A DNA stretch of 64,000 nucleotides from Longimicrobiales bacterium (GTDB lineage Bacteria > Gemmatimonadota > Gemmatimonadetes > Longimicrobiales > RSA9): the NCBI GenBank assembly GCA_035513575.1, contig DATKBW010000157.1:14831-78830 (forward strand). Reading direction: 5' to 3'. Shown in pieces: positions 1 through 64,000 of the stretch. How positions within the stretch are numbered: the stretch's first letter is position 1; each line of letters opens with the position of its first letter. Under the pieces are notes generated by a model. It was not told the DNA's origin and searched no databases. It worked only from the letters and a program-made list of their open reading frames with translations. The position numbers and the translations under genes are program-made.

Positions 1-1
1 C

Positions 2-1231
2 GCCCCGCCGATCCTGTCCCGCTGTCAGCGCTTCGACTTCCGCCGGATCGGCGTGCCGGCCATCGTCGAGCGCCTCGGCCAGGTGCTCGCCAGTGAGGGG
101 GTCGAGACCGATGAGCAGGCGCTCCTGCTCCTGGCCCGGCGGGCCGAGGGCGGGATGCGGGACGCGCTCTCCCTGCTCGACCAGGCGCTGTCCTTCGCCG
201 GAGGGCGCCTGGCCGTGGAGGACATCCAGCGCATCCTCGGGCTCGTCGCGGATGAGGTCTACCTGGATCTCTTCGCCATCATCGCCGAGGGTCGGGTCGC
301 CGACGTGTTCCGGTTCGTCCAGGATGTCATCGAGGGCGGGCACGACCTGAGCGAGTTCTACCGCGGCCTCGCCGACGCCCTGCGCACGCTCCTCGTGGTC
401 CGCTTCGATGGCCCGGACGCGGCCGAGGTGCGCGACGACCTCCGCCCGCTCTGGCGCCAGCGCGCCGACGCCTTCTCCACGGGGGATCTGCTCCGCATGC
501 TCGCCCAGGTGGCGGAGCTCGACGCCGACGGCCGCTTCCGCAAGAGCACCCATCCGCGGGTCCTGCTGGAGGCCCTCCTCCTCCGCTTCGCCCATCTCCC
601 CCGCACCATCGAGATCGAGGAGCTCATCCGCGCGGCTGGCGGTGCCGAGCCGGCCCGGATCTCCGCGGCCACGGAGACCCTCACGGCGGCCCCGGCCCCG
701 GCCCCGCCGCCGCGCCGCTCCAGCACCGCCGCCAGGGGGGCGACCCCCGCCGCGGAGGCAAGGCCGGCACCCGCCACGCCGCCCGCGGCGGCACCCGCCA
801 CACCGCCCGGGGCCACACCCGCCGGGGCGCCGGCGGCCGCACCCGCCACACCGGCCGCGGCGGAGTCGGTGGAGCAGGCCCTGCGCGCGGTGGTGCAGGA
901 GGGGGGCGTGGGGCTCCCCGCGGGACTGGGACTCTTCCTGCGCAGCGCCAGGTTGGCCGGGGAGACCCGGGACAGCGCTTCGCTGGAGCTCCCGCCCGGC
1001 CCCGGGATCGACATGCTCGAGGATTCCAGGACGCGGAGAGCCCTCGAGGACGCACTCTCCGCGCGCGTCGGCCGCCCGCTTCGGCTCGAGGTCCGGGCCG
1101 CGGGTGCGGAAAATGCGCCCGGCCGCCTCACGCCCGAGGTCGTGCGGGAGGAACAGGTGCGCAAGCTGTCCCGGGAGGAACCGGCCCTGGACCGGGCGGT
1201 AAGAGAGTGGGACCTTGAATTGCTCGACTGA
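2..1231 (+). CDS. dnaX: DNA polymerase III subunit gamma/tau, C-terminal portion (5' end upstream of window)
   Basis: Open from the window edge in the frame of track ORF 53..1231. Translation reads APPILSRCQRFDFRRIGVPAIVERL...GGMRDALSLLDQ, then a Pro/Ala-rich linker and a C-terminal domain. Followed by the classic ybaB-recR neighbours. Confidence 0.9.
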   Translation, partial: APPILSRCQRFDFRRIGVPAIVERLGQVLASEGVETDEQALLLLARRAEGGMRDALSLLDQALSFAGGRLAVEDIQRILGLVADEVYLDLFAIIAEGRVADVFRFVQDVIEGGHDLSEFYRGLADALRTLLVVRFDGPDAAEVRDDLRPLWRQRADAFSTGDLLRMLAQVAELDADGRFRKSTHPRVLLEALLLRFAHLPRTIEIEELIRAAGGAEPARISAATETLTAAPAPAPPPRRSSTAARGATPAAEARPAPATPPAAAPATPPGATPAGAPAAAPATPAAAESVEQALRAVVQEGGVGLPAGLGLFLRSARLAGETRDSASLELPPGPGIDMLEDSRTRRALEDALSARVGRPLRLEVRAAGAENAPGRLTPEVVREEQVRKLSREEPALDRAVREWDLELLD

Positions 1232-1244
1232 GGGTGCCTATCTT
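1215..1244 (+). promoter_or_regulatory. sigma-70-like promoter candidate for ybaB-recR (TTGAAT-18 nt-TATCTT)
   Basis: TTGAAT at 1215-1220, 18-nt spacer, TATCTT at 1239-1244. Lies about 25 nt upstream of the ybaB ATG in a locally AT-richer stretch. Confidence 0.4.
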
Positions 1245-1268
1245 AGCCCCGTTTTTTTCCAGCGAGAG

Positions 1269-1592
1269 ATGACCAACTTCCAGCAGATCCTCCAGATGGG
1301 CCAGCAGATGCAGGCCCGTCTTTCGGAGCTCCAGACGGAGCTCGGCAAGCAGAGCGTCTCCTGCAGCAGCGGCGGGGGAATGGTGACCGTCACGGCGGAT
1401 GGACGGGGGCGGGTCCGGGAGATCCGGATCGACCCGTCCGTGGTGGACCCGTCGGACGTGGAGATGCTCGAGGACCTCGTCGTCGCGGCGGTGTCCGAGG
1501 CCCAGCAGCGGGCCGTGCAGCTCTACGAGGAAGAGATGAAGAAGCTGACCGGCGGGCTGTCGCTGCCGTTCCAGCTGCCCAACCTCCCCTGA
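1269..1592 (+). CDS. ybaB: nucleoid-associated protein YbaB/EbfC family
   Basis: MTNFQQILQMGQQMQARLSELQTEL...VTVTADGRGRVREIRIDPSVVDPSDVEMLEDLV is the typical YbaB pattern, about 107 aa, in dnaX-ybaB-recR synteny. ATG at 1269 preferred over the track's upstream alternative start at 1215. Confidence 0.9.
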   Translation: MTNFQQILQMGQQMQARLSELQTELGKQSVSCSSGGGMVTVTADGRGRVREIRIDPSVVDPSDVEMLEDLVVAAVSEAQQRAVQLYEEEMKKLTGGLSLPFQLPNLP

Positions 1593-1596
1593 CGGA

Positions 1597-2196
1597 ATGG
1601 GCGCGATCGAGGATCTGACGACGGAGCTCGCCCGTCTCCCGGGCATCGGCCGGAAGACGGCGCTGCGCCTGACGTATTTCCTCCTCAAGCGAACGCCGGA
1701 GGAGAGCCGGCGTCTCGCCCGAGCCATCGAGACCGTGGCCGAGCGGGTGCGCGCGTGCTCGCAATGCGGTAACCTGACGGAGTCGGATCCGTGCGACCTC
1801 TGCAAGGACGCGCGGCGTGACCCCCGCACCATCTGTGTCGTCGAAGACGTGGCAGACATCGGCGCCATCGAGAGAACGGGCGAGTACCGCGGGCTCTACC
1901 ACGTGCTCGGCGGCCATCTGTCCCCGCTGGAGGGCGTCGGTCCCGGCGAGCTGAACGTGGAGAGCTTGCTCCGGCGGCTCGCGCCCGCCGGCACGGGCGA
2001 TGGCGTGGATGAGCTGATCATCGCGACGAATCCGAGTGTCGAGGGGGAAGCCACCGCGCTCTACCTGCAGAAGCTGGTGGGCCCGCAGGGCGTGCGCGTC
2101 ACCCGCCTCGCGCGCGGGCTGCCCGTGGGCGGTGATCTCGAGTACGCCGATGGCGTCACCATCGCCGAGGCCCTCTCAGGACGGCGGGAGCTTTGA
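1597..2196 (+). CDS. recR: recombination protein RecR
   Basis: HhH LPGIGRKTALRL, C4 zinc finger CSQCGNLTESDPCDLC, Toprim ICVVEDVADIGAIERTGEYRGLYHVLGG. Confidence 0.95.
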   Translation: MGAIEDLTTELARLPGIGRKTALRLTYFLLKRTPEESRRLARAIETVAERVRACSQCGNLTESDPCDLCKDARRDPRTICVVEDVADIGAIERTGEYRGLYHVLGGHLSPLEGVGPGELNVESLLRRLAPAGTGDGVDELIIATNPSVEGEATALYLQKLVGPQGVRVTRLARGLPVGGDLEYADGVTIAEALSGRREL

Positions 2197-2200
2197 GCGG

Positions 2201-2521
2201 ATGAACACCAGGCAGATCCTGCGGATCACGGCAATCGGCCTCCTGGCGGCCGCCGGTGCGGCGGTGCTCGGGGTGGTCTTCGTGCGCGACCAGATCTCGC
2301 GGCACCGCCGCGACCTCTTCAGCTCGCGGCCCCTGCGCCGCCTGGCCGCTCTCGGCTACATCGCCGGCGCGCCGCCCACCGTGGACTCCGCCCGACTGCT
2401 CCGGGACTACATCGCCTGGGAGCGCCAGCCGCTGATCCGGCGTCAGGCGACGCAGGTGCTGACCAAGATGGAGCGCGCCCTCCAGGAGAACGCCCGGGTC
2501 TCGGGCGGGGTCGCCGGATGA
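2201..2521 (+). CDS. hypothetical membrane-anchored protein (single N-terminal TM helix, HEAT-like tail)
   Basis: ATG at 2201, 5 nt after the recR stop. ILRITAIGLLAAAGAAVLGVVFV is a hydrophobic helix. The stop overlaps the mglB start (ATGA at 2518-2521). Confidence 0.55.
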   Translation: MNTRQILRITAIGLLAAAGAAVLGVVFVRDQISRHRRDLFSSRPLRRLAALGYIAGAPPTVDSARLLRDYIAWERQPLIRRQATQVLTKMERALQENARVSGGVAG

Positions 2522-3006
2522 CCCGAAATCCCATCAGGGAGCTGGGCCCGGCCGACCTCGAGCGGATCAACGGCATTCTCGAGTCGTTCGTTTCCGAGAC
2601 GGGTGCGCGGTGCGCCCTGCTGCTCGACCGGGCCGGCCGCGCCGTGACCGCCTTCGGCGACACCGCCGACCTGGACGAGACCAGCTTCGCGTCCCTCGCG
2701 GCGGCCGATTTCGAGGCGAGCGACCAGCTCGCGGGTCTGCTGGGCGAGGACGAGTTCACCGCCCTGTATCACCAGGGCGCGGCCGGGTCCATGTACCTGG
2801 CGGACATCGGCGGCGCCGCCATCCTGGCGGCCGTCTTCGATCGGCGTACCACCCTCGGCATGGTCCGGCTCAAGACCCGCGCGGTCGTGCCGCAGCTCCT
2901 CGATCTGCTCGAGGAGCTCGGGCGGCGGCCGGAACGTAGCGGCGAGCGGCTGGAGGCCGGATGGCTGGATGACGCAGTGGACCAGATCGACCGGCTGTTC
3001 GGGTGA
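2518..3006 (+). CDS. mglB: Roadblock/LC7 domain protein, MglB-like GTPase-activating protein
   Basis: About 160 aa. Pattern [30 protein letters not shown]...[24 protein letters not shown]...[18 protein letters not shown] is typical Roadblock/LC7. Sits immediately upstream of mglA. Confidence 0.8.
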
Positions 3007-3022
3007 GGACGGGAGGCGGATC

Positions 3023-3601
3023 ATGTCGATGATCAACTACGCCAGCCGCGAGATCAACTGCAAGATCGTCTATTATGGCTCCGGCCTCTGCGGCAAGACG
3101 ACGAACCTGGAGTACGTCTACAAAAAGGTGAACCCGGAGACCAGGGGAAAGATGATCTCCCTGGCCACGGAGAACGAGCGGACGCTCTTTTTCGACTTCC
3201 TCCCCGTAGACCTGGGCACCATCCGCGGCTTCAAGACCCGCTTCCACCTCTACACCGTCCCCGGCCAGGTCTATTACAACGCCAGCCGCCGACTCATCCT
3301 CAAGGGCGTCGACGGGATCGTGTTCGTGGCCGACTCACAGGTGGAACGCATGGATGCCAACCTCGCCTCCATGCAGAACCTCTACGAGAACCTGGCCGAC
3401 TACGGCTACGATCCCCGCCAGCTGCCCATGGTCCTCCAGTACAACAAGCGCGACCTCGGCAACATCGTCGCCATGGACGAGCTCAGCGCCCAGCTGAATT
3501 CCGGCGAGCTGCAGGAGTTCGAGGCCGTCGCCACGGAAGGGGAGGGGGTCTTCGACACGCTGCGCGCCGTCAGCAAACAGGTCATCAAGGCCCTCAGCTG
3601 A
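3023..3601 (+). CDS. mglA: Ras-like small GTPase MglA
   Basis: [29 protein letters not shown] (P-loop), YTVPGQVYY (MglA-type G3 with Thr instead of Asp), QYNKRDL (G4). GGGAGG lies upstream of the ATG at 3023. Confidence 0.93.
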
Positions 3602-3606
3602 CCCGT

Positions 3607-4260
3607 ATGCCCATCCTCCAGGCCCGCACCATCCCGAACGTCATTACCGTCGGGCGCATCCTCGTGGCGCCCGCCGTTTTCATCCTGATCCTCACTCCGG
3701 GCTTCTGGCCGCGCCTGGTCGCGTTCGCCCTGTTCCTGATCGCCGCCTTCTCCGACCTCATCGACGGCCACCTCGCCCGCAAGCACGGCTGGATCTCCGA
3801 TTTCGGCAAGCTCATGGACCCGCTCGCCGACAAGCTCCTGCTAGTCGCCACGTTCCTCCCCTTCTACATCGTTTCCCACCGTCCCGGCCCCGCGGGTCAC
3901 CTGCCGTACTGGGGGGAGCTACCCCTGTGGCTCATCGTCGTCATATTCGGCCGCGAGCTGGTGGTCACGGTGGTGCGCCAGCTCGAGGCCCAACGCGGCA
4001 GGGTCATCCCTGCGGGCACGGCGGGAAAGTACAAAACGGTGTTCCAGAACATCTTCAGCGGCTCCGCGATCTTCTGGTACGCCCTGCGGGACCGGGCCGC
4101 GGAGCGCGGCTGGACGGGGACGGCCTGGGAGCACTGGCAGGGTCTGCTCCACGGCCCGGTGGTCGCCATCTCCCTCCTGATCGCTCTCCTGCTGACGGTC
4201 TATTCGATGATCGTCTACTTCCGGAGCTGGCGCGCCCTCCCGCCCGGGTCGCCGTCGTGA
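3607..4260 (+). CDS. pgsA: CDP-diacylglycerol--glycerol-3-phosphate 3-phosphatidyltransferase
   Basis: CDP-alcohol phosphatidyltransferase motif SDLIDGHLARKHGWISDFGKLMDPLADKLL. Multiple hydrophobic helices. Confidence 0.85.
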   Translation: MPILQARTIPNVITVGRILVAPAVFILILTPGFWPRLVAFALFLIAAFSDLIDGHLARKHGWISDFGKLMDPLADKLLLVATFLPFYIVSHRPGPAGHLPYWGELPLWLIVVIFGRELVVTVVRQLEAQRGRVIPAGTAGKYKTVFQNIFSGSAIFWYALRDRAAERGWTGTAWEHWQGLLHGPVVAISLLIALLLTVYSMIVYFRSWRALPPGSPS

Positions 4261-4268
4261 CCGCCGAA

Positions 4269-4736
4269 ATGGCGGCGCGACTGGGGGAAAGGCTCGCCCG
4301 TCAGGGCTTCACGCTCGCCGTCGCCGAGAGTTGTAGCGGCGGCCTCCTCGCGGCCCGGCTCACGGACGGTGACGGTGCCTCCCGTTTCTTTCTGGCGGGG
4401 CTCACGACATACTCGAACGCGGCGAAGACCGCGCTGCTGGGGGTGCCTCCCGAAGACCTCGCCGCCCACGGGGCCGTGTCCGAGCGGGTGGCGCGGGCCA
4501 TGGCGGAGGGAGCACGGCGGGCGACGGGAGCGGACGCCGCCCTGGCCGTGACCGGGGTTGCGGGCCCGGGCGGAGGGACCCCCGAGAAGCCGGTCGGGAT
4601 GGTCTGGATCGCGGCGGCCCTCGGGGACCGGGTGGAGGCCCGGCGCTTCTCCTTCGCCGGCGACCGCGCCGCCGTTCGGACGGCGTCGGTCACCGCCGCG
4701 CTGGGGCTGCTGGACGCGCTGCTCGAGGAGGGGTGA
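4269..4736 (+). CDS. CinA-family C-terminal domain protein / nicotinamide-nucleotide amidohydrolase PncC-like
   Basis: FTLAVAESCSGGLLAARLTD...GLTTYSNAAKTALLGV...AVSERVARAMAEGAR...ALAVTGVAGPGGGTPEKPVGMVWI is the CinA C-terminal pattern. Start is ATG 4269, or GTG 4257 overlapping the pgsA stop. Confidence 0.8.
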   Translation: MAARLGERLARQGFTLAVAESCSGGLLAARLTDGDGASRFFLAGLTTYSNAAKTALLGVPPEDLAAHGAVSERVARAMAEGARRATGADAALAVTGVAGPGGGTPEKPVGMVWIAAALGDRVEARRFSFAGDRAAVRTASVTAALGLLDALLEEG

Positions 4737-5584
4737 TGCCAGGTACCATGCAGCAGAACCACGGCTATCTCGAAGGCGTCGGCCGGATCCGTCTCCACTA
4801 CCGTACGTGGGAGATCCCGGAGCCGGAGGCCGCGATCCTCGTCGTCCACGGCATGTTCGAGCACGGCGGTCGCTACGCCGGGGTGGGCGAGAGCATGGCG
4901 GCGTCGGGATTCTCCACGTTCGCCGTGGACCTGCGCGGCCACGGCTCCTCCGAGGGGCGTCGCGGCCACATCGCCCGGTTCGACGTGCTGCTCCAGGACC
5001 TGGACCGGTTCCGACGCGAAGTGCAGGGGCTCGTCCCCGTCGGCGTCCCGTTCTTCCTCCTCGGCCACTCCATGGGAGGCCTGGTGGGGCTCCGCTATCT
5101 CGAGGAATACGACGTGCCATTCGCCGGCGCCGTCTTCACCTCCCCCTGGCTCGGCACCGCCTACGACGCCCCCCGGTGGAAGGTCATGATGGGGACCGTC
5201 TTCAACCACGTGCTGCCCGCGTTCCCCTTCACCGTTCAGATCGATCCCGCCGATCTCACCCACGACGAAGAGCGCGCCGCCGACTACGCGGACGACCCGC
5301 AGATCCATTCCACCATCACGCCGCGCATGTTCTCCGAGCTCTCCGGCGCCATCGAGACCGCGTTCCGGCGTGGCGACCGCATCACCGTCCCGATCCTCTT
5401 CCTCCTCGGCGGCGACGATACCCTCGTCTCCACCGAGCGCAGCCTCGCCTTCGCGCGCATGCTTCCGGCCCAGCGCGTCGACGTCGAGATCCTCGAGAAC
5501 ATGCGCCACGAGGTCCTCCAGGAGCGAGGCCGGGCGGCCATCATCTCCGAGATCCGCGACTGGATCACCGCCCACCTCCCGTGA
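4733..5584 (+). CDS. alpha/beta hydrolase (lysophospholipase/monoacylglycerol lipase-like)
   Basis: HGMFEHGGRY, nucleophile elbow GHSMGG, C-terminal ENMRHEV (His). Start is GTG 4733 or ATG 4736, overlapping the upstream stop. Confidence 0.8.
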   Translation: MMPGTMQQNHGYLEGVGRIRLHYRTWEIPEPEAAILVVHGMFEHGGRYAGVGESMAASGFSTFAVDLRGHGSSEGRRGHIARFDVLLQDLDRFRREVQGLVPVGVPFFLLGHSMGGLVGLRYLEEYDVPFAGAVFTSPWLGTAYDAPRWKVMMGTVFNHVLPAFPFTVQIDPADLTHDEERAADYADDPQIHSTITPRMFSELSGAIETAFRRGDRITVPILFLLGGDDTLVSTERSLAFARMLPAQRVDVEILENMRHEVLQERGRAAIISEIRDWITAHLP

Positions 5585-5599
5585 CTGCCGATGCGGCAG
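5585..5599 (+). terminator. short hairpin after the hydrolase gene (CTGCCG-ATG-CGGCAG, then TT)
   Basis: Perfect 6-bp stem and 3-nt loop immediately after the stop codon. The T tail is only 2 nt, so this is a weak terminator candidate. Confidence 0.2.
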
Positions 5600-5662
5600 T
5601 TGGCACCGGCATCCCGATTGCACCCGAGTCCAGCAACCGCGGAACCTGCCAGGGGATGAGAG

Positions 5663-6247
5663 ATGAGTGAAGACATGGGACCCAGGGACGACCGTGAGGC
5701 CGGGGCGGAGGAGAGCGGGCAGGAGCACGCCGCCCTCCAGGTCCAGCCGGAGGGGGAAGGGGAGGAGGCGTCGCGGAGCGCGGAGGTGGAGGAGCTTCGG
5801 GGCGAGCTGGACTCCCTCAACGACCGGCATCTGCGGCTGGCAGCCGAGTTCGACAACTACCGCAAGCGCAACGAACGTGACCGTCACGCGCTGGCCGCGC
5901 GGCTCCAGGTGGACCTGGTGCGACCCATGCTCGATGTCCTGGATGATCTCGAGCGCGTGATCGAGAGCGGGGCCGCGGCGGACGCGGACGCGCTCACGGA
6001 TGGCGTGCGGCTGGTGGAGAAGAAGCTCCGGGGTGCGCTGGAGGCGGCGGGGCTGGAGTCGCTGGACGCGGACGGCCAGCCGTTCGATCCCGCGGTCATG
6101 GAGGCGCTGATGACGGTGCCCACGGCGGACCCGGCGGAGGACGACCGGGTCGCGGACGTGTTCCAGAAGGGCTATCGCTTCGGTGGCACGCTGGTGCGCC
6201 CCGCGCGGGTTCGCGTGCTCAAGTACGACGAGACCGCGGGCGAGTAG
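5663..6247 (+). CDS. grpE: nucleotide exchange factor GrpE
   Basis: LRLAAEFDNYRKRNERD...LDVLDDLERV...QKGYRFGGTLVRPARVRV is the GrpE signature. Followed by dnaJ. Confidence 0.93.
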   Translation: MSEDMGPRDDREAGAEESGQEHAALQVQPEGEGEEASRSAEVEELRGELDSLNDRHLRLAAEFDNYRKRNERDRHALAARLQVDLVRPMLDVLDDLERVIESGAAADADALTDGVRLVEKKLRGALEAAGLESLDADGQPFDPAVMEALMTVPTADPAEDDRVADVFQKGYRFGGTLVRPARVRVLKYDETAGE

Positions 6248-6252
6248 GCGCC

Positions 6253-7368
6253 ATGGCGGCGGCGACGTCCAAGGACTACTACCAGATTCTCGGGATCTCC
6301 GAGGGCGCCGACGCTCCGGAGATCAAGAAGTCGTACCGGAAGCTCGCGAAGCAGTACCATCCGGACGCGAACCAGAACGACCCCCGGGCCGCCGAGCGCT
6401 TCAAGGAGGTCGGCGAGGCCTACGCGGTCCTGTCCAACCCGGCCAAGCGCAAGCAGTACGACCAGATGCGCCGGATGGGCCCGTTCGCCGGCTTCCGGGG
6501 CGGCGCGGGGGGCGGAGGCGGGGGATTCGGCGGCACGGAGGGGATCCGCTTCTCCACCGAGGACCTCGGGGACCTGGGGGGGCTCGGCGATCTCTTCAGC
6601 TCCATCTTCGACTTCGGCCGGAAGCGGCGCCCCAGGAGCGGACCGGAGCGCGGGACGGACCTGGAGTACACGGTCGAGGTCCACTTCGAGACCGCGGCCC
6701 GTGGCGGCACGCTCGCCGTGGCGGTCCCGGTGACGGACGAATGCGCCACGTGCGGCGGGTCCGGCGCGGCGCCGGGTGCGCGCCTGGTCACGTGCGTCGA
6801 GTGTGGCGGATCGGGCACGGTGTCCTTCGGCCAGGGCGGGTTCGCCGTGAACCGGCCATGTCCCGCCTGCTACGGTCGCGGGCAGATCCCGGCGGCGCCC
6901 TGTCCGACGTGCGCCGGAACCGGGCAGGTCCGGCAGGAGCGGCAGATCCGCCTCAAGATCCCGCCGGGCGTGGATACCGGTACGAAGATGCGCCTGAGCG
7001 GCCAGGGACAGCGGGGACAGGCGGGGGGCTCCGCGGGCGACCTGCTGATCACGTTCCAGGTGCAGCCCCACCGGTTCTTCCGCCGGAAGGGACTGGACAT
7101 CCACGTGACGGTGCCGGTCAACATCGCGCAGGCGGCGCTGGGATCCCGGATCCGGGTGCGCACCGTCGATGGCAGGAAGGTCTCGCTCAAGGTCCCCCCG
7201 GGCACGCAGTCGGGCACGCGCTTCCGCATCCCGGGGCAGGGGATCGAGAAGGGTGGGGCCCGCGGGGATCAGTACGTGCAGGTCAAGATCACCGTCCCCG
7301 AGCACCTGGACGAAGACGAGGCGCGGCTGATGAAGCAGTTTGCGGAAGCCGCCGAACTGAAGTACTGA
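6253..7368 (+). CDS. dnaJ: molecular chaperone DnaJ
   Basis: J domain DYYQILGISEGADAPEIKKSYRKLAKQYHPD, a Gly-rich region, and four CxxCxGxG zinc-finger repeats (CATCGGSG, CVECGGSG, CPACYGRG, CPTCAGTG). Confidence 0.93.
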   Translation: MAAATSKDYYQILGISEGADAPEIKKSYRKLAKQYHPDANQNDPRAAERFKEVGEAYAVLSNPAKRKQYDQMRRMGPFAGFRGGAGGGGGGFGGTEGIRFSTEDLGDLGGLGDLFSSIFDFGRKRRPRSGPERGTDLEYTVEVHFETAARGGTLAVAVPVTDECATCGGSGAAPGARLVTCVECGGSGTVSFGQGGFAVNRPCPACYGRGQIPAAPCPTCAGTGQVRQERQIRLKIPPGVDTGTKMRLSGQGQRGQAGGSAGDLLITFQVQPHRFFRRKGLDIHVTVPVNIAQAALGSRIRVRTVDGRKVSLKVPPGTQSGTRFRIPGQGIEKGGARGDQYVQVKITVPEHLDEDEARLMKQFAEAAELKY

Positions 7369-7377
7369 GGTGGCGTG

Positions 7378-7611
7378 ATGTCGCGGACGATCCAGGACGC
7401 CAATCTCGAGATATGGGAAGCCTACGCGTCGGCCGGCGAGTTCGGGTTCCCCGAGCGGTCAAAGATCCTGTTCCACTGCCTGTCCGATCGGACGCGCCGG
7501 GCCCGGGCACTCCAGCGGGAAGAGGACAGGGCGGCCGTGGAGCACGCGGTCGCGACGCTTTCGGACGCGGAGCTGATGACGCTCCTGGAGCGGGCGACGG
7601 ACGTGAAGTAG
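7378..7611 (+). CDS. hypothetical small protein
   Basis: 77-aa ORF starting 10 nt after dnaJ (ATG 7378, GTG 7375 also possible). No motif recognised. Coding-like composition. Confidence 0.4.
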   Translation: MSRTIQDANLEIWEAYASAGEFGFPERSKILFHCLSDRTRRARALQREEDRAAVEHAVATLSDAELMTLLERATDVK

Positions 7612-7632
7612 GCGACGGCCCGCACCGCCGGC

Positions 7633-8718
7633 TCAGCGGATCCGCCCACCCCCGATGAGCGTCTCGCCGCGATAGAGCGCCCCGGACTGGCCGGGCGTGA
7701 GGGCGTTCTGCGGTGGGCGCAGGCGCAGACGGAGCCCGGCGTCGTCGACCGACAGGACCTCGGCCGCGACGAGGGCGCCGCGGTGCCGGAGCCGCACGGT
7801 CAGCCGCTCGCCGACGGACGGCCGCGCGGCCAGCCAGTTCGGGTCTCCGAGGCCGACCTCGTCCCGCGCCAGCCGGGACGCGTCGCCCACCACGACCTCG
7901 TTGCTGGCCGTACGAACGCCGAGGACGTAGAGGCGGCGGCCGAAGCCGCCGCCGAGCCCCTTCCGCTGGCCGACGGTGTAGCGCGCGTACCCCCCGTGCA
8001 TCCCCAGCTCCTCCCCCGCCGGCCCGACCATCCGACCCGGGCTCAGGGCGGGGTGGTCGGGACCCAGGCGATCCGCGAGGAAGTCGGTGTAGTCGTCAGT
8101 GGGCACGAAACAGATCTCCTGGGACTCCGGTTTCTCCGCCGTCCCGAGCCCCAGGGCGCGGGCGCGGTCCCGTACCTCCGGCTTCGTGAGCTCTCCCACG
8201 GGGAAATCCACGTGCGCGAGCACGCCCGGGGGCACGCCCCACAGGAAGTAGGACTGGTCCTTCCGGGCATCGACACCCCGGAGCAGCATCGGCGGGGCGC
8301 CGTTCTCCCGGCGGATCCGCGCGTAATGGCCGGTGGCGATGAGATCTGCGCCCAGGGCCCGGCCCCGGCGGAGCAGGTCCGGGATCTTCGTGTTGGAGTT
8401 GCAGCGGACGCACGGGTTCGGGGTCCGCCCGGCCAGGTACTCGGCCACGAAGTCGTCCATGACCGCGCGGCCGAACGACTCTTCCATGTCGAAGACGTAA
8501 TGGGGGATGTCCAGCTGGTCGGCCACCCGGCGCGCGTCCATGATGCCGTCCAGCCCGCAGCAGGTGCGTCCGCGGGCGGGCGTCTCGGCGTAGCAGAATG
8601 TCTTCATGGTCGCGCCGATGACCCGGTAGCCCCGCTCCACGAGCAGCGCCGCGGCCACGGAGCTATCCACGCCGCCCGACATGGCGACGAGCACCGTTTC
8701 GCGCCGGGGTCCGCTCAT
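7633..8718 (-). CDS. mnmA: tRNA 2-thiouridine(34) synthase MnmA
   Basis: PP-loop VAMSGGVDSSVAA, NPCVRCN, DQSYFL, PESQEICF. ATG at 8718 chosen. The longer track ORF extension is Arg/Pro-rich and overlaps iscS. Confidence 0.93.
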   Translation of the reverse strand: MSGPRRETVLVAMSGGVDSSVAAALLVERGYRVIGATMKTFCYAETPARGRTCCGLDGIMDARRVADQLDIPHYVFDMEESFGRAVMDDFVAEYLAGRTPNPCVRCNSNTKIPDLLRRGRALGADLIATGHYARIRRENGAPPMLLRGVDARKDQSYFLWGVPPGVLAHVDFPVGELTKPEVRDRARALGLGTAEKPESQEICFVPTDDYTDFLADRLGPDHPALSPGRMVGPAGEELGMHGGYARYTVGQRKGLGGGFGRRLYVLGVRTASNEVVVGDASRLARDEVGLGDPNWLAARPSVGERLTVRLRHRGALVAAEVLSVDDAGLRLRLRPPQNALTPGQSGALYRGETLIGGGRIR

Positions 8719-9851
8719 GCGATGGCCGCCCGGGCGCGCTCGAGGATCTCCAGGAACGTCGCCGCGGCCCGATCCACGTCCGCGGCCGTCGACGACCAGC
8801 CGAAGGAGAAGCGCACGATCGCGTCGCTGACGCGGCCCATCGCTACCAGCACGTGGCTCGGCTCGCTGGCCCCGCTGTGGCACGCGGACCCCGCCGACAC
8901 CGCCAGCCCCGCCGTGTCCAGTGAGGCCATCAGGACGTCGGCCGGGACCCCGTCCAGGCCCACGCTCAGGATGTGGGGGAGCCGATCCGCCCCGCCGCCG
9001 TTCACGTGCAGCTCCGGGCTCGCTGCCTCGATCCGCGTCCGGAGCCGGTCTCGCAGCCCCGCCAGGCGCCCGGCCTCGCGGCCCAGGTCCCGCACGGCTC
9101 GCTCCAGCGCGACGGCCAGCCCCAAGGCGCCGGGGACGTTCGACGTCCCGGCGCGCACGCCGCGCTCCTGTCCGCCGCCGGAGACCAGGGGGGTCAGCGA
9201 GGTGCCGGCGCGGACGAAGAGCGCTCCGACGCCCGGCGGGCCTCCGAACTTGTGGGCGCTCATGGAGAGGAGGCTGCACCCGACCTCGTCCACCCGCACG
9301 GGGACGTGACCGACCGCCTGCACCGCGTCCGTGTGGAACGGGACGCCCCGGGCCGCACAGAGCTCCGCCACCTGCCGCACCGGCTGGAGCGTCCCCGTCT
9401 CGTTGTTGCCCCACATCACCGAGACCACCGCGAGATCCTGCTCCAGCGCCTCTTCCAGGCCGCCCGGGTCCAGCCGACCCTCCCCGTCCACCGCGAGCGT
9501 GGTCAGCGCCGCCCCCTCCCGCGCCGCCGCGGCCGCAGGCGCGCGGACCGCGCTGTGCTCCACCGCCGAGATCGCCACGCCCCCGGCCCCCGCCCGCCAG
9601 CGGCCCAGGACCGCCAGGTTGTCGGCCTCCGTCCCGCCGCTCGTGAAGACGATCTCCCGGGGCGTCGCGCCGATGGCCGCCGCCACGCGCGCCCGGGCCT
9701 CCTCCAGCGCCGCCCTGGCGGCGCGGCCGGGGCCGTGACCGCTGGAGGCGTTCCCGTGCCCGGCCTCCATGGCGGCGCTCACGGCGGCGAGCGCCTCGGG
9801 TCGCACCGGCGTGGTGGCCGCGTGGTCGAGATACAGCGTGGTGTCCTCCAT
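8715..9851 (-). CDS. cysteine desulfurase (IscS/NifS-like, class V aminotransferase)
   Basis: LYLDHAATTP, TSGGTEADNLA, PLP-Lys region SAHKFGGPPGVGALFVR, active-site loop SAGSACHSG. Its stop overlaps the mnmA start (ATGA). Confidence 0.9.
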   Translation of the reverse strand: MEDTTLYLDHAATTPVRPEALAAVSAAMEAGHGNASSGHGPGRAARAALEEARARVAAAIGATPREIVFTSGGTEADNLAVLGRWRAGAGGVAISAVEHSAVRAPAAAAAREGAALTTLAVDGEGRLDPGGLEEALEQDLAVVSVMWGNNETGTLQPVRQVAELCAARGVPFHTDAVQAVGHVPVRVDEVGCSLLSMSAHKFGGPPGVGALFVRAGTSLTPLVSGGGQERGVRAGTSNVPGALGLAVALERAVRDLGREAGRLAGLRDRLRTRIEAASPELHVNGGGADRLPHILSVGLDGVPADVLMASLDTAGLAVSAGSACHSGASEPSHVLVAMGRVSDAIVRFSFGWSSTAADVDRAAATFLEILERARAAIA

Positions 9852-9925
9852 GTGGTCGGCTGATAACCCGCTGCTGGCGCGGGGGTCCGCGTGGCGACGA
9901 CGCGCCGGATGTTTATATTCAGGAA

Positions 9926-10267
9926 GTGGACGAGAAGAGACTGGCACCACCGCTCCCCGCTCAATACCCCGAGCGCTTCCTCGCGACGGTGCACGGCACG
10001 GTCTTCTGCGAACGCGCGGAGCGGGTGGACGCGCTGCAGCCCGGAGACGAGCTGGTGCTCCTGCCGGGCCCGCCGGTGACCGACGATCCCGGCGTGTGGG
10101 TTCACGCCCGCGATGGCGCCATCGTCGGGCATCTACCGCCGGAGATCGAGCTCTGGCTCGGGCCCTGGATGCTGAGGGGCGGCAGCGCCACGGCCCGGGC
10201 CGTCCGGGTGTCCGGCGCCGAGGTGCCCAGCTGGAGACGCCTGCTGATCGAGGTCCGCTGTCGTTAG
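9926..10267 (+). CDS. stand-alone HIRAN-domain-like protein
   Basis: 113 aa. LQPGDELVLLPGPPVTDDPGVWVHARDGAIVGHLPPEIELWLGPWMLRGG matches the HIRAN pattern (GE.L.L.REP.N..D..AI.V....G..IGYLP...A..L) at motif level only. GTG start sits right after an AT-rich TATATT box. Confidence 0.55.
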   Translation: MDEKRLAPPLPAQYPERFLATVHGTVFCERAERVDALQPGDELVLLPGPPVTDDPGVWVHARDGAIVGHLPPEIELWLGPWMLRGGSATARAVRVSGAEVPSWRRLLIEVRCR

Positions 10268-10992
10268 AAGGTGGCGACCGCCAGCCCGACCACATCGTCC
10301 ACGGCCATGGTCTCCCGGGTCCAGAAGGGCTCCCCGTACGCGGCGCGGATGAGGCCGCCGTAGTAGGCGGCGTGGACCCGGATCTGGTCCCTGAGGTCCC
10401 GCTCGCCGCCGGGGTACACCTCCCCCATCCCCTTCTTCCCCTCGAACTGCGAGCCGTAGGCGAAGATCGCCTCCAGCTTCCGCTCCATCTGCGCCGTGAT
10501 GTCCACGACGAAGCTGGGCTTCGGGGCGTGCTCGCGGTACGTGAGGGCGTACAGGACCTTGCGCGGCCGGAACGGCGCGCCTTCCACGGGGGCCCGGGAG
10601 AGCCCGGCGACGAAGCACGCGTCGTACGCGAGCTGGCTCGCGGCGCGGTGATCCGGGTGCCGCCCGTCCGGCCACATGACGATCACGGTGTCCGGCCGGA
10701 GCTCGCGGAGCACCGAGGCGACCCGGACCCTTGCCGCGGGGGTGTTCTCCAGCTCCCCATCCGGAAGCCCCGCATCGCGCCGGTCCGCGAGGCCGAGGAT
10801 GCGGCGCGCCCGTTCGGCCTCCTCGGATCGCAGCGACGCGCTCCCGGCCGTCCCCGCCTCGCCGCCGGTGAGGTCCAGCACCCCCGTCGCGTGCCCCGCA
10901 TCGCCGGCGCGGATCAGCGTGCCGCCGCAGAGTAGCTCCGCGTCATCCGGATGGGCGACGATGGCCAGGAGGTCCAGCCCGTTCTCGCTCAC
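10264..10992 (-). CDS. PIG-L family deacetylase (BshB1-like)
   Basis: LLAIVAHPDDAELLCGG and DGRHPDHRAAS motifs. GTG start at 10992 overlaps the stop of the upstream permease (GTGA). Confidence 0.8.
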   Translation of the reverse strand: MSENGLDLLAIVAHPDDAELLCGGTLIRAGDAGHATGVLDLTGGEAGTAGSASLRSEEAERARRILGLADRRDAGLPDGELENTPAARVRVASVLRELRPDTVIVMWPDGRHPDHRAASQLAYDACFVAGLSRAPVEGAPFRPRKVLYALTYREHAPKPSFVVDITAQMERKLEAIFAYGSQFEGKKGMGEVYPGGERDLRDQIRVHAAYYGGLIRAAYGEPFWTRETMAVDDVVGLAVATF

Positions 10993-12227
10993 TCGTAGCG
11001 CAGTGCGACGACGGGGTCCATGCGGGACGCGCGCCAGGCCGGGAAGAGGCCGAAGAGGACCCCGGCGATGGCCGCCATGGCGAGGGCGGCGGCGATGGCC
11101 CAGACCTGTATCACGGCGGGGACCGGAGTGGCCACCCGGACGAGCACGGCCAGCCCACCGCCGATGATCAGCCCGGCCGCGGCTCCTATGACCGTGAGTG
11201 TCGAGGCCTCGAAGAGGAACTGCCACAGGATCTCGCCGCGCCGCGCGCCCAGCGCCTTGCGCACGCCGATCTCGCGGGTTCGCTCAGAGACGGAGATCAT
11301 CATGATGGCGATGACGCCCACGCCGCCCACGAGGAGCGCGACGGAGGACAGGCCGAGCATCACGATGAAGAAGACGCCCGTCACCTTGTTGAACGTGTCC
11401 AGCGCCTGCTGCTGCCGGACCAGCGCGAAGTCGTTCGGCTCGGACGGGCGGAGGCCCCGCACCCCGCGCAGCGCGCCCGCGACCTGGTCCATCGCTTCCT
11501 GCTGCGTCGATCCGACCTGCGGGATCAGCATGACCGTGAGATCGTCGTCCCAGACGCGGAGCTGCCGGAGCGCCGTCGTGTACGGGACATAGATGAACTG
11601 ATTGTCCTGATCGCCGAACAGGTTCGGCGACGGCACGAAGACGCCGACGACGGTGAACGGCTGCCCGTCGAGGCGAATCAGGCGGCCCACGGGATCCAGT
11701 GTGCCGAACAGCTCCGTCGCCAGCCTCCCCGTCAGCACGGCCACCGGTCGCGCCGTGAGGACGTCCGCGTGCCGGAAGTTGCTGCCGGCGACGAACCGCC
11801 CGACGCGGAAGGCGTTCCACCCCGCGCTGTTGCCGCTCACGTGGATGGACTCGAGCTCGGCTCCTCGCGGGCCCTTCACCCGTGCCCTGCCGTCCACGTC
11901 CACCTCGGCCTCCCCCACGTGGGGGAGGTCCGCGAGGAACCTGGCCTCCCGCGCCGTGACCTTGGGGTTGTCGCCCCATGGTGGCCACTCGTTGTCGAAC
12001 CGGATCTCCATGAAGTCGTAGCGCGCCAGGATGAACGCGGTCGGCCCCGCCGCCTCGATCCCCGCCAGGAGCTCCCCCCGGATCCCGGCGACCACGGCGC
12101 TCATGATCATCACCGTGCCCACGCCGACGACGACGCCGAGGATGGTCAGACCGGAGCGGAACTTGTTCGCCCGCAGCTGGTCCAGCGCGATCAGGACGGC
12201 CTCCCGGACCCGCTCCAGCGCACCCAT
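10989..12227 (-). CDS. ABC transporter permease, MacB/FtsX family
   Basis: N-terminal LRANKFRSGLTILGVVVGVGTV, large periplasmic domain, C-terminal FtsX module with ERTREIGVRKALGARRGEIL. Confidence 0.9.
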   Translation of the reverse strand: MGALERVREAVLIALDQLRANKFRSGLTILGVVVGVGTVMIMSAVVAGIRGELLAGIEAAGPTAFILARYDFMEIRFDNEWPPWGDNPKVTAREARFLADLPHVGEAEVDVDGRARVKGPRGAELESIHVSGNSAGWNAFRVGRFVAGSNFRHADVLTARPVAVLTGRLATELFGTLDPVGRLIRLDGQPFTVVGVFVPSPNLFGDQDNQFIYVPYTTALRQLRVWDDDLTVMLIPQVGSTQQEAMDQVAGALRGVRGLRPSEPNDFALVRQQQALDTFNKVTGVFFIVMLGLSSVALLVGGVGVIAIMMISVSERTREIGVRKALGARRGEILWQFLFEASTLTVIGAAAGLIIGGGLAVLVRVATPVPAVIQVWAIAAALAMAAIAGVLFGLFPAWRASRMDPVVALRYE

Positions 12228-12228
12228 G

Positions 12229-13470
12229 CTATTCCGCCCTCAGCGCCACCACGGGGTCGAGCCGGGCCGCGCGGGAGGCGGGGTAGAGTCCCGCCGCGAC
12301 CCCGACCACGATGCCCATGGTCGCCGCGATGATGAGCCAGTGGGCTCCCACGGCGGACGGCATCGGTGATACCGCCTCGATCACCTCGGCCAGCGCGATG
12401 CCCAGGCCGATGCCGAGGGCCGCGCCGAGCCCGGAGAGCGCCGCGGACTCCATCAGGATCTGGAGCAGGATGTCGCGGTGGCGCGCGCCCACCGCCTTGC
12501 GCATGCCGATCTCGCGCGTCCTCTCCACCACCGACATCAGCATGATGTTCATGATCACCATCCCACCGACGACCAGCGCGATGCCGACGAGGCCGGGGAA
12601 GGCGACCAGGAGGATCCGGCTGAACCTCTGCCAGAACGCCATCGACTCATCCCGGGTCTCGATCTCGAAGCTGTTCGGATCGTCCGGCCGCAGGCGGTGT
12701 CGCACGCGCATGAGCGCTTCCACCTCGAGGGAAGCCGGGCGCAGCATCGAAGCCTCGGGCGTGCGCACCAGGATGTTGTCCACGACCCCCCGGGGATTGG
12801 TCAGGCGCGCCATGGGGGAGCGGGCCGGGGCAATGGCGCGGTTGTCGAGGGAGAAGAAGAAGAGCTTCCCCTGGGGCTCCAGGACGCCGATCACCTCGAA
12901 GGGGATGTTGCGGATCCGGACCGTCCGTCCGATCGGGTCGAGGGTCCCGAACAGCTTGTCCGCAGTCTCCGATCCGAGCACCACGACCGGCAGCCCCGCC
13001 TCGTCCTCGAGGGACCCGAAGAGGCGGCCGCGCGCGACCCGGTACTCGCGGATCCGGAAGAAGTCGGCCGACGCGGCGGTGAGCCAGACGCCGCGGACCT
13101 CCTCGCCGCGGTCCGAGCGCGCGTTCCCCTCGTTGAAGCTCTCCACTGCCACCAGCGCCGGGACCTGCATGCCCTCCCGGATCGCTGCCGCATCGTCCAG
13201 CCGGAGCCTCGGGCGGCGACGCATCGCCCGCCATTCCTCGCGGCTGGTGTTCACGCCCACCGACGGGGACCGCGTGACGGTCAGGGTGTTCAGCCCGTAG
13301 ATCGTGCGGGCGAAGTCCTCCTCCATGTAGCGGTTCATGCCCTCCACGATGCTGATCACCGCGATCAGGAACATGACGCCGATGATGACACCGATCACGC
13401 CGAAGAAGCTCTTGAGCTTCTGCGCCCGGATCTGGGCGAGGGCGAGACGGAGGGCTTCCAGCGGCTTCAC
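12229..13470 (-). CDS. ABC transporter permease, MacB/FtsX family (second paralogue)
   Basis: [22 protein letters not shown] ... [20 protein letters not shown]. Same architecture as the neighbouring permease but a clearly divergent sequence. Confidence 0.9.
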
Positions 13471-14183
13471 GCCCGGATCGGCTCCCGCAGCACCACGTCC
13501 GTCTCGATGACCCCGTCGCGGAGCGTGATGCGGCGGTGGGCATGCTCGGCGATCTCGTGCTCGTGGGTCACGAGGAGGATGGTCTGCCCGTCGTCGTGCA
13601 GCTCCTCGAGCAGCCGCATGATCTCCCCGCTGGTCTGGCTGTCCAGGTTCCCGGTCGGCTCATCGGCCAGCAGGATGGCCGGATCGTTCACCAGCGCCCG
13701 GGCGACCGCTACACGCTGGCGCTGCCCGCCGGAAAGCTCCGCCGGGCGATGCTCCATCCGGTCCGCGAGACCGACGCGCCCCAGCACGTAGCGGGCCTTC
13801 TCCCGCCGCTCCTTCGCACCCACTCCGCCGTAGATCAGCGGCAGCTCGACGTTGTGCAGCGCGGTGGCCCGGGGGAGGAGGTTGAAGGTCTGAAACACGA
13901 ACCCGATCTCCCGGTTGCGGATCGCGGCCAGCTCGTCATCCACCATGCCGGCCACGGCGATCCCGTTGAGCCAGTACTCCCCGGCCGTGGGCGTGTCGAG
14001 GCAGCCGATCAGGTTCATGAGCGTGGACTTGCCGGACCCGGAAGGCCCCATGATCGCGACGTACTCGTTCCTTTTGATCTCGACATCCACGCCGCGCAGC
14101 GCCCTGACCGTCTCCGCTCCGAGGACGTACTCCTTCGTGAGGGCGCGCGTCCGAATCACGATGTTCTGCTCCACCTGCATCAC
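13467..14183 (-). CDS. ABC transporter ATP-binding protein (MacB/LolD-type)
   Basis: Walker [10 protein letters not shown], signature [15 protein letters not shown], Walker [14 protein letters not shown]-loop VTHE. Confidence 0.95.
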
Positions 14184-15475
14184 TCCCGCGTGCCGGGTGT
14201 TGCCGCATTCTCTCCACCGGGAAGGACGCGGATCAGGGCGCCATCGTTGAGCTTCCGGACCGCCTCGTAGGGACCCGCGACCACGCTGTCCCCCTCGGCG
14301 AGGCCGGTCCGGACCTCGAAGTGCTCACGACCGGTGATCCCCACGTCCACCGGCGTGAAGTGCGCCCGCCCCTGGCGAATCACGAACACCCCTTCGATGT
14401 CCTCATCGTCGGCCATGAGTCGCTCCGCGGCTTCACGCGCTTCGTCCAGCTCGGTCTCCAGCGCCTCCAGGTCTCTCTTCTCCCGGACCGTCAGCGCGAT
14501 GATCGGGATCGCCAGCGCTCTCCCCCGCTGCTCCGTGATGATCTCCGCGGTAGCCGACAGGTCCGGTCGGAGCGCGGGCGGCGGCGTATCCAGCGTGATC
14601 ACGACCTCGAAATCCACCGCCTGCGACTGCTGCCCCGCCATCCCGCGGCTCGCGGGCGGCATCGTCGAACTGTGGCTGATCTCGGTCACGCGCCCCGTGA
14701 ACTTCTGACGCGCGAACGCGTCGATCGTGATGACGGTGCTGTCTCCCACGGTGACGTCCGGAACGTCCGTCTCGTCCACCCGGACCACGGCTTCCATGAC
14801 CGCGAGGTCGCTCACCGTGAGCAGCAGGCTGCCGGGGTTGTTCATGGTCCCGACGATCGCCGTCTCCCCCTCCTCGATGTTGAGGCGGGTCACGACCCCG
14901 TCGATGGGAGAGCGGATCACGGACTTCGAGAGCTGATCCTCGGACTGCCGCAGCTGCGCGCGGGCGATCTCGACCCCGTACAGGGCGGCCTCGTGGAGCG
15001 CCTTCTGGACCTGGGCCTGCGTCTGCGCGTCCTCGAACTGCTGCGGACTGATGAGCAGGGAGTCCCGGGCGCGCATCTCCCGGGCACGGGAATGCGCCTG
15101 GTCCGCCTGGAGGAGGGAGGCCCGCGCCTGGGCCTCCCGGGCGAGAGCCTCGCTCACGCCCGCCCTGGCGAGGGCCACCGCCGCCTCGTACTGGGTCGGG
15201 TCGATCCGGAGCAGGACCTGCCCCTTCCGAACCTGGTCCCCCTCCCGCACGAACAGGCCCGTCACCCTACCCATGATGTCGGACTGCACGTCCACCGCGA
15301 GCCGGGGCTGGATCCAGCCGCTGGCCCGCACGATGGACTCCAGGTCGCGCGTCCCGACCACCGCGGTCAGGACCCCTACCGAGGCCTCACCCCCGCCCGC
15401 GACCTTGGCCACCGTCGCGCCGCTGATGCTGACCAGCGCGATCGCGCCGATGATCACCTTCGTCTTCCGCTTCAT
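14180..15475 (-). CDS. efflux transporter periplasmic adaptor subunit (HlyD/MacA family)
   Basis: N-terminal anchor [19 protein letters not shown], coiled-coil region rich in AQ/AR repeats, beta-barrel and MP domains ([18 protein letters not shown]). ATG 15475 used, GTG 15484 possible. Confidence 0.9.
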
Positions 15476-15485
15476 CACTCTCACT

Positions 15486-16982
15486 TCAGGTCTGAGGGTT
15501 CGCCAGGTCCTGGCCGACGGCGGCCTCGAGCGCCGTCAGCGCCTCCTGAAACGCGTAGACCGACAGGAGGTACGCGCGGTCCGCCCGCGCCATGACGGTC
15601 TCCGCCTCCATCAGCTCCAGGAAAGACGCGGAGCCCACCCGGTAACGTTCGCGAGCCAGGCGCAGCTGGTCTTCCGCGAGCGCGTGGTTGCCGGTCTCCA
15701 GCCCATGCGCCTGATACGCCGCCTGCAGGCTCAGGTACGCGGCCTCCACGTCGGTCCGGATCCGGAGCTCTTCACCCCTGAGCAGCAGCCGCGCGTCGTC
15801 CGCCTGCGCCGCGGCGGCCTCCACCTGGTGCTGCCTGGAAAGCCCCTGGAACACCGGGACCGAGATCCCCAGGCTCATCGAGAAGGGCTGCGTCTCGAAG
15901 TCGAACGGGAACTGCCGGTTCTGCGCGATGATGTCCGCCCGGTCGGCATCGGTCAGCACCAGCTCCGCACACGGCTGCGGCGGCATCGGGGGGTTCAGCC
16001 GGCTGAGCAGCTCGTTCTGCTGGAGGCACTGCATCCGCGCGCTGTTCAGCCCATCCTCGGCCCGCTCGATCAGGTACTGGTCGCTGCCCGCACGACGGGT
16101 GTAGCCGGACAGCCCGGCCGAGAGCGAGAGGCTCGGGTAGTACGCGCTCCGGGCCATCCCCACGCCGGCCTCGGCCGAGGTGACGCCCGCGCGGGTGGCC
16201 GCGAGCTGCGGGTGCGAGCCGAGGGCAATGGCGAGCAGGGACTCGAGCCGCCACGACGGCTCGAATACCTCCACCGACGTGGTCAGCTCGATGTCATGAC
16301 CCGGGTTCACGCCGATCTGCTGCAGCAGCCGCAACTTCTCCGTGGCATAGCCCGCCCGGGCCCGCACGAGCTCCACCTGCGCACGGCCGCGCTCCACTTC
16401 CGCCTGCTTCGTCTCGATCGCCGTCGCCGACTGCACCGCATAGCGGGCCTCCGCCAGCGCCAGGTTCGCCTCCGCCCGCTCCAGCTCCTTCTCCGTGAGC
16501 GCCACCGCGTCCCGGCCCCGCAGCGCGGCCAGGTACTGCCGCGTCACCAGCGCCTCGAGCGTCCGCTCCGCCGCCGCGATTTCCGCCACCACGGCCTGGC
16601 GCCCCGCCTTCTCCCGCCCTACCCGGTACAGGTCCGCGCCGCTCAGACCGAGAGACACGCCGGCAGAGAAGCTCGAGTAGTAGTACGACGGCGTCCTGCT
16701 CAGCCCCAGGTCGCCCCCGGTGAACCCTCCGATCAGCGCCTCCCCGCCACCCTGATAGCTCAGCCCCCCGCTCACCGAGGCCCCCGGCAGGAACGAACCG
16801 TACGCGCTCCGGACCCCCCAGTTGGCCACCACCTCGTCGTTCAGCCGGGACAGGTAGTCGGGGTTGTTCGCCCGCGCGAGATCCACCGCTTCGGACAGCG
16901 AGAGCGCCGCGGGGGCGCCCTGCCCGGCGGCGAGCGTCGGGACGAGGAGGAGCGTCAGGGCCAGCGTCGGGGAGAGTCTCAT
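15486..16982 (-). CDS. TolC-family outer membrane efflux protein
   Basis: Signal peptide MRLSPTLALTLLLVPTLAAGQ, then two repeats of the OEP pattern (LSLSEAVDLARANNPDY ... YPSLSLSAGLS). Confidence 0.9.
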   Translation of the reverse strand: MRLSPTLALTLLLVPTLAAGQGAPAALSLSEAVDLARANNPDYLSRLNDEVVANWGVRSAYGSFLPGASVSGGLSYQGGGEALIGGFTGGDLGLSRTPSYYYSSFSAGVSLGLSGADLYRVGREKAGRQAVVAEIAAAERTLEALVTRQYLAALRGRDAVALTEKELERAEANLALAEARYAVQSATAIETKQAEVERGRAQVELVRARAGYATEKLRLLQQIGVNPGHDIELTTSVEVFEPSWRLESLLAIALGSHPQLAATRAGVTSAEAGVGMARSAYYPSLSLSAGLSGYTRRAGSDQYLIERAEDGLNSARMQCLQQNELLSRLNPPMPPQPCAELVLTDADRADIIAQNRQFPFDFETQPFSMSLGISVPVFQGLSRQHQVEAAAAQADDARLLLRGEELRIRTDVEAAYLSLQAAYQAHGLETGNHALAEDQLRLARERYRVGSASFLELMEAETVMARADRAYLLSVYAFQEALTALEAAVGQDLANPQT

Positions 16983-17090
16983 GTCCGCGTTACGATCGAG
17001 TGCCTCGGATCCTTCTCGTGTAGAGCACCGTACGCCGGTCCCGTGTGGCGGGTTTCCGCGCCGTGGGGGGCGTGCCGGTGTACTGGCCTA

Positions 17091-17119
17091 CTAATACACC
17101 AGAGGGCCGCCGCGGTCAA
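17091..17119 (-). promoter_or_regulatory. sigma-70-like promoter candidate for the TolC/MacAB operon (TTGACC-17 nt-TATTAG on minus strand)
   Basis: On the minus strand: TTGACC at 17119-17114, 17-nt spacer, TATTAG at 17096-17091. About 100 nt upstream of the tolC ATG at 16982. Confidence 0.4.
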
Positions 17120-17131
17120 GGCTGGCGCGCG

Positions 17132-17815
17132 TCAGGGGAGGGAGGTGCGTTCGGCGACGAAGCTGTCGTCGGGGATCTCGAGGCGGAGGACACGGCCCTG
17201 GTCGTCGACCCAGATGATGCGGCGGCTGAGGCCAGCGGGTTCGACGACGATGCGGTGGGCCGAGACCTGGCTGCCTGCGACGCGCAGGGTCTCGGTGCCG
17301 GCGGCGGTGACGGTAGCGGAGATCTGGCGGCTCTGGCGGGGGATGATGACAGGGACGCGGCCGCCCTGTGCGGCGACGCCGGCGAGGAAGTAGTACTGGT
17401 GTGCGACGCCGTCATCGAGGATGATGGCGCCCTCGCTGGCGATGTACTCGCGCATGGTCTCGCCCGAGGTGGAGACGATGGTGGCGCGGAAGCGATTTCC
17501 GGCGGCCTGGCCGCGGATGCTTTGCTTCTCGGGACCGGTGACCTCAATCTGGTACGCGGATGGCCGGAGTCCCGGGCCCTCGATCTGGAGGAGGGCGCGG
17601 GTCTGCTCGCCCGAGTCGAGGGCGATGCGTCCCTGTGCCACGTGGGTGGTGGCGTCGCCGGTTCCGCTGCGGCGGATGGCGAAGGTCTCGGTGCCGACGG
17701 GAGTGCCGCGGATGGAGAGACGGAACGACCCCTCATCGATGACCGTGGTCTGCGCCGCGGCGGGGGCGGCGGCCAGGGTGGCCAGGGCGAGCATGGCGGA
17801 AATACGAGCGATCAT
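17132..17815 (-). CDS. hypothetical secreted protein
   Basis: Signal peptide MIARISAMLALATLAAAPAAAQ, then a beta-rich mature part. No recognised motif. Confidence 0.6.
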   Translation of the reverse strand: MIARISAMLALATLAAAPAAAQTTVIDEGSFRLSIRGTPVGTETFAIRRSGTGDATTHVAQGRIALDSGEQTRALLQIEGPGLRPSAYQIEVTGPEKQSIRGQAAGNRFRATIVSTSGETMREYIASEGAIILDDGVAHQYYFLAGVAAQGGRVPVIIPRQSRQISATVTAAGTETLRVAGSQVSAHRIVVEPAGLSRRIIWVDDQGRVLRLEIPDDSFVAERTSLP

Positions 17816-17889
17816 GCGGTTCTCCGTTCTGTGTCCGGTTGAGTACCCCGTGGGCCGCGCGGGGTTCGAGTTCGGGGTGAGGGATGAGC

Positions 17890-18633
17890 TCAGAGGGTGT
17901 CGGTATCCTCGTCGGGTCGGACGAAGACGGCGCGGCGGATGCCCTCGAGGATGCGGCGATAGATGCGCTGGCCCTTCTCCGCCGTGGCGAGGGTGGGGCG
18001 GCCGACGCAGCCGGAGCCACCGGGTGGTGGGGCGGGCATTCCACCGCGCATGTAGCGGCGGAACTCGTCGGGGGCGAGCTGGAAGTCGCGTGCGCGGTCC
18101 ATGCGCACGAGGTCGGGGTAGAGGTGGAGCATGAGGGAGGTTTCCGCTTCGCCGGCATGCTCCGCGGTTTCCTGCCCTTCGAGGAGGTCGTGGATCGGGA
18201 CGTCCCAGACGTCGATGACCCGGACGCGGGCCCCGGTGGTGACGAGGGATGCGAGGGCCTCGAGGTGGGGATCGTGGCGGTGCGCGGTGACGAGGATGAA
18301 TTCGGTGACGCCGTGGCCTTCCCAGGCGTCGAGGAGCTCGTTGAGGGCCCGGTGAAGGGTCTTCCTGCCGAGGGAAGCGGTGCCGGCATAGGCGCGCTCG
18401 GTCCGGACGTTGACGCCGAAATGGAACGTGGGGGCGCGGAGGACGCCGAACTCCCGTGAGAGGTCGAGGCAGAAGCGGCGGCCGATGAGGACGTTGCTGC
18501 CGAGGGGGAGGTGGGCGCCGTGCTGTTCGAGGGCGCCCACGGGGATGAGGAGCCGCGGGTCGCGTGCGAGGTGCGCGGCGACGTCGATCCAGCTGAGCTC
18601 ATCGAGAGCGAGGGGCGTGGACTCATCGGTCAT
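17890..18633 (-). CDS. creatininase-family amidohydrolase
   Basis: LLIPVGALEQHGAHLPLG, TAHRHD and HAGEAETS are creatininase/MftE-type metal-ligand motifs. ATG at 18633 chosen over the Arg-rich upstream extension. Confidence 0.8.
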   Translation of the reverse strand: MTDESTPLALDELSWIDVAAHLARDPRLLIPVGALEQHGAHLPLGSNVLIGRRFCLDLSREFGVLRAPTFHFGVNVRTERAYAGTASLGRKTLHRALNELLDAWEGHGVTEFILVTAHRHDPHLEALASLVTTGARVRVIDVWDVPIHDLLEGQETAEHAGEAETSLMLHLYPDLVRMDRARDFQLAPDEFRRYMRGGMPAPPPGGSGCVGRPTLATAEKGQRIYRRILEGIRRAVFVRPDEDTDTL

Positions 18634-18645
18634 GGTATCATCCCG

Positions 18646-21600
18646 GTGCAGGAGGCGGACCTGACGCGCGCGGCGACTCGGCTGCGCCTGTCTGTGGGGC
18701 TGGCGTATGCGACGCTCCTGCTGCTCCTGCTGTGGAGCCGCAGCCTCGCGCCACTGGCCCTGCTGGCGGCCACGGCCGCGCTCGGGGCGGCGGTGTGGTG
18801 GGCGCTGCGGGCGGACCGTCGCGATCTGCGGCGCACGCCGCTCGCGGTCGGGCTCGCGCTTCTGGCCCTGGCGCTTCTCTCCGCCACCGCCACGACGATC
18901 CGTCTCGAGGCCGCTGCGCGCAACTGGGAGAGGGTGACGACGGCGCGCAGCGAGGCGCTGACGGGGCGTCTGGCGAACCGGGTGGAAGGGGCGCTGGCGC
19001 GCGCGGATGCAGCGGCGCGGCAGGCCGCTTCGGCGCGGGACGCGGCGCTGTTCGACACGCTGGCGGCGATCCGGGATCGGACGCGGGTGGAAGCCGTCGT
19101 GGTGGTGAACGCGTCGGATGAGCCGGTGGCGTGGGCCGGGGACCACCGGGGCCGCCTCCCGCCGGCCGTCCTCGCGCTGGATTCGGGGACGGTCTACCCC
19201 GGCGGTCCCCTGTTCGGCTACCTGTATCGGGTGGCGGAATCGCGGGGCGGGCGTCGGGCGGTATCGGCGGTGCTGCTCCAGTCGGGCCCGCCGCTGCGGC
19301 GGGACACGGACGCGCTGGCGGAGCGGTTCCGGGCGGTGACGGGCGAGAGGCCGCGGTTCATGGCGCCCGGGGAACCGTCCGGAGACTGGGCGCTCCGCGT
19401 CGGCGGCCGGGAGATCGTGACGGCGCGCCTGGCGCCCCTGAGCCAGGGCGAGTGGCGGGGTCGCGTCGCGCGCACGGGCCGCCGCTTGGTGTTCTTCCTC
19501 GGTCTCGTGGCGCTGTCGCTCCTGGCGGTGACGTGGATGCGGACGCTCCGGGACCGCACCGGTCCGGCGGGGCTGGCGCCGATCGGCGCGCTGAGCCTCA
19601 TGCTGATGGCGGCCCCCCTCGGCCGGACGCTCGGCCTGGAGCGTCTCTTCTCCCCGGCGGTGTTCGTCCTGCCGATCCCGGGCGATTTCGTGATCGAGGG
19701 CGTGATCGTGGTCCTCCTCCCGCTGGCGGCGGTGGTGTCCACGCTGCGGCGCTCCGCGGTCAGTCCGAAGGAGCTGTGGCTGCGGCTGGCGATCGGCGGC
19801 GCGCTGGTGGGGGGCGGGTTCGCGGTGCTCAGCGGGATCCTGAGCGCCAGCGCCGGGGCGCCACTGCTGACGGGCGGGGGGTACCTCTGGTACGTGCTCC
19901 AGCCCACGTCCGTGGTGCTGCTGACCATTCTCGCGGTGCTGCTGATGCCTCGCAGCGCCCCGGACGAGGATGTCCGGCGCCCGCTCCTGTACGGCGCCGC
20001 GGCCATCGCGGCGTCGGTGGTGCTGGCGCTGGCGGTGGCCGCGTCATGGCAGCCGCCTTCGCCGGTGCCCACGCCGCTGCTGTTCGCGTGGTCGATTCCC
20101 TTCGTGCTCGGTGCCCGCGCCGTGGCCGGGTACGACGGGCGAGCGGACCGGCTGATCCGCTGGCTGGCGGCGGGTTGGCTGGCGTCCTCGGCGGTCATCC
20201 CGCACCTGTGGCTCACCAGCCAGGAGTCGCGGCTGCGGCAGGCGGAAGCGGAGGTCGAGTCCTTCGGCGTACGGGGCGACCCCTACCTCAGCTACCTGCT
20301 GGTTCGATTCACGGACGCGCTGTCCGGCGCCGCCGCGAGGGGGGAGCAGGGCGTGGAGCTGTTGTATGACGCCTGGGTCTCCAGCGGACTCGCGGGAGAG
20401 CCGTATCCGCTGGAGCTGTCGGCGTGGGACTCGACCACCACGCGCGTGGCCCACCTGCCGCTCGGCGTGCGCGTCGAACCGGACGGCCTCGCCGCCGCCG
20501 GGTTGCGGAGCACGGTCCTGTCGGCGGTAGCGACCGGACAGCCCCGCAACGAGCCGGCGGAAGGGGGCGGCGTCAGCCGGGTCCTGGCGGTCCCGCTTTC
20601 GGGGGGGCGCGTCGTCACGGTCGCGGTGGCCCCGCGGGTAAGCCTCCGGCCGACCTCCGCGCTGGCGGCCTTCGTGGAAGGCGAGCCGCGGCAGGACGCG
20701 GTGCTGGAGCTGATCCCCACGCCCGGCGCAGGGACGCTGAAGGAGGGGGTGGTTCGCTGGCAGAGGACGGAGGAGGGTTGGCGGAGCGAGACGCTGCTGC
20801 GGGAAGGGCGGGACCTCTATCACGGTCACCTGTCGATCCGGATGCCGCCGCCGGGGGTCCGCCTGGCGCGCGGGATGCTGCTGATGGCGGGGAACCTCCT
20901 CCTCCTCACGCTGCTCTGGCTGCTCGGCCGTCTTGCGCGCGGGGACCCGCCGTCGCCGCCGGGCGGATGGCTGGGCTGGCTGGCGGGATTCCGGGCGCGC
21001 CTCATCGCATCCCTCTTCGCGTTCTTCCTCATGCCGACGGCGGTGTTCGGCTGGGCGGCCTACGAGGCGCTCTCGGAGGAGGTGACGCGTGCGGCCCGGC
21101 AGGTTGCGGAGCGGGCGGTCGTGCAGGCCTCGTCGGTCCTTCCCCAGCTGGGTCTCGATGAAGCGGCGCGCCGGATCGGGGAGGACCTGCTGTATTACGA
21201 GGGCGGCGCGCTGAGAGCGTCCTCGTTCCCGGAGGCCGTGGAGCTGGGACTCTACACGGCCTGGCTGCCGCCCGGGATCTTCCGCCGCATGCGGGCGGGG
21301 GAAGCGCTGGAAGCGACGGAGATGGGCGAGCTGGCGGGGCGATCCTATCTCGTGGCCTACCGGCGGCTCCAGAGCGCCCGGGAGGCGGTGGCGGTGCCGG
21401 TCTGGCTCGCGGCGCGGGATGTCGCCGTACGGCAGCGGGAGTTCGCCCACCTCGCGCTGTTCGGCGCGCTGGTGGGGGCGGTGCTCTCGCTCACGCTGTC
21501 CATCGCCGTGGGCCGTGCGCTGGCGCGGCCGATCGGCGAGCTTCGGCGGGCGGCTTCGGCGGTGGGGCGGGGACACCTGCGGGTGCGGCTGCCGGAGCAG

Positions 21601-22428
21601 CGCCCGGACGAGTTCGGCGATCTGTTCACCTCCTTCAACCGCATGACCCGGCGGCTCCGCCGCGCGCGGGCTCAGGAGCTGCGTACGGCGCGGATCCTGG
21701 CGTGGGGCGAGATGGCGCGACAGGTCGCCCACGAGATCAAGAATCCCCTGACACCGATCAAGCTGTCGGTTCAGCACCTGCGGCGTGCGTACCAGGATCG
21801 GCGCGAGGACTTCGAGCCGATCCTGGACCGGAACGTCGAGCAGATCCTGGTGGAGATCGAGCGGCTGACGGAGATCGCACGGGCGTTCTCGCGCTATGGC
21901 GCGCCCGAAGAGATCGCGGGGGCCACGGAGGGCGTGGACCTGGCGACGGTCGCGCGGGATGTCCTGACGCTGTACAGCGCACCCGACCGGAACGTCTCGT
22001 ACCGTCTGCGCGTGGAGTGCATGGACTGCCGGGCCCGGGTGCGCGGCTCGGAATTGCGGGAGGTGCTGGTCAACCTGCTGGAGAACGCCCGGGCGGCGGT
22101 CGGCGAGTCCGGTCGGGTGGAAGTGGTGATCCGGGAGGAGGACGGGGACGAGGAGCGGCTGTCCCTCGAAGTGCGAGACGACGGCGAGGGGATCCCGCCG
22201 GATCAGCTGCCGCGGATCTTCGACCCGCACTTCTCCACACGCTCCTCGGGAACCGGCCTCGGCCTCGCCATCGTCCGGCGGCTGGTGGAGAGCTGGGGCG
22301 GGGAGATCCGCGCAGACAGCGAGCTGGACGAGGGGACCGCGATCAGGCTGCTGCTGGAGAAAGAGCCGGCGCCGGCCCCCCGCAGGGAGACCGGCGCCGG
22401 AAAGGGCGGGGACCGGCCCTCAGGCTAG
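18646..22428 (+). CDS. large multi-pass sensor histidine kinase (NtrY-like C-terminal module)
   Basis: The C-terminus carries a HAMP-like segment (ARPIGELRRAA...FGDLFTSFNRM), the H-box WGEMARQVAHEIKNPLTPIKLS, and N/G boxes (LVNLLENA, DDGEGIP, GTGLGLAIVRRLV). The preceding ~830 aa hold many hydrophobic helices and three soluble segments. Start is uncertain: GTG 18646, or GTG 18694. Confidence 0.85.
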   Translation: MQEADLTRAATRLRLSVGLAYATLLLLLLWSRSLAPLALLAATAALGAAVWWALRADRRDLRRTPLAVGLALLALALLSATATTIRLEAAARNWERVTTARSEALTGRLANRVEGALARADAAARQAASARDAALFDTLAAIRDRTRVEAVVVVNASDEPVAWAGDHRGRLPPAVLALDSGTVYPGGPLFGYLYRVAESRGGRRAVSAVLLQSGPPLRRDTDALAERFRAVTGERPRFMAPGEPSGDWALRVGGREIVTARLAPLSQGEWRGRVARTGRRLVFFLGLVALSLLAVTWMRTLRDRTGPAGLAPIGALSLMLMAAPLGRTLGLERLFSPAVFVLPIPGDFVIEGVIVVLLPLAAVVSTLRRSAVSPKELWLRLAIGGALVGGGFAVLSGILSASAGAPLLTGGGYLWYVLQPTSVVLLTILAVLLMPRSAPDEDVRRPLLYGAAAIAASVVLALAVAASWQPPSPVPTPLLFAWSIPFVLGARAVAGYDGRADRLIRWLAAGWLASSAVIPHLWLTSQESRLRQAEAEVESFGVRGDPYLSYLLVRFTDALSGAAARGEQGVELLYDAWVSSGLAGEPYPLELSAWDSTTTRVAHLPLGVRVEPDGLAAAGLRSTVLSAVATGQPRNEPAEGGGVSRVLAVPLSGGRVVTVAVAPRVSLRPTSALAAFVEGEPRQDAVLELIPTPGAGTLKEGVVRWQRTEEGWRSETLLREGRDLYHGHLSIRMPPPGVRLARGMLLMAGNLLLLTLLWLLGRLARGDPPSPPGGWLGWLAGFRARLIASLFAFFLMPTAVFGWAAYEALSEEVTRAARQVAERAVVQASSVLPQLGLDEAARRIGEDLLYYEGGALRASSFPEAVELGLYTAWLPPGIFRRMRAGEALEATEMGELAGRSYLVAYRRLQSAREAVAVPVWLAARDVAVRQREFAHLALFGALVGAVLSLTLSIAVGRALARPIGELRRAASAVGRGHLRVRLPEQRPDEFGDLFTSFNRMTRRLRRARAQELRTARILAWGEMARQVAHEIKNPLTPIKLSVQHLRRAYQDRREDFEPILDRNVEQILVEIERLTEIARAFSRYGAPEEIAGATEGVDLATVARDVLTLYSAPDRNVSYRLRVECMDCRARVRGSELREVLVNLLENARAAVGESGRVEVVIREEDGDEERLSLEVRDDGEGIPPDQLPRIFDPHFSTRSSGTGLGLAIVRRLVESWGGEIRADSELDEGTAIRLLLEKEPAPAPRRETGAGKGGDRPSG

Positions 22429-23906
22429 CGGACCCGGAAGCTGCGGACACCGACGTTCCCGGTGACCACGCTCCGGATCCTCAGCACCACGATATCGCCC
22501 GGATCGACGTCGGATACGGCGCGCTCGAGATCCCGGACGGACCGCACCGGCTGGCGATTGAACTCCAGAATGACGTCGCCCTCCTGGAGCACACGGCCAC
22601 CGGACCCGTTCGGATTGACGCGCGTCACCACCAGGCCATCTGTCCCGGGCTCGAGGCCGAGCTGACCGCGCAGCTGCGGCGTCAGCGGCGAGACGGTGAA
22701 GCCCAGGGTCTGCTCCGGGGTGGCAAGGGCGGCCGCGACCCGCCGGGGCTGCTCGGGACGGTCGAACTCGGCGAGGCGGATGGGGACCTGGATGCGGCGG
22801 CGGTCCCGCACGATCTCCAGCGTCACCCTGTCGCCCGGCTCCAGACGGGCCAGGCGTGTGGTGAGCTCGGTGCTGCTCTCGATCGCTTCGCCGTCGACGG
22901 CCACGACCACGTCCTCCGGTCGGATCCCCGCCTCTTGCGCAGGCCCGCCAGGGCTCACCTCGGTCACGTAGGCGCCGGCGATCCGGTCCAGCCCGTACAG
23001 CTCCGCCTGCGCCTCGCCCACATCCTGGATCAGGACGCCGATCCGCGGGCGCCGGACATACCCGTGCTCGATCAGGTCCCGGGCCGCGCGCACCGCGATG
23101 GCCGATGGGACCGCGAAACCGTTCCCCGCGTAGTTGCCGGTGGGCGAGTAGATGGCGGTGTTCACGCCGACCAGGCGGCCGAAGAGGTCCACGAGAGGCC
23201 CGCCAGAGTTCCCGCGATTGATGGCCGCATCGGTCTGGATGAACGCCTCGAGGCGGAGGTCGCTGTCGATGATCCCGAGGCTGCGGCCCTTGGCGCTGAC
23301 GATCCCGGCGGTCACGGTGAAGCCGAGGTCGAGCGGGTTGCCGAGGGCGAGCACCCAGTCGCCCACCTGGAGCCGATCGGAGTCACCGATCTCGAGGGGC
23401 GCGAACTCCTCGCCCCGCCGGGGCTCGATCTTCACCACCGCGATGTCCGTGTTCGGGTCGCGCCCGACCACCTCCGCGCCGGAATAGACCCGGCCATCGG
23501 GGAAGCGGACATCGATCTCCGTGGCATCGGCCACCACGTGGTTGTTCGTGATGATGTGGCCGGCGCTGCTGAAGACGAACCCCGACCCGGTGCCGGTCTG
23601 GGGCACGCCCTGGCCCTGGTCGGGGGCGCCGAACGGGAAGGGGAAGGGGCTCTGACGCCCCCGGGATGGCCGTGCCGTGACATTGATCGTGACCACGCTG
23701 GGAAGCGCGCGGGCGGCGGCCGCCCGGAACGTGCCGGAGAGGGAAGCGGCGGTGCCGGTGTCGACCACGGCCGGGATGTCGCCGATCTGCTCGCGGAGCT
23801 CCCGGGACGTCCTCTCCTGCGCGAGGGCGTCGCCCCGTCCGCACCCTGCCAGCATGACGAGGGACGCCGCGACGATCCTGCGCACCGTGATGCCCTGCCC
23901 ATCCAT
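22425..23906 (-). CDS. htrA: Do/DegP/HtrA-family serine endoprotease with two PDZ domains
   Basis: Catalytic triad context GHIITNNHVV, NTDIAVVKI, GNSGGPLVD, followed by two PDZ-like segments. N-terminal signal/anchor VAASLVMLAGC. Confidence 0.93.
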   Translation of the reverse strand: MDGQGITVRRIVAASLVMLAGCGRGDALAQERTSRELREQIGDIPAVVDTGTAASLSGTFRAAAARALPSVVTINVTARPSRGRQSPFPFPFGAPDQGQGVPQTGTGSGFVFSSAGHIITNNHVVADATEIDVRFPDGRVYSGAEVVGRDPNTDIAVVKIEPRRGEEFAPLEIGDSDRLQVGDWVLALGNPLDLGFTVTAGIVSAKGRSLGIIDSDLRLEAFIQTDAAINRGNSGGPLVDLFGRLVGVNTAIYSPTGNYAGNGFAVPSAIAVRAARDLIEHGYVRRPRIGVLIQDVGEAQAELYGLDRIAGAYVTEVSPGGPAQEAGIRPEDVVVAVDGEAIESSTELTTRLARLEPGDRVTLEIVRDRRRIQVPIRLAEFDRPEQPRRVAAALATPEQTLGFTVSPLTPQLRGQLGLEPGTDGLVVTRVNPNGSGGRVLQEGDVILEFNRQPVRSVRDLERAVSDVDPGDIVVLRIRSVVTGNVGVRSFRVR

Positions 23907-24168
23907 CAGATACCTCCTCGGTTTGACTCGATCCCGCCAGGCCGGAGCTCACTCCGCCGCAGGCGTCGTGCCGATCCCGCTCGACCCTCCATCCCATAGT
24001 TCGCCGATCGAGTCTCTTTGTTCCGCCGCGCGGCGGAAGCGTCATGGCGGTTCGATGACGGCGTCGCCCGCGACCGTTGCCCAACGAACCGCCTGCTCGG
24101 GGCGTCAGTATGATCGGACGAGGCCGGGACGGACGGCACGCCGGCGGCGGAACCACGGAAGGGATGGA

Positions 24169-25485
24169 ATGAGGACCAGATCAGGAGTCGTGGCCGTGCT
24201 GGCCGTGCTGGCTTTCGCGGTGGCGGTGCCGGCGGAGGGCCAGGAGGTTCCCCGTACGGAAGCGGTGGATACCGTTTCGCTGGAAGAAGCGGTGGCGCGG
24301 GCGCTGGACACGAGCCCCCAGGTCGTGCAGGCGGAGCGTGGGCTCGGATCGGCCGGGTTCGGGACGAAGCAGGCGTACGCCTCGCTCCTGCCGAACCTGT
24401 CGCTGTCCACGGGCGCATCCCTCTCGAGCTCCGACCGGTTCGATCAGACGACGGGGCTCTGGGTCTCGAACCAGAGCGACAGCTACAACGCCGGCCTCTC
24501 CGCGAGCATGGACGTCTTCAGCGGCGGCCGCAACCTGGCGGCGGTGCGGAGCGCCCGGGCGACGGTGGAGGCCGCCGGGGCCACGTTGGTGACCCGGCGC
24601 TTCGCCGTGGCGCTGGAGGCGAAGCGCGCGTTCTTCGCGGTGCTGAGGGCGGAAGACCTGATCCGGCTGAACCAGGAGCGGATCGCACAGGCCCGGGAGC
24701 AGCTCCAGGCGGCGGAGCGGCGGCTGCAGGCCGGTCGCGCCACGCGCTCCGACGCGCTCCGGGCGCAGCTCCAGCTGTCCAACGCCCGACAGGCGCTGCT
24801 GAACGCCGAAACCCAGCGTCGCACGGCGATGTACGCGCTGGGCCAGCTCGTGGGTGTGGCGGGCCCGGTCGCGGCGGCCCCGCCCGCCACGCTGGCCCCG
24901 GAAACGCTGGCGCTCACTCCGGCCGAAATGCGGGAGCTCGTGCGGGCGGCAGCACCGGCCGTGATCGCGTCGGACGCCACGCTGGGGGTCGCGGAAGCGG
25001 CCCTGTCGCAAGCCCGGGCGCAGTACTTCCCGTCCGTGGGCGTGAGCGGGGGGTACAACTGGTCGAACACGGAATTCGGCCTGAACCAGGGGCGCACCAG
25101 CTGGAACACGCGCGTGAACCTCTCCTACCCGCTGTTCAACGGGCTGCAACGGGAGGTGTCCGTAGACCGGGCGCACGCGCAGCTGGAGGTCGCGGAGGCC
25201 GAGGCGGCGGAAGCGCGGCGCGCGGCGCTGGCCGGGCTCGAGCGTCTGATGGCGGCGCTCGAGCTCGCGGCGCTCGAGCTCGTGATCCTGGACGAGTCCG
25301 TGGCGGTGGCGGAGGAAGACTACCGCGTGCAGCGGGAGCGGTACGAGCACGGCGCGGCGACGATCCTGGAGCTGGTGTCGTCGCAGATCGCGCGCATGCA
25401 GGCCGAGCACGACCTGATCAACGCGCGGTACGATTACCAGATCGCCAAGGCGGAGCTGGAGTCGCTGCTGGGACGGGAGCTGTGA
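24169..25485 (+). CDS. TolC-family outer membrane efflux protein (second copy)
   Basis: Signal peptide MRTRSGVVAVLAVLAFAVAVPAEGQ. OEP repeats (VSLEEAVARALDTSPQV, LLPNLSLSTGAS, YFPSVGVSGGY). Confidence 0.9.
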   Translation: MRTRSGVVAVLAVLAFAVAVPAEGQEVPRTEAVDTVSLEEAVARALDTSPQVVQAERGLGSAGFGTKQAYASLLPNLSLSTGASLSSSDRFDQTTGLWVSNQSDSYNAGLSASMDVFSGGRNLAAVRSARATVEAAGATLVTRRFAVALEAKRAFFAVLRAEDLIRLNQERIAQAREQLQAAERRLQAGRATRSDALRAQLQLSNARQALLNAETQRRTAMYALGQLVGVAGPVAAAPPATLAPETLALTPAEMRELVRAAAPAVIASDATLGVAEAALSQARAQYFPSVGVSGGYNWSNTEFGLNQGRTSWNTRVNLSYPLFNGLQREVSVDRAHAQLEVAEAEAAEARRAALAGLERLMAALELAALELVILDESVAVAEEDYRVQRERYEHGAATILELVSSQIARMQAEHDLINARYDYQIAKAELESLLGREL

Positions 25486-26978
25486 TGAGACGGAATCCCA
25501 GGTCGAACCGGAGGGGTGAAGTGGGCGAACGGTGGACGCAGGGGCGGCGGGTCACGCTGGCGGTGCTGGCGTCGCTCGGGCTGGCGGCGTGCTCGGACTC
25601 CCGTGCGTCCGTCGGCGGTGAGACGAACGGTGAGGAAGTGGCCACGGTGGAGCGGGGCGACCTGGAGATCCGGGTGGAGGCCTCCGGCGCGGTCGAGCCG
25701 ATCCTGGTGGTGGAAGTGAAGTCGAAGGCATCGGGCGAGATCACGGCACTCCAAGTCGAGACGGGAGACCGGGTGGAGCGGGGGGCGCTGCTGGCCACGG
25801 TGGACCCGCGGGACGTCCGCAACACCTTCGCCCAGGCCGAGGCGGACCTGGAGGTGGCCCGGGCCCGGCTCCAGATCTCCGAGTCGCAGCAGGCGCGGGC
25901 GGACGAGCTGCGGAAGGCGAACGTGGTGACGCAACAGGAGCTCGAGCAGTCCGTCCTGGACGCGGCGAACGCACGGGCTCAGCTGATCAAGGCCCGGGTC
26001 AATCTCGACCTGGCGCGTGAGAAGATGGGCGACGTGACGATCCGCGCGCCGATCGCGGGGACGGTCATCCAGAAGACCGTCGAAGCGGGCCAGATCATCG
26101 CGTCCGCGAGCGGCAACGTCTCCGGGGGGACCACCCTGATGCTGATGGCGGACCTGTCCATGATGCAGGTGCGGACGCTGGTGGACGAGACGGACATCGG
26201 GAAGGTAGCGTCGGGGCAGGTCGCGCAGGTCCAGGTCGAGGCCCACCCGGGGCGGACGTTCACGGGCTCGGTCTACAAGATCGAGCCGCAGGCGGTCGTC
26301 GAGCAGAACGTCACGATGTTCCCCGTGCTGGTGCGCCTCGACAACCGTGAGGGGCTGCTGAAGCCGAACATGAACGCCGAGGTCGCCATCGAGGTGGCCA
26401 ACCGGTCCGATGTCCTGCTGGTCCCCAACGCTGCCGTCGTGGGAATGCAGGACGCCGCGGCCGCCGCCGCCATCTTCGGGATGGATGCGGAAACCATGCG
26501 GGAGCGAATGCAGTCGACCCGACCCGAGCCGCAGCGGGCCGGGGGAGCCGCGGCCGACGGCGGTGCCGACAGCGCGGCGACGGGCGGTGCGGACGGTGCC
26601 ACCGATTGCGGAACGCTGCTGGCCCGGGTCCGCGGCGGTGATCGGGGCTCTCTCTCCGAGGCGGAGCGCGCGCGGGTCCGGGAGTGCGTGCAGCAGTCCG
26701 GCGGCCGCGGCGGTCGGTTTGCGGGCGCGCGTTCCGCCGACCCCGACACGAGGGCGGCCGTGCTCTTCGTCCATGGCGCGACGGGGCCGGAGCCCCGTCT
26801 GGTGATGCTGGGGCTGAACGACTGGGACCGGACGGAGGTGGTGAGCGGGGTGGAGGAGGGGGAGAGAGTGGTGATGATGTCGGTGGCGCGGCTCCGTCAG
26901 CAGCAGGAAGAGCTGATGAACCGGATCCGGGAGCGGAGCAGCCCCATCCCGGGCGGCGGAGGCAGCCGTGGCCGGTAG
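25485..26978 (+). CDS. efflux transporter periplasmic adaptor subunit (HlyD/MacA family) with a ~100-aa low-complexity insertion
   Basis: Lipobox LGLAAC, biotinyl-lipoyl-like KSKASGEITAL...GDRVERGALLATVDP, coiled coil, IRAPIAGTV, FTGSVYKIEP. An insertion lies at about aa 321-425. Start ATG 25485 or GTG 25482 overlaps the tolC stop. Confidence 0.88.
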   Translation: MRRNPRSNRRGEVGERWTQGRRVTLAVLASLGLAACSDSRASVGGETNGEEVATVERGDLEIRVEASGAVEPILVVEVKSKASGEITALQVETGDRVERGALLATVDPRDVRNTFAQAEADLEVARARLQISESQQARADELRKANVVTQQELEQSVLDAANARAQLIKARVNLDLAREKMGDVTIRAPIAGTVIQKTVEAGQIIASASGNVSGGTTLMLMADLSMMQVRTLVDETDIGKVASGQVAQVQVEAHPGRTFTGSVYKIEPQAVVEQNVTMFPVLVRLDNREGLLKPNMNAEVAIEVANRSDVLLVPNAAVVGMQDAAAAAAIFGMDAETMRERMQSTRPEPQRAGGAAADGGADSAATGGADGATDCGTLLARVRGGDRGSLSEAERARVRECVQQSGGRGGRFAGARSADPDTRAAVLFVHGATGPEPRLVMLGLNDWDRTEVVSGVEEGERVVMMSVARLRQQQEELMNRIRERSSPIPGGGGSRGR

Positions 26979-26991
26979 GCACGGCTCGGCC

Positions 26992-28200
26992 ATGCTGCTG
27001 GGCGAGATCCTGAAGGTCGCCGTCGAGTCCATCCGCGTGAACAAGCTGCGCTCCTTCCTGACCATGCTCGGGATCATCATCGGGATCGCGGCGGTGATCA
27101 CGATGGTGGCGCTGGGCGAGGGAGCGCAGCGGCAGGTGCAGGACCGGATCGCAGGCCTGGGCGCGAACGTCCTGACGGTGCGCCCGGGTCAGAACTTCTT
27201 CGGTGGGGTGGACCGCGGCTCGGCGCGTCTCACGACGCAGGACGCGGAAGCGATCGTGGCGGGAGCTCCGTCGGTCCGCGCGGTAGCGCCCGAGATGGAG
27301 CGGCGGCAGCAGGCGGAGTTCGGGCGCGGCAACGCCAACCTGTCGGTGGTCGGCTCGTGGCCGAGCTACTTCGAGATCCAGAACATGCGGGTGACGGTGG
27401 GGCGGATATTCACGCCGGGCGAGGAACGGGGGCGTCGTCGTCTGGTGGTGATCGGATCCGCGGTGCCGGAGCGGCTCGGGAGCAGCCCGGCGGCGCTGCT
27501 GGGGCAGACGGTGCTGATCCGGGGCATCCCGTTCGAGGTGATCGGGATCCTGGCCGAAAAGGGGTCGCAGGGGTGGGACAACCCGGATGAGCGGCTCTAC
27601 ATCCCGCTCTCCACGGCGCAGTTCCGCGTATTCGGCTCGGAGTGGGTGCGCTCGATCAACGTGCAGGCGGTGAGCGCGGCCTCCATGGACGCGGCCATCT
27701 CCGAGATCGACCGGGTGCTGAGGCGGGCGCACCGGCTGGCGCCGGGCGTGGCCAGCGACTTCAACGTGCGGAACCAGGCATCGCTGATGGAGACGTTCGA
27801 GGAGACCACGCAGACGTTCACGTTCCTGCTTGCCGGGATCGCGCTGATCTCCCTGCTCGTGGGCGGGATCGGCATCATGAACATCATGCTGGTCTCGGTG
27901 ACCGAACGGACCCGGGAGATCGGCGTGCGGAAGGCGCTCGGGGCGAGGCGGCGGCACATCCTGCTGCAGTTCCTGATCGAGTCTCTCGTGCTCTGCACCG
28001 CGGGCGGGGCGGTGGGCGTCGCCGCCGGCTGGGGAGGCGCGCGGCTGCTCCAGCGGATGGCCGGCTGGGAGACCGTGGTGGCGCCGGAGGCAGTGGCGCT
28101 CGCATTCCTGTTCTCCGCGTTCGTCGGCATTTTCTTCGGGCTCTGGCCGGCCCGGCGGGCGGCGAGCCTGGACCCCATCGAATCCCTCCGCTACGAGTAG
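26992..28200 (+). CDS. ABC transporter permease, MacB/FtsX family
   Basis: MLLGEILKVAVESIRVNKLRSFLTMLGIIIGIAAV ... ERTREIGVRKALGARRRHILLQFLIES. ATG 26992 preferred over GTG 26968, which overlaps the adaptor gene. Confidence 0.9.
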   Translation: MLLGEILKVAVESIRVNKLRSFLTMLGIIIGIAAVITMVALGEGAQRQVQDRIAGLGANVLTVRPGQNFFGGVDRGSARLTTQDAEAIVAGAPSVRAVAPEMERRQQAEFGRGNANLSVVGSWPSYFEIQNMRVTVGRIFTPGEERGRRRLVVIGSAVPERLGSSPAALLGQTVLIRGIPFEVIGILAEKGSQGWDNPDERLYIPLSTAQFRVFGSEWVRSINVQAVSAASMDAAISEIDRVLRRAHRLAPGVASDFNVRNQASLMETFEETTQTFTFLLAGIALISLLVGGIGIMNIMLVSVTERTREIGVRKALGARRRHILLQFLIESLVLCTAGGAVGVAAGWGGARLLQRMAGWETVVAPEAVALAFLFSAFVGIFFGLWPARRAASLDPIESLRYE

Positions 28201-28203
28201 CCG

Positions 28204-30612
28204 CTACTCGGCCCGGAGCGCCTCCGCCGGAGCCACGCCGGCGGCGCGGAGGGCGGGTGGCAGGGAGGCCGCGAACACGACGCCCGCCAGGATGATGACC
28301 GTGCCGAGGATCGTCGCCGGGTCCGTCGGCTCGACTCCCACCGCGAGGTCGGTCACGAGCCGCCCGAACAGGATGGATGTGGCCGCGCCGAGCGCGAGGC
28401 CACCGACCAGGAGCCGGAGCCCGTCCCCGAGAACCCACCGGACCACGGCCGCCCGATCGGCGCCGAGGGCGATCCTCACCCCGATCTCGTGGCGCCGGAG
28501 TGCCACCATGTAGGCCACCACCCCGAAGAGGCCGGCCGCACCCAGGACCAGCGCCACGGCCGCCAGGATCGCCACGAGCGCCAGGTTGAAGCGCGGCCGT
28601 ACGAGCTGCGCGGCGACATGGTCGCGCATGGTGCGGACGGACGACGGGGACACGTCCGGGTCGATCGCCGCGAGCGCCGCCTCCACCGGGCGCACCACCG
28701 CGCCCGGGTCCGACCGCGTGCGGAGGACGACAAAGGTGCCCCAGCGCGGCTGCTGGCGGTTGGAGAAGTAGATCTCCGGCTGCGGCGCCACCCCCGGCGA
28801 GAAGGGCGGCACGTCGGGGATCACGCCGATGATCTCGACCTCTCCCTCGAGCTCGGGAAGCTGGACGCGCGCCCCGACCGGCGATCCCTCGGGCCAGTGC
28901 CGGGTGGCCATGGCGCGATTCACGAGGGCCACCGGCGTGCTCCCGGCCCGGTCACGGCCGTCGAAATTCCGGCCCTCGAGCAGCGGGAGTCCGAGCGTCG
29001 GGACGTAGCCGGGCCCCGCGTCGAACCACGCCACCGTCGGCGCTTCGCCCACCGGCACCGGAGGGCGCCCGCGCACGAGGAAGGGCGTGAGGCCATCGCC
29101 GCCGCCAAAGAGGGGCCCGGCGGACACCGTCCCGACGGATTCCACGCCCGCAAGCCCTCCCAGCTCGGCTTCTGCCCGCTCCAGGAACGCCCGCACCTCC
29201 GCTGTGGTGGGATAGCTTCCCGGCGAGAGGAAGAGGGAGAAGGTCAGGAGCCGCTCGACCTCGAATCCCGGCCGCCACTGGAGGAGGGAGGAGAAGCTGC
29301 GGGTCAGCAGACCGGCACCGAAGACGAGAGCCAGCGCGAGCCCGAGCTGGACCACGACGAGGCCCCGGCGCACGCGGGCCGTGCCCCGCGTCCCACCGGA
29401 GCGGCCCCCGCGGAACGATGCCGCCAAGTCCAGCGCCCACGCCCGGGACGCGGGGGCGAGGCCGAACAGGAGCGCGGCGAGGGCGGTGACCGCCGCGGCG
29501 AAGGCCAGGACGCGCCCATCCACCCTCACTTCCTCCAGCCGCGGCACTCCCGGCGGCGCGAGGGCGATGAAGAGCTCGGTTCCCGCGTAGGCGAGGGCGA
29601 TGCCTCCTAGGCATCCGGCCGCCGCGAGGGCGCCCGCTTCCACCAGCAGCAGCCGCGTCAGCCCCCCGTGCCCCGCGCCGAGGGCCAGGCGAACGGCCAT
29701 CTCACGCTCCCGTGCGGTGGCGCGCGCGAGCAGCAGGTTCGCTATGTTGACGCACACGATCACCAGGAGGACCGCCACCGCGGCGAGGAAGAGCCGCAGA
29801 ACGGGGCGGATCGGAGCGACGATATGGTCCCGCATGCGCTGCGTGGTCACGCTCCAGCCCACCAGGGCGTCGGGATGGCTTTCCGCCAGCCCCGCCTGCA
29901 CGCGCTGGAGCTCCTCGCCCGCCTGCTCGACCCCCACGCCCCGGCGCAGGCGCCCCACCCCCACGAAGCCGCGCCAGTCCCGGCGCTCCTCGGCACGGGG
30001 ATCGAAATGAAGCGGCAGCCACACGCCGATCCCCTCGAGCCGGGGGGCCTGGAACCCGGCCGGGAGGACACCCACGACCGTGCGGGGGATCTCGTCCAGG
30101 ACCAGCGTGGCCCCCACGACGTCCTCGCGCCCGCCGAGCTCCGTCTGCCAGAACTCGTGGGTCACCACGGCGGCACCGCCAGGCACCGCCGGCAGGTCAT
30201 CGTCCACCAGGAGGCGGCCCCGCGCGGGCGGCACGCCGAGGGCCCGGAAGAACCCTGGCGTGGCGATCCCGGATGGGACGAAGCGCGCGCCGCTCCCGGT
30301 CCGCAGCGCCGTGGACCACCAGCGTGCCGCGCCCAGGGCCTCGAAGCTCGTGGCCCGATCCGCCCAGTCCGAGAGGTTCACGGTGGAGACCGAGCAGTGG
30401 CGGGTCTCGGCCCCGTGTTTTTCGCACACCGTGACCAGGCGGTCGGAGTCCGGGAGGTCCAGGGGGCGGAGGAGCACGTGGTCCACCACGCTGTAGATCG
30501 CCGTCGCGGCCCCGATCCCCACCGCCAGCACGGCCACCGCGATGGCGGCGAAACCGGGGGCGCGGCGGGCCTGTCGGAGCGCGTAGCGGAAGTCGCGCGC
30601 GATGCGCGTCAT
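28204..30612 (-). CDS. ADOP-family duplicated FtsX-type permease
   Basis: N-terminus MTRIARDFRYALRQARRAPGFAAIAVAVLAVGIGAATAIYSVVDHVLLRPLDLPDSDRLV is the characteristic ADOP start. About 802 aa with two FtsX-like modules. ATG at 30612. Confidence 0.88.
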   Translation of the reverse strand: MTRIARDFRYALRQARRAPGFAAIAVAVLAVGIGAATAIYSVVDHVLLRPLDLPDSDRLVTVCEKHGAETRHCSVSTVNLSDWADRATSFEALGAARWWSTALRTGSGARFVPSGIATPGFFRALGVPPARGRLLVDDDLPAVPGGAAVVTHEFWQTELGGREDVVGATLVLDEIPRTVVGVLPAGFQAPRLEGIGVWLPLHFDPRAEERRDWRGFVGVGRLRRGVGVEQAGEELQRVQAGLAESHPDALVGWSVTTQRMRDHIVAPIRPVLRLFLAAVAVLLVIVCVNIANLLLARATAREREMAVRLALGAGHGGLTRLLLVEAGALAAAGCLGGIALAYAGTELFIALAPPGVPRLEEVRVDGRVLAFAAAVTALAALLFGLAPASRAWALDLAASFRGGRSGGTRGTARVRRGLVVVQLGLALALVFGAGLLTRSFSSLLQWRPGFEVERLLTFSLFLSPGSYPTTAEVRAFLERAEAELGGLAGVESVGTVSAGPLFGGGDGLTPFLVRGRPPVPVGEAPTVAWFDAGPGYVPTLGLPLLEGRNFDGRDRAGSTPVALVNRAMATRHWPEGSPVGARVQLPELEGEVEIIGVIPDVPPFSPGVAPQPEIYFSNRQQPRWGTFVVLRTRSDPGAVVRPVEAALAAIDPDVSPSSVRTMRDHVAAQLVRPRFNLALVAILAAVALVLGAAGLFGVVAYMVALRRHEIGVRIALGADRAAVVRWVLGDGLRLLVGGLALGAATSILFGRLVTDLAVGVEPTDPATILGTVIILAGVVFAASLPPALRAAGVAPAEALRAE

Positions 30613-30673
30613 GGCCGTCTCACGGTTGCGGGAGCGGTCCGGAGGCCATACGCGGAGGGGCACCGGTGCGGAA

Positions 30674-30690
30674 GGGCACGAGCCGTGCCC
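30674..30690. promoter_or_regulatory. perfect palindrome GGGCACG-AGC-CGTGCCC in a divergent promoter region
   Basis: 7-bp arms and a 3-nt spacer. Lies 11 nt upstream of the -35-like box at 30702, between the divergent ADOP permease and serine-hydrolase genes. Confidence 0.3.
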
Positions 30691-30701
30691 GCCGTTGAAA
30701 C

Positions 30702-30730
30702 GTGTCCATGTCGTTACAGTGCAATAGCTT
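30702..30730 (+). promoter_or_regulatory. promoter-like bipartite motif GTGTCC-N12-TGCAATAGCTT
   Basis: GTGTCC at 30702-30707, 17 nt to TAGCTT at 30725-30730. The 11-mer TGCAATAGCTT (30720-30730) is identical to 36857-36867. Confidence 0.4.
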
Positions 30731-30832
30731 ACGCCTGTGCACGGCAGGTCCCGCCACGTCCGTCCCCGGGACCGGGTGTCCCGGAACCGGACAGCCGGTG
30801 ACCGGGCCTCGCTTTTGCGAAGTGGAGGGGCG

Positions 30833-31675
30833 GTGAAGAGAAGACTCCAACGGGCCATCGAGGCCCTGGCAACGGAGGCAGGCGCATCCGCCGTGGCGGT
30901 GGCGGCGCACGACCTCGCGGACAGGCGGACGCTCACGCTGCACGCGGACCGGTGGTTCCATGCCGCCAGCACGATCAAGCTGGCGGTCCTGGTCGCGCTG
31001 TACGACGCGATCGATCGAGGGACGCTGCCGGAGGACGCGCGCGTCCACGTGCGGAACCAGTTCACGAGCCTGGCGGACGGCGGCTACTACCGCGTGGATC
31101 CCCGCCGGGACGGTAACGAGGAGGTACACACGTACGTGGGACGGACGATGCGAGTACGGGACCTGGCGCGCCACATGATCGTGACGAGCAGCAACCTGGC
31201 GACGAACGTGCTGGTGGAGCTGCTGGGCCCGGAGGCGATCCGTGCGTCGCTGGACCGGCAGGGGGTGGAAGGGCTCGAGTTCCGGCGTGGAGTGGAGGAC
31301 CAGGGGGCGTGGGAGTCCGGAATCAACAACCGGGTCACGGCGGCGGGGCTGGAGCTGCTGCTGCGGGGGGTGGCGGAGGGGTCGTCGGTGTCGGAGGACG
31401 CATCGGGGGAGATGCTGGAAGTCCTGCACGACCAGCGGTTCGTGAGCGGGATCCCGGCGGGGCTCCCGGACGGGGCGCGGGTCGCGAACAAGACGGGCGA
31501 GATCTCGACGGTGGTGCACGACGCCGGGGTGGTCTACCTGCCCGACCGGGACCCGTACGTGATCGTGGTGCTGACGGAGTGGCCGGAGAACGGGGACACG
31601 GGGCAGCGGCGGAAGCTGATCGCGGAGATCTCGCGGATGATGCTCCAGGACTTCGTGGAGGGGTCGGATGAGTGA
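30833..31675 (+). CDS. class A beta-lactamase-like serine hydrolase, no signal peptide apparent
   Basis: All four class A motifs are present in order: AASTIK (SxxK), TSSN (SDN position), WESGINN (ExxxN), NKTG (KTG). GTG 30833 is preceded by GGAGGGG. The N-terminus VKRRLQRAIEALATEAG is not hydrophobic. Confidence 0.8.
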   Translation: MKRRLQRAIEALATEAGASAVAVAAHDLADRRTLTLHADRWFHAASTIKLAVLVALYDAIDRGTLPEDARVHVRNQFTSLADGGYYRVDPRRDGNEEVHTYVGRTMRVRDLARHMIVTSSNLATNVLVELLGPEAIRASLDRQGVEGLEFRRGVEDQGAWESGINNRVTAAGLELLLRGVAEGSSVSEDASGEMLEVLHDQRFVSGIPAGLPDGARVANKTGEISTVVHDAGVVYLPDRDPYVIVVLTEWPENGDTGQRRKLIAEISRMMLQDFVEGSDE

Positions 31676-32276
31676 GTCGGTGCGGGGGCTCAGGGTGGTG
31701 GACGCCCTCGAGCTCGCGGGACCGTACCGCGAGGCGCTGCGGCCGGGCGAGCTGGTCCGTGACGGCGCGGGGCGTGCAGTGCAGCTCCCCCGGTACTTCT
31801 ACGAGGTGCCGACCTGGGAGGCGGCGCTGGACACGTGGCTGTCGCCGCATTTCGGCGCGTTCGAGTTCCTGGATGTCGACGTCCGGGAGGCGGAGCCCCT
31901 GCGCGCGTTCCCGCGCTATCTCCCGTGCGCGGTGGTGGCGTTCGCCGCGGTGCTGGAGCGGTTCCGCGAAGCGGCGGGCGCCCCAGTCCGGATCGCGGCC
32001 AACGGAGGATACCGGTCGCCGTCCCACGCGCTGTCGCGGGACCGGTCGCCGCACCTGTGGGGTGCCGCGGCAGACATTTACCGGATCGGGGGGGATTACC
32101 TGGACGACCCGGAGCGGATCAGGCGCTACGCGGAGCTGGCGGAGCGGGCCGTCCCGGGTGCGTGGGCCCGGCCGACGGGGACCGACCCGGCGTCCGCGTT
32201 CGACCACCTGCATCTGGACCTCGGGTACCTGACACGGGTGCCGCGAGACGTGCAGGTGAAGGAGCGGGAATCATGA
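31668..32276 (+). CDS. LAS/peptidase M15-like zinc D,D-peptidase-fold protein, no signal peptide apparent
   Basis: GGYRSPSH...SPHLWGAAAD matches SxHxxGxAxD, followed by DHLHLD as the second His ligand context. Overlaps the upstream gene by 8 nt. Confidence 0.75.
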   Translation: MSESVRGLRVVDALELAGPYREALRPGELVRDGAGRAVQLPRYFYEVPTWEAALDTWLSPHFGAFEFLDVDVREAEPLRAFPRYLPCAVVAFAAVLERFREAAGAPVRIAANGGYRSPSHALSRDRSPHLWGAAADIYRIGGDYLDDPERIRRYAELAERAVPGAWARPTGTDPASAFDHLHLDLGYLTRVPRDVQVKERES

Positions 32277-33451
32277 AGAAGCACGAGCGAAGGGAACAGA
32301 TCGAGCGGCGGCGAGAGCCGGAGCGCGGCGCCATCGGGATGGAGGCGGAGTTCGTCTGCGTGGTGGACGGCGAGGTGGTCGATCCCGCGGACGTGTTCGG
32401 CGACCCGCGTGCCTTCTTGGGGGACGGCGCGCTGCACCGGGTGGGGACCTCGTATCACCTGCCGACCGGGGGCGCGGTCTACTTCGATACCGGGGTGATC
32501 GAGGTGGTGACACCCGTGATCGAGGTAGGCCGGGCGTGCGCGTCGCAGGTCGTGCGCTCGTTGTGGGAGGGGGTCTGCCTCGTCCGGGACCGGCTGGACC
32601 AGTGGAGCGAGCGGGAGGGGCGGGAGGCGCGGCTGGTGGGCTTCAGCGCGCACTACAACGTCTCCCTGCCCGAGCTGGGGAACGGGTCCCGGATCGCGGC
32701 CATCGGGCGGACGCTCACGGACATGCTGCCGTTCCCGGTCATGCTCTTCGCGGCGAACCGCCGCTCCACGGGCATCGGGGTACGCCCTCGCCCCGGGCGC
32801 GTCGAGGTGACAGCGGACTTCACGCCGGATCCGGGGCTGATGGTGGCCACGACGGCCATCATCCTGGCCGCGGTCATGGAGGTGGCGGGGTGGGAGGACC
32901 CCGGGCGGGCGGCGCTGGAGGACCGGGGTTACCCGGTCATCGCGGGGTTCGACCCGGTGCCGCACACCTCGCGCAGGGGGTGGCTCGCGCGGTACTCGTG
33001 CTACACCCCCGATCCGTTCCGCAGCCGCCCCGACGACCGGCAGTGGCGGACCACGCGCGGGGACCGGGTGTCGGTCCGGAGCGCGTCGCGCCGGGTCGTC
33101 GCGCGGCTGACCCCCGTGCTGCGGCGGATCGCCGCCGAGGATACGCGCCGGCTGATCGCGCTGGTGCTGGTAGCTCGCCTCCCCTCGCTGCTGGACCTCA
33201 ACGACCGACCGGAGGCCTACGAGGACGTGGGCCGGCTGTGTGTCTGGCGGGAGCCGGACCCGAGCCGTCCGCTGGACCGCTCCGCGTACGAGCAGGTCAT
33301 GCGTGACGCGATGGCGGGGTTGCCGATCCGCGTGGACGGGCAGCTCTACCGCCCGGTCGGCACGAGCGGTTGGACGCGCGTTCGCTATCGGAGCGATGGC
33401 GGGCGCGAGCGTACGTTCTCGGTCGACGAGCTGGTGCGGCTGCGGAGCTGA
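32273..33451 (+). CDS. hypothetical protein with carboxylate-amine ligase (glutamine synthetase fold)-like N-terminal motifs
   Basis: 392 aa. The ATG overlaps the upstream stop (ATGA). Motifs IGMEAEF, TGGAVYFDTGVIEVVTP and GFSAHYNVS occur in the order seen in GCS2/YbdK and PafA/Dop-type ligases. This is motif-level similarity only. Confidence 0.45.
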   Translation: MKKHERREQIERRREPERGAIGMEAEFVCVVDGEVVDPADVFGDPRAFLGDGALHRVGTSYHLPTGGAVYFDTGVIEVVTPVIEVGRACASQVVRSLWEGVCLVRDRLDQWSEREGREARLVGFSAHYNVSLPELGNGSRIAAIGRTLTDMLPFPVMLFAANRRSTGIGVRPRPGRVEVTADFTPDPGLMVATTAIILAAVMEVAGWEDPGRAALEDRGYPVIAGFDPVPHTSRRGWLARYSCYTPDPFRSRPDDRQWRTTRGDRVSVRSASRRVVARLTPVLRRIAAEDTRRLIALVLVARLPSLLDLNDRPEAYEDVGRLCVWREPDPSRPLDRSAYEQVMRDAMAGLPIRVDGQLYRPVGTSGWTRVRYRSDGGRERTFSVDELVRLRS

Positions 33452-33512
33452 AGCAACACCCCCGCATGTTCGTGTGTCCATTCAGGTATGGTGAACCCCG
33501 AAGGAGGGTAGC

Positions 33513-34613
33513 GTGAGGAAGCGCTGGCCGATCGCCCTCGTGGCGGTGCTCGTGGGGGCCGTTTCGCCGCCGGCGTGCGGGCCGGTGCCGGCGGGGGGTG
33601 GGGCGGCGCACGAGGCATCGCGTCTGGATGTGCGGTTCGTCGTCGACGAACCCGAGGCCGTGCTGGACATCCTGGACGCCATGGCGCGTGGCGAGGAGGT
33701 GGGGAGCGCCGCGTGGGCCCGCCTCTTCGCGACCGAGGGGTACCGGCGGTTGAAGGAACGGGAAGCGTCGTTGAATCGGGCGTTTACCGATGACGAGTTC
33801 GGATCGTTCGTGCGGAGCCCGGCGCTTGCGGAGCGCCGGACGGAGCTCAGGCGCACCCTCGAGCGGTGGCGCTCGGTGGACATGGCGGAGCCGGCGCGGC
33901 TGGCGTTCCGATACCTGCCGGAGGGTGCGGCGATCCGGGCCGCGGTCTACCCGTCGATCAAGCCGCGGACCAATTCCTTCGTGTTCGAGCCCCGGACGAA
34001 CCCGGCGATCTTCCTGTACCTCGACCCCGCCAAGCCAGCCGCCGCGCTGACGAACACGGTGGCGCACGAGCTCCACCACATCGGCCTGGCCGGCGCATGC
34101 GGGGATCCCGACCCGGGTCTCCCGAAGGGCGTCCGTGACGCCCTCGACTGGATGGGCGGCTTCGGTGAGGGGCTGGCGATGCTGGCGGCGGCGGGGGGCG
34201 CGGACACACACCCTCACGCGACGAGCCCGTCCGAAGCGCGGGCGGTGTGGGACTCCGCGGTGGCGCGGGTACCCGCCGACCTGGCCCGGCTGGAGCGCTT
34301 CTTTCTCGACCTCGTCGACGGGCGGATGACCGAAGAGGAAGCGGCGACGCGAGGGTTCCGCTTCCTCGTCGATGACGGGGTGCCACAGGGGGCGTTCTAC
34401 ACCGTCGGCTGGCACATGGCGGCGCTGGTGGAGCGGGAGCTCGGGCGGGAGCGGGTCGTCGCTGGCGTGTGTGATCCGGCGGTGCTGCTGGCGGACTACG
34501 ACCGCGCCGCGGCGGCGGTGGGAGCCAGGACCGGCCGGCGGCTGCCGCGCTGGTCCGGGACGCTGCTGGAGGCGGTGGGCGCCGGTTCCGCGGTGGAGCA
34601 AGGCGTGCGCTGA
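33513..34613 (+). CDS. secreted putative zinc metallopeptidase (HExxH; DUF5700-like)
   Basis: GTG 33513 is preceded by AAGGAGGG. Signal peptide MRKRWPIALVAVLVGAVSPPAC. HELHH motif in TNTVAHELHHIG. Confidence 0.65.
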   Translation: MRKRWPIALVAVLVGAVSPPACGPVPAGGGAAHEASRLDVRFVVDEPEAVLDILDAMARGEEVGSAAWARLFATEGYRRLKEREASLNRAFTDDEFGSFVRSPALAERRTELRRTLERWRSVDMAEPARLAFRYLPEGAAIRAAVYPSIKPRTNSFVFEPRTNPAIFLYLDPAKPAAALTNTVAHELHHIGLAGACGDPDPGLPKGVRDALDWMGGFGEGLAMLAAAGGADTHPHATSPSEARAVWDSAVARVPADLARLERFFLDLVDGRMTEEEAATRGFRFLVDDGVPQGAFYTVGWHMAALVERELGRERVVAGVCDPAVLLADYDRAAAAVGARTGRRLPRWSGTLLEAVGAGSAVEQGVR

Positions 34614-34712
34614 GCCAGTGCGGCATCGCGGCGCGGCACGGGTCCCGGGGCCGGCGCCGCAGCGGCGCATCCAGCCATGGCCTCGCCCCGCGTCGTGGGC
34701 GAACGTGGCGTC

Positions 34713-36239
34713 ATGCTCGCGACGATCCTGAGCGGTGCGGTGCTGGGCGTGGAGGCCTACGCGGTCCGGGTGGAAGTGGACCTCGCGCGCGGGCTCCCAT
34801 CCATGAGCGTGGTGGGCCTCCCGCACGGGGCGGTGCGGGAGGGGCGGGAGCGGGTGATGGCGGCGCTGGTCAACAGCGGCTTTCCGGTGCCGCCGCGCCG
34901 CATCACGGTGAACCTGGCGCCGGCGGATGTCCCGAAGAACGGGAGCGCGTTCGACCTGCCCATCGCCCTGGGGCTGCTCGCCGCCGACGGCCGGCTGCGG
35001 GCGGACGGTCTGGATGGGGTCTGCTGCATCGGCGAGCTCGGGCTCGACGGCGCCCTCCGCCCCGTGCACGGCGCGCTGGCCGTGGCGCTGCACTGCCGTG
35101 CGGCGGGGATCCCGCGGCTCGTCGTGCCCGCGGCGAACGCCGCCGAGGCTGCGGTGGTGGATCGGGTCGACGTGGTCGGGGCGGACGGGCTGACGGAGGT
35201 CGTGGACCACATCGCCGGCCGCCGCCCGCTGCCCATCGTGACCCGGCGGGTCGGCGACCCGCCCCGCTCGCTGGCCCCGGATTTCGCGGACGTGCAGGGA
35301 CAGGCGATGGCGCGGCGCGCCCTGGAGGTCGCGGCCGCCGGCGGCCATAACGTGCTGCTCCTGGGGCCACCGGGATCCGGCAAGTCCATGATGGCGCGCC
35401 GGCTCCCGTCCATCCTCCCGCCACTGACGCCGGAAGAGGCCCTGGAGGCGACGCTGGTGCATTCGGTCTCGGGGCGGCTCCCGCCGGGCGTGGGGCTGCT
35501 GCGGTCCCGCGCGTTCCGAGCGCCGCACCACACCATCTCGGACGGGGGGCTGATCGGGGGCGGCGGCATCCCGCGTCCGGGCGAAGCCTCCCTGGCGCAC
35601 CACGGGGTCCTGTTCCTCGATGAGCTGCCGGAGTTCCGCCGATCGGCGCTGGAGGCGCTGCGCCAGCCGCTCGAGGACGGAGAGATCCATCTGGGTCGGG
35701 CACGGGCGGTGGTGCGGCTGCCCGCGCGGTTCATGCTCGTGGCCGCCATGAACCCGTGCCCCTGCGGGCACCACGGCACGGACCGGTGCTCCTGCACGGC
35801 GGAGCGCGTGCGCCGTTACCGCGCCCGGATCTCGGGGCCGCTCCTGGACCGCATCGATGTCCACCTGGAGGTGGCGCCCACGCGGGCGCCCGAGCTCGCC
35901 CGCGCCGGGGCCCGGGAGTCCAGTGAGGCGATCCGGGATCGTGTGGCCGCGGCCAGGGAGCGACAGCTCCTCCGGCACCGCGGGGCCGGCGTGTACTGCA
36001 ATGCCCAGCTCGATGCGCGGCTCACCCGCGAGCACTGCGCTCCGGATGGACCCGGTGCGGCGCTCCTGGAAGCCGCGATCCAGAGGTTGGGGCTCTCCGG
36101 TCGCGCGTTCCACCGTATCCTCCGCGTCGCACGGACGATCGCGGACCTGGCGGGCCGGGACCGCGTGGAGTCGCTCCATGTCGCCGAGGCCATCCAGTAC
36201 CGTGCCCTGGATCGCCGCGCCCGCGTCACCGTCCCGTAG
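34713..36239 (+). CDS. comM: YifB/ComM-family Mg-chelatase-like ATPase
   Basis: N-terminal Lon-protease-like domain (ITVNLAPADVPKNGSAFDLPIALGLL), Walker A LLLGPPGSGKSMMARRL, GVLFLDELPEF, and a C-terminal MCM-like region. Confidence 0.9.
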   Translation: MLATILSGAVLGVEAYAVRVEVDLARGLPSMSVVGLPHGAVREGRERVMAALVNSGFPVPPRRITVNLAPADVPKNGSAFDLPIALGLLAADGRLRADGLDGVCCIGELGLDGALRPVHGALAVALHCRAAGIPRLVVPAANAAEAAVVDRVDVVGADGLTEVVDHIAGRRPLPIVTRRVGDPPRSLAPDFADVQGQAMARRALEVAAAGGHNVLLLGPPGSGKSMMARRLPSILPPLTPEEALEATLVHSVSGRLPPGVGLLRSRAFRAPHHTISDGGLIGGGGIPRPGEASLAHHGVLFLDELPEFRRSALEALRQPLEDGEIHLGRARAVVRLPARFMLVAAMNPCPCGHHGTDRCSCTAERVRRYRARISGPLLDRIDVHLEVAPTRAPELARAGARESSEAIRDRVAAARERQLLRHRGAGVYCNAQLDARLTREHCAPDGPGAALLEAAIQRLGLSGRAFHRILRVARTIADLAGRDRVESLHVAEAIQYRALDRRARVTVP

Positions 36240-36272
36240 CGCCGGGCGCGGATCTCCGCGCCGGCCGAGGGC

Positions 36273-36737
36273 TCAGGGCGCGGGGATGAACTCCGCGCGG
36301 ATGGTATACTCCCCCGCCTCGGACGGCCGCCAGGTGCTGGCTCCCACGCGGTAGCAGCCGGAAGAGACACCGAGAGTGAGGCGCGCGACCCGAAGCGGGC
36401 CCACGCCGGTGGGGTCGTACGCCTGGGCCAGGGGATCGCCCAGATCCTGGGACCAGAGATAGAGAAAGGGGTCGACGGTATGGTCGCCCGACCTCTCGGC
36501 GCCCATCTCGATGGTGACCGTTCCCGGGCCTTCCGGATACAGGCTGTAGTAATCGATCAGCGACCCGTCCAGGAGCGCGTCGCTCGCGGGCAGGAGGGAT
36601 TCGGCCACGGTCCGGCCGAACGGGAGCGGCGGTGCGTCGCCGCACGCAGGGTCCGGATCCACGGGGTCGTCCCCGCACGCGGCCAGCAGGAGCAGCGCGG
36701 CCAGGAGGCGGGCGGCTGCGCCAGGCGATTGCAGCAT
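36273..36737 (-). CDS. hypothetical lipoprotein
   Basis: Signal peptide plus lipobox LLLLAAC. Small beta-rich domain. No catalytic motif recognised. Confidence 0.55.
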   Translation of the reverse strand: MLQSPGAAARLLAALLLLAACGDDPVDPDPACGDAPPLPFGRTVAESLLPASDALLDGSLIDYYSLYPEGPGTVTIEMGAERSGDHTVDPFLYLWSQDLGDPLAQAYDPTGVGPLRVARLTLGVSSGCYRVGASTWRPSEAGEYTIRAEFIPAP

Positions 36738-36838
36738 CGCGTTCCGCGTTCCAGGTGGTCCGGTGGAGGGCTCGGCCAGGCGACGGTGGATGGGTAGCGG
36801 GGTGAGGGTCCGGGGTCAAGCGCATGAGGCGCAAAGGC

Positions 36839-36867
36839 TTGTCGCGGCCCGGAGGATGCAATAGCTT
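36839..36867 (+). promoter_or_regulatory. promoter-like bipartite motif TTGTCG-N12-TGCAATAGCTT
   Basis: TTGTCG at 36839-36844, 17 nt to TAGCTT at 36862-36867, about 34 nt upstream of the larE-like GTG. Shares the 11-mer and box spacing with 30702-30730. Confidence 0.45.
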
Positions 36868-36900
36868 CGCGGCCTGGCGCGGGAGCAAGGACAGAGCGAG

Positions 36901-37743
36901 GTGGACAGGGTGGGCGCAGACGCGGCACTGCGGGCGAAGCGGGCGGAGCTGGACGCGGTCCTGGAGTCGTGCGAGTCGGTTTGCGTGGGCTACTCGGGAG
37001 GCGTCGACTCGGTGTTCCTGGCGAAGACCGCCGTGGACGTGCTGGGACGGAACCGGGTGCTGGCGGTGACGGGGCGGTCGGCGTCTTACCCGGGGATCCA
37101 GCACAGCATGGCGCTGGAGTGCGTGCAGCGATTCGGGATCCCCCACATGGAAGTGGAGACCGACGAGCTGTCCGATCCGAACTACGCCGCCAATCCGACC
37201 GATCGCTGCTATTACTGCAAGACGGAGCTGTGGGCACGGCTCGGCCACGTGGCCCGGAGCCGCGGCCTCCGGACCGTGGTCGATGGGTCCAATGCCGACG
37301 ATGCCGCGGACCACCGCCCTGGCGCCGCGGCGGCCCGGGAGCACCGGGTCAGATCGCCGCTCCAGGAAGCCGGGCTGCGGAAGGACGATATCCGGATCCT
37401 GTCGCGGGACCTCGGGCTCCCCACCTGGAACCAGCCGGCGTCGCCATGCCTGGCCAGCCGGCTCCGCTATGGCCTCGCGGTAACGCCGGCGCGGCTCCGG
37501 CAGGTGGAAGAGGCGGAGACGGCGGTGCGGGGGGTCGGTCTCCGGGAGTTCCGCGTACGGCACCACGGTGACGTCGCCCGTATCGAGGTGGCGCCGGGGG
37601 AGATCGCGGGGGCGCTCGACCGTATGGCGGGTGTCGTCCCCACCCTGCTCTCGCTGGGCTTCGAGGGGGTCGTGCTGGACGTCGAGGGGTACCGGAGGGG
37701 CGCCCTGAACGAGGGTCTCGTGACCCTCGATGCCGGCCGATGA
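36901..37743 (+). CDS. LarE-like PP-loop ATP pyrophosphatase (TIGR00268-type sulfur transferase family)
   Basis: PP-loop VGYSGGVDSVFL, DRCYYCK, QPASPCLASRL, FRVRHHGDVARIEV. GTG start at 36901. Confidence 0.8.
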   Translation: MDRVGADAALRAKRAELDAVLESCESVCVGYSGGVDSVFLAKTAVDVLGRNRVLAVTGRSASYPGIQHSMALECVQRFGIPHMEVETDELSDPNYAANPTDRCYYCKTELWARLGHVARSRGLRTVVDGSNADDAADHRPGAAAAREHRVRSPLQEAGLRKDDIRILSRDLGLPTWNQPASPCLASRLRYGLAVTPARLRQVEEAETAVRGVGLREFRVRHHGDVARIEVAPGEIAGALDRMAGVVPTLLSLGFEGVVLDVEGYRRGALNEGLVTLDAGR

Positions 37744-37964
37744 GCGGCCCGGGAGACCGGGAGGCACGCGCCCGCGCCATCCTGGCGGAAGAGGGCGTGG
37801 CGGCGCGCGTCCGGGCGGTCGGAGCGGATGGCGAGATCGCGGCGGTAGCGGCACCGGCCGCGTCGCTCGAGGCGGTGCGCCGGCTGGCGCCGCGGCTCCG
37901 GACGCTGGGATACCGCTACGTCGCCCTCGATCTGGTCGACGGGGGGCACCAAACAGGGGAGTGA
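37740..37964 (+). CDS. hypothetical small protein resembling the C-terminal domain of the preceding LarE-like protein
   Basis: The ATG overlaps the larE-like stop (ATGA). ARVRAVGADGEIAAVAAP...RLRTLGYRYVALDLVDG parallels FRVRHHGDVARIEVAPG...TLLSLGFEGVVLDVEGY of the upstream gene. Confidence 0.45.
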   Translation: MSGPGDREARARAILAEEGVAARVRAVGADGEIAAVAAPAASLEAVRRLAPRLRTLGYRYVALDLVDGGHQTGE

Positions 37965-37965
37965 A

Positions 37966-38559
37966 ATGAGACTGTTCATCGCCATCAACTTCACGGCCAA
38001 GGACCGGCAGCGGATGCATCGTGCCGCGCGCAAGCTGCGGGAGCGGGAACTGCCGATCCGCTGGGAGGCGGTGGAGCAGCTGCACCTCACGCTCAAGTTC
38101 CTGGGAGAGGTTCGGCCGGAGTCTGTTGGGCGGGTGAAGGAGGCCGTAGCGCGGGTCGCGGAGAAGACGTCGCCATTCACGCTGACGATGGAGGGGGCCG
38201 GGGCCTTCCCGACGCTGCGCCGGCCGCGCGTCATCTGGCTGGGTGCGGAGGCATCCCCAGAGCTGCGGTGTCTCAAGCACGACCTGGAGTGGGAGCTCGC
38301 GCCGCTGGGGTTCGAGCGGGAAGTCCGCGCCTTTCACGCCCACGTCACGCTGGGTCGGGCGCTCAAGGAAGCGCGCGCGGGGGATTTCCGTGATTTCGAA
38401 GAGGCGGTCTCCGGACTGTCGTACCGTGCCGAGATTCCGGTTCGGACGGTGGACATCATGGAGAGCCACCTGGCGAGGCGGGGGGCCCGCTATACCCGTG
38501 TGCTCGCGGCGAAGCTGGGGCAGCACGCGAGGGCCATTCTGGCCCGGGCCGCGAGCTGA
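37966..38559 (+). CDS. thpR: RNA 2',3'-cyclic phosphodiesterase (2H phosphoesterase, ThpR/LigT)
   Basis: MRLFIAI start and two HxTx motifs: HLTLKFLG and HVTLGRA. Confidence 0.88.
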   Translation: MRLFIAINFTAKDRQRMHRAARKLRERELPIRWEAVEQLHLTLKFLGEVRPESVGRVKEAVARVAEKTSPFTLTMEGAGAFPTLRRPRVIWLGAEASPELRCLKHDLEWELAPLGFEREVRAFHAHVTLGRALKEARAGDFRDFEEAVSGLSYRAEIPVRTVDIMESHLARRGARYTRVLAAKLGQHARAILARAAS

Positions 38560-38561
38560 GC

Positions 38562-39212
38562 ATGGCGCGGCGGGCGGCCGGCTGCCTGGGGCGCCTGCTG
38601 GTCCTCGCGCTCGCGCTCGTCGTGGTGGCGGTGGCCTGGTACAACCGGGACGACCTGTCCGATGCGTGGGACCGGCTCCGCGGCGACACCACGGCGGTCT
38701 CGCCCGCGATCGCGGCGCGAGCGGACGAGAAGCTGGCCACCCTCGGGACTGCGGACGGGCCCACCAGCGTCGGGCTGACCGAGTCGGAGGTGCAGAGCCT
38801 CATAGAGTACCGCTGGTCCGGGTTCCTCCCACAGGACGTGGTCGGGCCCAAGGTCGAGCTGTCGGATGGCCGCGTGTCCCTGGAAGCGAGCGTGGCCACA
38901 GCCCGCTTCGCGCGTATCGATGAGCTCCGCGACATCATGGTCTTCCTTCCGGACACGGCAGGGCTCCGGGCGGTGGGTCGGTTCGTGCCGCTGGACAAGG
39001 ATCACGTGGCCCTGGAGGTGCACGAGCTCGGCGCCGGCAGCATCCCCGTGCCGTCGCAGCTCATCCCCAGCGTCCTGAGCCGGTTCCGCGGGTCCTCCGC
39101 GCCGGGTCTCGCCCCGAACGCCGTGGCGGTCCCCCTCCCGCCGGGGCTCAGCAATGTGTTCGTGAGCGGCGACTCCCTGGTGTTCGTGTCGGCCCGGACC
39201 GCCGGGGGTTAG
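38562..39212 (+). CDS. hypothetical membrane-anchored protein
   Basis: N-terminal helix LGRLLVLALALVVVAVAWY followed by a soluble domain of about 180 aa. No motif recognised. Lies 2 nt after thpR and 3 nt before the regulator. Confidence 0.55.
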   Translation: MARRAAGCLGRLLVLALALVVVAVAWYNRDDLSDAWDRLRGDTTAVSPAIAARADEKLATLGTADGPTSVGLTESEVQSLIEYRWSGFLPQDVVGPKVELSDGRVSLEASVATARFARIDELRDIMVFLPDTAGLRAVGRFVPLDKDHVALEVHELGAGSIPVPSQLIPSVLSRFRGSSAPGLAPNAVAVPLPPGLSNVFVSGDSLVFVSARTAGG

Positions 39213-39215
39213 GGG

Positions 39216-40583
39216 ATGGCCGCGATCCTGGTCGTCGACGACGAGGAGGGGATTCGCCACGTACTCCGCCAGGTTCTGGAGTACGAGGGGCACACGGTGC
39301 GGACGGCGGAGGGCGGGGGCGAGGCCCTCACCCTGTACGACGAGATGAGGCCGGACCTCACCTTTCTGGACGTGAAGATGGCCCGGATGGACGGCCTCGA
39401 GGTCCTGGGGCGGCTCCGGGCAAAGGATCCGGAGGCGGTGGTCGTGATGATCAGCGGCCACGGCTCCATCGAGACCGCCGTCGAAGCGACCCGCCGCGGC
39501 GCGTACGACTTCCTGGAAAAGCCCCTCGACACGGACCGGATCATGGTGACGATCCGGAACGCGCTCCAGCAGCGCGGCCTCGCGTCGGAGGTGGCGCGGC
39601 TGCGGGACGAGGTCGAGAGCCGCTACGAGATGGTCGGGCGGAGCTTCGCGATCCGGACGGTGCTGGAGCGGATCGAGAAGGTCGGGCCGACCGACGCACG
39701 GGTACTGATCACCGGCGAGAACGGGAGCGGGAAGGAGCTGGTCGCCCGGGCGCTCCACCGTGTCTCGCCGCGGGCGGAAGAGCCGTTCGTCGAGGTGAAC
39801 TGCGCGGCGATCCCGGCCGAGCTGATCGAGAGCGAGCTGTTCGGCCACATGAAGGGCGCCTTCACCGGCGCCCACACGGACCGGACGGGGAAGTTCGAGC
39901 AGGCGGACGAGGGCACCCTGTTCCTCGACGAGATCGGGGACATGAGCCTTTCGGCGCAGGCGAAGGTCCTCCGGGCCTTGCAGGAAGGTCTGATCACGCG
40001 CGTGGGCGGGGAGCGGGCGATCCGGGTCGACGTGCGGGTGATCGCCGCCACCAACAAGGACCTGGAGAGGGAGATCGCTGCCGGCCGGTTCCGGGAGGAC
40101 CTCTTTTTCCGGCTCAACGTCGTTCCGATCAACGTCCCCGCGCTGCGGGAGCGGCGGGAGGACATCCCGATGCTGGTCCGTCACTTCACGGAGCTGGCGA
40201 TCGAGGAGCAGCGGCTGCCGCCGCGGCGCCTCTCGGCGGATGCGGTGGACCGCCTCGCGCGCATGGAGTGGCCGGGGAACGTCCGGGAGCTGAAGAACAC
40301 GGTCGAGCGGCTGCTCATCCTGTCGCACGGCACGGAGGTGGGGGCGCGGGAAGTGGACCGGCTCCTGGGCGCGCCGCAGGAGGGGGCGCTCCCGTCCGAC
40401 CTGATGGGGGCGGCCACCTTCGCGGACTTCAAGGACCAGGCTGAGCGCTCGTTCATCCTGGGGAAGCTGCGGCAGAACGAATGGAACGTGAGCGAGACGG
40501 CGCGCTCCATCGACATGCCGCGGTCGAACCTCTACAAGAAGATCGAGAAATACGGGCTCGTGAGGGAGGACACGGGCGACTGA
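39216..40583 (+). CDS. sigma-54-dependent response regulator (NtrC/NtrX-type enhancer-binding protein)
   Basis: REC domain (VVDDEE, phospho-acceptor context TFLDVKM, FLEKP). AAA+ module with Walker A GENGSGKE, ESELFGH, the sigma-54 contact loop GAFTGA and FRLN. C-terminal HTH NVSETARSIDMPRSNLYKKIEKYGL. Confidence 0.92.
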   Translation: MAAILVVDDEEGIRHVLRQVLEYEGHTVRTAEGGGEALTLYDEMRPDLTFLDVKMARMDGLEVLGRLRAKDPEAVVVMISGHGSIETAVEATRRGAYDFLEKPLDTDRIMVTIRNALQQRGLASEVARLRDEVESRYEMVGRSFAIRTVLERIEKVGPTDARVLITGENGSGKELVARALHRVSPRAEEPFVEVNCAAIPAELIESELFGHMKGAFTGAHTDRTGKFEQADEGTLFLDEIGDMSLSAQAKVLRALQEGLITRVGGERAIRVDVRVIAATNKDLEREIAAGRFREDLFFRLNVVPINVPALRERREDIPMLVRHFTELAIEEQRLPPRRLSADAVDRLARMEWPGNVRELKNTVERLLILSHGTEVGAREVDRLLGAPQEGALPSDLMGAATFADFKDQAERSFILGKLRQNEWNVSETARSIDMPRSNLYKKIEKYGLVREDTGD

Positions 40584-40588
40584 GCCCT

Positions 40589-40768
40589 GTGACCGGGGCC
40601 GTCATTCTCGGGGCGATCTGGCTCGCGTGCTCCCTCGGGGGCGGGGCCCTGCTCGCGCTCCTCGCCCGGCGGCTGCACCCGTCCCTTTCCTTGCGGAAGC
40701 TCTGGATCTTCTACAGCACCCTGCTCGCGCTGACGGTCGCGGCGGTCCTGGCGATCGCGTGGTTCTGA
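40589..40768 (+). CDS. hypothetical small two-helix membrane protein
   Basis: GTG 5 nt after the regulator stop. VTGAVILGAIWLACSLGGGALLALLA...IFYSTLLALTVAAVLAIAWF. Confidence 0.35.
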   Translation: MTGAVILGAIWLACSLGGGALLALLARRLHPSLSLRKLWIFYSTLLALTVAAVLAIAWF

Positions 40769-40880
40769 GTGCGGTGGAACGAGCGGCGGAGAGCCGGTTG
40801 CATCCGGACCGGAGGTCTCGCAGGTTGCCCCCCACGACGAGCGAAACCAACCGCTCCGCCGCGAGCGGAGGAGGCGCGAT

Positions 40881-42386
40881 ATGCCGGACGTGTTCCAGAA
40901 CTTCATCGCCGGCCAGTGGGTGGACCCGGCCGCCGGCGCCCACTTCGAAAACCGCAACCCCGCCCGGACCGAGGATCTGATCGGGCGGTTCCCGCGCGCC
41001 ACGGGCGAGGACGTGGACCGGGCCGTGGACTCGGCGGGGCGCGGCTTCGAGCAGTGGCGCCGGACCCCGGCGCCGGCCCGGGGCGACGTGCTGCGGCGCG
41101 TGGGCGACCTGATGACGACGCGCAAGGAAGAGATCGCCCGGATCATGACCCGGGAGATGGGCAAGGTCCTCCCCGAGACACGCGGCGATGTTCAGGAAGG
41201 GATCGACACGGCGTACTACGCGGCGACGGAAGGGCGACGGCTGTTCGGGCATACGGTTCCGAGCGAGCTGCGGGACAAGTGGGCGATGACGTACCGCCGA
41301 CCCATCGGCGTGGTGGGCGTGATCACACCCTTCAACTTCCCGATGGCGATCCCCACCTGGAAGATCTTCCCCGCCCTCGTGTCCGGGAACGCGGTGGTGT
41401 TCAAGCCGGCGGAGGACGTACCCCATACAGCGCACATGCTGGTGGAGATCCTCCTGGAGGCGGGGCTGCCGCCGGAGGTGATCCAGCTGGTGCACGGGCA
41501 GGGCTCGGTGGCAGGCGCGGCCATGGTCGACCACTCGCGCGTGCCGGTGATCTCGTTCACCGGGTCCACGTCCACGGGCTCGCACATCGGCCAGGTGTGC
41601 GGACGGATGCACAAACGGCTGTCGCTGGAGATGGGCGGGAAGAACGCCCAGATCGTGATGCCGGATGCGAACCTGGACCTCGCCCTCGATGGCGTGCTCT
41701 GGGGCGCGTTCGGGACCACGGGCCAGCGGTGCACCGCCACCAGCCGGCTCCTGCTCCACGAGGAGATCCACGATGGCTTCGTCGACCGCCTGGTCGCGCG
41801 GGTCAGGGAACTCCGGCTCGGTGATGGCCTGGACGAGGAGAACGTGGACGTGGGGCCGCTCATCAACCAGGACGCGCTGGACAAGGTGGCGGAGTACGTG
41901 GAGATCGCCCGCGAGGAAGGGGACACCCTGGTGACCGGCGGGGAGCGGGCGACGGGTGGTGCGCTGGACGGCGGCTTTTTCTTCCAGCCGACGATCCTGA
42001 CCGACGTCGCGCCGGGCCGCCGGCTGGCGTGCGAGGAGGTGTTCGGTCCCGTGCTCGCCGTGATGCGGTTCCGGGACCTCGAGGAAGCGTTCCGGATCAA
42101 CAATGAAGTGGACTACGGACTCTCCAGCTCGCTCTACACGAGCGATGTGCGTGCCGCGTTCCGGGCCATGACCGAGCTGGACAACGGCATCACCTACATC
42201 AATGCGCCGACGATCGGCGCGGAGGCGCACCTGCCGTTCGGCGGCGTGAAGCAGACCGGCAACGGTCACCGGGAGGGGGGATGGGAGGTGTTCGAGTTCT
42301 ACACGGAGACCAAGGTGGTCTACGTGGACTACTCCGGACGGCTCCAGCGCGCCCAGATCGACAACTACAGCGCCGACCCGCACTGA
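40881..42386 (+). CDS. NAD(P)-dependent aldehyde dehydrogenase
   Basis: VVGVITPFNFP, FKPAEDVP, LEMGGKNAQIV, catalytic Cys context GQRCTATSRLL, EEVFGPV. Confidence 0.92.
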   Translation: MPDVFQNFIAGQWVDPAAGAHFENRNPARTEDLIGRFPRATGEDVDRAVDSAGRGFEQWRRTPAPARGDVLRRVGDLMTTRKEEIARIMTREMGKVLPETRGDVQEGIDTAYYAATEGRRLFGHTVPSELRDKWAMTYRRPIGVVGVITPFNFPMAIPTWKIFPALVSGNAVVFKPAEDVPHTAHMLVEILLEAGLPPEVIQLVHGQGSVAGAAMVDHSRVPVISFTGSTSTGSHIGQVCGRMHKRLSLEMGGKNAQIVMPDANLDLALDGVLWGAFGTTGQRCTATSRLLLHEEIHDGFVDRLVARVRELRLGDGLDEENVDVGPLINQDALDKVAEYVEIAREEGDTLVTGGERATGGALDGGFFFQPTILTDVAPGRRLACEEVFGPVLAVMRFRDLEEAFRINNEVDYGLSSSLYTSDVRAAFRAMTELDNGITYINAPTIGAEAHLPFGGVKQTGNGHREGGWEVFEFYTETKVVYVDYSGRLQRAQIDNYSADPH

Positions 42387-42402
42387 GCCGGGACGCCCCG
42401 GG

Positions 42403-42431
42403 TTGCCGGGTCGGGGTTGCGGCGCTATCAT
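42403..42431 (+). promoter_or_regulatory. sigma-70-like promoter candidate for lepB (TTGCCG-17 nt-TATCAT)
   Basis: TTGCCG at 42403-42408, 17-nt spacer, TATCAT at 42426-42431. If functional, it places the lepB start downstream of the track's TTG at 42417. Confidence 0.4.
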
Positions 42432-42494
42432 CTGATTCCCGCCGGACCCGGACCGGGATCAGACACCGCCAGAAACTCACAGCCGCTCTGCATC

Positions 42495-43262
42495 GTGGAC
42501 CAAGTCCAGCAGCTTCCAGAGCCCGGAAACCAGGGCGCGCCGGGCACGGCCGCGCCCGGGCCCGGGCGACGCAGACTGGCGTCGGCCGGACGGTGGACGT
42601 GGGAGTGGATCAAGTCGCTCGTCGTCGCGTTCGCGCTCTTCCTCCTCATCCGGACATTCGCCATCGAGGCGTTCCGGATCCCCACGGGGAGCATGGAGAG
42701 CACCCTCCTGGTAGGCGATTTCCTGCTCGTGAACAAGGCGGTCTACGGGGCGCAGGTGCCCGGCACCGGGATGCGGCTCCCGGCCATGGGCGAGCCCGGG
42801 CGCGGCGACATCGTCGTCTTCACGCCGCCCCACGAGCCCGAAAAGAACTACGTCAAGCGCCTGGTGGGGCTGCCCGGGGACACGCTGCGGATGCGGGACA
42901 AGGTCCTGTTCGTGAACGGCGACATGGTGCCCGAGCCGTACGCACAGCACATGGATCCCCTGGACGTCCACGCCCCCGGAATGCGGTGGCAATCCGACTA
43001 CCTCCCCGACCCGGCGTTGCGCATGAGCTACCGCCCGACCCGGGACAGCTGGGGTCCCCTCGTCGTCCCCCCGGGGAAATACTTCGTGCTGGGTGACAAC
43101 CGGGACGACTCCGAAGATTCCCGTTACTGGGGCTTCGTCGAAGAGGCGGCCATCAAGGGGCGGCCGCTCTTGGTGTACTACTCCTTCAACCCGCGCACGC
43201 TGAAGGCCGTCCCGTGGCTCACCGACATCCGGTGGGACCGCATCGGCGGCGCGATTCACTGA
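42495..43262 (+). CDS. lepB: signal peptidase I
   Basis: TM helix IKSLVVAFALFLLIRTF, catalytic Ser box IPTGSMESTL, Lys box YVKRLVGLPGD, GDNRDDSEDSRYWG. Start uncertain: GTG 42495 used, TTG 42417 is the longest option. Confidence 0.88.
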   Translation: MDQVQQLPEPGNQGAPGTAAPGPGRRRLASAGRWTWEWIKSLVVAFALFLLIRTFAIEAFRIPTGSMESTLLVGDFLLVNKAVYGAQVPGTGMRLPAMGEPGRGDIVVFTPPHEPEKNYVKRLVGLPGDTLRMRDKVLFVNGDMVPEPYAQHMDPLDVHAPGMRWQSDYLPDPALRMSYRPTRDSWGPLVVPPGKYFVLGDNRDDSEDSRYWGFVEEAAIKGRPLLVYYSFNPRTLKAVPWLTDIRWDRIGGAIH

Positions 43263-43375
43263 TCGCGGCGCGAGCCGCCATCCCGCCGGAGCCGAGAGCG
43301 CCGATCGCGCCTTGCTCATAGATGCCGGGTTCGCCCGGCCCGATCCAGCAAGACCCACCAGTGTGGGAGCGCCGC

Positions 43376-44233
43376 ATGAGCTTCACCGGCACGCGCAAGG
43401 GGAAGTACGAGGAAAGCTCGCTGGACCAGTACCTCAAGGAGATCAGCGCCTACAAGCTGCTGACCCGCGAAGAGGAGGTGACACTGGCCCAGCGGATTCG
43501 GAAAGGCGACCAGGAGGCGCTGGACAAGCTCGTCCGGTCCAACCTCCGGTTCGTCGTTAGCGTCGCCAAGAAGTACCAGAACCAGGGCGTCGCCCTGTCC
43601 GACCTCATCAACGAGGGCAACCTCGGGCTGATCCGGGCCGCCCACAAGTTCGATGAGACCAAGGGGATCAAGTTCATCTCCTACGCCGTCTGGTGGATCC
43701 GCCAGGCCATCCTCCAGGCGCTCGCCGAGCAGAGCCGCATCGTCCGCGTGCCGCTCAACCGCGCGGGTGCGCTCCACCGCATCGGGAAACGCTCCTCCAT
43801 GCTCCTCCAGGAGCTGGGTCGCGAGCCCACCGTCGAGGAGCTCGCCGACGAGCTCGACCTCTCCGAGGATGAGGTCCGCCGCACACTCTCCCTCTCCCAG
43901 ACCCACCTCTCCCTCGACGCTCCCCTCACTCCCGGCGAAGACAACCGCCTCCTCGATTACCTCCCCGACCAGTTCTCCCCCGGGCCCGACGACGAGACCT
44001 ACGACCGGGCGCTGCTGGACACCGTCGAGGAGGCGCTCGAGACCCTCAAGGAGCGCGAAGCCAAGATCCTGCGCCTCTACTTCGGCCTGGACAGCCAGGA
44101 ACCCATGACCCTCGAAGAGATCGGCTCCCTCCTCGGCATCACCCGTGAGCGCGTCCGCCAGATCAAGGAGAAGGCGCTCCTCCGCCTGCGCCACGCCAGC
44201 CGCGCCCGCTTCCTCGAGACGTTCATGGGGTAG
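43376..44233 (+). CDS. RpoD-family sigma-70 factor, compact form (regions 1.2-4, no region 1.1)
   Basis: 285 aa. LDQYLKEISAYKLLTREEE (1.2), NLRFVVSVAKKYQNQGVALSDLINEGNLGLIRAAHKFD (2.1-2.3), FISYAVWWIRQAI (2.4), TLEEIGSLLGITRERVRQIKEKAL (4.2). Confidence 0.9.
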   Translation: MSFTGTRKGKYEESSLDQYLKEISAYKLLTREEEVTLAQRIRKGDQEALDKLVRSNLRFVVSVAKKYQNQGVALSDLINEGNLGLIRAAHKFDETKGIKFISYAVWWIRQAILQALAEQSRIVRVPLNRAGALHRIGKRSSMLLQELGREPTVEELADELDLSEDEVRRTLSLSQTHLSLDAPLTPGEDNRLLDYLPDQFSPGPDDETYDRALLDTVEEALETLKEREAKILRLYFGLDSQEPMTLEEIGSLLGITRERVRQIKEKALLRLRHASRARFLETFMG

Positions 44234-44278
44234 GGAGGCCGCGCCGGGGCGCGGCAAGAGGGGCTCGCTGGCGGGCTC

Positions 44279-44376
44279 GCGAGGCGGAGCCGAGCCTTCT
44301 TGCGAGGCCGCAGGCCGAGGCCTTCTTGCGAGGCGGAGCCGAGCCTTCTTGCGAGGCCGCAGGCCGAAGCCCTCTT
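44279..44376. repeat. intergenic tandem repeat: 49-bp unit x2, each made of two related 23/26-bp half-units
   Basis: The half-units are GCGAGGCGGAGCCGAGCCTTCTT (44279-44301 and 44328-44350) and GCGAGGCCGCAGGCCGAGGCCTTCTT (44302-44327). The copy at 44351-44376 differs from the latter at 2 positions. Every half-unit starts GCGAGGC and ends CTTCTT or CTCTT. Confidence 0.9.
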
Positions 44377-44405
44377 GCGGCGCCCCGCAGGGGCGTCGCC
44401 CCGGC

Positions 44406-44434
44406 TTGACACCGTCGAGCCGGCGGCCTATCCT
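44406..44434 (+). promoter_or_regulatory. sigma-70-like promoter candidate for rplM-rpsI (TTGACA-17 nt-TATCCT)
   Basis: Consensus -35 TTGACA at 44406-44411, 17-nt spacer, TATCCT at 44429-44434, about 45 nt upstream of the rplM ATG. Confidence 0.55.
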
Positions 44435-44478
44435 TCAAAGCTGTTCCGCTTGGGCTGTTCATAACCGGAAAACGACGC

Positions 44479-44907
44479 ATGAAGACGTACACCCCCAAGG
44501 CCACCGAGATCGAGCGGCGGTGGTGGATCGTGGATGCCGAGGGCCAGGTGCTGGGACGGCTGGCCAGCGCGGTGGCGCAGGTGCTCCGTGGCAAGCACAA
44601 GGCGATGTACACGCCGCACCTGGACACGGGTGATTACGTCGTGGTGGTGAACGCGTACAAGGTCCGCCTCACGGGCCGGAAGGAAGAGCAGAAGACGTAC
44701 TTCCGGCACACGGGTTACATGGGCGGTGCGAAACACATCCCGTTCGAGCGGATGCGGGAGGACCACCCGGAGCGCGTGGTGGAGCTGGCGGTGAAGGGAA
44801 TGCTGCCGAAGAACAACCTCGGCCGCCTGATGCAGAAGAAGCTGAAGGTGTACGCCGGTCCGGAGCATCCGCACGAGGCCCAGCAGCCGGAGACACTGGA
44901 GATCTGA
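44479..44907 (+). CDS. rplM: 50S ribosomal protein L13
   Basis: [30 protein letters not shown]...[22 protein letters not shown] is the L13 signature. Confidence 0.97.
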
Positions 44908-45302
44908 TGGCGACGGTTCAGCAGAACAACGGCGTGGGGCGCCGCAAGACGAGCGTGGCGCGGGTCTACATCCGGCCGGGGAACGGGACATGGACGATCA
45001 ATGGTCGTTCCCTGGAGGAGTACTTCCCCCGCAACACGCACCAGCTGCACGCGAAGGAGCCGCTGGCCGCGACGGAGAACGAGGGGACGTACGACGTGAA
45101 GGTGGTGGTGCGGGGCGGGGGGAAGACCGGGCAGGCCGGGGCGATCCGCCTGGGACTGGCCCGGGCGCTCCTGGAGGTGGATGGTGAGTATCGGGGCACG
45201 CTGCGGGCGCGGGGGATGCTGACACGGGATCCGCGGAAGGTGGAGCGGAAGAAGCCGGGCCAGCCGGGCGCGCGGAAGCGGTTCCAGTTCTCGAAACGGT
45301 AA
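44907..45302 (+). CDS. rpsI: 30S ribosomal protein S9
   Basis: [17 protein letters not shown]...[19 protein letters not shown]...[24 protein letters not shown]. The ATG overlaps the rplM stop. Confidence 0.97.
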
Positions 45303-45308
45303 TCAGAG

Positions 45309-45386
45309 CTCAGAATTCCGAACCGGGAAGTCAGGCCTCAGAACTCCGAGGTGGTGAGCCACCGGGGTCCGACCTCTGAAATCCGA
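45309..45386 (+). repeat. three direct copies of CTCAGAAyTCCGA-like 13-mer in the rpsI-rpsB spacer
   Basis: CTCAGAATTCCGA at 45309-45321, CTCAGAACTCCGA at 45337-45349, CTCTGAAATCCGA at 45374-45386. An AT-rich inverted repeat GAATTT-TG-AAATTC (45385-45398) overlaps the end of the third copy. Confidence 0.75.
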
Positions 45387-45496
45387 ATTTTGAAATTCAC
45401 ACACCGACCGGACGCCGTGCCAGGGTCCCCGAACCGGGGCGGCAGGCGGGTGAAGGCGGTGGACGAAAAACCCCGGGATCGACGAGAGAAGAGCGA

Positions 45497-46396
45497 ATGG
45501 CGGTAGGGACGGAGATCAAGGACCTGCTGGAAGCCGGTGTCCACTTCGGACACCAGAGCAGCCGCTGGAACCCGAAGATGCGGCGCTACATCTTCGCGGC
45601 GCGGAACGGGATCCACATCATCGACCTGAAGAAGACGCACGAGCTGCTGCACGAAGCGCAGCAGGCGGTGCGGGAGGTGGTGGTGGGCGGCGGGCGTGTG
45701 CTGTTCGTCTGCACGAAGCGGCAGCTGCGCGGGATCGTGGAGCAGGAGGCGGAGCGCTGCGGCGCGTTTTACGTGACGGAGCGGTGGCTGGGCGGGATGC
45801 TGACGAACTTCCAGACGATCAAGCAGCAGATCCGTCGCCTGAAGGACCTGGAGCGGGGGATCGAGGAAGGCGCGTACGAGTTCTACACGAAGAAGGAGCA
45901 GCTGCTGCTCGAGCGGGAACGGGAGAAGCTGAACAAGTACCTGGCGGGCGTGAAGGACATGGGGCGGCTTCCGGGCGCGATCTTCGTAGTGGACGCGAGG
46001 AAGGAGTCCATCGCGCTCAAGGAAGCGAACAAGCTCGGGATCCCCGTGGTGGCGATCGCGGACACGAACGCCGACCCGGAGATGATCGACTATCCGATTC
46101 CGGGCAACGACGATGCGATCCGTGCCGTCTCGCTGATCACGGGGGCGATCGCGGACGCGATGGAGCAGGCGCGGAAGGAAATGCCGAAGGACGCGCACCG
46201 CGCCGAGGACGAGGCGGGGACGACGTATTCCACGGAGCATGGTGCGCAGGAGGTGGAAGAGCGGCGGCCGAAGCGGCCGAAGCGGCGGCGTCGCCGTCCG
46301 CGTCCCGAGGCGATTGCGCAGGTCCGCACGGGCGCCGACGCGGAAGCGGAAGCAGAGGGCTCGGAGCCGGAGGGCGAGGCCGGCGAGGAGGAGTAG
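45497..46396 (+). CDS. rpsB: 30S ribosomal protein S2 (with charged C-terminal extension)
   Basis: [59 protein letters not shown]. The C-terminal ~50 aa are Arg/Glu-rich. Confidence 0.97.
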
Positions 46397-46441
46397 CGCG
46401 GCGCGTGCGCCCCTGGGTGCGGAGAGAGAGAAGAGCGCTTC

Positions 46442-46478
46442 AGCGCCGCGATGAGAACGCGGCCCTGCGGCGCTTTTT
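46442..46478 (+). terminator. intrinsic terminator/attenuator between rpsB and tsf
   Basis: AGCGCCGC (46442-46449) pairs with GCGGCGCT (46467-74), an 8-bp GC-rich stem, directly followed by a T run (TTTT, 46475-46478). Confidence 0.6.
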
Positions 46479-46511
46479 CACGATACGCAAGGAACGGAAG
46501 GAAGACCAACG

Positions 46512-47351
46512 ATGGCGATCAGTGCGGGGCAGGTGAAGGAGCTGCGGGAGCGGACGGGCGCCGGGATGATGGACTGCAAGAAGGCGCTGGAGGAGACCGG
46601 CGGCGACATGGAGGCGGCGATCGACCTGCTGCGGTCGCGGGGGACGGCGAAGGCCGCGAAACGGGCGGGGAAGGAGGCGACGGAAGGGGCCATCGGCCTG
46701 CACATCGATACGGCATCGGGGATCGGGGCCCTGGTCGAGGTGGCGTGCGAGACGGATTTCGTCGCGCGTACCGACAACTTCCAGACGCTCGCGTCCCGGC
46801 TGGCGGAGCACGTGGCCACGCAGGCGGGGACCGACGGGACGGCCCGGGGGGACGAGCTGCTCGACCAGAAGTTCCAGGGCGGGGAGCAGACGGTGGGGGA
46901 GCGGATCACGGAGGTCTCGGCGCAGACCGGGGAGCGGATCGTGGTCCGTCGCTTCGCGCGCTTCGATGCGCAGGACGGTCCGGTGGCCGGCTATGTCCAC
47001 CTGACGGGGAAGATCGGGGTCCTGGTGGAGGTGAGCGGGGCGGTGGCCGCGGAGACCGCGCGGGATGTGGCCATGCACATCGCAGCAGCGCGGCCGCTGG
47101 CGGTGAGCGCGGACGAGATCCCGGAGGAGGTCGTGGAACGTGAGCGTGCCGTGTACCTGGAACAGGTCCGCAACGAGGGCAAGCCGGAGAACATCCAGGC
47201 GAAGATCGTGGAGGGCAAGCTGAAGAAGTTCTACAAGGAGAGCACGCTCCTGGAGCAGCCGTTCGTGAAGGACCCGGAGAGGACGGTGAAGGCGCTGCTG
47301 GACAGCGCCACCGTGCGGCGGTTCGTCCGTTACGAGCTGGGAGAGGAGTAG
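46512..47351 (+). CDS. tsf: translation elongation factor Ts
   Basis: VKELRERTGAGMMDCKKALEETGGDMEAAIDLLRSRG is the UBA-like N-terminal signature. Sits between rpsB and pyrH. Confidence 0.96.
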   Translation: MAISAGQVKELRERTGAGMMDCKKALEETGGDMEAAIDLLRSRGTAKAAKRAGKEATEGAIGLHIDTASGIGALVEVACETDFVARTDNFQTLASRLAEHVATQAGTDGTARGDELLDQKFQGGEQTVGERITEVSAQTGERIVVRRFARFDAQDGPVAGYVHLTGKIGVLVEVSGAVAAETARDVAMHIAAARPLAVSADEIPEEVVERERAVYLEQVRNEGKPENIQAKIVEGKLKKFYKESTLLEQPFVKDPERTVKALLDSATVRRFVRYELGEE

Positions 47352-48101
47352 GTGGCGGCCAAGGAGGCTGCGGCCGGGAGGCCGCGGGCGACGGACCTGA
47401 AGTACGGGCGGGTCCTGCTGAAGCTGAGCGGCGAGTCGCTGGCCGGGGATCAGGGATTCGGGATCTCCCCGACGGCGGTCGAGAAGCTGAGCGACCACAT
47501 CCAGGCGGTCCACTCCATGGGCGTGTCCCTCGGGGTGGTGATCGGCGGGGGGAACATCGTGCGGGGGACGCAGGCGAGCGCCCAGGGGATGGACCGGGTC
47601 AACGCGGACTACATGGGGATGCTCGCGACGATCATCAACGCGCTCGCGCTGCAGGACCTGCTGGAGAAGCGGCAGGTCGAGACGCGGGTGATGACGGCGA
47701 TCCGGATGGAGCAGCTGGCGGAGCCGTACATCCGGCGGCGCGCGCTGCGGCACCTGGAGAAGGGGCGGGTGGTGATCTTCGCCGGCGGGACCGGCAATCC
47801 CTATTTCTCGACGGACACCGCGGCCGTGCTGCGAGCCATCGAGATGGATGCACAGGTCCTGATCAAGGCGACGAAGGTCTCGGGCGTGTTCAGCGCGGAT
47901 CCGCACCGTGAGCCCGACGCGGAGTTCTACCCGCGGCTCTCGTTCATGGACGTGATGACGCGAGAGCTGAACGTGATGGACGCGGCCGCGGTGTCGCTGT
48001 GCAAGGACAACGGCCTTCCCATCATCGTGCTGAATATCCAGGAGCCCGATGCGGTGGTGCGGGCGATCCGGGGTGGAGAAGTCGGGACGCTGGTCTGCTG
48101 A
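47352..48101 (+). CDS. pyrH: UMP kinase
   Basis: [45 protein letters not shown] start immediately after the tsf stop. Confidence 0.95.
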
Positions 48102-48156
48102 TGCGGCCGGCGATACGTTTCCGGCCCGGCGGAGGGGAGGACGAACGGAGATTCTG

Positions 48157-48708
48157 ATGCCAACGATCAAACAGATGCGGGAGCACATGGACGCGGCGGT
48201 GGACGCGATGCGCCGCGAGTTCTCGTCCGTGCGGACGGGGAAGGCCACGCCGGCGCTGCTGGACACCGTCCGCGTGGACGCCTATGGGTCCAAGATGCCG
48301 CTGAACCAGGTGGCGACGATCAACACGCCCGAGCCGCGGCTGATGGTGGTCCAGCCGTGGGACAAGTCGCTGATGGGCGAGATCGAACGAGGGATCCAGG
48401 GTTCGGGGCTCGGGCTGAACCCGTCGAACGACGGCAACGTGATTCGCGTGCCGATTCCGCCCCTGTCCGAGGAGCGTCGCAAGGATATGGTGCGGCTGCT
48501 TCACAAGATGGCGGAGGAAGGGAAGATCAGCGTCCGCCACGCCCGCCAGGAGGCGAACAAGGAGATCAAGCAGCGGGAGCACGACCACGAGATCAGCGAG
48601 GATGAGGCCCGCCGTCAGCAGGAGCAGGTCCAGACGATCACGGACGAGTACGTGGCCAGGATCGATGAGCTGATGAAGGTGAAGGAGGCGGAGGTCATGG
48701 AGGTCTGA
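48157..48708 (+). CDS. frr: ribosome recycling factor
   Basis: EFSSVRTGKATPALLDTVRVDAYGSKMPLNQVATI...NPSNDGNVIRVPIPPLSEERR. ATG 48157 follows GGAGGGGAGG. Confidence 0.95.
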   Translation: MPTIKQMREHMDAAVDAMRREFSSVRTGKATPALLDTVRVDAYGSKMPLNQVATINTPEPRLMVVQPWDKSLMGEIERGIQGSGLGLNPSNDGNVIRVPIPPLSEERRKDMVRLLHKMAEEGKISVRHARQEANKEIKQREHDHEISEDEARRQQEQVQTITDEYVARIDELMKVKEAEVMEV

Positions 48709-48833
48709 CCTCCACGCCGCCGCTTTACGCACCCCGGCCCGATGTCCTCCGATCCTCGGCACCCTGACGATCGACGGCCGCCTCCCGCGGCACGTAGCCA
48801 TCATCGGCGGTGCGGCCGGGTGGGAACGGCCTG

Positions 48834-49733
48834 ATGCCGCGGAGCGAACTGGGGAAGCGGCTGATCGTGGCCGCGATCGGCATCCCCCTCGTCGTCGTCG
48901 CGGTCTATATCGGGCGGTGGGCCATGGGTCCCGCGCTGGCCTTTTTTGCGGGCGGGGCGGCATGGGAGTTCTATCGGCTGGCGGAGCGGCGGGGCGTGCA
49001 TCCGATGCGGCTCCCCGGTGTGGCGAGCGCCGCCGCGCTGGTGCTGGTGGCCATGCTGCTGCCCAACGTGTCGCAGGCGGCGCCGGTCCTGTGGACGACG
49101 GCCATGGTCCTGGTCCTCGTCCTCTCCCTGGTGGCCACCTGGGAGCGAGGCGTGGAGGGCCAGCCGCTCCTGGCCGTGGCCGTCACTTCCTTCGGGGCGC
49201 TGCTTCCGGGCGGCGCCATGGCCTACGCCGTGTTCCTCCGCCACCTGCCCCTCGACCCCAATACCACGCCGATCCCCTACGCGACCTGGCGGTCCCTGGC
49301 GGGGCTCTCCCTGGTCGCGTACCCGCTCGCGGTGACGTGGCTCACCGACTCCGCGGCCTTCTTCGCCGGGAAGCGGTGGGGGAAACGGCGCCTGATTCCG
49401 AGCGTGAGTCCGGGGAAGACCGTGGTGGGGGCCGTGGCGGGGCTGGTTGGCGGCCTGCTGGGCGGCTGGGCGGTGGGCCATCTGGTCATGTCCATGTGGC
49501 TGGAGCTGCCCGTGAGCCCGGCGCTGGGCGCCCTGGGCGGGGTGCTGATCGCCGCCGTGTCCCAGGCGGGCGACCTGGCGGAGTCGGTCTGGAAGCGGGA
49601 GGCGGGGGTAAAGGACTCGGGGGCGTTCTTCCCGGGTCATGGGGGAATTCTCGACCGGATGGACTCACTGCTCTTCACGATCCCCGCATCCTACTGGTGG
49701 CTCTCGCTCGTGGTCCGGCAGGGGGTGGGGTGA
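48834..49733 (+). CDS. cdsA: phosphatidate cytidylyltransferase
   Basis: TDSAAFFAGKRWGKRRL, SPGKTVVGAVAG, SVWKREAGVKDSGAFFPGHGGILDRMDS. ATG 48834 used, GTG 48810 possible. Confidence 0.9.
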   Translation: MPRSELGKRLIVAAIGIPLVVVAVYIGRWAMGPALAFFAGGAAWEFYRLAERRGVHPMRLPGVASAAALVLVAMLLPNVSQAAPVLWTTAMVLVLVLSLVATWERGVEGQPLLAVAVTSFGALLPGGAMAYAVFLRHLPLDPNTTPIPYATWRSLAGLSLVAYPLAVTWLTDSAAFFAGKRWGKRRLIPSVSPGKTVVGAVAGLVGGLLGGWAVGHLVMSMWLELPVSPALGALGGVLIAAVSQAGDLAESVWKREAGVKDSGAFFPGHGGILDRMDSLLFTIPASYWWLSLVVRQGVG

Positions 49734-50860
49734 CCGGGGTATCGATCCTGGGGTCGACGGGGTCCATAGGGCGCAGCGCGCTGGCGGTCCTGGAGCGACA
49801 TCGGGACCGCTTCCGCATTGTGGCCCTGTCGGCGCACCGCAACGCGGAGCTGCTTGCGGCCCAAGCGGCGGCCTGGCGTCCGGGGATGGTGGTCCTGACG
49901 GACGGGGTGGAGTCCGTGCGTCGCGGGTGGCTGCAGGGGCGGGAAGGGCTGATCGCCGCGGCGACCCACCCGGAGGCCGACATCGTGCTCAACGCCATTG
50001 TGGGGGCGGCGGGCCTCGAGGCGACGATCGCGGCGCTCGAGGCGGGAAAGCGGCTGGCGCTGGCCAACAAGGAATCACTCGTGGCCGGGGGCGAGCTGGT
50101 GATGGACGCGCTGCGGCGCGGCGGCGGGTCGCTGATCCCGGTGGACAGCGAGCACAGCGCCATCCTGCAATGCCTGCCTGGCGGCAGCGCTGACGCGGTC
50201 CGGCGGATGATCCTGACGGCGTCGGGTGGGGCGTTCCGTACCGTTCCACTGGCGGAGCTGGCGCGGGTGAAGCCGTCGGCCGCGCTGCGGCATCCCACCT
50301 GGGACATGGGCGCGAAAATCACTGTGGATTCGGCGACGCTCGTGAACAAGGCGCTGGAGCTGATCGAGGCGCACCATCTGTTCAGGATGCGCTATGATCA
50401 GCTGGAGGCGGTCATTCACCCCCAGTCGATCGTTCATTCGATGGTGGAGTTCGAGGACGGATCGGTGCTGGCCCAGATGGGCTTTCCGACCATGGAGCTG
50501 CCGATCCTGTACGCGTTCACGCATCCGGAGCGTCTCGAGGACCATGGCACCCGCTTCGACCCGGTGAGCGCGGGCACGCTGACGTTCGAACCCGTGGACT
50601 CCGCGCGGTACCCCGCGTTCCGGCTGGGGGTCGCGGCCGGAACGGCGGGCGGATCCGCGCCCGCGGTCTTCAACGCGGTGAACGAGGTGGCGGTGGCCGC
50701 CTTTCTGGACGAACGGCTGGCGTTCCTCGAGATTCCGCGGATCATCGAGAATACCCTGGAGGCGTGCGCCGGCGGAACCGTGGACAGCCTCGAAACGGTT
50801 CGTGAGACGGACGCCCGGGCGCGGGCGCACGCGCGGGCACTGATCAAGGAGCTGATGTGA
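49730..50860 (+). CDS. dxr: 1-deoxy-D-xylulose 5-phosphate reductoisomerase
   Basis: ILGSTGSIG, LANKESLV, PVDSEHSAI, HPTWDMG. GTG start overlaps the cdsA stop (GTGA). Confidence 0.95.
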   Translation: MTGVSILGSTGSIGRSALAVLERHRDRFRIVALSAHRNAELLAAQAAAWRPGMVVLTDGVESVRRGWLQGREGLIAAATHPEADIVLNAIVGAAGLEATIAALEAGKRLALANKESLVAGGELVMDALRRGGGSLIPVDSEHSAILQCLPGGSADAVRRMILTASGGAFRTVPLAELARVKPSAALRHPTWDMGAKITVDSATLVNKALELIEAHHLFRMRYDQLEAVIHPQSIVHSMVEFEDGSVLAQMGFPTMELPILYAFTHPERLEDHGTRFDPVSAGTLTFEPVDSARYPAFRLGVAAGTAGGSAPAVFNAVNEVAVAAFLDERLAFLEIPRIIENTLEACAGGTVDSLETVRETDARARAHARALIKELM

Positions 50861-52215
50861 TTGCCATCCTGGCCACGATCATCGTCCTGGGTGTGCTGAT
50901 CTTCGTGCACGAGCTCGGGCATTTCGTCACGGCGAAATGGATGGACATCGAGGTGCCCCGCTTCTCCATCGGGCTGGGTCCGAAGATGATGGGCTTCACG
51001 CGAGGCGAGACGGAGTACGTCATCTCGTGGCTGCCGCTGGGCGGCTACGTGAAGATGGCGGGGATGGAGGACATGGAGTCGCTCGAGGGCGACGCCCACG
51101 ACAGCGCGGAGGCCCGCGGCAGAGGGCGCGATTTCGACTCCAAGTCGCTTCCGGCGCGGGTGCTCGTGATCTCCGCCGGCGTGATCATGAACATGCTGTT
51201 CGCGTGGTTCCTCTTCGCCGTGATCGCCATGGCCTGGGGCATGAGGGAGCCCCTGCCGCCGGTGGTCGGCGATGTGATCGAGGAGGCGGTCCCCGCGGAG
51301 GCCGTGGCTCTCACGGCGATCGCCCCGGGCTCCCGCGTAGTGGCCGTGAACGGACAGCCCGTCGGGGACTGGAACGAGGTCCAGCGCCGCATGGCCATGG
51401 CGCGCGACTCCATCACGCTCACGTTCGAGCGCGCCGCGCCGGTCACGGTGCCCGTACCGGAAGGGGACTCCGCGCACGCGGCCCTGGTCCGCTCGCTGGA
51501 ACCCTCCCTGCCCGTCGAGCCGACGATCGGGACCGTGGCGGAGGGCTCGCCGGCCGAAGCCGCGGGATTCCGCACCCGGGATCGGATCGTCATGGCCGCG
51601 GGGACCCCGGTGTCGTCGTGGCAGGACTTCGTCGGGGCGGTGGAAACCCGCCCCGGCGAGCGGGTTCCGGTGATCGTCGAGCGGGACGGGGAGCGCGTCA
51701 CCCTCGAGGTCGTCCCCGAGCCACGCGTCCTGGCCGGCGACCCGGGGGTGCGCGTGGGACGGATCGGCGTGAGCGCCCGCCAGCGCCCCGTCGACGCCTA
51801 TCCCCGCACCCGGCTGGGGCCGCTCCAGGCCGTGGCGCACGGCGCGGAGCAGACGTGGTCGATCACGGTCCTGATCCTCGAGTACCTCGGCGGGCTGTTC
51901 ACCGGCCAGGCCTCCCCCCGGGACGTCGGCGGGCCGATCCTGATCTACCAGTTCACGGACCAGGTGGTCCAGGTCGGGTTCGACGCGTTCCTGGACTTCA
52001 TGGCGCTCTTCTCCATCAACCTCGCCATCCTGAACCTGCTGCCCATCCCGATCCTGGACGGGGGTCAGCTGCTCTTCCTGGCGGTGGAAGGGATCCGGGG
52101 GAAGGCGCTGTCGATCGAGCAGCGCATGCGGCTCAGCCAGGTCGGGCTGGTCCTGGTGGTCGCCATCATGGTCTGGGCCCTGGCGAACGACGTGCTGCGC
52201 CTCTTCGGTCTGTAG
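50857..52215 (+). CDS. rseP: RIP metalloprotease RseP (site-2 protease)
   Basis: HELGHF zinc motif near the N-terminus, a PDZ segment, and NLLPIPILDGG. GTG start overlaps the dxr stop. Confidence 0.93.
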   Translation: MIAILATIIVLGVLIFVHELGHFVTAKWMDIEVPRFSIGLGPKMMGFTRGETEYVISWLPLGGYVKMAGMEDMESLEGDAHDSAEARGRGRDFDSKSLPARVLVISAGVIMNMLFAWFLFAVIAMAWGMREPLPPVVGDVIEEAVPAEAVALTAIAPGSRVVAVNGQPVGDWNEVQRRMAMARDSITLTFERAAPVTVPVPEGDSAHAALVRSLEPSLPVEPTIGTVAEGSPAEAAGFRTRDRIVMAAGTPVSSWQDFVGAVETRPGERVPVIVERDGERVTLEVVPEPRVLAGDPGVRVGRIGVSARQRPVDAYPRTRLGPLQAVAHGAEQTWSITVLILEYLGGLFTGQASPRDVGGPILIYQFTDQVVQVGFDAFLDFMALFSINLAILNLLPIPILDGGQLLFLAVEGIRGKALSIEQRMRLSQVGLVLVVAIMVWALANDVLRLFGL

Positions 52216-52223
52216 CCCCGGTC

Positions 52224-53045
52224 TCAGAAGAGGCTGAGCTGGGCCGGCGCCGCCCGGCGCCGGAGCGCCTCCACGTCCATGGGAGCGCCCGGCGCCTCCT
52301 GATCCGCGACGTCCAGCGACCCGCGGAACGGCGTCCCTTCCAGCCCGGTGCCCACGATGTCCCGGGCGAGCCCGGGATCGTTGCAGGAGTCGCTCAGGTG
52401 GGCCAGGACCACCGCCGCGAGGCCGTCATGGCAGAGCTCCCGGGCCAGCTCCGCGGCGGCGCGGTTGGACAGATGGCCATGGCTGGACGCGATCCGCTGC
52501 TTCACGGACCAGGGGTAGGGCCCGCTCCAGAGCCGCTCATCGTCGTGGTTCGCCTCCAGCACCAGCACGTGGCAGGCGGAAAGCGCGTGGCGTACGGACG
52601 TGGTCGGCCGCCCGAGGTCCGTGGCGACCCCCAGGCGCGACCCCGTCCGCGTGTCGGCCACCGTCACCGCGACGGGATCCACCGCGTCGTGCACGGTCAG
52701 GAAGGGCCGGATCTCGAGGGCGCCGACGCGGAACGCCCGGGCCGAGTCGTACTCCACGACCCTCTCGATCCCGCGAAGCAGCCTGCGGCAGGCGCGGCGG
52801 GTGCGGGGGGTGAGATAGAGCGGGGTGCCGAAGCGGCGGGCGAAGACGCCCATCCCCCGGGTGTGGTCGCCGTGCTCGTGGGTGATGATGATGGCGTCCA
52901 GCGCCTCCGGCGCGACGTCCACCGCGGCCATGCGCCGGGCCAGGTCCTTGCCGCTGAAGCCGGCATCGACCAGGACGCTCACGCCGTCCGCCTGGACCAG
53001 GACGGCGTTGCCGCGACTGCCGCTGCCGAGGACCGTGACCTTCAT
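52224..53045 (-). CDS. MBL-fold metallo-hydrolase
   Basis: MKVTVLGSGSRGNAVLV, ITHEHGDHTRG (HxHxDH), and later HGHLSN. ATG at 53045 chosen over the Arg/Pro-rich extension. Confidence 0.85.
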   Translation of the reverse strand: MKVTVLGSGSRGNAVLVQADGVSVLVDAGFSGKDLARRMAAVDVAPEALDAIIITHEHGDHTRGMGVFARRFGTPLYLTPRTRRACRRLLRGIERVVEYDSARAFRVGALEIRPFLTVHDAVDPVAVTVADTRTGSRLGVATDLGRPTTSVRHALSACHVLVLEANHDDERLWSGPYPWSVKQRIASSHGHLSNRAAAELARELCHDGLAAVVLAHLSDSCNDPGLARDIVGTGLEGTPFRGSLDVADQEAPGAPMDVEALRRRAAPAQLSLF

Positions 53046-53092
53046 CCCCCGAAGGTCGGTCCGGGGCGGGGCGCTGTCAACGCGGTCACGGA

Positions 53093-54283
53093 TCAGAAGG
53101 ACCGGGCCTCGAAGGCGGCGGTCAGCAGGCGGCGCTGCCGCTCCGACAGCGCGACGTCGCGACGGCCCATGACGGTCTCCGCGGTGTCCAGGAACCGCTC
53201 GACGGCGTAGACCACCTCGGGGTCGCCCCAGCTGAACGGGGGCACGTACTTCGGCGGCATTCCGCCGAAGATGTTCGATCCCGCCTCGACCACCGTGCCG
53301 GTGTTGAGCAGCGTGCCGATGGCCGTCTTCACGTGGTCTCCGAGGAAGCAGCCGATCTTCCGCTCGCCGGTGTCCACCTCTCCCTGTGGCGTCCAGATCC
53401 GCACACTGCCGTAGTTGTTCTTGAGGTCGCTGTTCGTGGTCATGGCCCCCAGGTTGACCCACATCCCCAGATAGGCGTGGCCGAGGAAGCCGTCGTGGGC
53501 CTTGTTGGAGTACCCGAGCACCACGGTCTCCTCCATCTCCCCGTGGACCTTGCAGACCGGGCCGATGGAAACGCGCTGGAAGGGTCCGCCCAGGAGCGTG
53601 GACCGTGGACCCACCCACGCGGGGCCGGCCAGGGCGGTGAAGGGCCGGACGTCCACGCCGTCCTCGAGGCGGATCGGGCCCTCCCGCGTGTCCAGCACCA
53701 CCCCCGGCCCGATGGTCACCCCCTCGCCCACGGAGAGGTGGCCACGGCCCAGGAGGTGGACGCCGGCGGGCAGATCCCGGGGCGGGACGTCCCGGCGGGT
53801 GGACCCGGCGAGGTCCCGGGCGACACGGTCGGCATTCCCGGCCATCAGCTCCCACACGCTGCCGAGCAGCGCTCCCGGCATGTCGCGGCGCGGCAGGTCG
53901 GGGGCGGCGCCGTCGGGGTCGAGCAGGAAGCCCGGGCGAGGGGTCTCACCGGGAGGCAACCTGCAGCCCACGACCCGCTCCCCCGCCACGAGCAGCGCGG
54001 GCGCGTCGGGGAGGGGCGCCGGCTCCGCGACGAAGCGAGAGCTCAGGAACACCGCTCCGTCCGGGAGGGCGCCGGGGGCGAGCACGGGGGGTGCCCACGG
54101 CTCGTCGTATTCGGCGACCCGCGGGTCGGAGGCATGGCCGAGACAGCGGAGGCCGAGGGCGGCCTCGGCCCGGGCTCTCAGGGTTCGGGCGCCGAAGAGC
54201 AGCTCCCCGGCGGGGCGCGTCAGGGTGAAGGGGCGCCAGCGCCGCGCGATGGCGTCATCGAACAGGATGAGGGGCGGGCTCAC
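53093..54283 (-). CDS. putative sugar nucleotidyltransferase/acyltransferase with left-handed beta-helix (alternative GlmU-like family)
   Basis: The C-terminal half shows hexapeptide-repeat character (VGEGVTIGPGVVLD, GCFLGDHVKTAIGTLLNTGTVVEAGSNIFG). GTG start overlaps the manC stop (GTGA). Confidence 0.6.
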   Translation of the reverse strand: MSPPLILFDDAIARRWRPFTLTRPAGELLFGARTLRARAEAALGLRCLGHASDPRVAEYDEPWAPPVLAPGALPDGAVFLSSRFVAEPAPLPDAPALLVAGERVVGCRLPPGETPRPGFLLDPDGAAPDLPRRDMPGALLGSVWELMAGNADRVARDLAGSTRRDVPPRDLPAGVHLLGRGHLSVGEGVTIGPGVVLDTREGPIRLEDGVDVRPFTALAGPAWVGPRSTLLGGPFQRVSIGPVCKVHGEMEETVVLGYSNKAHDGFLGHAYLGMWVNLGAMTTNSDLKNNYGSVRIWTPQGEVDTGERKIGCFLGDHVKTAIGTLLNTGTVVEAGSNIFGGMPPKYVPPFSWGDPEVVYAVERFLDTAETVMGRRDVALSERQRRLLTAAFEARSF

Positions 54284-55356
54284 GGGAGCCCCTCCCTCAC
54301 GCTCTCCGGGAGCGCGGCCAGGAGGGATTTCAGGTCCGCGGCGCGGTCGCGGGGGAGCACGAGCGTCGCGCCGCGGACGCGGACCACGATCAGGTCGGTC
54401 GCACCGAAGACGACGACCGGCTCGCCGGCCTCATCCCACACGACGCAGCCGCGGGAGTCCACGGCGTGGGCCGTGCCCACCGTGACGTTGCCGGCCGCAT
54501 CCGCCGCGCGCGTCCGGGCGACGGCGTCCCAGGTGCCCACGTCGTCCCAGTCGAAGCGGGCCTCGAGGACGCCGACCCGCTCGCTCCGCTCCATGACCCC
54601 ACGGTCGATGGAGAGGGAAGGGGCGGCGTCGAAAAAGCCGCCGATGTCGCCCCTGTCCAGGAGCGGGAGGAGCGCCGAGAGCTCGGGCGCATGATGCCGC
54701 ACCTCCTCCAGCAGGCGCATGGCGCGCCAGATGAAGATGCCGCTGTTCCACAGGTACTCGCCGGAGCGGACGTACTCGGCGGCGGTGTCCGCGTCCGGCT
54801 TCTCGACGAACGTCTCGACGCCATGGGCGCCAGCATCGTCCAGTGGCGCCCCCCGCTTGATGTAGCCGTACCCCGTCTCGGGTCGCGTGGGGCGGATGCC
54901 CAGCGTGAACAGGCGGTCGTGCCGGTCCGCGGCCACGACGGCGGCGGCGACCAGCTCCCGGAACGCGGCCTCGGGGCGGATCACGTGGTCCGCGTGGAGC
55001 GAGACCATGATCGCGTCCGGGTCCCGCGTGGCCAGGGCGTGGGCGGCCCACACCAGGACGGGCGCGGTGCCCCGCGCGCGTGGCTCGACCAGGAAGTGGT
55101 CATCGGCGAGGGCGGGCAGGGCCGCACGGATCGGCGCGACCAGCTCGGCGCCGGTCAGGACCCGAACCCGGTCCAGCGGGATGAGCGGCAGGATGCGTTC
55201 GACGGTGTCGACGATGAGGGGCCGATCGCTGGCCAGGGGGAGGATCTGCTTCGGCCGCTCGCGTGTGGAGACCGGCCAGAACCGCGAGCCAACGCCTCCG
55301 GCCAGGATCACCGCCCAGCTGCGTTCAGCGGGAGAAGAGCTCGTCGATGCGGGCAA
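54280..55356 (-). CDS. manC: mannose-1-phosphate guanylyltransferase (nucleotidyltransferase domain only)
   Basis: AVILAGGVGSRFWPVS...RPKQ, GTAPVLVWAA, ETGYGYIK, FVEKPD, WNSGIFIW. Start uncertain: TTG 55356 overlaps the upstream regulator by 32 nt, and GTG 55311 is the alternative. Confidence 0.85.
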   Translation of the reverse strand: MPASTSSSPAERSWAVILAGGVGSRFWPVSTRERPKQILPLASDRPLIVDTVERILPLIPLDRVRVLTGAELVAPIRAALPALADDHFLVEPRARGTAPVLVWAAHALATRDPDAIMVSLHADHVIRPEAAFRELVAAAVVAADRHDRLFTLGIRPTRPETGYGYIKRGAPLDDAGAHGVETFVEKPDADTAAEYVRSGEYLWNSGIFIWRAMRLLEEVRHHAPELSALLPLLDRGDIGGFFDAAPSLSIDRGVMERSERVGVLEARFDWDDVGTWDAVARTRAADAAGNVTVGTAHAVDSRGCVVWDEAGEPVVVFGATDLIVVRVRGATLVLPRDRAADLKSLLAALPESVREGLP

Positions 55357-55717
55357 GGAGTTTCTTCGGACTGAACGGCTTGGTCAGGAAGTCCGTCGCG
55401 CCGTATTCCGCCGCCATCACGCGGTCCGCTTCCTGCCCCTTGGCCGTGAGCATGATCACGGGCGTGCTGCTCCGGTGGGGCAGCTGGCGCAGCTCGGCCA
55501 GGACATCGAGCCCGCTCGCGTGGGGCATCATGATGTCCAGGAGAACCAGGTCGAACGCCTCGTCGGTGCGGAGCCGCTGGAGAGCCGCCCTGCCGTCATG
55601 GACCAGCTCCACTCGATACGGTCCATCCTCGAGCTTCATCTGGATGATGCGCCCGATGTACGGCTCATCGTCCGCCACCAGCACGGTTCGGCGATCGATT
55701 TCGGTGATGGTAGGCAT
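55325..55717 (-). CDS. single-domain response regulator (CheY-like receiver)
   Basis: VLVADDEP, phospho-acceptor context LVLLDIMMP, VIMLTAKG, FLTKPFSP. 130 aa with no output domain. Confidence 0.9.
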   Translation of the reverse strand: MPTITEIDRRTVLVADDEPYIGRIIQMKLEDGPYRVELVHDGRAALQRLRTDEAFDLVLLDIMMPHASGLDVLAELRQLPHRSSTPVIMLTAKGQEADRVMAAEYGATDFLTKPFSPKKLLARIDELFSR

Positions 55718-55843
55718 CGCCAGGAAGGGTCGAGGTCTCGTGGGTTGGGTGGAGCGGGGTGCCAGAATCGTGCCCCGCTCCGCGCGGACCCTTCACGCCG
55801 GTGCGCGGGTACCGGAGCGGAACATGGCCGCACGTGGGGGAGG

Positions 55844-55900
55844 TGTCAAGCCGGAAACCCGTGCCACGGCTTGACATCGGCTCGATCCGCGCCTTACCGT
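55844..55900. promoter_or_regulatory. back-to-back divergent promoter candidates built on a 10-bp inverted repeat carrying TTGACA on both strands
   Basis: TGTCAAGCCG (55844-55853) and CGGCTTGACA (55867-55876) are perfect reverse complements. Plus strand: TTGACA at 55871-76, 18 nt, TACCGT at 55895-55900, 11 nt before the ATG at 55911. Minus strand: TTGACA at 55849-44, 17 nt, CATGTT at 55826-21. Confidence 0.45.
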
Positions 55901-55910
55901 TCGCGCTCTT

Positions 55911-56525
55911 ATGAAACCACGAATCGTTCGATCCATCAGACGGCTTTTCCTCCTCCTGGCCGGGGTCGCCCCCCTCGCCATGACGGCCTGCGACGACGGC
56001 TTCGAGCCGCTCCTCTGGGGGAACTTCCCGGACACGGTGGAGCTGTATTCGCTGGCCCGCGGCGAGTACGTGGACCGGCCGGGCGCCTACGACCTCCTGG
56101 ACCGGCAGGGCGTGCCGGTGGTGGTCGAGGTGGATTCACGGAGGCGGGGCCCCTTCCAGTTCGATTTCGCGGTCACGGAGGACGAGGCCGGCACCTTCCT
56201 GCTGCTGCCCACCGGCGTCTTCCAGGAGGCAACGGCCCGGCCGGGGCTGATCGCGGACAGCGCGGCGAGCTTCGAGGGCCTGAGCAGGGCGCCGCGCGAC
56301 GGCTACATCACGGAGGAGGCGATCCCGGCGGACACCACTGTCGTCTATGCGGTGCGGAGCCGCCGCGCTCCGAACGGCTGTCTCGTCTACGGCAAGATGG
56401 AAATCCTCGGCATGACCCCGGATGGCATCATGACGATCCGGACGCTGGTGAACCGGAACTGCGGGGACCGCAGCCTGGTGCCGAACGCCCCGGAGGAGGA
56501 CGACGAGGACGCAGGCGAGGGCTGA
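55911..56525 (+). CDS. hypothetical lipoprotein
   Basis: Signal peptide plus lipobox LAMTAC. Acidic C-terminal tail. serS starts 3 nt downstream. Confidence 0.6.
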   Translation: MKPRIVRSIRRLFLLLAGVAPLAMTACDDGFEPLLWGNFPDTVELYSLARGEYVDRPGAYDLLDRQGVPVVVEVDSRRRGPFQFDFAVTEDEAGTFLLLPTGVFQEATARPGLIADSAASFEGLSRAPRDGYITEEAIPADTTVVYAVRSRRAPNGCLVYGKMEILGMTPDGIMTIRTLVNRNCGDRSLVPNAPEEDDEDAGEG

Positions 56526-56527
56526 GG

Positions 56528-57808
56528 GTGCTCGACGTCCGACGCATCCGGGAGGAGCCTGAGGCCGTCCGCGAGCGGATGGCGGTGCGGGGCGATTCCG
56601 GGCTCTCCGCGCTGCTGGACCGCGTCCTCGAGCTGGACGCTTCCAGGCGCGGGCTGGTGGCGGAGGTGGACGAGCAGCGCGCGCGGCGGAACGAGGTGTC
56701 GCCGCGGGTCGCCGAGCTGAAGCGCGCGGGCCGGGCGGACGAGGCCGAGGCGGTGATCCGGGAGATGCGGGATCTCGGCGATCGGCTGTCGGCGGTGGAG
56801 TCCAGGCTCGCGGACGTGGAAGGGGAGCTCGAGCGGACGCTGCTGGAGATCCCCAACACGCCGGCGTCCGATGTTCCGCCCGGCGGCGAGGGCGACAGCC
56901 CCGTGCTGCGGGAGTGGGGGGAAGCCCCCGAGGCGTCGTTCGAGCGGCGGGCCCACTGGGAGCTGGGCGAGTCGCTGGGCATCCTGGACCTGCCGCGCGG
57001 CGCGCGGATCGCAGGGAGCGGCTTCCCCGTCTATGTGGGCGCGGGGGCGCGGCTGGAGCGGGCGCTGATCAACTTCATGGTCGACCTCCACACGGACGCC
57101 CACGGATATACGGAGATCTGGCCGCCGCTGCTGGTGAACCGGGACGCGGCCCGGGGGACCGGCCACCTGCCGAAGTTCGCGGATGAGATGTACCATGCGG
57201 CCGAGGACGACCTCTTCCTCGTGCCCACGGCGGAGCTGCCGCTGACGAACCTGCACGCCGGGGAGATCCTGGGACCGGCCGATGTGCCGCGCCGGTACGC
57301 GGCGTACACGCCGTGCTTCCGCCGCGAGGCCGGCGCCCATGGCAAGGACACGCGGGGTCTGCTGCGGCTCCACCAGTTCGACAAGGTGGAGATGATGCGG
57401 TTCGAGCGGCCGGACGCGAGCGAGGAAGCCCTCGAGGAGCTGACCGGGCACGCGGAGGTCGTCCTGAGGGCGCTGGGTCTGCGCTACCGCGTCCTCCTGC
57501 TGGCGGGCGGGGACCTGGGCTTCGCCAATGCGAAGACCTATGATCTCGAAGCGTGGGCGCCGGCGGTGGGCCGGTGGCTCGAGGTCTCCAGCTGCTCCAG
57601 CTACACGGACTACCAGGCGCGGCGCGCGAACGTGCGGTTCCGCCCCGAGGCCGGTGCGAAGCCGGAGTACGTGCACACGCTGAACGGGTCCGGCCTCGGC
57701 ATCGCCCGGACCCTGGTGGCCCTGCTGGAGACGTACCAGGAGGCGGATGGGAGCGTTCGCGTTCCCGACGTCCTGGTCGAGTACGTCGGGAAAGACCGGA
57801 TCGCGTGA
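56528..57808 (+). CDS. serS: serine--tRNA ligase
   Basis: N-terminal coiled-coil arm (VLDVRRIREEPEAVRE...), class II motifs (YAAYTPCFRREAGAHGKDTRGLLRLHQF, TLNGSGLGIARTLVALLE). GTG start at 56528. Confidence 0.95.
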   Translation: MLDVRRIREEPEAVRERMAVRGDSGLSALLDRVLELDASRRGLVAEVDEQRARRNEVSPRVAELKRAGRADEAEAVIREMRDLGDRLSAVESRLADVEGELERTLLEIPNTPASDVPPGGEGDSPVLREWGEAPEASFERRAHWELGESLGILDLPRGARIAGSGFPVYVGAGARLERALINFMVDLHTDAHGYTEIWPPLLVNRDAARGTGHLPKFADEMYHAAEDDLFLVPTAELPLTNLHAGEILGPADVPRRYAAYTPCFRREAGAHGKDTRGLLRLHQFDKVEMMRFERPDASEEALEELTGHAEVVLRALGLRYRVLLLAGGDLGFANAKTYDLEAWAPAVGRWLEVSSCSSYTDYQARRANVRFRPEAGAKPEYVHTLNGSGLGIARTLVALLETYQEADGSVRVPDVLVEYVGKDRIA

Positions 57809-57865
57809 GGGCGGGCGCACCCGCGCCGCTGCCCCCGCAGACCGTCCCGAAGAGGGGAACGGCAG

Positions 57866-59083
57866 ATGAACACCCGTCACTGGCCGGTGGTGCTGGCGCT
57901 GCTGGCCATCGCGGTCCTCGGCTCCTACCTGCTCTACACGGAGCAGCTCGTCCGGGAGTTCCGGATCGAGTCGGAAGTCCACAAGCGGATGTACGCCATC
58001 GTCCAGCAGGGGCTCCTGTCGACGGAGCCGGGCGCCGAGCTGGAGGCGCTGACGGACCTACAGACGGAGCTGACGCACCTCGGCGTGCCCATGGTCGTGT
58101 TGAACTCGGAGGGGGTTCCCTACGCCGTGGAGAACCTGCCGTTCGATGCCAACCTGTCCGAGCCTCTGGACCGGGCCCGCGTGCTGGCGTTCGCGGCCGA
58201 GCTGGACCGGCGCAATCCGCCCATCGTCGAGAGCCGTCTCGGCTCCATCCACTTCGGGTCCCCCCCCGTGATCGGGCGGCTCCGGTGGGCGGCGACGCTC
58301 CAGGTCGGCGGCGCGATCCTGCTGCTGTTCGTGGGCTTCGTGGTGGTGCGCGGCGCGCTGCGCGCGGAGCGGGAGCGGCTGTGGAGCGCGATGGCCCGTG
58401 AGCTGGCGCACCAGATGGGCACACCGCTGACCTCCCTCAAGGGGTGGCACGAGGTGCTGCGGCTCGCGCCCGAGGAGCGGGCGCGGATGGCGTCCGATGC
58501 CCGGATCGCGCGGGAGGTCGGCGCGGACATCGACCGGCTCGAGCGGGTGTCGCGGCGCTTCGAGCTGATCGGGAAGCCGCCGGGTCTCGCGCCGGTGAAG
58601 GCGGAGGCGGTCCTGCGGGAGCTGGAGGCCTACCTGCGGCCGCGGCTGCCGAAGGCGGGGCCGGCGGTCGTGCTGATGGTCCGCGTGGCCCCGCGGCTGC
58701 CGGCGCTCGAAGCCAACCAGGTGCTGCTGGTCTGGGCGCTGGAGAACCTGGTCAAGAACGCGCTGGACGCCCTGGCGGGGCGCGGGGGCCGGATCCGCCT
58801 CGCCGCGACCCGGGGCCCCGGCGCCGTGCGCTTCGTGGTGGCGGACGACGGGCCGGGGATCGACCCGGAGATCCGCGACACGCTGTTCGAGCCCGGTGTC
58901 ACGACCAAGCCGGGCGGCTGGGGGGTGGGGCTGTCGCTGGCGCGGCGCATCATCGAGGATGTCCACGACGGCAAGCTGCGCAGCGGCAACCGGGCGGCGG
59001 GCGGGGCCCGCTTCGACGTGCGGATCCCGGTGGCGGGGCCCAGGCGGAAGCTGGGGAAGAGGCGAGACAGGCGGGAGGGATGA
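57866..59083 (+). CDS. sensor histidine kinase (two TM helices, HisKA + HATPase_c)
   Basis: TM helices WPVVLALLAIAVLGSYLL and GGAILLLFVGFVVV. H-box MARELAHQMGTPLTSLKGW. N/G boxes LENLVKNALDA, DDGPGI, GWGVGLSLARRI. Confidence 0.88.
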   Translation: MNTRHWPVVLALLAIAVLGSYLLYTEQLVREFRIESEVHKRMYAIVQQGLLSTEPGAELEALTDLQTELTHLGVPMVVLNSEGVPYAVENLPFDANLSEPLDRARVLAFAAELDRRNPPIVESRLGSIHFGSPPVIGRLRWAATLQVGGAILLLFVGFVVVRGALRAERERLWSAMARELAHQMGTPLTSLKGWHEVLRLAPEERARMASDARIAREVGADIDRLERVSRRFELIGKPPGLAPVKAEAVLRELEAYLRPRLPKAGPAVVLMVRVAPRLPALEANQVLLVWALENLVKNALDALAGRGGRIRLAATRGPGAVRFVVADDGPGIDPEIRDTLFEPGVTTKPGGWGVGLSLARRIIEDVHDGKLRSGNRAAGGARFDVRIPVAGPRRKLGKRRDRREG

Positions 59084-59084
59084 C

Positions 59085-61379
59085 GTGACGGAGTGGCTGG
59101 ACTCGCTCAATCCCGAGCAGCGGGAAGCGGTGGTGCATTTCGAGGGGCCTCTCCTGGTCCTGGCCGGGGCGGGGAGTGGGAAGACGCGGGTGCTGACCAC
59201 GCGGATCGTGCACCTGATCCACGAGCACGGCGTGGACGCCCGGTCGATCCTGGCGGTGACGTTCACGAACAAGGCCGCCGCGGAGATGCGCGCCCGCGTG
59301 CGGCGGCTCCTGGGGCAGGAGCCGGCCGGGATGTGGATCGGCACGTTCCACTCCATCGGCGCGCGGCTGCTGCGGCGCCACGCGGAGCCGCTGGGGTGGT
59401 CGCCCAGCTTCACGATCTACGACGGGGACAACTCCCTGGCGGAGGTCAAGCGCACGATGGACCGGCTGAAGATCAGCCAGAAGCAGTGGCACCCGAAGGC
59501 GATGCGGGCGGCGATCTCCGACGCGAAGAACCGCCTGATCGACGAGGCGGAATACGACCGGCTGGCGGCGGACGCGTTCTCGCGCGCGGTGGCCCGGGTC
59601 TATCCGGCGTACCAGGCGGCGCTGAAGGAACAGAACGCGTTCGACTTCGACGACCTCCTCGTGAAGCCGGTGGAGCTCTTCCGCGACGTCCCCGCCCTGC
59701 TGGACCGCTACCGCCGACGCTTCTCATTCCTCCTGGTGGACGAGTACCAGGACACGAACCACGCCCAGTACCGGCTGATCGAGATGCTGAGCGGCCCGGA
59801 GGCCACCGTGGCCGGCGCCAATCTCATGGTCGTCGGGGATGACGATCAGTCCATCTACGGCTGGCGGGGCGCGGACGTGAGCAACATCCTCGACTTCGAG
59901 TCCCGCTTCCCCGGTACGCGGCTGATCCGCCTGGAGCGGAACTACCGCTCGACGCAGCGGATCCTGGACGCGGCCAACCGGGTGATCGCCGTCAACATCC
60001 GCCGCAAGGGCAAGACGCTGCGGACCGACGCGGAGGAGGGGGAACGCCTCACGATCCTCGAGGCCGCGGACGAGCGGGACGAAGCGGAGTGGATCGCCTC
60101 GGAGATCGAGCGCCGCAGCGGGGAGGACGGCGCGCTGTCGCCGCGCGACTTCGTGATCCTCTACCGCACGAACGCCCAGTCGCGTGAGCTCGAGCGGTCG
60201 CTGGTGGAGCGAAGCCTCCCCTACCGGATCGTCGGCGGGACGCGGTTCTACGAGCGCCGCGAGATCATGGACGTGCTGGCCTACCTGCGCCTGATCTCGA
60301 ATCCGCGGGACGCGCAGGCGTTCGAGCGGATCGTGAACTATCCGCGCCGGGGGATCGGACAGGTCAGCCTGACGCGCCTGCTGGACTGGGCGCGCGACCA
60401 GGGGCTCGCACCGCTGGAGGCGGCGGCCCGGGCGGGGGAGGCCGGCGGCGTCCCGACGGCGGCAGCCGCCGCGCTGGAGCGCTTCGCGGCCACCATCGCG
60501 GCGTTCCGGCGCCGGTCGGAGGTGCAGGGCGCGGGGGAGCTGGCCGAACAGCTCGTGGCGGACATGGGGATCTTCGTCGCCCTCGCGGAGGAAGGGCCCG
60601 AAGGGGAGGATCGCGCGGCGAACGTGCGCGAGCTGATCGCGGGTGCCTACGAGTTCGACGAGCGGCTGCCGACGCTCCGCGAGGTGCACGAGCTGCCGGA
60701 GGACGCGCCGTCGCTGGACCTGTTCCTCCAGGAGGTCTCGCTGATCACGGACGTCGACCGCCACGATCCCGATGCGAACGCCGTGACCCTGATGACGCTC
60801 CACACGGCCAAGGGGCTGGAGTTCCCGGTCGTGTTCATCAGCGGGCTGGAGGAGGGGCTCTTCCCGCTCGCCCGCAGCTTCGACGAGCCGGCGGAGCTGG
60901 AGGAGGAGCGGCGGCTGTTCTACGTGGGGATCACCCGGGCGGAGCGGAAAGTGTACCTGACGCACTCCAGGACGCGGCGGCGGATGGGGGAGGTGAAGGT
61001 GGGGATTCCGTCCAGCTTCATGGAGCCCCTCGGTTCGGGGCTGGCGGACCCGGTGCGGACGCCGCAGGTGGAGCGGCAGCGCCGGCAGTACGAGGGCTGG
61101 CGGGACCGGCGTCCGGCAGCGGGGCGGCGCACCGTCCGCCGCGGCGGCTATGCGGAGGTGGAGGGCGCCGACCCCGGCGGCTACGTCATCGATTACAGCG
61201 ACAGCCAGGACGCGCCGCGGTTCATCAAGGGCGAGGTGGTGCGCCACCCGCAGTTCGGGCGCGGGACCATCCGGGAGCTTTCCGGCCTCGGCCCGGACCT
61301 GAAGGCGGTCATCGACTTCGACGGCGTCGGCCGCAAGAAGGTCGTGGTGCGGTACGCCAACCTCCAGAAGGAGCCGTGA
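59085..61379 (+). CDS. ATP-dependent DNA helicase, UvrD/PcrA family
   Basis: LNPEQREAV, Walker A LAGAGSGKT, TFTNKAAAEM, LLVDEYQDTN, VVGDDDQSIYGWRGA, NYRST, TLHTAKGLEFPVVF, YVGITRAE. GTG start at 59085. Confidence 0.93.
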   Translation: MTEWLDSLNPEQREAVVHFEGPLLVLAGAGSGKTRVLTTRIVHLIHEHGVDARSILAVTFTNKAAAEMRARVRRLLGQEPAGMWIGTFHSIGARLLRRHAEPLGWSPSFTIYDGDNSLAEVKRTMDRLKISQKQWHPKAMRAAISDAKNRLIDEAEYDRLAADAFSRAVARVYPAYQAALKEQNAFDFDDLLVKPVELFRDVPALLDRYRRRFSFLLVDEYQDTNHAQYRLIEMLSGPEATVAGANLMVVGDDDQSIYGWRGADVSNILDFESRFPGTRLIRLERNYRSTQRILDAANRVIAVNIRRKGKTLRTDAEEGERLTILEAADERDEAEWIASEIERRSGEDGALSPRDFVILYRTNAQSRELERSLVERSLPYRIVGGTRFYERREIMDVLAYLRLISNPRDAQAFERIVNYPRRGIGQVSLTRLLDWARDQGLAPLEAAARAGEAGGVPTAAAAALERFAATIAAFRRRSEVQGAGELAEQLVADMGIFVALAEEGPEGEDRAANVRELIAGAYEFDERLPTLREVHELPEDAPSLDLFLQEVSLITDVDRHDPDANAVTLMTLHTAKGLEFPVVFISGLEEGLFPLARSFDEPAELEEERRLFYVGITRAERKVYLTHSRTRRRMGEVKVGIPSSFMEPLGSGLADPVRTPQVERQRRQYEGWRDRRPAAGRRTVRRGGYAEVEGADPGGYVIDYSDSQDAPRFIKGEVVRHPQFGRGTIRELSGLGPDLKAVIDFDGVGRKKVVVRYANLQKEP

Positions 61380-61380
61380 C

Positions 61381-61707
61381 GTGCCGCTGAAGCCGGAGGA
61401 GCTCCGCCGGGCGGCGGCGCTGGCCCGGATCGACCTGACGGACGTGGAGGTCACCACCCTCACCGCCCAGCTCGGTGATGTCCTCGAGCGGGTGGAGCGC
61501 CTGGAAGGGGGCGACGACGCGCCACCCGACGGTGCCGCGCCGCCCGCCGGCAGGGGCGACGGCGCGGTGCGCGGCGACCGGCCGGGCGCGGACGCGCTCG
61601 CGCTGGGGCTGGAGGCGATCGCGCCCGGCTGGACGGACGGCTTCTTCACGGTCCCGCGGCTCCCATCTCACCAGGAGGGCGCCCCCGCCCGCGAGGAGGC
61701 GCCCTGA
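61381..61707 (+). CDS. gatC: Asp-tRNA(Asn)/Glu-tRNA(Gln) amidotransferase subunit C
   Basis: LRRAAALARIDLTDVEVTTLTAQLGDVLERVERLE is the GatC pattern. Immediately upstream of gatA. Confidence 0.85.
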   Translation: MPLKPEELRRAAALARIDLTDVEVTTLTAQLGDVLERVERLEGGDDAPPDGAAPPAGRGDGAVRGDRPGADALALGLEAIAPGWTDGFFTVPRLPSHQEGAPAREEAP

Positions 61708-61721
61708 CCCGGGGCCCGGGC

Positions 61722-63164
61722 GTGAAGGAGACCGCGTCCGCGGTGGCCGCCGGGGAGGATTCGGCCGCGGCCGCGGCGCGCGCGGTCAGCGGCGCGGTGG
61801 CCGCGCGGGATGGCGGTCCCGCCGGCGTCCACGCGTTCCTCTCCCACGACCCGGGTCTGCTCCTCGCCCGGGCGGAGGCGCTGGACGAGGAGCTCGCGCG
61901 GCACCGCCGGGAGGAACGCGCGGCGCCGCCCCTGTCGGGAGTGGCCGTGGCGGTGAAGGACAATCTCTGCACGCTGGACCACCCGACGACCTGCGGCTCC
62001 AGGATCCTGGAAGGGTACCGCTCGCCCTTCGAGGCCAGCGTCGTGCGGCGGCTGCGGGCGGCGGGGGCGTTGATCGCGGGGAAGACGAACATGGACGAGT
62101 TCGGGATGGGCTCGTCCACGGAGAACTCGGCGTTCGGGCCGACGCGGAACCCGCACGATCCGACGCGGGTCCCCGGCGGGTCCTCGGGCGGTTCGGCCGC
62201 GGCGGTGGCGGCCGGAATGGTCCATGGCGCCCTCGGCTCGGACACGGCCGGGTCCGTGCGGCAGCCGGCGGCGCTCTGCGGCGTGGTAGGGCTGAAGCCG
62301 ACGTACGGCCGCGTGAGCCGGTACGGGCTGGTGGCGTTCGCGTCCTCGCTGGACCAGGTGGGGACCCTGGGTCGAACCGTGGAGGACGCGGCGCTCCTCC
62401 TCGAAGCCATCGCGGGCCCGGACCCGCTGGACGCCACCTGCGCCGCCCGGCCCGCTCCCTCGCTGCTGCCGGAGCTCGACCGGGGAGTGAGCGGGCTGGT
62501 GATCGGGATCCCCCGGGAGTACTTCCCCGACACGCTCCATCCCGGAATGCGGAGCAGCGCGGAGGCCGCCATCCAGGCGCTGGGCGCCGCGGGCGCGGAG
62601 ATCCGTGGCGTATCGCTGCCCAGCACGCTGGACGCCATTCCCACCTATTACGTGATCGGGCCGGCCGAGGCGTCGAGCAATCTGGCGCGGTTCGACGGGA
62701 TCCGGTACGGGCGCCGGGTCGATGCGCCGGAGACCGAAGCCATGATCCGCGCGACGCGTACGCGCGGGTTCGGTGCGGAGGTGAAGCGGCGGATCCTGCT
62801 GGGGACCCACGTGCTCTCGTCAGGCCGGTATGAGCGGTATTACGGCCGTGCGCAGCGGGTTCGCGCGCGCATCGCGGCCGAGCTCGCCGCGGTGTTCGAC
62901 GACGGCGTGGACCTCCTTTTCACTCCCACGACACCCGCCCCGGCCTTCCCCTTCGGAGAGGGCGTCGACGACCCGTACCGGATGTACCTGGCGGACGTCT
63001 TCACCGTGCCCGCGAACCTGGCGGGGGTTCCCGCCATCAGCGTGCCCATCGGCACCAGCGGGGGCCTTCCCCTCGGCGGGCAGCTCCTGGCGCCCTGGTG
63101 GGGCGAGGGCGTGTTGGTCCGCGGCGCGGCGGCGCTCGAGCGCGCCCTCGGAGACCGGCGGTGA
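61722..63164 (+). CDS. gatA: Asp-tRNA(Asn)/Glu-tRNA(Gln) amidotransferase subunit A
   Basis: VAVKDNLCT, GKTNMDEFGMGSSTENS, amidase signature GGSSGGSAAAVA, GSDTAGSVRQPAA. Confidence 0.95.
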   Translation: MKETASAVAAGEDSAAAAARAVSGAVAARDGGPAGVHAFLSHDPGLLLARAEALDEELARHRREERAAPPLSGVAVAVKDNLCTLDHPTTCGSRILEGYRSPFEASVVRRLRAAGALIAGKTNMDEFGMGSSTENSAFGPTRNPHDPTRVPGGSSGGSAAAVAAGMVHGALGSDTAGSVRQPAALCGVVGLKPTYGRVSRYGLVAFASSLDQVGTLGRTVEDAALLLEAIAGPDPLDATCAARPAPSLLPELDRGVSGLVIGIPREYFPDTLHPGMRSSAEAAIQALGAAGAEIRGVSLPSTLDAIPTYYVIGPAEASSNLARFDGIRYGRRVDAPETEAMIRATRTRGFGAEVKRRILLGTHVLSSGRYERYYGRAQRVRARIAAELAAVFDDGVDLLFTPTTPAPAFPFGEGVDDPYRMYLADVFTVPANLAGVPAISVPIGTSGGLPLGGQLLAPWWGEGVLVRGAAALERALGDRR

Positions 63165-64000
63165 CCCGCGGACCGGGGCTGGCGATCGGGCTGGAGATCC
63201 ACGTCCAGCTCGCCACGCGAACGAAGCTGTTCTGTGGCGACCGGGTCGAGTTCGGGGCGGCGCCGAATACCCGGGTGTGTCCGGTCTGCCTCGGACTCCC
63301 GGGCGCTTTGCCCGTGCTCAACGAGGCGGCGGTTCGGCTGGCGGTCCGCGCGGCGCTGGGGCTCGGCTGCGTCGTTCACGAGACGAGCCAGTTCGCCCGG
63401 AAGAACTACTTCTATCCCGATCTGCCCAAGGGCTACCAGATCACCCAGCTCGACCGGCCCCTCGCGACGGCGGGATCGGTGGCGCTCGCGGCCGGGACGG
63501 AGGCGGGGGGCGGAAGGAGCGTACGGATCCGTCGCCTGCACCTGGAGGAGGACGCCGGGAAGTCTGTCCACGACCGGTTCCCCGGGCGGTCGGCCGTGGA
63601 CCTGAACCGGGCGGGCGTCCCCCTCATCGAAATCGTCACCGAGCCGGACCTGACGAGTCCGTCCGATGCCCGGCTCTTCCTGATCGGACTGAAGCGCACG
63701 CTGGAGTACCTCGAGGTCAGCGATTGCGACATGGAGAAGGGGAGTCTCCGCGTCGACGCGAACCTCTCGGTGCGGTCCGCCGGCAACGCCTCACCCGGCG
63801 AGCCCACGGAGCTGAAGAACCTGAACTCGTTCGCGAACCTCGAGCGCGCGCTCCGGTTCGAGGCGGAGCGGCAGCAAAAGGTCGTGGAGGCGGGCGGGGC
63901 CGTCCGGCGGGAGACCCTGCTCTGGGATGTCGACGCGGACGCCGCCCGCCCGATCCGCTCGAAGACCGCGGCGCTGGACTACCGCTACTTCCCCGAGCCG
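63161..64000 (+). CDS. gatB: Asp-tRNA(Asn)/Glu-tRNA(Gln) amidotransferase subunit B (3' end beyond window)
   Basis: GTG overlaps the gatA stop (GTGA). My own translation reads VTRGPGLAIGLEIHVQLATRTKLFCG...CPVCLGLPGALPVLN...FARKNYFYPDLPKGYQITQ...RRLHLEEDAGKS. The frame stays open to the window end. Confidence 0.93.
   Translation, partial: MTRGPGLAIGLEIHVQLATRTKLFCGDRVEFGAAPNTRVCPVCLGLPGALPVLNEAAVRLAVRAALGLGCVVHETSQFARKNYFYPDLPKGYQITQLDRPLATAGSVALAAGTEAGGGRSVRIRRLHLEEDAGKSVHDRFPGRSAVDLNRAGVPLIEIVTEPDLTSPSDARLFLIGLKRTLEYLEVSDCDMEKGSLRVDANLSVRSAGNASPGEPTELKNLNSFANLERALRFEAERQQKVVEAGGAVRRETLLWDVDADAARPIRSKTAALDYRYFPEP

Follow-up and report, generated by a model that had tools for sequence, protein, structure and literature searches.

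A leaderless three-gene cassette of soil bacteria that may salvage or edit murein stem peptides in the cytoplasm

What might two leaderless forms of cell-wall folds do inside the cell, in the company of a ligase-like protein of no described family? This question is raised by a locus in a Longimicrobiales genome, which the original prediction had described as an operon of coupled genes encoding a cytoplasmic module that acts on a D-amino-acid-containing peptide. We analyzed it within a window of 64,000 nucleotides, where the flanks of the cassette are housekeeping genes. All four open reading frames, namely g1-g3 (Table 1) and the downstream g4, were confirmed at their predicted coordinates, and each has a GGAGG-type Shine-Dalgarno sequence 5-9 nt 5' of its start (GGAGGGG before the GTG start codon of g1). 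The overlaps claimed at the gene junctions are borne out by the coordinates: the TGA stop of g1 (31673-31675) lies in an 8-nt overlap with g2, whose ATG is at 31668, and the ATG of g3 at 32273 overlaps the stop of g2 by 4 nt (ATGA). A further 61 nt separate g3 from g4.

Table 1. Genes of the translationally coupled cassette (30833-33451, + strand; positions are those of the window)
Gene	Coordinates	Strand	Product
g1	30833..31675	+	leaderless PBP-A / class-A-beta-lactamase-like serine hydrolase, 280 aa
g2	31668..32276	+	leaderless divergent LAS/M15-fold protein, 202 aa
g3	32273..33451	+	member, 392 aa long, of an unannotated family among the carboxylate-amine ligases of glutamine-synthetase fold

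Comparison with related genomes showed that the trio stays together. The genes g1 and g2 stand directly upstream of g3 in 73 of the 73 informative loci, i.e. those with enough upstream DNA, which span Gemmatimonadota, Ramlibacter/Caenimonas, Blastocatellia and Bacteroidota-type MAGs. Of the 47 loci that represent a divergent, roughly 45%-identical subfamily from Thermoanaerobaculia, 38 show the same arrangement, and the remaining nine have g3 without g1 and g2 nearby. The junctions are likewise conserved in the genes called in relatives, with g1/g2 overlaps of 4-8 nt (7/7) and g2/g3 overlaps of 1-4 nt (5/7). Given this recurrent gene order and the conserved overlaps, g1-g2-g3 is one real conserved unit, beyond chance, as had been proposed. 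A relative of g3 is encoded in 507 species genomes, with soil lineages dominating the distribution; g3 has no match on plasmids, and the cassette none to known defence systems. The suggestion that the HELHH protein encoded by g4 might belong to the same unit did not hold: g4 matches the Pfam family DUF5700 (E 2e-23), and a HExxH/DUF5700 gene of this type is absent from all 84 relatives' loci examined, as well as from the two closest relatives, which keep the same FtsX and ComM flanks. We therefore place g4 outside the unit.

A hydropathy scan detected no N-terminal hydrophobic segment in g2, g3 or g1, the last with either of its possible starts (30833 or 30737). The longer form of g1 thus yields no export signal, and the claim that these proteins are signal-less and apparently cytoplasmic stands. 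In the same scan, the N-terminus of g4 is hydrophobic (IALVAVLVGAVS, then Cys22). Like g1 itself, about 80 of its orthologs have N-termini that are short and polar. Independent gene callers give g1 a length of 278-287 aa in five Gemmatimonadota/Ramlibacter-type relatives and 300-320 aa in two Thermoanaerobaculia loci, whose longer N-terminal extensions are polar and basic; in the two closest relatives it is again 280 aa.

The assignment of g1 to the class-A/PBP-type serine hydrolases is supported by its match to the Pfam family Beta-lactamase2 (163 bits, E 7e-48), and its nearest solved structure is the PBP-A protein Tll2115 (E 1.4e-21). PBP-A is a DD-carboxy/endopeptidase on stem peptides that reads the state of the D-iGlu residue (PMC11189452). 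As g1 scores only 107 against the NCBIfam model bla_class_A, for which the cutoff is 200, it is not a bona fide beta-lactamase. The four motifs originally recognized (STIK, SSN, ESGIN and KTG) are all literally present, but ESGIN, which had been taken for the ExxxN motif, is not conserved in the family (Glu in 55 and Asn in 54 of 76 sequences). The residues invariant across these 76 sequences are S46xxK49, S119-S-N121, R152-G-V-E155-D156 and K220-T-G-E223, and the invariant omega-loop acid is E155 of the RGVED motif.

In g2, about 60 N-terminal residues specific to the family precede a peptidase-like core carrying SPHLWGAAAD and DHLH. The match of g2 to Pfam Peptidase_M15_3 is sub-threshold (19.6 bits, E 1e-3; cutoff 23.2), and its profile can be aligned to the DD-carboxypeptidase of S. 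albus across nGGyRS...H.wG.AaD. A Foldseek search with its AF2 model (pLDDT 80) recovered phage M15-type peptidases (E 1.7e-4, TM 0.45-0.63), which upholds the proposed LAS/M15-type fold, along with weak PDB matches to Ply500, LdcB, VanY and VanX; its fold relatives include L-Ala-D-Glu, LD- and DD-peptidases. Across 77 orthologs H120, H129, D179, H182 and D184 are invariant, and R116 is kept in 76. The zinc motif SxHxxGxAxD of the original prediction is indeed present here, but its Asp, the canonical LAS zinc ligand at position 136, is Asn in 70 of the 77. Because the zinc-binding Asp is replaced in most orthologs, g2 may be no conventional zinc peptidase.

Searches with g3 recovered no sequence match in Pfam, NCBIfam or the PDB. 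Its AF2 model (pLDDT 91, pTM 0.91) matched PafA (4bjr, E 3.5e-9), Dop (1e-7) and YbdK (8e-6) in Foldseek searches, and also GmaS and GlnA, which vindicates its earlier description as ligase-like. Only the fold match is significant: in sequence comparisons hhalign gives a probability of 12% for PafA and under 1% for GS. In these weak hhalign alignments GMEAEF of g3 is placed on GIETEY of PafA, YFDTG..E on PafA YLDVGSHPE, and PVML..NRRS..R.R..RIE..PDP on PVML..NRS..R.P..RIEVRFPDP of GlnA. Invariant in 83 sequences are E24, E26, Y70, D72, E77, E84, H127, N162, R171, R173, R176, E178, D182, H231 and R234, and these acidic, histidine and arginine residues appear to sit at the metal- and ATP-binding motif positions of GS and PafA. 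The enzymes characterised in this superfamily act by activating the gamma-carboxylate of a glutamate. The protein g3 belongs to a known superfamily and to no described family; the family searches placed it in no well-understood unrelated one, which leaves the reading of the cluster unrefuted on this point. A glutamine synthetase proper was ruled out by the absence of a Gln-synt_C match.

The gene neighborhoods of the relatives repeatedly involve peptidoglycan metabolism. The original observation that the Mpl/LdcA set is lacking is true of the window, which has no mpl gene, but among relatives 34 of 49 Gemmatimonadota loci carry an mpl gene (460 bits to TIGR01081, cutoff 389) on the opposite strand, in convergent orientation to the cassette. 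This gene is downstream of g3 in 33 of the 34, and in 26 of these is 30-1150 nt from the g3 end; it is absent from 10/10 non-Gemmatimonadota loci. In 31 loci of Gemmatimonadaceae type, genes for an SBP_bac_5 binding protein (of the Dpp/Opp/MppA type) and for a permease of the DppB type precede g1, with 35-160 nt in between. In Thermoanaerobaculia, 15 of 23 trio loci have a lysC-dapB-dapA-dapD-aminotransferase operon immediately ahead of the trio, in the same orientation and separated by short gaps, and downstream lie genes for an SLT lytic transglycosylase (32/42) and an RlpA-like DPBB protein (31/42). In one locus (L173), a PBP5-type S11 carboxypeptidase is encoded 3 kb upstream of the cassette. 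The dap genes are not adjacent to the Gemmatimonadota, Ramlibacter or Blastocatellia cassettes. Most Ramlibacter, Caenimonas, Blastocatellia and Bacteroidota loci have mutually unrelated flanks, and the peptidoglycan-related flanks do not recur beyond the lineages named. Given the peptidoglycan-linked neighbors (mpl; dap, SLT and RlpA), this is most likely a cell-wall-peptide locus, though no ordinary one.

We propose, with a probability of roughly 0.4, that the cassette is a cytoplasmic module that salvages or edits murein stem peptides by a non-canonical route, which retains the broad idea of the original prediction. We infer as follows on which substrate the enzymes act, which bonds each of them attacks and in which direction g3 works. 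After import, stem peptides derived from peptidoglycan (L-Ala-gamma-D-Glu-mDAP, either bare or extended by D-Ala) would lose any C-terminal D-Ala to g1, acting as a DD- or LD-carboxypeptidase by way of an acyl-serine and retaining a Glu at the beta-lactamase general-base position. The g2 protein might cleave or hold a second D-amino-acid bond, e.g. L-Ala-D-Glu or D-Ala-D-Ala. Then g3 would spend ATP on forming an acyl-phosphate at a peptide carboxylate, most plausibly that of D-Glu, leading either to an amide (ligation or amidation) or to Dop-like hydrolysis, in the form of deamidation or gamma-D-Glu-mDAP cleavage. The output might be a usable peptide for Mpl, mDAP for the cell, or both. In favor of salvage or editing are the conservation of the unit, the independent peptidoglycan-related neighbors in different phyla, the action of the nearest relatives of g1 and g2 on stem peptides, the GS/PafA fold of g3 with its invariant residues, and the lack of plasmid and defence-system matches. 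Against it, each of the neighborhood links falls within one phylum and could be inherited synteny, nine Thermoanaerobaculia loci have g3 without its partners nearby, the zinc-binding Asp of g2 is mostly replaced, the sequence-level links of g3 to PafA and GS are weak, and we know of no murein-peptide recycling scheme that needs an ATP-dependent step. A precedent is ElsL of Acinetobacter, which has a cell-wall fold that is normally secreted but lacks a leader, and which is the cytoplasmic LD-carboxypeptidase of murein recycling (PMC8649774); g1 and g2 are likewise leaderless forms of cell-wall folds.

It is rather unlikely that the substrates are instead D-amino-acid or gamma-glutamyl peptides other than murein fragments, whether taken up from outside or made by the cell. 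The binding protein encoded at the Gemmatimonadaceae-type loci resembles GsiB/YliB, HbpA and DppA, which bind glutathione and dipeptides (E 5e-59 to 6e-55), about as closely as it resembles MppA (E 7e-47), and two Ramlibacter loci share a gamma-glutamyltranspeptidase gene about 1.1 kb upstream. One version, the catabolism of environmental peptides, would suit the prevalence of soil lineages, as would another, in which a peptide or beta-lactam antimetabolite directed at a cytoplasmic target is detoxified, e.g. an inhibitor of GS-fold enzymes of the tabtoxinine-beta-lactam type. Here g1 would open the lactam or ester, g2 cleave a carrier dipeptide, and g3 be a protected, decoy or modifying enzyme; a cytoplasmic beta-lactamase fold with an invariant deacylating Glu (E155) and a third gene of GS fold fit such a role. 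However, g3 is no glutamine synthetase, and the cassette is core chromosomal with stable synteny and housekeeping flanks rather than a plasmid-borne or mobile resistance island, with no regulator or efflux gene consistently linked in the loci compared. Moreover, the recurrent mpl, dap, SLT and RlpA neighbors point to the cell's own wall.

A role in diaminopimelate or lysine metabolism, in which an N-acylated or gamma-glutamylated DAP intermediate is processed (as a stand-in for DapE-type deacylation) or a DAP conjugate is made or removed, we consider unlikely. The Thermoanaerobaculia cluster has no visible dapE or dapF, g1 and g2 are amidohydrolase folds, and GS-fold enzymes such as PuuA conjugate amines to glutamate (GmaS is among the g3 matches). 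Nevertheless, the dap linkage is confined to this one class, 8 of its 23 trio loci lack dapA and dapD upstream, no epimerase is present, and three enzymes exceed what replacing DapE needs. It is quite improbable that the cassette synthesizes a small D-amino-acid-containing peptide or amide metabolite, with g3 as the ligase and g1/g2 serving maturation, proofreading or self-protection. The family is very compact and strongly constrained: of 594 representatives (50% identity), the 150 listed with the best scores include about a dozen full-length members, and most of the others listed are fragments. In addition, g3 keeps the full invariant set expected of an active ATP-dependent ligase, and the tight translational coupling suggests stoichiometric partners; but no transporter, tailoring enzyme, racemase or precursor-supply gene is consistently adjacent across the loci, and two hydrolases per ligase are better suited to degradation or editing.

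Remodelling of cell-wall precursors in the manner of the Van systems is very improbable. Here g2 would take the part of VanX, a cytoplasmic D-Ala-D-Ala dipeptidase of 202 aa, g1 that of VanY in pentapeptide trimming, and in place of the VanA-type ligase there would be g3, which is not its homologue. The length and predicted cytoplasmic location of g2 agree with VanX, its fold matches include VanX, VanY and LdcB, and the cassette joins a single ligase to two hydrolase folds directed at D-Ala, all of them cytoplasmic. Against this, VanX and VanY are matched weakly (E 2.5-7), the cassette lacks a VanH-type dehydrogenase, an ATP-grasp ligase and VanRS regulators, its flanks are not conserved outside each lineage, and it belongs to the vertically stable core of Gram-negative-type phyla, which are beyond the reach of glycopeptides; to our knowledge no GS-fold enzyme activates D-Ala. 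Finally, Pup-like tagging, in which g3 would act like PafA in coupling lysines to the carboxylate of a peptide or protein, or like Dop in stripping such tags, is hardly credible despite the best structural matches (PafA and Dop, E 3.5e-9 to 8.5e-7) and the aligned N-terminal motifs, given a TM-score of only about 0.5, no Pup_ligase Pfam match in 35 members, no locus with a small ORF ending in GG[QE] inside 1.5 kb, no conserved small ORF except shadows of neighboring genes, and no proteasome or Mpa genes in any neighborhood examined.

If the salvage or editing of murein stem peptides is indeed its role, g3 would be the first GS-fold enzyme tied to peptidoglycan peptides, and the cassette, found in hundreds of soil bacterial species, would represent an undescribed processing route.

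The interval 30833-34613 of the window contains four open reading frames, all on the plus strand and each preceded by a GGAGG-type ribosome-binding site. It lies in a core chromosomal stretch of ~72% G+C that also carries dnaX, recR, dnaJ, rpsB, tsf, cdsA, rseP and uvrD, along with several MacB/HlyD/TolC-type efflux sets. The first three genes, hereafter g1, g2 and g3, code for proteins of 280, 202 and 392 residues that respectively relate to the beta-lactamase/PBP, LAS/M15 and glutamine synthetase (GS)/PafA folds; the fourth, g4, follows them downstream. The coordinates of these genes, of their neighbors and of the related loci discussed in this work are collected in the table.

Coordinates of the cassette, of other features of the window, and of selected features in the loci of relatives (L-numbers)
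Feature	Coordinates	Strand	Remark
g1	30833-31675	+	stop lies 8 nt past the ATG of g2
g2	31668-32276	+	stop overlaps the start of g3 (ATGA)
g3	32273-33451	+	start within the ATGA at the end of g2
g4	33513-34613	+	61 nt after g3
Divergent 808-aa MacB/FtsX permease	likely Met start at 30630		upstream neighbor of g1
comM			next gene after g4
Efflux genes, first group	10989-17087	-	
Efflux genes, second group	23656-30630		just upstream of the cassette
Sensor kinase	18460-22428	+	stop-to-stop ORF
Unassigned ORF	2648-3601	+	
Unassigned ORF	7612-9309	+	
g3 with charged insertion	L090:8001-9644		example from L089-L171
Gamma-glutamyltranspeptidase	L001:3487-5439; L172:2470-4428		Ramlibacter-type loci
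DUF547 protein	L090:5133-5975; L091:2610-3380		also in other loci
Small protein downstream of g3	L089:9860-10450; L090:10193-10702		also in L092 and L127

A scan using one genome per species recovered relatives of g3 in 507 species, most of them Gemmatimonadota, with the remaining carriers being Ramlibacter, Caenimonas, Rubrivirga, a Bacteroidota MAG and Blastocatellia. In every locus with enough upstream DNA (73/73) g1 and g2 immediately precede g3, their order unchanged, and the overlapping junctions are retained in the called genes of relatives, which bears out the original prediction that the three genes form a coupled unit. The flanks of the non-Gemmatimonadota loci from the first scan are mostly unrelated to one another; therefore, the trio alone constitutes the conserved unit. 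We also recovered a second subfamily of g3, ~45% identical to the first and distinguished by a charged insertion of ~150 residues, whose named members were all annotated as Thermoanaerobaculia MAGs. Of its 47 informative metagenome loci, 38 keep g1 and g2, and the other nine have g3 alone, with neither g1 nor g2 present in the upstream DNA examined (up to 10 kb). Two candidate fusion proteins (P0257 and P0345) were rejected as they are frameshifted read-throughs of g2-g3 or g1-g2-g3.

The g4 gene, which had been suggested as a possible fourth member, codes for a DUF5700 HExxH (HELHH) protein with a signal-like N-terminal segment followed by Cys22. It does not belong to the unit, being missing from all 84 loci of relatives recovered in the first scans and also from the two closest relatives (L085 and L086; 80% and 68% identity), which have the same FtsX and ComM flanks and in which comM directly follows g3. 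Its presence between g3 and comM in this genome only looks like a lineage-specific gene insertion. Around the cassette we found no sigma-70 promoter or terminator signal, and across all 64 kb of the window no Rfam family attained its gathering score. A candidate conserved leader or riboswitch upstream of g1 ('SRLRQSGSPRSILL' in Gemmatimonadaceae) proved to be an other-frame reading of the 3' end of the upstream permease. None of the four gene products matched the PADLOC defense-system models, and a search for plasmid carriage of g3 returned no match.

The g1 protein matches the Pfam Beta-lactamase2 model with 163 bits (cutoff 22) but passes only this broad model, since its score of 107 bits against the NCBIfam bla_class_A model is far under the cutoff of 200. 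Among solved structures its closest relative is PBP-A (Tll2115) of Thermosynechococcus elongatus (E 1.4e-21 in a PDB sequence match), a DD-carboxy/endopeptidase that cleaves stem peptides, discriminating on their D-iGlu/D-iGln residue (PMC11189452). Examination of 76 g1 sequences revealed invariant S46xxK49, S119-S-N121 and K220-T-G222 (followed by E) motifs; g1 thus carries the class A set S70xxK73, S130xN132 and K234(T/S)G, and shares both these motifs and the fold with PBP-A and the class A beta-lactamases. While these three motifs had been correctly recognized, the fourth one originally proposed, ESGIN (ExxxN; E161..N165), is variable. The invariant acid is instead E155 of the omega-loop segment RGVED, which aligns with Leu158 of PBP-A, equivalent to the E166 position of beta-lactamases, and resembles the general base of the latter enzymes. 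No invariant asparagine follows E155, i.e. the equivalent of N170 is not conserved. Further, the g1 family is distinguished from both PBP-A and class A beta-lactamases by its own invariant arginines and histidines (R70, H72, R74, R87 and H229). Unlike PBP-A, whose target is the murein sacculus, and the secreted class A beta-lactamases, g1 is without a signal peptide: no N-terminal hydrophobic segment is seen with either of its starts or in ~80 orthologs. The longer start at 30737, which might have supplied an export signal, is ruled out as a source of one because the 32 residues that it adds are basic and polar.

The g2 protein scores below the cutoffs of the Pfam models closest to it (Peptidase_M15_3, 19.6 bits against 23.2; M15_4, 12.9 against 25), unlike LAS/M15 enzymes proper. 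However, its predicted structure (pLDDT 80) has the LAS core fold: Foldseek searches of BFVD recovered phage M15-type peptidases (E 1.7e-4, probability 1.00, TM 0.45-0.63). The top PDB matches, Ply500 and LdcB, are weak (E 0.06-0.35), and VanY and VanX also appear among the weaker matches. When compared with this set (the L-Ala-D-Glu peptidase Ply500, the carboxypeptidases LdcB and VanY, VanX and the phage M15_3 peptidases), g2 displays the GGYRS...H..G.A(D) and D-x-x-H motif positions, with H129, D179, H182 and D184 invariant in its orthologs, and has an additional conserved N-terminal part of ~60 residues. In LAS enzymes zinc is bound by H-x6-D and a distal His, which a catalytic acid or His precedes by three residues. 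The zinc motif SxHxxGxAxD noted earlier is indeed present in the window, but its canonical Zn-ligand aspartate (D136) is replaced by asparagine in 70 of 77 orthologs (loci L001-L084). The aspartate is confined to the window's own clade, to a small number of other loci and to L090, the only sequence from Thermoanaerobaculia that was examined. Having no N-terminal hydrophobic segment, g2 is predicted to be cytoplasmic as VanX is, whereas most M15 enzymes are not.

Profile searches with g3 recovered no sequence-level match in Pfam, NCBIfam or PDB, and placed it in none of the Pup_ligase, GCS2/YbdK, Gln-synt_C and Amidoligase_2 families; none of 35 members of its family matched any Pfam model at E-values up to 10. 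The family is compact: a search for bridging relatives across 1.84 billion representatives yielded no distant ones among the 150 best-scoring matches listed, and every named homolog among 240 matches listed is labelled 'hypothetical protein'. In contrast, Foldseek searches with its AF2 model (pLDDT 91, pTM 0.91) recovered PafA, Dop, YbdK, GmaS and GlnA with probabilities of 0.99-1.00 and E-values from 3.5e-9 (PafA) to 1e-3, though with TM-scores of only ~0.5. Hence, g3 is predicted to have a glutamine-synthetase-type catalytic fold, in agreement with its initial description as ligase-like. We also aligned it by hhalign with C. glutamicum PafA, E. coli YbdK and E. coli GlnA, which gave correspondences at the level of motifs only. 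Its invariant residues, including E24, E26, D72, E77, E84, H127, R171, R173, R176 and E178, fall on the motif positions of PafA and GlnA in non-significant alignments (probability 12% and 0.8%), and the E-values were 0.41 for YbdK and 0.069 for GlnA. As these sequence-level alignments are non-significant, the fold assignment rests on structure. The motif positions held in common are a glutamate pair on the first strand, a Y-x-D...E segment, a histidine on the central strand and an arginine-rich NRxS...R...RIE segment, suggesting that an active site with metal- and ATP-binding residues may be conserved. On the other hand, g3 differs from PafA, Dop, YbdK and GS in its family-specific C-terminal part, in the insertion of its sister subfamily and in being paired with two peptidase-fold genes, always in the Gemmatimonadota type and usually in the Thermoanaerobaculia type. 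Like g1 and g2, it shows no N-terminal hydrophobic segment.

We then considered the gene-neighborhoods of the relatives. The window has no mpl, and no recycling-gene domain was detected among those of its ORFs that were scanned with Pfam. To this extent the original statement that the Mpl murein-recycling set is lacking stands, but it does not extend to the orthologous cassettes, which are flanked by mpl on the opposite strand (TIGR01081, above cutoff) in 34 of 49 Gemmatimonadota loci. In 33 of these 34 mpl lies downstream of g3, and in 26 it is 30-1150 nt from the end of g3; the linkage is seen in both Longimicrobiales-type and Gemmatimonadaceae-type loci, although the intervening genes differ. 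The Gemmatimonadaceae-type loci (31) additionally encode a Dpp/Opp/MppA-family binding protein and a DppB-type permease, which end 35-160 nt before g1. In Thermoanaerobaculia a lysC-dapB-dapA-dapD-aminotransferase cluster precedes the trio on the same strand (15/23), and genes for an SLT lytic transglycosylase (32/42) and an RlpA-like protein (31/42) lie downstream, a pair that persists at the solo g3 loci. Finally, a PBP5-type carboxypeptidase is encoded nearby in one Burkholderiales-type locus, and two Ramlibacter-type loci have a gamma-glutamyltranspeptidase gene ~1.1 kb upstream of g1. Each of these links could be synteny inherited within its lineage. Even so, the different neighbors in different lineages share one theme, namely the murein peptide that contains mDAP, along with the supply and release of this peptide.

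Based on these observations we propose, with a probability of about 0.4, that the cassette is a cytoplasmic module for the salvage or editing of murein stem peptides. In such a module g1 would remove the C-terminal D-Ala; g2 would act on a second D-amino-acid bond, or hold the peptide; and g3 would activate a carboxylate of the peptide by phosphorylation, probably one of D-Glu, with subsequent amide formation or hydrolysis. We infer which substrate is used, which bonds are recognized and in which direction g3 works. A precedent for leaderless wall-enzyme folds in cytoplasmic recycling is offered by ElsL of Acinetobacter, which has the fold of a secreted wall enzyme but no leader and serves as the cytoplasmic LD-carboxypeptidase of recycling, indicating that such enzymes can take the role of LdcA (PMC8649774). 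The cassette resembles ElsL and the canonical system (AmpG/Opp-MppA, AmpD, LdcA, Mpl and MpaA) in its cytoplasmic location; with the latter it also has in common the neighboring Mpl and MppA/Dpp-family importer of its relatives, and the principle that stem peptides are trimmed ahead of their use by Mpl. However, g1, g2 and g3 are not homologous to LdcA (S66), ElsL (YkuD), MpaA (M14) or AmpD, and we know of no murein recycling scheme with a GS-fold ATP-dependent enzyme.

Among the rival readings, the cassette might handle a non-murein peptide or an antimetabolite; even if the murein link were wrong, it would still represent a widely conserved pathway built of three recognizable catalytic folds. 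A role in the DAP pathway, whose genes adjoin the trio in Thermoanaerobaculia loci, is a second rival, and the synthesis of a metabolite a third. Van-like remodelling, which the VanY and VanX matches of g2 might bring to mind, fares worse: no VanH dehydrogenase, ATP-grasp D-Ala-D-Lac/Ser ligase or VanRS is encoded within ~8 kb on either side of the trio, consistent with what the original prediction had said of the Van-type ligase and dehydrogenase, and no such gene is conserved in the related loci. Pup-like tagging by g3 is disfavored despite the fold shared with PafA and Dop, because no locus has a small ORF with a GG[QE] C-terminus (GGQ/GGE) within 1.5 kb, no proteasome or Mpa domains were found in the annotated neighborhoods of relatives, and the Pup_ligase profile matches none of the 35 g3-family members (E up to 10).

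Returning to the salvage of murein peptides, a more specific and more doubtful proposal is that g3 typifies a new GS/PafA-fold family acting on the stem peptide, which, together with the cytoplasmic PBP and LAS proteins, provides an alternative salvage pathway. Cell-wall metabolism would thereby gain its first ATP-dependent acyl-phosphate enzyme with this fold. The reaction of g3 might be a Dop-like deamidation of D-iGln or amidated mDAP, the cleavage of the gamma-D-Glu-mDAP amide, or a nucleotide-independent gamma-D-Glu-mDAP ligation. In Gemmatimonadota, Thermoanaerobaculia and some Burkholderiales such a pathway would stand in for LdcA and MpaA.

What is understood of murein recycling comes almost exclusively from a small number of Proteobacteria, and to our knowledge the reuse of wall peptides has not been described for Gemmatimonadota, Acidobacteriota and other abundant soil phyla; nor did we find a prior description of the trio or of the g3 family in the open-access papers searched. 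We rate the cassette as a candidate pathway of murein-peptide processing that is assembled from non-canonical enzymes, one of them from a GS-fold family that would be new to such chemistry, and not as something categorically new. If correct, this would add a third fold for the cytoplasmic trimming step, after S66 LdcA and YkuD ElsL, place a penicillin-binding-type enzyme at work inside the cell, and introduce an ATP enzyme of the Pup-ligase/glutamine-synthetase fold to peptidoglycan chemistry. It would also give a function to the g3 family, several thousand database clusters labelled 'hypothetical' and absent from Pfam. Moreover, g1 is relevant to how class A beta-lactamases evolved, as it is PBP-A-like but already has the glutamate whose absence separates PBP-A from them.

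Several features of the related loci are recorded here as observations in their own right. The insertion in the Thermoanaerobaculia-type g3 proteins (L089-L171) is a low-complexity segment rich in Arg, Lys and Glu, which sits between the conserved ...EDVGRLC.W and C-terminal RSAYE.V segments. At eight of the nine solo g3 loci (L110, L113, L119, L125, L126, L131, L132 and L157) the SLT and RlpA-like genes are still found downstream, whereas the ninth, L089, has a Slt70-like SLT gene upstream instead; L131 also has a TPR protein gene upstream. Some Thermoanaerobaculia loci code for a DUF547 protein between the dap-cluster aminotransferase and g1, which in L090 shows a hydrophobic N-terminal stretch (FPGITFVIAFLFV), and four have, just downstream of g3, a gene for a small protein of 169-196 residues with no Pfam match. 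In the two Ramlibacter-type loci (L001 and L172) two small unannotated genes separate the gamma-glutamyltranspeptidase from the cassette.

Within the window itself, two ORFs of sizeable length show coding-type GC3 and match no Pfam model at E 1e-5. There is also an unusually high density of MacB-type efflux components in two regions, the first combining two tandem MacB/FtsX permeases, an HlyD adaptor and an OEP channel, and the second a further OEP, a 410-aa MacB/FtsX permease and the 808-aa double-domain MacB/FtsX permease. Between these groups lies an ORF of ~1320 residues coding for a HAMP/HisKA/HATPase sensor kinase, whose N-terminal ~1000 residues are without a Pfam match and which has a similar gene in the close relative L086.
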